32,027 bases of DNA. It comes from Nemertoderma westbladi (taxonomy: Eukaryota; Animalia; Xenacoelomorpha). This document shows positions 1 to 32,027 of the stretch, in pieces (within the stretch, counting starts at the first letter, position 1; each line of letters begins with the position of its first letter). A program made the position numbers and the translations under genes. The stretch covers positions 1-32,027 of the forward strand of contig JAUCBJ010004951.1 of NCBI GenBank assembly GCA_032718475.1, given 5' to 3'. The notes below the pieces were generated by a model, which worked only from the letters and a program-made list of their open reading frames with translations, did not search any database and was not told the DNA's origin.

Positions 1-560
1 TAGCTAGTCAAAAAACACTAGCTACCATACAAAAAAACATATCTACTAATTTTCTAGAACAGTAATAAAACATGCTAGAATCAATTTATAAGGTATTTCC
101 AAGTATAAAATTTGCATTAGAAAAAATCTCTTTTTGTGACCCTTTTGCTTGACAAGTGTCAAAATATTGGACACTCCTTAAGCCAAAGGATCCCTACTTC
201 GCCCTGTCGACACCCCTATCACTTTCACCACTCAATTTTTAGTTTTTTTTTAATGCTTCTTTGGTATTGTTGAATGTGAATGTTTTTTATGATATCTAGT
301 ATTTTTTGCTACCGAGTATTTTTTGAATATATAAAAAAATTTGAAAATATGGATATTTCAGGTTTAAACTGTTGCTGAATATATATTAATGACCAAAATA
401 ATTTTCAAAAAATACTAGCTGGTAAAAAAAACACTAGTTACCACATAAAAACATCTACTAGTACTAAGGTTCTAGAACATTCACCAATCTAAAAAATTAC
501 TCAAAAACACAAAAAAATAAATGTTAAAAAACTTATTTGGGACCCTTTTGCTTAACGAGT
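1..560. repeat. Degenerate AT-rich direct/inverted repeat block
   Basis: 1-48 (tagctagtcaaaaaacactagctacca) recurs at ~416-460. gacccttttgctt-like motif at ~138 and ~541. Region ~285-328 resembles the reverse complement of ~403-450. Confidence 0.45.
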
Positions 561-1969
561 CAACATTTTTTTTAAATCACGACGTTTACGATGCATGTAG
601 ATTACATAAGAAAAAAATTTCCTACGTTTGCGAAATTCGCGACGATCCGTCAGTTTCTGTGCCCTAATGCGAATTCGGGACATGTTGCTCGAATTATTAA
701 AATATGTTATTTAAGTCTTATGCAGGTATAAACCCTCCCACAGACCGAAACCTCCAACTGACCGAAAATCAATGTGCGGCACTTGATGAAGATGGAACTG
801 GAGATTATACATTTTTAAGATCTCCGATGACCGATAAGTCTATTCCGTGTAATCCCGCAAAGACCGCAGAGTCGCTTATTCGAGTCCCGTCTTCATTCCG
901 GAGAATTGAAATTGTCTTATAAACTGACAAGTAGGTCCAATAATCATAAAAAAATACCTTCTCAATTAAAATTTTGTGTTCTTTCTCGTGGAGACATCCA
1001 ATTGGCACGACTGGGCACAGAAATTTGCAGAAATTGAATGCAAACCCCAAACTTCATCACCTTTACCGATATCGCGATATATCGGAGCCAGTATCTTCTA
1101 TCCCAGATATCTCGAAAACTAAGCAAGATATGGGAAAACGGTTTCCATATTTGGATTCAGCATGAAATTCTGCATCAGATAGGATATGTTTCAAAAATTC
1201 GACTTTTTGGTCAGAAAATGCGCTACCCCCCCCCCCCCCCCCCCCCCTCCCCCCTTAATAATGTATTTAATAATGATTTTATTGCGATTTATATTAATGT
1301 GGTGTGTATTAAATCTAATGTTATTTAGCAGACCCTACATGAGTCAATTACTGCTCTCTTTATGTGTGATCAAATATACTGACGGTCGGCAGAATAGTGT
1401 GTATGATCGTGATTGGTAACAAAGTATTTCCTAAAGAATACGCATTATACTTTAATCATAAGCGGTATCGTTGCGTTTTAGTATAAGTCTTAGTTCTGTT
1501 TAAATAGATAGAGCGCCACGTCCTAAAGGAACTGTTAATATTTCCCGAAAGCCAATAATATCTGTCAGAGATTAATTATTAACGATCTATCGAATAATAC
1601 AGTAAGTTTATGCTGCAACCTTACACTGCAATAATAAAATTTAAGCATCCGAATTCAGCCTCCCGGGTGTAGATCCATCGGGTGAATGATCGCGCATGGG
1701 CTGACTTCGGCTAATGTTTTGTGTATTAGCATAAATTGTTGTCGTATGCTAAAGGTGTTTTAATTAACTAAAAGACATATAAATTTTGGCAGGTTAAACT
1801 GCTAAAGGTCTTCAAAAGCGCGAACACCTTCTGTTCTGCCTGTTCTTTCACTTTCGGTTCGTTCTGCCGGCGGGGGGCAGCAGGGATTTGATGCCAGGAG
1901 ACGAGCTAGTTAAGAAGACGATGGAGATGGAGAAGAAGACGTTACGAATGGGGATTTTTTACTGGGCTA

Positions 1970-2178
1970 CATTGCCCTGGGTCTATAGCAATAGTGTCAA
2001 CCGAAATTCCGTCCATCTTCAGGATTTTATCTCTGGAAATGGATTGTTTTCGGCTGGAACCCAGTTCAAGAAGCGAACTGGAAAGCTATGGACTCATAGT
2101 GGACCCAGTGGTCACAAGTCTCAGATAGACCATATTCTGTTTCGTAGGAAGTACAGGAGCTCTCTACAAGATATGTAG
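1970..2178 (+). pseudogene. Non-LTR retrotransposon (RTE-like) AP-endonuclease C-terminal fragment
   Basis: NRNSVHLQDFISGNGLFSAGTQFKKRTGKLWTHSGPSGHKSQIDHILFRRKY matches the LINE endonuclease N.NG..L..F...WT...QIDHIL motif. Confidence 0.8.
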
Positions 2179-2447
2179 AGACACGTTATGTACAATCTTC
2201 TGTACTATTACTCTCCGCAACTCTAGTATCTAGTGGTGCTGGAAAGGTAACTTCTGATTTTAAGCGGAAAAAGATTGTTACTGGAAAGATTTTTGAATTA
2301 TTAATGTCGACTTAATTAATTAATTTCTAATAGCTGGCTTTGTAATTTTGATTGGATCTGTTTGTGCACTAGCATTTATCAATGGAACTGTACTTCTAAT
2401 AATACCTGATCTATTTTTGGATTGGTTGATACTAATGTTAAGCCCAG

Positions 2448-3356
2448 CATATGAATCACCTTCTTCGACAGGAGCTAATAAACCAACAGGTTGATGCCAT
2501 CAATGATGCTGACGACAGCAGGCAATCATCCCAGGCATGGAAATCGATCAACTTGCTTACTGGGCGGAAAAGCCAACCAACCACCAAGGTTAAGGCTGAA
2601 TCACCAGCCGATCGCCTCAATGGTTGGAATGCCTACTTTGAAAAGCTCCTCAATAATGACAGGGTATTGCCTGATAACTTTATAGAAGTAAAAGTGTCTG
2701 AGTCTGTACTCCCAGATATTCCCATTGGCGATATCTCCTTTGCTGAAGTGGAGGCTGCTGCAAAGAGCATTAAGACCAATCGTGCCAGTGGAGTAGATGG
2801 TGTTCCCCCTGAGGTCTTTAATATACCTGAGTGTTTAAAGCTCATCTATCCCATCATAGTAGACATGTACCGAACAACAAGAGTTCCCACAAGAAATGAA
2901 AACAAATAAGTTGGTGCCAGTTCCCAAGAAGGGCAACCTAATACTCTATGGTTCTTTTCGGGGAATCTCATTCATCTCGATTGCTGCAAAGCTATACAAT
3001 AGAATTCTATTAAATCGCATCAGGGATCCCATTGAGAGACTGCTCTGTGGAAATCAGAATGGGTTCCGTAAAGGGGACCATGGAGCCCATTTTGGCACTT
3101 AGAGTTGAAGAGTTATCAAAAAAGAAAGACAGGCATCGGGCTGTTATCTTTGTTGACTTCTTCAAGGCCTTTGATTCAGTCTCCCACTCATGCATGTTCA
3201 GCATACTTTCATTATATGGGATTCCTGGTGAAATTATTGCAGCAATCAGATCAGTATACGATGGTTCAACAACATTTGTGTCTACTGTTGATGATGACAC
3301 AGAACCATTTGAAGTGTTATGGGGCGTTCTCCAGGGAGACACACTTGCACCATTCT
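2448..3356 (+). pseudogene. Non-LTR retrotransposon (RTE/RTE-X-like) reverse transcriptase, frameshifted and truncated
   Basis: Three overlapping frames give RASGVDGVPPEVF, VPVPKKGNL..FRGISFISIAAKLYNRILLNRI, NQNGFRKG, FVDFFKAFDSV and GVLQGDTLAPFL. The fragment stops before the YADD motif. Confidence 0.9.
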
Positions 3357-4917
3357 TGTCACAACCATCATCATTGGGTTCTTATCCATTTCTTGTTCAG
3401 CAGTAGGATTATCATTGTCACAACCATCATCAGGAAAGATCTCTCAGTATGCGCTGTTGTTCATTGGCTTCCTCCTATCCAATGTAATACTGCTGCATGA
3501 GTTCTAACAACAGTGGTATAGAATCAGCTCCATGCCAAGATGACATCGAATCCCACCAAGATTGACCATTTGAAGGAATGAGGTCGTGTGAAGATCGGAA
3601 AGGCTTGGTCAGGATTAAGGCAAGTTGAGCGTATTTATCATGTTCCAATTCATTCCGTCTATCAGGCAACCGGGGGCCAATTATATCCGGAATTACATTG
3701 GTTTTTCATTTAACAACGCCATGAGTCAATCATTGTAGGTGTAGAATTCGGAATTTGAGAACTTCACCTGTTTTCCCCACAATAGAGACCTTCTCATACT
3801 GCTCCACAAAATCATACAGACTAACGTTGTCGAGTCCATCAGGGCGGTTGCAGTAGTCTTCCCACTGTGTGACTGATATGTATTCCCCAGTTTGGTGATC
3901 TCTTTCAAGCAGGGTCTCATATTCCTCCTTCTGAAGAATCGCATATGCTTGTGATAGGAGCAACGTTGAAAACCTATGTGATACATATGTTAGTTGCCCC
4001 TTCCATTCGATAAAGAAGGCAGCGAGAGGTGCAGATATTTCCTGTTTGCTACTGATCGTATAAACAATGCTGTTAAATCAGTTTCGCAGCAGCAGCGTGG
4101 GAATGAGACGTATTTAAGTCTTCCAAGGCTTTTTTTCCGTCGAACGCTGCTAGGATCATCTCAGTCTGACTCTTCACACTTTGCTGAGACTTCGTGACAT
4201 ATTTGACAACATAAAACGCCAGAAGTGAACCAGCTGCAAGAATGAGAATTCTGCAGTCATGATTACAACGAAGCAGCTCGAGTAACACAGGAACATAAGA
4301 GTTTATATATTCGTTTCCTATGACTCTAGCGTGTTCCACTTGACCATCTTCGAAGGTTGTAATCTCCACTGGTCCTGTCGTGACATATTTGACAACATAA
4401 AACGCCAGAAGTGAACCAGCTGCACCAATGAGAATTCTGCAGTCATGATTACAATGAAGCAGCTCGAGTAACACAGGAACATAAGAGTTTATATATTCGT
4501 TTCCTATGACTCTAGCGTGTTCCATATGTATCGATTGGAATGGATGTCTTTATAACAGTGTCGGCGAACTCAATTAACTTTCCCTTAGAATCTGAATCCA
4601 GATCTTTAAACTGATGCGAAGTGGCTGGGAAACCGTAAATCCAGATTAGGGAATGTAGATGTAAGGTGCCACGGCCTGCAGTTTCGGGAAGAGCAAAGAA
4701 TGCCTTCGTATAACCGAAAAGGCCACGTTCATTTCCGCTCTTGTTAGCCAAATACCATCCGAGAACATTGCGAATTAAGTGCGTGACCAAGCGATTGAAA
4801 TACGGTACTTTTCCGCCGCATGTGGCCTGTACCGAGCGCTGCAAACCGATCTGCGGGTGTAGGGAAGTCATCCGTATCGTTGAACTGAACAGATATATCC
4901 TTCACATTAGACGCCTC
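3357..4917 (-). pseudogene. Helitron Rep (HUH endonuclease) fragment
   Basis: Motif II GLFGYTKAFFALPETAGRGTLHLHSLIWI, motif III NSYVPVLLELL.CNHD...FYVVKYVTK and downstream YAQLALILTKPFR. Multiple frameshifts; possible 3' splice site (ttttcaaatatgcag) at ~4917. Confidence 0.85.
4192..4524. repeat. 147-bp direct duplication (period 186 bp) covering Helitron motif III
   Basis: 4192-4338 is almost identical to 4378-4524. Confidence 0.95.
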
Positions 4918-5009
4918 TGCATATTTGAAAAGTAGAATAAAAATAATTATGAGTTTAGTTAATAATAATAAAATGCTTTAAATATATATAATAAAAGGGC
5001 GCTCATTAA

Positions 5010-5830
5010 CCCTATTAAACCCGGGGGGGGGGGTCAATATGACCTCCCCGCACCCGTGTTTTTTTTGTTATAAGTTATAACTCTGAAACGAACGCGTTGC
5101 GAATCTGACATTTTATGACTTTTCCTAAAAATCTATTGTCTTCCCAATTGTGAAAACAGTTTTCAAAAATATTGGGAAGTCTTCGAGTTATAACACCATT
5201 ATTTAACACAACTTTTGGCACTTTTTTTGAGACTTTTTTTGAAAATTACATTTCATGAAATATGATTTGTAACATCTCTATTTTCTATTTACACCGGCTT
5301 TTTGGTGTTTGCAATTAGATGGAATTCATATAAATTAATGTAGAAATTTCAAACTTGTTTTTTTCATCGGGTGCCAAATTTTGGTGCCAGTACCAAATTT
5401 TTAATTATGTCAAAGTTGAAAATTGATTGTTTGAACCTGTTTTTTACACAATTGGGGTTTTTTGGGGTTCTGGTTTCAATGGAATATATACGAGTTGCAC
5501 CAGGCGTATCAAACTTGTATTTTTCGGTGCTGTGTGCTAAATTTGGTGCCAGCACGAAATTCTGAAAATCCATTCAATTGCTTGTGACACCTTATTTCTC
5601 GCGTTTTAGAGGTTTATGGCGTAAGAGTTTTCAAACTTGTATTTTTCGGGTTAAAATTGTTGTACCAGCACCAAATTTTTAAAAATAAGCAAATTTATCA
5701 ACATATATTATCACCTGAATCCGATTAAATCATTTAAAACAGCACTATCTCAAACCTGTACTATTTCGTCATGGATACGAAATTTGGTGCTAGCACCAAA
5801 TCTTTATAAAAGAAATCCAAACATAACCTT
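5010..5830. mobile_element. Non-autonomous DNA-transposon-like piece with internal palindromic repeats
   Basis: Starts TTAA|CCCTATTAAACCCGGGG, a piggyBac-like end. Four copies of aaatttggtgc(c/t)agcaccaaat-like palindromes at ~5377, 5539, 5655 and 5779. No matching right end found. Confidence 0.4.
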
Positions 5831-6233
5831 ATACAACGCCGATTTATGACCATGTATTAAAATTAAACTGTATGCTAATCCAATGCTCGTTTACTTTGTG
5901 GCTCGCCCTACATTTTAGAAATAAATGTATACCATGTCCCGGTATACCATGTCATCTGAATTCCAGTCAGACAATAGATGTGAACTATGCCGTAAGACAA
6001 GTTCATCGTCGCATCCTCACATTCGTTGTAACATCTGCGCTTGCGTTGCAGATATTACGTCACCTGCAAATATAATTAACCAAAAAAAATATAATTAAAA
6101 AATCATAAAAAATTACTCACTACATTTCAATATACTGCGTAGCAAAAATCGTCATATCAAATAATAAGTGACAGAATAGATCTGCAATAATAAATGTATA
6201 AGAAAGAGGAAATAGTTGTCCCATGATACGTAT

Positions 6234-6400
6234 GGGGACGTTCATAAAGTATGTCAAGCAAATTTCCCCGATGTTTGACACCCCCCCCCCCCCCCCCCCC
6301 CATCTCTGTCACAAGGTGTCACGCAAGCTCCCCCATCTGTCACAATAGTAAATTTATAATACCCAGCCCCCGAGACAAAAAATATTTATGTCAATAATAC
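6234..6400. mobile_element. MITE-like terminal fragment
   Basis: ggggacgttcataaagtatgtca...cccccc...tgtcac repeats resemble common invertebrate MITE ends; partner end not seen. Confidence 0.3.
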
Positions 6401-6403
6401 ACA

Positions 6404-6690
6404 ATGTTTGTTATGCCAAAATACAACATCGGATTTCCCATATCACATTTCCCACGGACAAGTCAAGTGTTCATCTATATATTAATAACAGGTATTACAG
6501 AGTCGGAGTCAATGGATGCTATGTCCTCCCCAATAATGGAGGGTGGCACTAAATATTCATCGTTTGTTATGCCAAAATACAATATTAATTCAATCACTAT
6601 CTACATTTTCCAAGTCAAGTGTTCTTATTCTATATTAATAACAGGTATTACAGCGTTGGAGTCAATGGCTTCTATGTCCTACTCAATTTA
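6404..6690. repeat. Diverged ~157-bp tandem duplication
   Basis: gtttgttatgccaaaatacaa...caagtcaagtgttc...attaataacaggtattacag...ggagtcaatgg occurs twice (~6406 and ~6562). Confidence 0.8.
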
Positions 6691-6749
6691 TCTATTATAC
6701 TCAATGTCATATGTCATATCATGTCAAATGTCATATTGTATAATGCGGC

Positions 6750-9480
6750 AGCAATATTTCTTCTTAACTCCAAGAGTGTAGCAGCAAGATTTAATGTTGC
6801 CTCTTCTTGCAATTCGAAATACAAAACTGCTGGAGTACCGTAACAGGATATGTTGTTATTGAGAAAGAACTCACGGAGACAATTCCAGGCAGCTATGGCC
6901 AACTTATCTCGGCTCTGCGTTCCTCCAGACTGCTAATGAATTGGCATGTTGTAATAGCTGCTCTCTTCCTTAAACTCCTGGTGGTAGTAACCCAGCTTTA
7001 ATGAATGATGTCTTCAGATTTGGAACACAGAAAATATCGTGTTCGGTTTCTAATGTTCCCATGCTCAAGATGAAACATAGCAGAAACTTTAGCAGAATTT
7101 ACAGTATAATTAACATTAGTATTATTGATGTTTCTAATGAAATCTTTTAGAAGGGGAATTACAATAGGTCGAATTTGCACCATCCTATTGTCGCCATCTA
7201 TCCAAGCACCAGTGACCCGATTGGTCTGCGTTCCTGGGTGGAGTAATTCGTGCAAACCAGGTTAAGTACAACTTCAGTGAGTTTACAAACACTAACACAG
7301 GTGTCCGTAGGGAGAACACTGATATTTTGTCGATGCTTATCTTTGCAGCTTTTCTATCCAGAATCATCAGTTCCTGGATTTGGGTAAACTGTCACTCAGG
7401 TAGCAATTGCATCAAATCCTGATGTACCCTAACTGCTTCCAGGAAGTCACCAACCGCCCCTCCATCTGCTGGTACTGCTGGTCCCCTGTAACGTTTTTCG
7501 ATCATATATCCATGGCGAAGATCGATATCCATAACAACTGTTGGTATGTAAATCGAATCTATATTTGAAACTGTCAGAGGGAATTCCAATAATAGCCATT
7601 CTGCTTCTGGACAACCAAGAGATCTTACTTGCTGTGTTATTTGTTTGGATTCCTGTTGTTGGTCTTTATTTTCTTTATTAATATGTTGGCCGGTTATTTT
7701 AATATTTTAATATTCCTGGGCTGTGACTTTAATGGCATCCTGTTTATTCCCAGAAGTTAAATACAGGCTGCATTTCTCATCCGAACCATCTTCATATTTA
7801 GTGACGTAATCCGCTGAGGTATGGTGATCCGTTATTAAAGCATTGTCATTTGATTGATGCAATGCAAACAATGAAGGAAAACATGGAGAAAATGCCTCAT
7901 CTCCATCGGTTGGATACGTATGTCGACCAGCAACTAGAGGGGGGAGAAGTCTGATGGGTCTACCTCACCGGGGATCTCGTTCAGCTAAGATAAGCCAGAT
8001 AAGCTTCTAGGGCCTCTTTCGAATGTTTCAGTGGAATGATGTCATAGCTGTATCCTTCCTGCGTACTAGTTTTACGGTGCCTACACACTCTTCTTTTGAC
8101 ACCTGGCCCCTTCCACAGAGCAGCTATGTACTTGTCTTTTTATATTTGACAATATTTGTTCCAGTTGTTCCCTGTCTCTTATTATACCTAACTGATGTGG
8201 TCAATGTCGCCTAGAGGTTTTTTGTGCGACTTTTCAATGTACTAAATTAGGTATTCATGGGCTCGCTGGTTGGCACGAGTATATAGCATCATGGCTGACT
8301 GAGTTATTGAATGTTGTAATTCAGGAGAATCTACAGCAGCTGATAGTAGCTTTTGCACCTGCTTCCAAATAGGTGCAACTCCTGGATGCGTATCCATGTC
8401 GATAGTATGTGTATAAAAATATATTGGAGGACCTTTTTGTTAGCAAGAACATTCGATAATTCCAACACATTTCTATCACTATCAGTTTGATCAAAATTAA
8501 GTCGGCATTTGGCTTTGATGTTTGGAATGGTGGAGGACTTGCTAAGAAGGGCACCGAGCCCTCGTTTCATAACATATCTCAAGTCCATATATTGTAAATT
8601 GCAGTTCATTAGGGCATTGAATACAAAGACAAGGTAATTCGGATCAGTAGATGTAAGTGAATGGCCACTTAACAGGCCACCCACCAAGGGTGCGGTTCGG
8701 GTGATTCTTCCGGATTTACATTACTTTCACTATCTAACAAGTGATCTGTAGCTTCTGTTGGAGGTCTGGGAGTTACAAGAACATTCAATGATGACATTTG
8801 ATCCCAATGTCTACTACACATAGCCGCTGTACATTCCCCTCTCTGGGCATCTATGAGTTGACTTTTTATTACAAAGTGCATTTGTCAGCAACAAAGTACA
8901 GCAAAGATAGCCTGAACCACGGAAATCTTTTGTTAGGGGATACAAATGTTTTTGGCACTTTGTTTGGATTTCCTCCCATGTACTTACTGTAGGTAATCAT
9001 CCTGCACCTTTGATTGTATATTGGTGATGGATTTACAATAGTAAGCGTCCACTTTCTATTTATCAACACAGTATCTGCGTGAGTAGCTCTCTGCGGGATT
9101 ATAGATTATAGGGCGTCGGTGTTATAGAATGGTTGAAGGAATCGGCGAAATACTTCTGTATGCATCCGCCCTTCCTCATAAACTGTATGTCCCTCTCCGA
9201 GACCTAATGGGTGTCGCTTTAGAGTCCTAGACACTATATCGCCATCGGTAATGAAACATGTTGACCGATGATTCTATAGCCAAATAATATTGTAGGATTA
9301 TCCCTGGAGGCGAGATAATCGCCCAATATACGCACCCTCTCCATTTCAGCTGTGATTCAAACCTGTTGATGTTAGGGGTAGCTCCTTCTCCATATACGTC
9401 CGTATATTTGCTCCTCTTACTCTCCTTATAATCCCAACTTAGGTATGAGATATAGCTGGTTCCAGTTTTGAGCGTGTTAT
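6750..9480 (-). pseudogene. Second, divergent Helitron-family Rep pseudogene
   Basis: Manual translation gives KGPPIYFYTHTIDMDTHPG (~8380-8435; motif I-like), SADYVTKYEDGSDEK (~7775-7820; motif III), RSLGCPEAEWLLLEFP (~7580-7625) and DKISVFSLRTP. Motif II not found. Assignment of 8850-9480 to the same element is weaker. Confidence 0.6.
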
Positions 9481-9518
9481 ACTCCACGTGGGTTTGTCTG
9501 AGTTCTCAATTACCAAAT

Positions 9519-9574
9519 ATTCAAGTTTATTGAGTTTATTAAGTTTATTGAGTTTATATTAAGTTTATTCAAGT
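9519..9574. repeat. 9-bp minisatellite (ttatt(g/a)agt)n
   Basis: attcaagtttattgagtttattaagtttattgagtttatattaagtttattcaagt. Confidence 0.8.
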
Positions 9575-9858
9575 ACTGCGTGCCGTGCCAGTAGCAGAAA
9601 GCTGCCTGTGCAATTACTTTGGACTCAGGCAGGTGAGTCAAACTGTAAGGCCTACAGAGCTAACCAGTACTGTACCACCAGTACAGCAAATCACCAAATT
9701 ATAGAGTGTGCTATTTGCACCTAGTATATTTACTTGCGCATACTGACAAACAGCATCAGCTCGCACCTATAAGAGATACAGGTTGACCCGGGTTTTTCCT
9801 GTCTGAATCTGAGATATTTGGTCCTAAATTTTATGGCGTCCCAGGACGGCGTCACGCT

Positions 9859-10920
9859 TCACCCTGATCTAAGGAACTTACGGCGGGCAATGGCAGCCTT
9901 CATCATGATCTTCTCCATGTGGGCATATCCTGGCACTAATAAAAGTTTATTCACCCATTCAGGATGGTCACTAAGCAAGTTTAAGGCAAGGGACATAGGA
10001 CTCCCATCCATTACCATAGCCACCCACTCCCTACTGCAGCTCGGGTCACATACACCACTATTTTGCATTGTCCTCTCCATTATAGACTCCACAGCAGCAT
10101 ACGAGCTCAGATCGCCTTCAATGGGTGAATGGACCTGTACATCCGTAAACAGTGGACCAGGGGTGGCTTCAATGGTGCCTCGATCCTCCAACAATGATAT
10201 GAGTCTTTCATACGTTTTGTCATTGAATATCGTTGATTATGACTTGAGGTGACCCTTCAGGACAGATAATTCCGACAGGACAAACAGGGAATGAATCGAA
10301 CTAAACAATGTTTTGTTTTGGTTCAAAAATGAGTCTAGTGTGCTATCTAATTTTTCTCCAAGCTCTAAATGTTTCATGTTCATCTGTTGGTATTTATGTT
10401 TTGGTGGGTGATTAATCGAAAGGACGTTTGTGACCTTTGATACAGGTAGCAGTAGATGTTTTTGATTATATACATGGTACGTTTTACCAACAAACTGCAT
10501 GTTGTCAATTAGTACTGAAATATCTCCATCCCCAAATGATTGTTGAGTATTTGCTGAATATTTCAGCATCCTAGTTACCGTCATGTAACTGAGTAACACA
10601 CTACATTCTCCAAAGTTGCTAGTTTACCATTATATTTGGAGTGTATAGAAGATAATATAAGTTCATATAATTTGACAGCAATAGTTTTAGATCTTTTCGT
10701 TTTAGAGGTCGTCAAATCTTTATTGTCCACACCAGTCAGGTCATACAAAAAATCCCGCACGTCACCTTCCCGAATCACCTTGTCTGGATCATATTCCAAC
10801 AAATCATTTAAATCGTAGCGCGATCTGTTCAACTGGGTGGCACAAATTTCTCGCAGCTTGCTTCCTGGTGATTTAGATCCAGCAGCCACGGTATTATTAC
10901 AGGTGGTGACTGGAGGGGAT
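9859..10920 (-). pseudogene. Disrupted ORF of an unclassified, transposase-like family
   Basis: Three track ORFs join via one frameshift (~10590) and one in-frame stop (10237-10239). Motif SSYAAV...REWVAMVMDGSP...LLLVPGYAHMEKIMMK recalls DUF6589-like repeat-encoded proteins. Confidence 0.5.
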
Positions 10921-11039
10921 TGTGATACAGTAGAAAATATGCTATCAACGAAATTACAGAAACAAATAGCTCAACAAGATCTTGTAGATCCCTTCTTTAT
11001 CATTTAATTTAATCTAATCACACCAATAGTTTAGGCACA

Positions 11040-11300
11040 TATTATGCCAATTTTAGCCAATTTGTTGGATAATCTACATATTCAAATTGTACAGGCACGA
11101 AGTAAAGGAAATTTCTTAATATTGGGTGATTTAAACGGACAAATGGGAACAAGGAAGACGACACCGCATATAAGTCACAACATTATTGGGCAATACAATC
11201 TGACAGATATCAACCAAAATGGAAAAATACTGCTGGACTTCTACCAGGCTTCCAATATAGCCATAGCAAATACATTCTCCAGACATAAAGGTACTATTGC
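11040..11300 (+). pseudogene. LINE AP-endonuclease fragment
   Basis: FLILGDLNGQMG...IGQYNL...NQNGKILLDFYQASNIAIANTFSRHK. Confidence 0.85.
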
Positions 11301-11309
11301 ATATTGTTA

Positions 11310-11440
11310 GAAGTAGTTTTTGGTCTGTATTGACATGAAAATGATCAGCACCATGTAATTACAGTTTGCATCTCTCAGCTGCCCACAGAATAGCCAATAA
11401 CCCTTGCTCACAAACAGCCCACCTCGTTTCAGCATCATTC
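11310..11440 (-). pseudogene. Ty3/Gypsy RNase H fragment
   Basis: Manual translation DAETRWAVCEQGLLAILWAAERCKL*LHGADHFHVNTDQKLL matches the AE.RY...E.ELLAI.WA...F.V.TDHKPL motif. Confidence 0.75.
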
Positions 11441-11644
11441 AAAAATCGTGATCCACATATGATGATCATGCATCGTATAGAAACCAAGGCTGTTTTTTCA
11501 TTTTTTTTTAAGCCTGTTATAACATCATTAAATCCAAATAGTTGTCCCCATCATCACATTTGATATTGTTTGGTATTCGGATGGGATCCAGTGTTTAAAA
11601 TCAATATATTAGAATCAACTCCACTTTACAATTTTTTCATGAAA

Positions 11645-11730
11645 GAGGGATTGGCTGATAATAATAAAGACGGTGAGGGATTGTCTGATAATAATAAAGA
11701 CAGTGACGGATTGTCTGATAATGATGGACT
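11645..11730. repeat. 30-bp tandem repeat, about 2.5 copies
   Basis: gagggatt(g/t)ctgataataataaagac(g/a)gt-like units. Confidence 0.75.
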
Positions 11731-11890
11731 ATGCGATATAGACATTGGTCTGGAATTGTTTGATAAATACAATATTGGAGGGGGAACTTGTGATATTATT
11801 GACTTTGGTGACGATGATTTTGGAGGATGATTTTTTTTACTTTACTTTACTTTTTTGATAATAATGAAATTGTAGGACATACTAAACTAG

Positions 11891-12207
11891 CTAGCTCCAG
11901 AAACTACGTTTGCGTGGTATAAAACTCGTGAAAAGGAATACCTTCCATTATTTACTAAGGATGGCTCATTAGTTTATTGTACCAATGTCAGTGGACTTAT
12001 AGGGTAATTTGGGGCCATTTGATCCTAATGACTGGCATGGTGTTTATTCATAGACTCATCAAAAATACGCCTCAAAGCTGTACTCTTACATAATGGAAAT
12101 ATCTTTGCTTCTATCCCTTTGGCTCATTCAACTCACTTAAAAGAGACCTATGAAAGTATGGAGGTCTTTACTAAAATCAAGTACGCTGATCATGAGTGGT
12201 ATATTTG
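11891..12207 (+). pseudogene. DDE transposase fragment, Chapaev3 (CMC)-like
   Basis: Manual translation LVYCTNVSGLI...FDPNDW...LFIDSSKIRLKAVLLHNGNIFASIPLAHSTHLKETYESM...IKYADHEWYIC; family name from recalled motif. Confidence 0.7.
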
Positions 12208-12239
12208 TTTAGTTTTATTAGTAGTATTTATTTAGTTGT

Positions 12240-12385
12240 TTAGAACAGCGGTTAAACTAACTTAGGAACAAACGCTAGAACACCAGATAAACTAACTGAG
12301 GATCAAAGATTAGGACAGCGGTCAAACTAACTGAGGAACAAAGGTTAGGACAGCGGTTAAACTAACTGAGGAACAAACGTTACAA
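12240..12385. repeat. ~35-bp tandem repeat, 4 copies
   Basis: taggacagcggttaaactaactgaggaacaaacgt consensus. Confidence 0.85.
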
Positions 12386-13101
12386 CAATTTATAACATTC
12401 CCAAAATTCCATTAATTAATAGATCATGGGAGCGGAGATTCACCCTATTAAGTATATTAGTGTGCGAGAATCTCCAATATATAGTCAATAGCCGATAAAA
12501 TTCATAAAATCATATATAAAGGGGAATATTGACAATTAAAGAATTACTATTAAATAGCATCCCAGATCTGTATGCATGAGAATTACCCTAATTCTACTGC
12601 TAGCTTTCCATAATGTCACCATAGCAACAACCACGCTAGAATTAGAAGCAAGTTAAAAGAACAATAGAAAGCTTGCCCCATTGAATAGCATACGGAATAA
12701 AAAGCATACTGCTAGTATCCAAGGATACATAATAATAACGTGGCATTCTGGAAGGCACTTGACTAACAGACAAATGTCCCGAATGTGTACAATTTGTGAC
12801 AGTTGTGTGGGATTTGTGCGTTTATAGGTGAATGTTGCTACTAAAGTGTGTTTACAGTAGCTAGTTGCAGTTGTGAAAGTAGCCCTACCTCTACAGTAAG
12901 AACCTGAAGTAAATCTAAGCCCTTGGGACGGACAGTGGAGTGACTCGCGCTGGTTATTGTTGTCATTGTGTAGCTACTACGTTGGCGATAGGTACCGCGA
13001 CAACAGTACATCGGCGCTGAGGATATTGCGCTGTCCGGGGGTAGTGAGGGGTAGGCAGCGACGCCCACTATCCTAATTAAAATTAATTATAATATTGATA
13101 A

Positions 13102-14394
13102 ACTCATATAGCAGCTGTGACTGAGTTGATAGAAGATGATCTTGGTATCAGGGAGCGATATACCTTACCGTTGCAAGCGTTTGTTGATAGCTTAATACGC
13201 GGAGATGCTAGTCCAACTACTACGGAGGACGATGGCCATTATATCGAACCGCCGATGTCCAAGGAACAACTCACGCGTGAATTGGACTATAGAAAATTCA
13301 CCACTTGCTATACGCATTGTAATGGTACATATATGGACTTCTTAACTACTGGTCATCCTATTGATTTACACGATACGGATGATGTAGACACCGAAAGGGA
13401 AATGGTTCTATTTAAATATCATACCCAGCGGAGTCGCAACGACAAACCAAGAATCGAACATGAGAATTCTATTCAAAACCGACTCGAAAGAGAAGACGTT
13501 GAAGAGCCGGATAAACGCAGCGACTTCAACGAATATCTGGAATTCTTGAGAGAAACATATCTCAATATTGCCAGTCAACAAAATCTAGAAACTCGATATC
13601 CTCAAGGTATACATCATGACCCTATGATAGAACTCAAACGGCTCTATTTCAATATGATGTATCTTACCGCCGATCGACCGCTGCCTGTTGTCCCGGATAG
13701 CTTCGAACAGATGGAGGAATATTGTAAAACTGGAGAACGATCACCCGCGTTTCCCCTACAGGACTTGCGTCTTTGGTATTATTGTGATGAATGCCCTAGA
13801 CCCAACCAACAAACGGAAAGACATAAACATCTGCGGAGACGTTGCGCTAAACACAGTCTTACTCGCTATACTTACGGGAGTTTCGAGCGAAATTTGTTCG
13901 ACGTGTCACCTACGCTCGCTCGACTCAAACGATCGGTAAATAAACCCATGATCAGAGTTCCGGAATACTCGGTCAAACCTCCTCATTCCCTAGTGAGACC
14001 TCAAACTCTTGATCCTAATAGTATCACGGATCCTCCCGAACTGTACTCACTGTTCAAAGATTTGGTGTTACCCGAACAATTAATCGGTGGCACTCCGGTA
14101 GTGGGCTCTCTGGACATTCGCCCATCCTACCTAGCCGGATTGGGACGCGGCCATTTAATATCGCCGTTCAACCCTTACAATCGTCCCGGTTTAACCCCGA
14201 TGCAACCCGTCACCGAAGTCAAGGAGAGCATTATAAGAAACGCATTAGACGCTATTCGGCAGAATATCGGAAAAGGAACGTACGATTGTTTAGAGAAACG
14301 TAAATTGCAGCAACAAGTCCAATCGGTGAAGGAGTTGGCCTTACCACAGTTCGATCGAGAAATTCAGAACCTCGAGGAAGACATCGAACTTTGA
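13102..14394 (+). CDS. Orphan ORF, N-terminal part (possible Cys/His cluster)
   Basis: About 430 open codons in a GC-richer block; first ATG at 13255; CDEC...HKH...CAKH cluster. No family recognised. Confidence 0.5.
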   Translation, partial: THIAAVTELIEDDLGIRERYTLPLQAFVDSLIRGDASPTTTEDDGHYIEPPMSKEQLTRELDYRKFTTCYTHCNGTYMDFLTTGHPIDLHDTDDVDTEREMVLFKYHTQRSRNDKPRIEHENSIQNRLEREDVEEPDKRSDFNEYLEFLRETYLNIASQQNLETRYPQGIHHDPMIELKRLYFNMMYLTADRPLPVVPDSFEQMEEYCKTGERSPAFPLQDLRLWYYCDECPRPNQQTERHKHLRRRCAKHSLTRYTYGSFERNLFDVSPTLARLKRSVNKPMIRVPEYSVKPPHSLVRPQTLDPNSITDPPELYSLFKDLVLPEQLIGGTPVVGSLDIRPSYLAGLGRGHLISPFNPYNRPGLTPMQPVTEVKESIIRNALDAIRQNIGKGTYDCLEKRKLQQQVQSVKELALPQFDREIQNLEEDIEL

Positions 14395-14478
14395 CGAACC
14401 TATTCTCTACAAGAGTTTTTAGATGAACGCTTACAAAGACAAGCGGAGGAAAATCAGCTCGAGGAGAAACACATCAAA

Positions 14479-15315
14479 ATGGATGAGAGAGAAGAAGCAG
14501 CTTTAGCCCAACCCAAAGCTCAAATCCTTATGACTGATCTCTATTCCAAAACCATCATTCATCCCTCGATGATTCCCCATTTCGGAGACAAACTCTTCGC
14601 AACGGTACAACCCCAATCGGTTGATATCAACCTAAGATCCCGAGATCTTATCGCTGATGCTCCCATGTTACAGCGTCCACCAATCGAGGCCGCTCGTGTC
14701 GACGGTATACTCGTTGAACCTCCGGACAATCAAGCGGATATTGTCCGTCGTATGGTACACGAGGTCAACATACGCGCTAGACCTCTACCGAACTCGTTTT
14801 ATGGGATCAAAGACCACCCTTATTATGTCAATCTAACTCTGTATTATATGGTAAAATCGGAAGATCCTACCCATAGTCTAAGGTTTCTACCACTAATAAA
14901 TCCTCTCGATCTTGTCGAACTCGAACAATTGCAGAAACATCTGGATCAGTTAGTGAAAGTAAACTCATTCAGAAAACCCTATAATGTTTCCAGAATAGAG
15001 AAGGATATAACGACTCCGTATAATCTCGATGGATTTATTAAAACTCGATTAGTCCATTGGAATCTCGACGTATTATTCGAAGAAGAGAGAATACAAAGAT
15101 ATGGAGATGTAGAGACATATACTACACAGTATCTGAAGTATAGGGATCTCCCTAACGCTAACGAATGCACCACCTTATGGCATCCGGTGGGGATGACCCT
15201 AGAGAACGCCACTACAGAGTGGAACGAAACTCTTAACGTTATCGAAATGTATGGAGTTGTCACTTACGATAACGAGGTAGCGTTCCGGTCGGAGAACTGG
15301 GAACTACGCGCATGA
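14479..15315 (+). CDS. Orphan ORF, same frame as the upstream ORF and separated from it by one TGA
   Basis: 278 aa; the 28 codons 14395-14478 between the TGA and this ATG are open. Confidence 0.5.
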   Translation: MDEREEAALAQPKAQILMTDLYSKTIIHPSMIPHFGDKLFATVQPQSVDINLRSRDLIADAPMLQRPPIEAARVDGILVEPPDNQADIVRRMVHEVNIRARPLPNSFYGIKDHPYYVNLTLYYMVKSEDPTHSLRFLPLINPLDLVELEQLQKHLDQLVKVNSFRKPYNVSRIEKDITTPYNLDGFIKTRLVHWNLDVLFEEERIQRYGDVETYTTQYLKYRDLPNANECTTLWHPVGMTLENATTEWNETLNVIEMYGVVTYDNEVAFRSENWELRA

Positions 15316-15653
15316 TACACATACAAGGACTAGCTGGTTCTACCCACGTGTTTACTCGAGCGTGTTCCGACGTGATCGATTATTCTTTTGAGACTCTCAC
15401 CGAGATACAAAAGAAACTCCGGCATGGACAATTCGAACTCGCGCAGCGTTACGTCACCGACACCGAGTGTAAACCGGCCATGGTATCGATGGATCGATGT
15501 TACCCCAGCCCGTGCTCGAGATGTTGTTTAACGAAAGAATCCTTAAAATCGGCTCAGCTGTTTATGGAGATCTCCAAAACGACTTTCGGAACATGGAGAA
15601 TATCCCATTATTTTTCACGTTATAAAAATTTCCATTTAGGTACAGTATTTTAA
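15312..15653 (+). CDS. Possible small Cys-containing ORF
   Basis: Starts in an ATGA overlap with the previous stop; runs into AT-rich DNA after ~15600. Confidence 0.25.
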   Translation: MIHIQGLAGSTHVFTRACSDVIDYSFETLTEIQKKLRHGQFELAQRYVTDTECKPAMVSMDRCYPSPCSRCCLTKESLKSAQLFMEISKTTFGTWRISHYFSRYKNFHLGTVF

Positions 15654-16556
15654 TGTCTACAATGCCAAAATTGTAAATTAAGTAAAAATTTTTACTGAAA
15701 TTATTAAAATGTTGATTGATTGATGTTCGGAGACAGGGAGGGGGGGACTGGACGCAAATCCCATATATGCGAATTAATATCCCCCTCAATGTTAAAATTG
15801 CAATTTAGGGAAAGGAGCAGGTTACAGTGGCAAGTTATTTTAACCAAAACAATAAACCATATACAATAAAACAGCTTACAGTTTTATTTTTGAATGTTAT
15901 TAGGCTTTATTTGCGACGAATTAATTTATATTGCGTCCAGTTCCCCCCCCCCCCCCCCCCCCCCCCCCCTGGATGTACCACGAGGCATCATCATGTACTA
16001 CTTGGCCTAATTATGATACGTGTGGCATCATGTACTGTAGGCCCTATTAATAATGTAGTGTACAGATACAGTATTTCTATATCTCTCTACATTACTTCTC
16101 ATTGGTTCCAAAATTTCTGCTTGATTCCGATCTCCATACTGTAGTATGGGGGGAGGGGGGGGGGGGGGGGGGCAACCACTATTATTTATGTAATTTATTT
16201 ATTATTTATTTATGATAACATTCTTCTACATTTTTGTTATGTTAAAATATAAGAAGTAATCTTGGACAAAATCTATCTTCTTGTCTAAACTTGAAATCTA
16301 CGGCCGTAATCATTGCTGATATTATGATCATGAAATTTAAGATGAAATCTAATTCAAAATAAAGGACACTATTGTAAGTGACTTACACTTATGTAGATAC
16401 TATAAAGAAGTTAATACTGAACACTGGAATTAAACTGAAAATGAAATCTAAAACCGAAATTACTGAAATTATTTAGGAAACTAAAACTTTAGGATTTACT
16501 CGAACTTCCTGTAGGGACGACTCTAAATTAATAATTCGGCATCCGATACTAATTAT

Positions 16557-19500
16557 TAAACTTGTAGCTAGAACGTCATTTTATGAATAACATATGTAAC
16601 ATAAACGTCATTTTTACATTCGTTTTAATCTTGGACGAAATATAAGCTTTAATCTATGGGGTAGGGACAAATCTAAGCAGAAATCTATGGGGTAATCTTA
16701 GACAAAACATAATCTGAAATCGAAAAAGTAATCTTGGACGAAATCTAACCTCTTGTCTAACTTGATATCCCACACCACAATCTTGGCTTAGATTTATTGT
16801 GAAACCGAAACGGAAATCCAAAGAGTAATCTTGGACAAAATCTAAGCTGAAATCGATGCTGTAATCTTAAAAGCTAAATCTAAAAAGTAATTTTGGATCA
16901 AATCTAACATATCGTATAATTTGAAATCAAAGACCACAATCCTGATTTAGATTTATTCTGAAATCTAAGACGAAATCCAAAGAGTAATCTTGGACGAAAT
17001 ATAAGCTTTAATCTATGGGGTAGGGACAAATCTAAGCAGAAATCTATGGGGTAATCTTAGACAAAACATAATCTGAAATCGAAAAAGTAATCTTGGACGA
17101 AATCTAACCTCTCGTCTAACTTGATATCCCACACCACAATCTTGGCTTAGATTTATTGTGAAACCGAAACGGAAATCCAAAGAGTAATCTTGGACAAAAT
17201 CTAAGCTGAAATCGATGCTGTAATCTTAAAAGCTAAATCTAAAAAGTAATTTTGGATCAAATCTAACATATCGTATAATTTGAAATCAAAGACCACAATC
17301 CTGATTTAGATTTATTCTGAAATCTAAGACGAAATCCAAAGAGTAATCTTGGACGAAATATAAGCTTTAATCTATGGGGTAGGGACAAATCTAAGCAGAA
17401 ATCTATGGGGTAATCTTAGACAAAACATAATCTGAGATCTAAAAAGTAATTTTGAATGAAATCTAATCTCTCGTCAGACTTGAAATCTCGGCTTAGATTT
17501 ATTCTGAAATCTAAGACGAAAACCAAAGAGTAATCTTGGAATATAAGCCGGAATGAAGCCGACTGTTTAGAACCAACAGCGTAATGTATAGTAGTATATA
17601 GATATTCACATACACTACACATGATAACTTCACATAATAGTAGAGTAGTAATTAGTACAAGATACCACATACATCATCAACTTTATATCAGTAAAGATAT
17701 TTACAGAAATTATATTTTACAGTACAGTAAGTGTGCATTGTACTAGATAAACATTCATTGCCAGCTATTCAAAGAATATTTATAGTAATAATAGCTAAGA
17801 GGTACGTACACTTTGAATAATAGTTAAGTGCCGTTCTGGTCACATACATATATCTCTCAGTACGTTTTGCCTACACCTTGATACATAATTATTTAACTTG
17901 TAGCTAGAACGTTATTTTATGAATAACATATGTAACATAAACGTCATTTTTACATTAAGTTTTAATCTTGGACGAAATATAAGCTTTAATCTATGGGGTA
18001 GGAACAAATCTAAGCAGAAATCTATGGGGTAATCTTAGACAAAACATAATCTGAAATCGAAATAGTAATCTTGGACAAAATCTAACCTCTCGTCTAACTT
18101 GATATCCCAAACCACAATCTTGGCTTAGATTTATTGTGAAACCGAAACGGAAATCCAAAGAGTATTCTTAGACGAAATCTAAGCTGAAATCGATGCTGTA
18201 ATCTTAAAAGCTAAATCTAAAAAGTAATTTTGGATCAAATCTAACATCTCGTATAACTTGAAATCTAAGACCACAATCCTGATTTAGATTTATTCTGAAA
18301 TCTAAGACGAAATCCAAAGAGTAATCTTGGACGAAATATAGCTTTAATCTATGGGGTAGGGACAAATCTAAGCAGAAATCTATGGGGTAATCTTAGACAA
18401 AACATAATCTGAAATCTAAAAAGTAATTTTGAACGAAATCTAACCTCTCGTCTAACTTGAAATCTCGGCTTAGATTTATTCTGAAATCTAAGACGAAAAC
18501 CAAAGAGTAATCTTGGAATATAAGCCGGATTGAAGTAGTATATAGATATTCACATACACTACATGATATCTTCACATAATAGTAGAGTAGTAATTAGTAC
18601 AAGATACCACATACATCATCAACTTTATATCAGTAAAGATATTTACAGAAATTATATTTTACAGTACAGTAAGTGTGCATTGTACTAGATAAACATTCAT
18701 TGCCAGCTATTCAAAGAATATTTATAGTAATAATAGCTAAGAGGTACGTACACTTTGAATAATAGTAAAGTGCCGTTCTGGTCACATACATATATCTCTC
18801 AGTACGTTTTGCCTACACCTTGATACATAATTATTTAACTTGTAGCTAGAACGTTATTTTATGAATAACATATGTAACATAAACGTCATTTTTACATTAA
18901 GTTTTAATCTTGGACGAAATATAAGCTTTAATCTATGGGGTAGGGACAAATCTAAGCAGAAATCTATGGGGTAATCTTAGACAAAACATAATCTGAAATC
19001 GAAATAGTAATCTTGGACAAAATCTAACCTCTCGTCTAACTTGATATCCCAAACCACAATATTGGCTTAGATTTATTGTGAAACCGAAACGGAAATCCAA
19101 AGAGTATTCTTAGACGAAATCTAAGCTGAAATCGATGCTGTAATCTTAAAAGCTAAATCTAAAAAGTAATTTTGGATCAAATCTAACATCTCGTATAACT
19201 TGAAATCTAAGACCACAATCCTGATTTAGATTTATTCTGAAATCTAAGACGAAATCCAAAGAGTAATCTTGGACGAAATATAGCTTTAATCTATGGGGTA
19301 GGGACAAATCTAAGCAGAAATCTATGGTGTAATCTTAGACAAAACATAATCTGAAATCTTAAAAGTAATTTTGAACGAAATCTAACCTCTCGTCTAACTT
19401 GAAATCTCGGCTTAGATTTATTCTGAAATCTAAGACGAAAACCAAAGAGTAATCTTGGAATATAAGCCGGATTGAAGCCGACTGTTTAGAACCTACAGCA

Positions 19501-20880
19501 TAATGTGGGGCGAGCCACGAAGTTGGCGGAGCCTTAGCGAATTGACACTGTTAGGGGGTGGGTCAATTTATGCAAATAGTTGTCGTCGTCGTCGTTGTCG
19601 TCGTCGTCGTCGTTGTCGTTGTCGTCGTCGTCGTCGTCGTCGTCGTTACGATTTTGACATGCTAATAACTTTGTCGGATTTAAAGCTGCCAAGTTGAAAA
19701 TTTGTAGGTATCAATATGAGCAAAAGTTGAGATTTTTGAGAGACTTTCAGATACCATCAGTGCAATGGTCTCCCGCTAGAGGGCCACATGTCTAAACATT
19801 AAATGCCCTCCCATTTCTTTGCTTTTAATCCGTTTAAGCTGAAACTTGGCAGATATGTATTAGACCATTAGCTGTGACTTTCAAAAGAGGCGAATCCATC
19901 TGCAGTTCTCCAGTCTGCCGCTGGAGGGCCAACGTGACTATTTGCATAAATTGACCTACCCCCTAACAGTGTCAATTCGCTAAGGCTCTGCCAACTTCGT
20001 GCTGCGCGAAGTCCCCACTTCGTGTATAGTAGTATATAGATATTCACATACACTACATGATATCTTCACATAATAGTAGAGTAGTAATTAGTACAAGATA
20101 CCACATACATCATCAACTTTATATCAGTAAAGATATTTACAGAAATTATATTTTACAGTACAGTAAGTGTGCATTGTACTAGATAAACATTCATTGCCAG
20201 CTATTCAAAGAATATTAATAGTAATAATAGCTAAGAGGTACGTACACTTTGAATAATAGTAAAGTGCCGTTCTGGTCACATACATATATCTCTCAGTACG
20301 TTTTGCCTACACCTTGATACATAATTATTAAACTTGTAGCTAGAACGTTATTTTATGAATAACATATGTAACATAAACGTCATTTTTACATTAAGTTTTA
20401 ATCTTGGACGACATATAAGCTTTAATCTATGGGTTAGGGACAAATCTAAGCAGAAATCTATGGGGTAATCTTAGACAAAACATAATCTGAAATCTAAAAA
20501 GTAATTTTGAACGAAATCTAACCTCTCGTCTAACTTGAAATCTCGGCTTAGATTTATTCTGAAATCTAAGACGAAAACCAAAGAGTAATCTTGGAATATA
20601 AGCCGGAATGAAGCCGACTGTTTATAACCAACAGCGTAATGTATAGTATATAGATATTCACATACACTACATGATAACTTCACTTTTGCCTACCACTTTG
20701 ATACATAATTATTAAACTTGTAACTAGAACGTTATTTTATGAATAACATATGTAACATAAACGCCATTTCTACATTAAGTCAGTCTTAATCTTGGTCGAA
20801 ATATAAACTGAAATCTATGGGGTAAGTTTAGACGAAATATAGCTGAAATCTAAAAAGTAATCTTGGACTAAATATTATCT
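16557..20880. repeat. Higher-order satellite array (359-bp A unit, truncated A', ~380-400-bp B unit)
   Basis: A/A' starts at 16627, 16986, 17345, 17964, 18323, 18906, 19265 and 20400. B blocks at ~17580, 18535, 20023 and partially 20640. Higher-order period 942 bp (17964 to 18906). Confidence 0.95.
19507..20022. mobile_element. Non-autonomous inverted-repeat element (MITE or Helentron/DINE-1-like HINE) inserted in the satellite
   Basis: 65-bp inverted repeats 19516-19580 and 19937-20001 (2 mismatches); (GTC)n at ~19582-19645; hairpin CGAAGT-CCCC-ACTTCG at 20007-20022; TGT on both flanks; empty site at ~17578-17595. Confidence 0.85.
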
Positions 20881-21469
20881 TTCGTCCTACTTGAAATGTA
20901 AGACTGTAATATTGGCTTTGATTTAATTTAAATCTAAGCTGAAATTCAAACAGTCAGCTTAACTTCAGTAAAAATCTTCCAAATAATTATAATTTTGTTG
21001 TGCATACTGGACATTAGGTTACTCATTGCAGGAATATAACTAGTAATTATAGCTAAGTGGATCACTTGGGATTGACAAATATAGTGAATTACCATTCTGG
21101 AATTATATGATCTGAAATATAGATTTTAATCTTGGTCAAAAAAGCATTAATCTACAGCGTACTATAAATCGTAATCTATATAGCAATCTAAGGTGATGTC
21201 CAAGAAGTCTTACCTAAAATGTAATCAAACCTGTCATCACTACAGTGACTTCAATTCTAACTCGCACAAGATGTAAGTAAAGTACAAGCGCTGAATTACA
21301 ACCTAGTGTAGACTCTAATCCGTAATTCGATAAATATTTTAATATTTTTGAATGAATTCATTGGAAATCTATGGCTTTTCAATAAACGACCTCAGTTAGG
21401 GTGTATCATATAACCGTTTTCCCCTTATCCTTTAGTATAACAGGAATCGGCGCAGGGTGCACAGCAATG

Positions 21470-21812
21470 CCTACTATGTACACATAAGTAATGATATGTT
21501 ATACAACTAGGGCGATATCTCGTTGACAAGACCCGGCATCACCCTGCAGAACGCAGAGACGCAGTCTGAAGCTTGTTGGACACTGTTTTCGCTGGAAGGA
21601 TCAACCTGTCTGCAATCTCGTGCTGTGGCATCCTTCCTTCGAGAATAGGTGTGGTGGACAGCTAATGACTTTCCTCAAAGGCCTGCTTAAGGACACCAAA
21701 CTTGAGAATAGGGATGAACTGGAAAACTATATAGCTGAATGTGAAATCTGGGGGCGCTATGTTGTTGCTTCCGACGGCACTGCACCTTAGTTCAAACTGA
21801 TGATCATCATTA
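21470..21812 (+). pseudogene. 3' end of an RTE-like LINE, 5'-truncated
   Basis: Manual translation HISNDMLY...RRSLKLVGHCFRWKDQPVCNLVLWHP...TFLKGLLKDTKLENRDELENYIAECEIW...*, then a short tgatgat tail. Confidence 0.7.
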
Positions 21813-22309
21813 CTATATATAATAAATTCACAAACCAAATTCAACTGTTTACATTCCAAATTTCCGATCCAATAATCATTGCTTAAATAAAACACTCACA
21901 ATAACCGCGTTCAATTGTGTAATTAAGTCACTCTAAATGAACTTCAGTTACTAATTAGTATATCTCAGAATAACACATAACTTGGTGAACTGTATAGTCT
22001 GTCAAAGGCTTGAAATAGAATTTGCATAGAATTATAAAATATTTTTATTGAATATGAACATGAACATGAATTTATTATTATTGGTATGGCTGAATAAATG
22101 TAGTAATATTACTATTAAAATTTGAAGTTAACCACAATGATGTTAGTTTTCGTAAAATCTAAGGCCGATTATTATAAAATTTAGCTCTTTGTATACATTG
22201 GCATTACTTAAAAAATAATAACAGTGAAAAATATACTGTACTTGTACATAAACTATGTATTCTATGAAACTGACGGGAAACCTACCTACTGGCTGACAGA
22301 AGCTCCTCA

Positions 22310-22510
22310 AACATATTGTAATCCGTTAGATATGTATATATAATCCGTTAGATGTTAAACCAATTTTTGGTGAAGACGTTTTGGCTACTTGATAACGTTT
22401 TGGCTACTCGTAGCCAAAACGTTTAAAATCTACCAAAACGTCTACCGCATATAACTTGGAGTAGCTAGAACGTCACTGCATATAACAAATTAAACGTTTT
22501 AGCTACAACG
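22310..22510. repeat. Cluster of short direct and inverted repeats
   Basis: acgttttggctact x2; perfect 14-bp-stem hairpin 22394-22423; taatccgttagat x2. Confidence 0.7.
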
Positions 22511-22655
22511 AATATACATATATATATATATATTATTTACTATAAATACCGGTATATTTTACATTTCATATATTATTATATATGATCCAGTAAACCCGCA
22601 GTACGCCGACAGCCTTACCCGGACATTCAAAATACATAGCGAATAGTCTTCTAGG

Positions 22656-23256
22656 TGTTGCTGTGACAGTGGCTTCACATTCGCTATATAAATATTGCTT
22701 ATTATCAGCCGCTATTAGGTGACATGGCTGCTCATTAATTTACATCCAGGAGGGATCCCGATTTATCCGATGTGGTATTTAGTCCACGCGTCCCTGCCGT
22801 GTATAAGAGTGAAATAAAGATAACTGAGTTCTGAAGTTCGGTGTATAATAATAGGTTATAGGATATAGATATATTGTGAATTATACGGTAGGCGGGATAC
22901 GGTAACTAAAGTCCCGTGATCCCCTAACTAAACTAATTGGCTGTTCCCTACGCTAGCACTGCTGCACTGAGATAACTGAATCACTGATTAATAGGTTATT
23001 GGTTATATTGCACGGTGGCCTTACTGCTACTCAATCGATGCCATTCCCCCCCTCTGATTGGTTAATACCCTTGTTGGCCGTTCACTCCACCTGTTCTCCC
23101 TGGGTTAGGGGTTTGGCCCCTGACCCTCTATTGTGTGCTTCCTTCCCACTCTTATTGGGATGGCACGAGTTGGTTAATTGCCCAATCTCGTGGCTCCCAA
23201 TATTGCTTATCGGCTTACAACTTTATGGGGTTTTGGCGGGATTGAATAAGCTAACA
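22656..23256 (-). repeat. Putative 3' LTR (~601 bp)
   Basis: Minus strand begins TGTTAGC right after the purine tract and can end GCAACA at 22656 (TGTT...AACA). The distal boundary is inferred because the second LTR is not in the window. Confidence 0.6.
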
Positions 23257-23265
23257 CTCCCCCCC
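23257..23265 (-). promoter_or_regulatory. Polypurine tract
   Basis: Minus strand reads ...CAT-GGGGGGGAG|TGTTAG, the typical BEL/Pao G-run PPT abutting TGT. Confidence 0.75.
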
Positions 23266-23965
23266 ATGCTATCTTCCCGGTAAGAAGATAGCATCAACCA
23301 AAAAAGTGCGCTACAATCCCGCTGGATCCCGATCTAGTATCGGGTGTGGGGTGGAATTCTTTTCTCTTGGAGCCGGCTTTCCAGGCCGCCCCCTATGGGT
23401 ATGATAACGCTACCCTGTGTGCCTGGCGTCTCATGTCGGGCCAATCGCGCTCACCTCTTCACGCGATTTTTGTTTCCCCAACACTTTCGCCCTACCTCCC
23501 CTCTACTCTCACCCTAACTCTCTCATACCCCCGGACCTCCTCGTCCCTCACTCAGCCTCTTATTCTCCCCCCCCCCCCCACACTAGAATTGCGTTCGCAC
23601 TCTCTCCGCACTTCACTCTATCCGATTCTCAACTCCACTTTGACTGTTTTATCTCTCCTGACGAACCTCCCCCCCTCTCTCGTGCCGTCGCACTCAAGAA
23701 GTGTGAAATTGTCAGTTGTCTCGTCCATAGTGCCATAGTCAATTGTCCCCCAGTCCCAGTAGCTAATTGAGAAAGGTTGTATGACTATAGTACTTACTCC
23801 AAACGTATGGATTTTACTGCTAATCACTACGTACGTACATACAAATTGCACTTATATGGTTATTTGCATTAATTAAATTTATACTTAATAGTTCGTACGT
23901 TACATGCGGCGCCTTCCAGGCGCACCACTTCCCAGTCTCAGTCTCATTCCCTCGTCTCCGGGAAC

Positions 23966-26500
23966 TTATCTGTTCCTCCTCACGTCCTCTTCCCTGGCCC
24001 GTTTCTTGGTTATCACTGCTCCTCTGGCATCATCCGCTTTCTGCTTCCGGACCTTCGCTGCCACTTCCTTGCTGATCCCGGTCGTCGGCTCCTTGGGCGC
24101 TGGTGTTATTAAAGCCCGATACCGCTTCGCCGGTGGCCCCTCAGAATGGCCTGGTTGTCTCCCTCGTGTGGCGTCCCATAGGATCATCTTCATTGCCTTT
24201 GGTACGTGTTCCGCCAAGAAATCCCTAAACTCCCTCCGGTTCTCTGGTGTCCACCTGTCCAGGTACCGTTGCGTGTTCATAACTCCGGCGAACGATGCCG
24301 CCGTAGCTACCTCTTGATAGGTAAACGGTAACCTTCGCTTTATGATTTCCATGTGGGTCTCCTGGTTTATGAGGAAGAAACCCCACTTGAACTCTTGGGC
24401 CTTCATGCGCTGGCGCGTCATGGCCCCGACGTCGGCCCACTCCTCGAACCTCGTGAACTTCTCCTCGTCGCTCATCCAGTCGCACTCGCGTCCGTAGTGC
24501 CCCCGAAAGTGGCACTTTGGACATCGGTTATGCAACCGTGGACACGCCCCCATCCTGTGACTTGGTTCTCTACAGTAGAGACAAAAGGTTCCCCGTTGGA
24601 ACCGGTATAGGCAGCTGCTTTCCTGATGGGTCTGTCTCCCACAGTAGTCGCAGCCGAGTACCAATGTCTCCCGTCCCACCTCGTCCTTCGTCCCAAGCGA
24701 TCTCCGCGGTCTATGGAGTCGCTGGTAGGCAAACTTCTCCACGTTGCTCTCCCTGTTTACGTCGATCTCTCCGCCCCTCTCGGGCATCGTCTCCCCGAAT
24801 ACTATCCGTGGTGCCGTCCCCGGTTGCTCGCCCAACCTGATGGTGCTCCCCGCGAAATCCATCGCCGGCCCCTCGTGCACCCAGGTCCGCTTGCCGGATC
24901 TGTTCCAGAAGGCCCTCGCCCCACTGGCCGTCACCACCCTTCCGCCAACCCAGTCCGTGTCCGAGTGGCCTATCCTTTCGATGGGCGGCATCTCTCCGAA
25001 CTCGTCGTCGTCGTCCTCCTCTTCTGGTAGTGTCTCCAATCCCGGTATCCCGATGGATCCACTATGTCCCTTCCCGCCTTGGCTCTCGCCCGTAGCTCTC
25101 CATCCCTCTAGCTCCCTTAACTTCCTTGGCGGTTGGTCGCCCTCGGCGCCCGCTGGTATGGGCATCGTTTGCAACCCCGACGTCGACTGTTTCGGCGATC
25201 CCACCGTCCATCCCAATTCTCGTCCTAGAGACTCCCCCGAACTCCCTGACGAAGTCCAATGAAGCTCGTCTAGGCCCGCCTGTTCCTCGAAGCCATAACT
25301 CTGTGTCCTGGCCTCCTCTTCCCTCTCCTCTGCTTCTATCCTCTCCCGTCTAGCGACTTCTTCCAGTCGCTTTGCTTCCCGTCTATCCATCTCTAGCTGC
25401 TCCCATCTCTGATACGGTGTATCTGTCTCCCCATCTACCAGATGTCGGCTGTTGTAGTACACCGACTCGCCCTTCAGCCCCGGGTGGTCTACCAGACCGT
25501 CAAAGGCCGTCTTAAAGGCTCTCCTGTAGCTTAGGGGTGATCCCGATAACAGAAATGCCCCTGGTTCCCTTTCGATAACTACGGTCATGAATAAGTTAAG
25601 CAAACTTATCATCATCCAGTCCTCCTGCAGGATATATCGCTTCTGATATACCTTTATCGCTCCTCTGCGAAACTGATATACCTCCTGCTTTCCCGGTCTC
25701 GCTCCCCACTTCAGCGAGTTCGCTAGTTCTGCTCCGTATTCTTCCCTAAACTTCCCCCAATCCATTGGTTTGTGGCATACGAGCCCCAATAATTGGCCCA
25801 TCGCCACCGCCCCGCATTGGCCTGAGTTCTCGACCACCCCCAATCCATCCGGTGCCGTCATAGCCATAAAGACTTTCTGCATATCCAGGAGGTTGGTGGC
25901 GTCCGGACCGATGATCCTCTCCGCGTCCTCGCGAATCGCCGATCCCACTTTCGTCGTCGACTTCTCTCTTACTAAGACTTGTACCGCTTTCGGCAGTCGG
26001 TCTAATTTCGGCCCGTCCTTCTTCCCATACGTCCCTAGGTCGAATAAGAAGATGTCCCCATTCGGCGCGGCCAAATGTAGGAGTATGGTCCTGGCCGACC
26101 CTGCCGTTCCTCGTCTTGAACCCGCTTCGTCCTCCACGGTTCCCTCGTCGTCTAGGATCATATATCCTCCTCTGTTGACGGACTCTATGAATCTTTTCCA
26201 GTCCTTCCTCGGCGATTCCCTCGGATACTTCGGAATCCCGAACTTCGCTTCGTCCCCTTTCACCACGTAGTGGAAGTGTTGGAAGATCGCGTTGTCCAGC
26301 GACGGCATCCCGTAGGTCCCGACCAACCGCTGTTCGTGCGCCTCCCGGAAGTGATCCTGCAGCGCTCGTGCCGCGTGACCCCTTTTCAACCTCTCGTAGT
26401 ATCCTCTCGTCTTCTCCTCCGGGTGTCTTTCGGTGAAATCCACCAATATTTCTTTTCCTCCTGACTCCGCCTTTCTCTTCCTGATCAGCTTACTCGCCAT
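23966..26500 (-). CDS. Retrotransposon accessory protein: DEDDy (WRN/EXD/Mut-7-like) 3'-5' exonuclease domain plus three CCHC zinc knuckles, 844 aa
   Basis: ATG at 26500 (ggaATGG). ExoI YMILDDEG; LLHLAAPNGDIFLFDL; LPKAVQVLV; ExoII KVGSAIREDAERI; NLLDMQ; ExoIII-like YQKRYILQED. Knuckles CDYCGRQTHQESSC, CLYCREPSHRMGAC and CPKCHFRGHYGREC. Confidence 0.75.
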   Translation of the reverse strand: MASKLIRKRKAESGGKEILVDFTERHPEEKTRGYYERLKRGHAARALQDHFREAHEQRLVGTYGMPSLDNAIFQHFHYVVKGDEAKFGIPKYPRESPRKDWKRFIESVNRGGYMILDDEGTVEDEAGSRRGTAGSARTILLHLAAPNGDIFLFDLGTYGKKDGPKLDRLPKAVQVLVREKSTTKVGSAIREDAERIIGPDATNLLDMQKVFMAMTAPDGLGVVENSGQCGAVAMGQLLGLVCHKPMDWGKFREEYGAELANSLKWGARPGKQEVYQFRRGAIKVYQKRYILQEDWMMISLLNLFMTVVIEREPGAFLLSGSPLSYRRAFKTAFDGLVDHPGLKGESVYYNSRHLVDGETDTPYQRWEQLEMDRREAKRLEEVARRERIEAEEREEEARTQSYGFEEQAGLDELHWTSSGSSGESLGRELGWTVGSPKQSTSGLQTMPIPAGAEGDQPPRKLRELEGWRATGESQGGKGHSGSIGIPGLETLPEEEDDDDEFGEMPPIERIGHSDTDWVGGRVVTASGARAFWNRSGKRTWVHEGPAMDFAGSTIRLGEQPGTAPRIVFGETMPERGGEIDVNRESNVEKFAYQRLHRPRRSLGTKDEVGRETLVLGCDYCGRQTHQESSCLYRFQRGTFCLYCREPSHRMGACPRLHNRCPKCHFRGHYGRECDWMSDEEKFTRFEEWADVGAMTRQRMKAQEFKWGFFLINQETHMEIIKRRLPFTYQEVATAASFAGVMNTQRYLDRWTPENRREFRDFLAEHVPKAMKMILWDATRGRQPGHSEGPPAKRYRALITPAPKEPTTGISKEVAAKVRKQKADDARGAVITKKRAREEDVRRNR

Positions 26501-27012
26501 TCCGAACACTACACTCGCTCACCTGTGGGGTGGTGCCTTACCAAGGCGCAATACAGATGAGTGATGTATTAAGATGTTTCGTACAGTTCGATAATGGCCT
26601 ACTTTTCTACTTAACTGCGCCTTTCAAGCTTAATTTAATCTAATTAATTTCGGAGCTAGTAAATCAGCCTAATTTACAATTTCCGTCCGTTACTTTTATT
26701 ATGTTCTAGAACGACTTTCCTTGTGTTACCACTATTTTTCGATTTTAGCCCTATTCTATTTATTTATTTTATTTTGCTTTGATTCTACTGTCCTACTACT
26801 TACTACTGCCTATGGATTTATTCCATTCTCTCTCTGATCCATATTCTGGCCTACTCAGTGGGCCCATGCAGTACAGCAGTATGCGTCGTGTGGCCACACA
26901 ATTCATCCAGCTGCACTCATATGCCCCCCTCTCGCTACTAACTCTACTTACTGCTAACTAATATCTATATCCTATTTACCCTTTTACCTCTTACTCTCTC
27001 TCTCTAACTAAT

Positions 27013-27870
27013 GGTACTACGTACCCTCTAACTCTAACTCTAACTAGGTACTACGTACCTGCTAACTCTCTAACTATCGGTACTACGTACCCTCTAACTC
27101 TAACTAGGTACTACGTACCTACTAACTCTAACTCTATCTAGGTACTACGTACCTACTAACTCTCTAACTATCGGTACTACGTACCCTCTAACTCTAACTA
27201 ACTATTGGTACTACGTACCCTCTAACTCTAACTCTAACTAGGTACTACGTACCTACTAACTAACTAACTCTAGGTACTACGTACCTACTAACTAACTAAC
27301 TCTAGGTACTACGTACCTACTAACTAACTAACTCTAGGTACTACGTACCTACTAACTAACTAACTCTAGGTACTACGTACCTACTAACTATCTAACTCTA
27401 GGTACTACGTACCTACTAACTCTCTAACTAACTCTAGGTACTACGTACCTACTAACTCTCCAACTCTAGGTACTACGTACCTACTAACTCTCTAACTAAC
27501 TCTAGGTACTACGTACCTACTAACTCTCTAACTAACTCTAGGTACTACGTACCTACTAACTCTCTAACTCTAGGTACTACGTACCTACTAACTCTCTAAC
27601 TCTAGGTACTACGTACCTACTAACTCTCTAACTAACTCTAGGTACTACGTACCTACTAACTCTCTAACTAACTCTAGGTACTACGTACCTACTAACTCTC
27701 TAACTCTAGGTACTACGTACCTACTAACTCTCTAACTCTAGGTACTACGTACCTACTAACTCTCTAACTAACTCTAGGTACTACGTACCTACTAACTCTC
27801 TAACTCTAGGTACTACGTACCTACTAACTCTCTAACTAACTCTAGGTACTACGTACCTACTAACTAACTA
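27013..27870. repeat. Tandem array of 26 palindromic cores GGTAC-TAC-GTACC with (CTAA/CT)n linkers
   Basis: Counted 26 invariant GGTACTACGTACC cores, period about 28-36 bp. Confidence 0.95.
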
Positions 27871-27892
27871 GCTAACTGTGTATCTACTATAC

Positions 27893-27953
27893 TATTATTT
27901 TTATTTTATTTTTATTTTATTTGTATGGGAAGGGCGTTTCGCCCTCAATCCCA
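27893..27953 (-). terminator. Hairpin followed by clustered AATAAA signals downstream of pol
   Basis: Minus strand AGGGCG-AAA-CGCCCT (27945-27931), then aaataaaataaaaataaaataaaaaat. Confidence 0.35.
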
Positions 27954-28002
27954 CCCCCCTCAGTCCAAAACTTGGACGACTAAACCTCACTCTAACTCCG
28001 CT

Positions 28003-31000
28003 CTAAGGTGCTCCTTCTAAGAGACAGCATTTACCTACCGCTCTCCTGTAGGTTTTTCTGTCCTTCGCACCTATCCTTCCACCTATCCGCACTTCTACCG
28101 ATCGGACTCTTCCGTCCTCGTCGGAGTAGGTGCCTACAACTCTCGCCAACCGCCATTGGTTGTTGATGATAGTATCATCCGTGACGATTACGAGATCTCC
28201 CTCTCTCAACTCCCTGTTTGGCTTCCTCCACTTGCTTCGCTTATGGAGCGTGGGTAGGTATTCTTCTACCCACCTCCTCCAATACTCTGCGCTTATTGCT
28301 TTAGCGACTTTCCAACTTTGGCGGGAGTGTATGTCATCTGGGTCTACACCCCGCATATCGATGGTCGCTGGCCTTTCCATCAGAAAATGGCTAGGCGTCA
28401 ACACGTCTAATGACTCAGGGTCATCATTCTCCGGATATAGCGGTCTGCTATTAATTATCCCCTCGCACTTCGCAAGTACTGTCCGTAAGACGTCCTCAGT
28501 GACCATGTGGGTGTTCATTAACTTCGTCATTAGACGCTTTGAACTGCCCACCAATCTTTCGACGCATCCTAGTGTATGTGGTGCATACGGCGTCCGTCTC
28601 TCCCACTTTACTTGTCGTCTCCTCATGGCCGCCCTGACTTCTTCTCCCTCCAAAACGTCCAAGGCCTCTGCCATCTCATTCTCTGCGCCCACAAAGTTGG
28701 TGCCGTTATCGCTATATATCACTGCGATCGTCCCACCTTTGCGGTCCCTGAACCTTTCTAAGGCGTTAATGAACGCTGATGCGGTTGCATCTTGGGCGAG
28801 TTCTATCCCCACCGCCCGCGTATTGTTGCATACGAAGATAATGCCGTAACATTTCTCCGTGTGTCGCATCACTTTGATCTTTATCGGCCTGAACATGTCC
28901 ACACCGCAATGCGTAAATGGCGGGTCGTGCTGTCTTACCCTACTCGCCGGTAGTGGCGCCATCTCCTGTACGGCTCGTTCCTTCTTCGCTCGTCGGCAGG
29001 TCTGGCACTGCCCCACTACCGCTTTAACCTTCTTCCTTAGTTGTTTGACCCAATAGGTCCTTCTTATCTCTGTGAGGGTTCGGTTGGTGCCCCCATGCAA
29101 TATCGATTTATGGGAGTCCCATATAATCTTGTGGACTATAGGCGATCCTGTGGGAATGATGATGGGTCTCGGTGGCACGACTATACTGTTGTTATATCCC
29201 ACCCTAGAATTCATTACTAGAATCCCATCCTCGTTGAGTTGTGGCGACAGCGTAATCAACTCGCTGTCCCGTCGGAGGTGCTGTTGGTTGCCGACACGTT
29301 CCACCTCGTCGCCGTAGTTCTTCCGTTGTTCATAGCGGATTACTGCCTTGGCCGCTCCTTCCAGATCTATGGTTGTCCTGGTCTTCTTGTCCTTGCCGAC
29401 TCCCGCAAGAAAATTCCCAAAGGCTCTCCAGTACGCCACTAGTTTCTTGGTCTTATACCAACTAGAACTGTAGCTGAGGAGTTTATCCGTCGGGTTATCG
29501 CACAGTTCCCTTCCTGGTTGCACGTCCCTAATCTCCCTCACCATCTGGGAGTATATCTCTTCTCCCTCCGAATCTCCCTCTTCTCCTTCTGATACTACTT
29601 CCGAGCCCGGGTCCACCTTTCTCATCGGCGGCCAGGCCTCCCTATCGCTCAGAAATTGTGGCCCATGTTGCCACAACACTTCCTTCTTCAGGAAAGTGTG
29701 GCGTTCCACGCCCCTCGACAGCAAGTCCGCTGGGTTCTCGTCTGTTGGGCAGTAGTGCCACCTTTCTAGTTCTGTGGTTGCTCTTATTTCGTCCACTCTA
29801 TTTGCGACGAATATTGGGTATCTCGTCCTCTCGTTGTGTAGCCAACCAAGCACTACCATGGAGTCCATCCAGTAGTGTGTCTCCACTATGTTGGGAATTG
29901 TATCCACTAGGTAGGCTGTGGCTCTAACTCCTAGTCTCGCAGCTGTCAATTCTAACTTGGGAACAGATGCTGAATCTGGCGGCGTTGACTTAGCTTTGCT
30001 AAAGGCTAGTCTGGGCTTGTGAGGCCCCTCTCGTTGTACTAAATAGAGTGCCGCTCCGTATGCCTCTAACGACGCGTCGGAGAACATATGTAAGTCCAGA
30101 TTCGTCATGTTCCCGTCCGGGAAATACACTCGCGGCATGTTGTATGTTCCCATCCTCTCCAAGTCTCCTGTCCATTTGCTCCACTGTTTCTTGATGTCCT
30201 CTGGTACCTCTACATCCCACTCATCCTTCAGTTTATATACTCTCTTGAGTATCTGTTTCCCCGTGACTAGTAGTGGGGATGCTAGGCCTAGGGGATCATA
30301 TATCCTTGCTATATACGATACATAACCCCTCTTCGTATGGGTGTCTGCGCCCTCCTGGCTCAGCTGATACTTCAGTTCGTCTGTTTTCCTATCCCACACG
30401 ATTCCCAATGCCTTCTGCTGGGATTCCGTTCTCTTAATCGCCATGTCCTGTCCTTTGGCTGTTGTAGGGTTGTCCATGGTCGATTCTGGTTTCTTGTCTT
30501 CTATTTCCTTGATAAATTCTTCTGAACTGGATTGGAATTTGGTCAGGTTGAAGCCGGATCCTTTCAGGATGTCGCGAACCTCGCGCCCTGTTTCCAGTAT
30601 CTCCTCAACCGTATTTCCAGACTCCATACCGTCGTCTACGTAGAAGCCGCGTCTGATCATATCGACGGCCCTACTGCTATATCTATCTTCCTTCCCCTTT
30701 ACCGTGTCTCTCACTGCCATAGTCGTCGTAAATGAGGACGACTTGGCCCCCATGTTTTGTACTACCATCTTATATGCCGGTATTATAGGCGGTTCTTCTT
30801 CGCCGTTATACCATAAGAAGCGTTGACTATCGCTATCTTCCTCTGTTACTCGGACTTGGTTGAACATGCCTTCTATGTCACACGTGAAGGCGTGTTTCCC
30901 ATTCCTAAATCTAAGTAGTACTTCTATGCCCGAATTGTAAATATTTGGGCCTTCCAACAGGTAATCGTTTAAGCATTTTCCGTCGGTCTTTGCCGATGCA

Positions 31001-32027
31001 TCGACTACCATCCTCAGTTTACCTTTCTTTGGGTCTAATGCTACGTGGAGTGGCAGGTAGTATGTCCTGTCAGTGTTCGGTTCGTCGACCGGTAACTCCA
31101 CGGCCCATCCCTTCTCGACGTACTTCTTGATCATTTTGTGAATGTACTCGTTCTTCTCGGGGCTCCGTTGTAGTGTTTGTTTCAGCTTGGGGAGTCTCGT
31201 GAGTACCATCCTTCTATTATCGGGTAGCGGTATCTTCGGTAGTTTCCATACCATTCCTATTGTATACCGCCCCTCATCACACGTCATCGATTCCTCCACA
31301 CTTTGTAGAGCCTGCTTGTCTTCTACCGAGGTCCCGACCCCTGTCTCTTTCAGTCCCTCGAAGTCTTGTCTGAGCAGTCTTTTAAGCTGCTCCTCTGCTC
31401 CCTCGTCACCTATTTCCTGCATTGTTCCCGCGAACATGCATCCTGATGTCTCCGACATCCTGAATGGTATCTTGCTCTTAATTGGACCACTCAACGTCCA
31501 CCCGAATGGCGTTAATATGGCCACCGGGTCGCTCTGCTTGTCTTCGCCAAAGACCGTTTGCATTCTCTCGTGGGCCGTTGGGCAGTCCATGCCTACTATG
31601 ATGGATACCTTCCTAACGTCCACGTCTGGGATTGAGAAGTCAATGTTGTCCAGGAATTTGTATTGCTCGACCTCGATGTTGGTTGGCCGCCTGGCATTGA
31701 TGTTAATTGACTCTATTACTTGGATGGGGTCGATGGTTGCCCCATAATCGCATCCTGGTGCCACTGCTGCAATTGCGCACCGTCCTGTCCTCATCTCTAG
31801 GATCTCGTCTTTGCTAGAGATGGTTGTCACCGCCATCCTGCTTGGCCTCGTTCTCAACCCTATTTCTTCGGCTACCCATTCCTCAACTAATGTGAAGGCA
31901 GCTCCACTATCAACCAGCATTAGTGTTGTTACTGATCGATTGCCTTCCCCGATCACTCGTACTGGTACTACTCCAAGTAGCACTGTTCCTCTCTTCTTCG
32001 CCCCTATTGTGCTCGTTGCCATCGTCT
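28003..32027 (-). CDS. pol: BEL/Pao Pol polyprotein (protease, RT, RNase H, integrase, C-terminal domain), open to the window edge
   Basis: MLVDSGA (protease); KLRMVVDAS, DIEGMFNQV, FYVDDG (RT); IYDPLG, FSDAS, PKLELTAA, WMDS, NPADLLSRG (Pao RNase H); H..HGG..CQTC, GVDMF, SDNGTNF, VERLV (integrase); LTPSHFL, W..EYLPTL..R.KW. No stop in more than 1339 codons. Confidence 0.97.
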   Translation of the reverse strand, partial: TMATSTIGAKKRGTVLLGVVPVRVIGEGNRSVTTLMLVDSGAAFTLVEEWVAEEIGLRTRPSRMAVTTISSKDEILEMRTGRCAIAAVAPGCDYGATIDPIQVIESININARRPTNIEVEQYKFLDNIDFSIPDVDVRKVSIIVGMDCPTAHERMQTVFGEDKQSDPVAILTPFGWTLSGPIKSKIPFRMSETSGCMFAGTMQEIGDEGAEEQLKRLLRQDFEGLKETGVGTSVEDKQALQSVEESMTCDEGRYTIGMVWKLPKIPLPDNRRMVLTRLPKLKQTLQRSPEKNEYIHKMIKKYVEKGWAVELPVDEPNTDRTYYLPLHVALDPKKGKLRMVVDASAKTDGKCLNDYLLEGPNIYNSGIEVLLRFRNGKHAFTCDIEGMFNQVRVTEEDSDSQRFLWYNGEEEPPIIPAYKMVVQNMGAKSSSFTTTMAVRDTVKGKEDRYSSRAVDMIRRGFYVDDGMESGNTVEEILETGREVRDILKGSGFNLTKFQSSSEEFIKEIEDKKPESTMDNPTTAKGQDMAIKRTESQQKALGIVWDRKTDELKYQLSQEGADTHTKRGYVSYIARIYDPLGLASPLLVTGKQILKRVYKLKDEWDVEVPEDIKKQWSKWTGDLERMGTYNMPRVYFPDGNMTNLDLHMFSDASLEAYGAALYLVQREGPHKPRLAFSKAKSTPPDSASVPKLELTAARLGVRATAYLVDTIPNIVETHYWMDSMVVLGWLHNERTRYPIFVANRVDEIRATTELERWHYCPTDENPADLLSRGVERHTFLKKEVLWQHGPQFLSDREAWPPMRKVDPGSEVVSEGEEGDSEGEEIYSQMVREIRDVQPGRELCDNPTDKLLSYSSSWYKTKKLVAYWRAFGNFLAGVGKDKKTRTTIDLEGAAKAVIRYEQRKNYGDEVERVGNQQHLRRDSELITLSPQLNEDGILVMNSRVGYNNSIVVPPRPIIIPTGSPIVHKIIWDSHKSILHGGTNRTLTEIRRTYWVKQLRKKVKAVVGQCQTCRRAKKERAVQEMAPLPASRVRQHDPPFTHCGVDMFRPIKIKVMRHTEKCYGIIFVCNNTRAVGIELAQDATASAFINALERFRDRKGGTIAVIYSDNGTNFVGAENEMAEALDVLEGEEVRAAMRRRQVKWERRTPYAPHTLGCVERLVGSSKRLMTKLMNTHMVTEDVLRTVLAKCEGIINSRPLYPENDDPESLDVLTPSHFLMERPATIDMRGVDPDDIHSRQSWKVAKAISAEYWRRWVEEYLPTLHKRSKWRKPNRELREGDLVIVTDDTIINNQWRLARVVGTYSDEDGRVRSVEVRIGGRIGAKDRKTYRRAVGKCCLLEGAP

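Follow-up and report, generated by a model that had tools for sequence, protein, structure and literature searches.

BEL/Pao elements are treated as plain gag–pol elements, with env as an occasional addition. The rotifer elements Juno and Vesta are of the Ty3/gypsy type, VANDALs are DNA transposons of plants, and Egalitarian is an RNA-binding pseudo-nuclease. As described by Rodriguez, Kenefick and Arkhipova (2017, PMC5408684), the LTR retrotransposons Juno and Vesta and the Athena/Terminon elements of bdelloid rotifers carry a DEDDy ORF3; the same report describes EXD1 as an RNA-binding pseudo-nuclease. DEDDy domains are also described for the Dada transposons (PMC3706591), and for such ORFs the available texts of PMC6431247 and PMC6338049 point only to the rotifer work. 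Concerning cellular enzymes, the zinc fingers of Trypanosoma brucei RNase D are described as supplying RNA binding and boosting 3' trimming (PMC7797062).

The window analysed here is a stretch of 32,027 nucleotides of Nemertoderma westbladi DNA; coordinates refer to it, and all features lie on the minus strand except the repeat array, to which no strand is assigned. It carries an LTR retrotransposon with a second open reading frame (ORF2) which is a real, old and apparently uncatalogued accessory gene of BEL/Pao elements. The self-contained accessory system which the first-pass annotation had seen in this element is mostly real, as one conserved gene (ORF2) and one local repeat, not as a two-part module.

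Element layout, copies and repeat array

The order of the parts on the minus strand is pol, a 26-copy repeat array, ORF2, a hairpin, a polypurine tract (PPT) and the start of the LTR; every part of this layout, including an 844-aa ORF on the same strand, had been listed in the first-pass annotation and was confirmed. The pol gene (28003–32025) is a 1340-aa open frame that continues past the window edge on its 5' side; also beyond this edge lie the 5' LTR, gag and the target-site duplication. Based on Pfam, the domains of pol are, in order, protease, RT, Peptidase_A17 (E 1e-39), integrase and DUF5641 (E 8.7e-24), with an RNase H region (PR-RT-RH-IN), and pol has no dUTPase match. The carrier is a BEL/Pao LTR retrotransposon: the pol order, Peptidase_A17 and the C-terminal DUF5641 are all found. 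Between the array and ORF2 lies a non-coding spacer (26501–27012). The boundary between CCCCACAG and the GTGAG which follows it, about 25 nt before the ORF2 ATG, is a possible splice acceptor; among 25 relatives inspected by eye, no common acceptor before ORF2 was evident. Rfam gave nothing credible over 22000–28200 and ARAGORN found no tRNA.

On the other side of ORF2, a perfect 11-bp hairpin (23266–23294; RNA fold of 23250–23320, z −3.7) stands immediately before the PPT GGGGGGGAG (23257–23265). The PPT directly adjoins the 3' LTR, which starts with TGTT at 23256, and this is the PPT-then-TG order of BEL/Pao elements. The 3' LTR (22747–23256) has an uncertain far end, between about 22730 and 22771. 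The earlier placement of this end at 22656 finds no support: the repeat depth in two DNA runs begins only in the bin 22730–22763 and is zero over 22560–22729, and one contig tracks the window over 22544–22746 and then departs. A TG..CA-type LTR end is available at 22771. Coverage holes, such as the zero depth left of 22730, can stem from filters and leave the LTR end uncertain; a length of about 490–510 bp is more likely.

The element is a high-copy one. In the contigs of three DNA runs from two samples, pol, the array and ORF2 are covered about two orders of magnitude deeper than the left flank. In run X1 the depth is 57,585–95,796 over pol, 30,854–68,730 over ORF2 and 270–924 over the left flank (20802–22405); contig depth is not a copy number, and the values for ORF2 and pol are comparable in magnitude. 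A form lacking both ORF2 and the array is also present: one contig each in runs X2 and X3 joins 23482/23488 to 27988, at a depth of about 90. We read this joined form as a rare deletion derivative.

The array (27013–27870) is a minisatellite of 26 units of 28–36 nt, delimited from the sequence and from unit-skipping joints in other copies. It contains 26 exact copies of GGTACTACGTACC at 27013–27857 (chance expectation 0.39 matches even at two mismatches). Each unit forms an inverted repeat whose 7-bp arms are interrupted by a 3-nt loop, so the 26 copies described earlier stand, while they are not strict palindromes. The 13-nt core is invariant in 26/26 units; the spacers vary and are TTAG/GAG-rich on the sense strand. 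Several contig joints skip or repeat units, which indicates that the length of the array differs among copies. Hairpins with a C-GTA-G triloop are unusually stable in single-stranded DNA, and for this reason an invariant core with variable spacers may be the outcome of expansion by slippage.

The ORF2 protein, its relatives and their trees

ORF2 (23966–26500; ATG at 26500, stop at 23966) encodes 844 aa with no internal stop. It comprises an exonuclease domain, a low-complexity linker, three CCHC knuckles and a conserved C-terminal block. The exonuclease domain (residues 60–335; 25496–26323) was delimited by a predicted model, fold matches and a profile match. The model built on 70 aligned rows has a pLDDT of 81.4 and a pTM of 0.83; a single-sequence model has a pLDDT of 33. 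The top fold match is Nibbler (Z 15.0, rmsd 3.2, 201 residues aligned), followed by WRN (14.2), apPol (14.1), RNase D (13.2), T. brucei RNase D (12.6), Egalitarian (12.6), Rrp6 (12.3) and EXD1 (12.2). WRN and apPol are within 1 Z of Nibbler; since the top rows are tied in this way, the donor gene cannot be named, and the lower-ranked Rrp6 is still a candidate. Foldseek places Egalitarian–RNA complexes first, and a profile of 47 exonuclease domains matches EXD2 (E 8e-12). In the ESM Atlas the exonuclease part scores 0.93 to a cluster which has PF01612 on 34% of its members; the matches for the knuckles are all below 0.9 and serve as leads only. The domain is thus predicted to be a DEDDy-type exonuclease of the DnaQ/RNase D fold. 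The acidic set of this copy is D117, E119, D192, Y289 and E293, in which the fourth acidic site is Glu and not Asp, as it also is in the four nearest homologues (P0125, P0126, P0129 and P0131). The full acidic set is kept in only 33 of the 70 aligned rows, and DxE in 40.

The three tandem CX2CX4HX4C zinc knuckles (residues 617–673; 24482–24652), were seen in the sequence and in the alignment: all 11 invariant columns of an alignment of 36 proteins (ORF2 and 35 longer homologues) fall among them, and a conserved F..FAD.G..T..R...WGF block comes next. All 36 proteins have the three knuckles and most have an N-terminal exonuclease-like block. The model, the fold matches and the sequence bear out the nuclease fold and the zinc knuckles attributed earlier to this protein. 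ORF2 has no match in Pfam, and a word-indexed search returned no near homologue. No transmembrane segment was found in ORF2; with a highest 19-residue hydropathy of 1.3 and no Pfam match, an env role was rejected.

Homologues were found by other searches. An unindexed search of 1.84 billion representatives gave 74 at E<=0.001. A degenerate pattern for knuckles 2–3 matches once in the window and never in 100 shuffles of it, and the knuckle pattern scan yielded 120 metagenome loci from 26 of 64 parts scanned, 80 of them with flanks. The knuckle profile matches 116 of the 120 loci, including 76 of the 80 with flanks, and the exonuclease profile matches 56 of those 80. A knuckle motif scan of viral contigs gave 0 matches, and in a single-protein locus search of metagenomes 0/106 pattern matches were confirmed. 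The names of the homologues are uninformative and almost none has a Pfam match, which is why annotation pipelines miss them.

Of the 76 flanked loci that are positive for the knuckle profile, 43 have a same-strand gag-pol gene upstream. The proportion is 37/43 for the loci with at least 3 kb of upstream sequence and 31/33 for those with at least 4 kb (the two exceptions are L005 and L012). ORF2 is therefore a standing part of many elements and not the one-off nested insertion that the first-pass annotation had kept in view. The pols of the relatives are BEL/Pao by Pfam (26 long ORFs, 10 with Peptidase_A17 and two more with DUF5641 but no Peptidase_A17), and their RT is 25–30% identical to that of the window. 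On two contigs (L033 and L006) ORF2 is followed by an LTR-like stretch ending in CA, a TGGCGCC primer site and gag; therefore, ORF2 is inside the repeat unit. Together with the position of the window's ORF2, on the same strand between pol and the PPT and LTR, this upholds the earlier placement of the gene within the element. The gag proteins retain their own knuckles in 10/10 relatives checked (DUF1759 in four), so the knuckles of ORF2 are extra.

Concerning the trees, the ORF2-bearing loci fall on one side of a branch that separates them from the best BEL/Pao matches of the window (26 vs 120, support 95); with 24 loci and 20 chosen matches the support is 92. The pol of the window, itself on a long branch, falls outside the 24-locus clade and is separated from it by one other long row. 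A tree that groups this pol with the ORF2-bearing loci is not rejected (AU p 0.22), which does not by itself prove a single origin. The ORF2 of the window groups with P0125, P0126, P0129 and P0131 (support 94). For the 21 elements present in both trees, pol and ORF2 distances are correlated (Mantel rho 0.86, 0/2000 permutations), and 10 of the 11 pol splits with strong support are also present in the ORF2 tree, with no conflicts. As judged from sequence, the agreement of the trees shows vertical co-inheritance of pol and ORF2, not co-adaptation.

Concerning the catalytic residues, DxE is missing in 9/9 aligned members of a pol clade of 11, and the full acidic set is found in 7/7 aligned members of another pol clade of 9. 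The dN/dS of ORF2 is 0.06–0.46 in 27 of 31 pairs of relatives (the other four are saturated); these values are rough: most pairs approach saturation in dS, there is dependence among the pairs, and neither the ORF2 of the window nor a close relative of it is represented. Pairs with dead sites are included, such as L039/L033 (0.17) and L066/L037 (0.25). At the codon level, ORF2 in the relatives is thus shown to be under purifying selection, even in the branch lacking the catalytic residues. Because the gene is retained after catalytic loss, binding is suggested as its core function.

Candidate roles of ORF2 and of the array

CCHC knuckles usually bind single-stranded RNA. Our tentative best explanation, which we hold at somewhat less than an even chance, is that the ORF2 protein binds single-stranded RNA, grips RNA 3' ends and shields the transcripts of the element from host small-RNA silencing or decay. 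Beyond the layout, recurrence, co-inheritance, selection, predicted fold and dead branch reported above, we infer the mechanism as follows. The knuckles would bind single-stranded RNA and would pass its 3' end on to the nuclease pocket, in the way of T. brucei RNase D; catalytic branches would trim the RNA, whereas dead branches would only hold it, and the target would be either a silencing RNA of the host or RNA of the element itself. RNA is an inferred substrate here, as the fold is common to DNA exonucleases (WRN, Z 14.2; apPol, Z 14.1). Also counting against this explanation are the incomplete acidic sets in many aligned rows, the Glu at the fourth site of this copy, the long pol branch of the window and the joined form without ORF2 and array. 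A more specific proposal, which we consider rather unlikely, is that an old and undescribed BEL/Pao lineage encodes a mimic of host small-RNA trimmers (Nibbler/EXD-like, with added knuckles) which would trim or sequester piRNA or siRNA intermediates, with one branch as a catalytically dead decoy. If true, this would be a case of an animal retrotransposon that encodes its own suppressor of RNA silencing. Viral DEDD nucleases are described both in proofreading and in immune suppression (PMC7968707), and for this reason the DEDD fold does not decide the function.

The steady vertical inheritance is as compatible with a housekeeping role in the element cycle as with an arms race. It is possible, though we would not expect it, that ORF2 is such a housekeeping factor, which would bind the genomic RNA and trim, chaperone or transport it (in the manner of Egalitarian on stem-loops, or as a second nucleocapsid) with no anti-silencing activity. 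The strict co-inheritance with pol, the invariant cysteines and histidines of the knuckles, the dispensability of catalysis in one branch, the first place of the Egalitarian–RNA complexes in Foldseek and the strong hairpin just before the PPT are all consistent with it. Also, 3'-end processing of element RNA is listed first in Rodriguez 2017 (PMC5408684). Such a function is not essential, however, as most BEL/Pao elements described in PMC3118150 consist of gag-pol only, and an unsystematic look among the relatives identified no shared RNA element. A role on DNA in reverse transcription or integration, by proofreading or by trimming of single-stranded cDNA ends, seems unlikely to us, as the gene stays under selection in an entire pol clade that has lost the catalytic residues (9/9 aligned members lack DxE) and the knuckles are of a type that usually binds RNA. 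What speaks for such a role is that the exonucleases of WRN and of family-A polymerases tie among the highest-ranking fold matches, the proposal that the DEDDy domains of Dada transposons process 3' DNA ends (PMC3706591) and the proofreading described for nidovirus ExoN (PMC7968707).

The first-pass annotation had compared ORF2 and the array to VANC and the VANDAL repeats, as a trans-factor and its cis-array; the protein would then bind the hairpin array sequence-specifically and reverse silencing. The data do not support this module, and we regard it as very improbable. Among the 41 relatives with the pol end and ORF2 on one contig, none has an array of any sequence between the two: only micro-repeats and short repeats of 2–3 copies are found there, and the gap from the pol stop to the ATG is usually 100–800 nt, compared with 1502 in this element. 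The co-occurrence of pol, array and ORF2 proposed as a check thus holds for pol and ORF2 (31/33 loci) and fails for the array (0/41 relatives). The core motif is found in 0/120 metagenome loci, and the sequenced part of the element has no further copy of it, the 3' UTR and the LTR included. The domains of ORF2, moreover, point to single-stranded nucleic acid. In favour of the module are the invariance of the core in an array with variable spacers, the high depth of the array in three DNA runs, and the great variation of VANC targets between related elements, which makes differing motifs expected (PMC5735166). Short-read contigs may also break at arrays, which biases the census of relatives against them; the inspected 5' ends of nine contigs without a pol match show no hairpin array. 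The array is likely a family-specific variable minisatellite expanded by slippage and not a required target of the ORF2 protein, and it could conceivably act locally in the splicing or transcription of ORF2. For tandem repeats in the 3' regions of LTR elements, a literature search for precedents yielded no more than one review. A reading of ORF2 as a neutral passenger or as a one-off nested insertion is hardly credible. ORF2 has neither a Pfam match nor a near homologue in the word-indexed search, and the joined form without ORF2 exists; against this, the position is the same in 31/33 informative loci, the trees are congruent, dN/dS is well under 1, and the depth over ORF2 is of the same order as that over pol. 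The one-off insertion was rejected, being largely refuted by the loci, the trees and the dN/dS.

In a deep set of BEL/Pao elements, selection maintains a second gene which is not env; the pol and ORF2 trees match, and active branches are paired with dead ones. This offers a natural comparison for the question of whether animal retrotransposons encode factors against small-RNA silencing or for the handling of RNA of their own. The rotifer paper (PMC5408684) also raised this question and, in its available text, left it unanswered.

Comparison with known systems

Like the canonical BEL/Pao elements of PMC3118150, the element has a gag-pol with Peptidase_A17 and DUF5641, BEL-type gag knuckles (in the relatives), LTRs and a PPT. 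Unlike them, it has an extra non-env ORF of 2–4.7 kb, and in the available text of that survey the word 'exonuclease' occurs 0 times. The likeness to VANC and VANDAL is that one element both encodes an accessory protein and has tandem repeats in non-coding sequence (PMC5735166). The differences are that VANC is described there as binding DNA motifs, whereas here the relatives have the gene but not the repeat, and the encoded protein combines a nuclease domain with knuckles.

Based on fold and profile, the closest proteins to ORF2 are Nibbler/mut-7, EXD2, WRN, EXD1 and Egalitarian, with an identity of only 10–21%; the pseudo-nucleases EXD1 and Egalitarian resemble the catalytically dead ORF2 branch. 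T. brucei RNase D (PDB 7C42; PMC7797062) has the same succession of a DEDDy exonuclease and CCHC zinc fingers (fold Z 12.6). It is described as a cellular guide-RNA trimmer whose four fingers adjoin the nuclease, while the three knuckles of ORF2 are about 280 residues downstream of it, and the sequence match of the knuckles is weak (E 0.6). The resemblance is best called a likeness of design.

The architecture had been presented in the first-pass annotation as possibly undescribed. The literature already has a DEDDy ORF 3' of pol from rotifers (PMC5408684); for the BEL/Pao or three-knuckle form, a search of accessible papers, without Repbase, Dfam and GyDB, found no report of a DEDDy-knuckle ORF. 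Like the ORF3 of Juno and Vesta described in PMC5408684, the DEDDy ORF follows pol on its 3' side, shares its strand and occupies the env position within the LTRs; it likewise has no transmembrane segment and an altered motif (DEED in rotifers, DEDE here). Juno and Vesta have a GPY/F integrase and a dUTPase, whereas the carrier here is BEL/Pao with no dUTPase match. Concerning zinc-binding motifs, the only one given in the available text on the rotifer elements is a Cys-His-Cys motif of Vesta2 and Vesta5 (PMC5408684), while ORF2 carries three CX2CX4HX4C knuckles and, after them, a conserved C-terminal block. ORF2 is further set apart from the rotifer ORF3 by its vertical inheritance across a deep clade and by a catalytically dead branch which is under selection.

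Variants of the window's element

Contigs of the sequencing runs X1 and X2 skip 972 nt within ORF2 (window 24196-25169); the skip is in frame and takes out the knuckles and much of the ORF2 linker. In two runs the stretch 23240-23440 of the window, with the hairpin, the PPT and the 3' UTR next to them, is covered at several times the depth seen over ORF2. This excess may reflect abundant non-autonomous derivatives; depth is a poor measure.

Relatives of ORF2

Enlarged versions of ORF2 (1300-1600 aa), which carry long N-terminal extensions, are found in four metagenome loci: L005 (40-4815), L051 (5002-9657), L043 (1226-5476) and L015 (335-4318). The Pfam scan of these long versions gave no match in L005, L051 and L043. 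L051 also contains a second unannotated ORF of 1589 aa downstream of its long version. The knuckle block is present twice in the homologous protein P0122. An ORF2 homologue with degenerate catalytic sites is located on the minus strand of L008 (1481-3001) and is also found in L032 and L072, the three being 99.7-99.8% identical. MITE-like repeats surround it and its upstream DNA has no pol match; it is possibly a fixed host copy.

Other features of the window

The plus strand contains a broken RT-bearing element at 1798-3500 (RVT_1 at 3017-3403, E 2.2e-6), which is probably a LINE, and two long open stretches of 430 and 306 aa in the same frame at 13102-15315, separated by a single stop and without a Pfam match. 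Fragmented Helitron-like coding pieces lie on the minus strand at 3730-4900 (Helitron_like_N at 4515-4898, E 4e-4), with possible further fragments at 8331-10970 on the same strand. A complex AT-rich satellite occupies 16245-20930; its 359-bp units are composed of ~36-bp subunits and are nested within 942- and 1494-bp duplications. Inside this region, at 19516-20001, a GTC microsatellite is flanked by a 65-nt inverted repeat.
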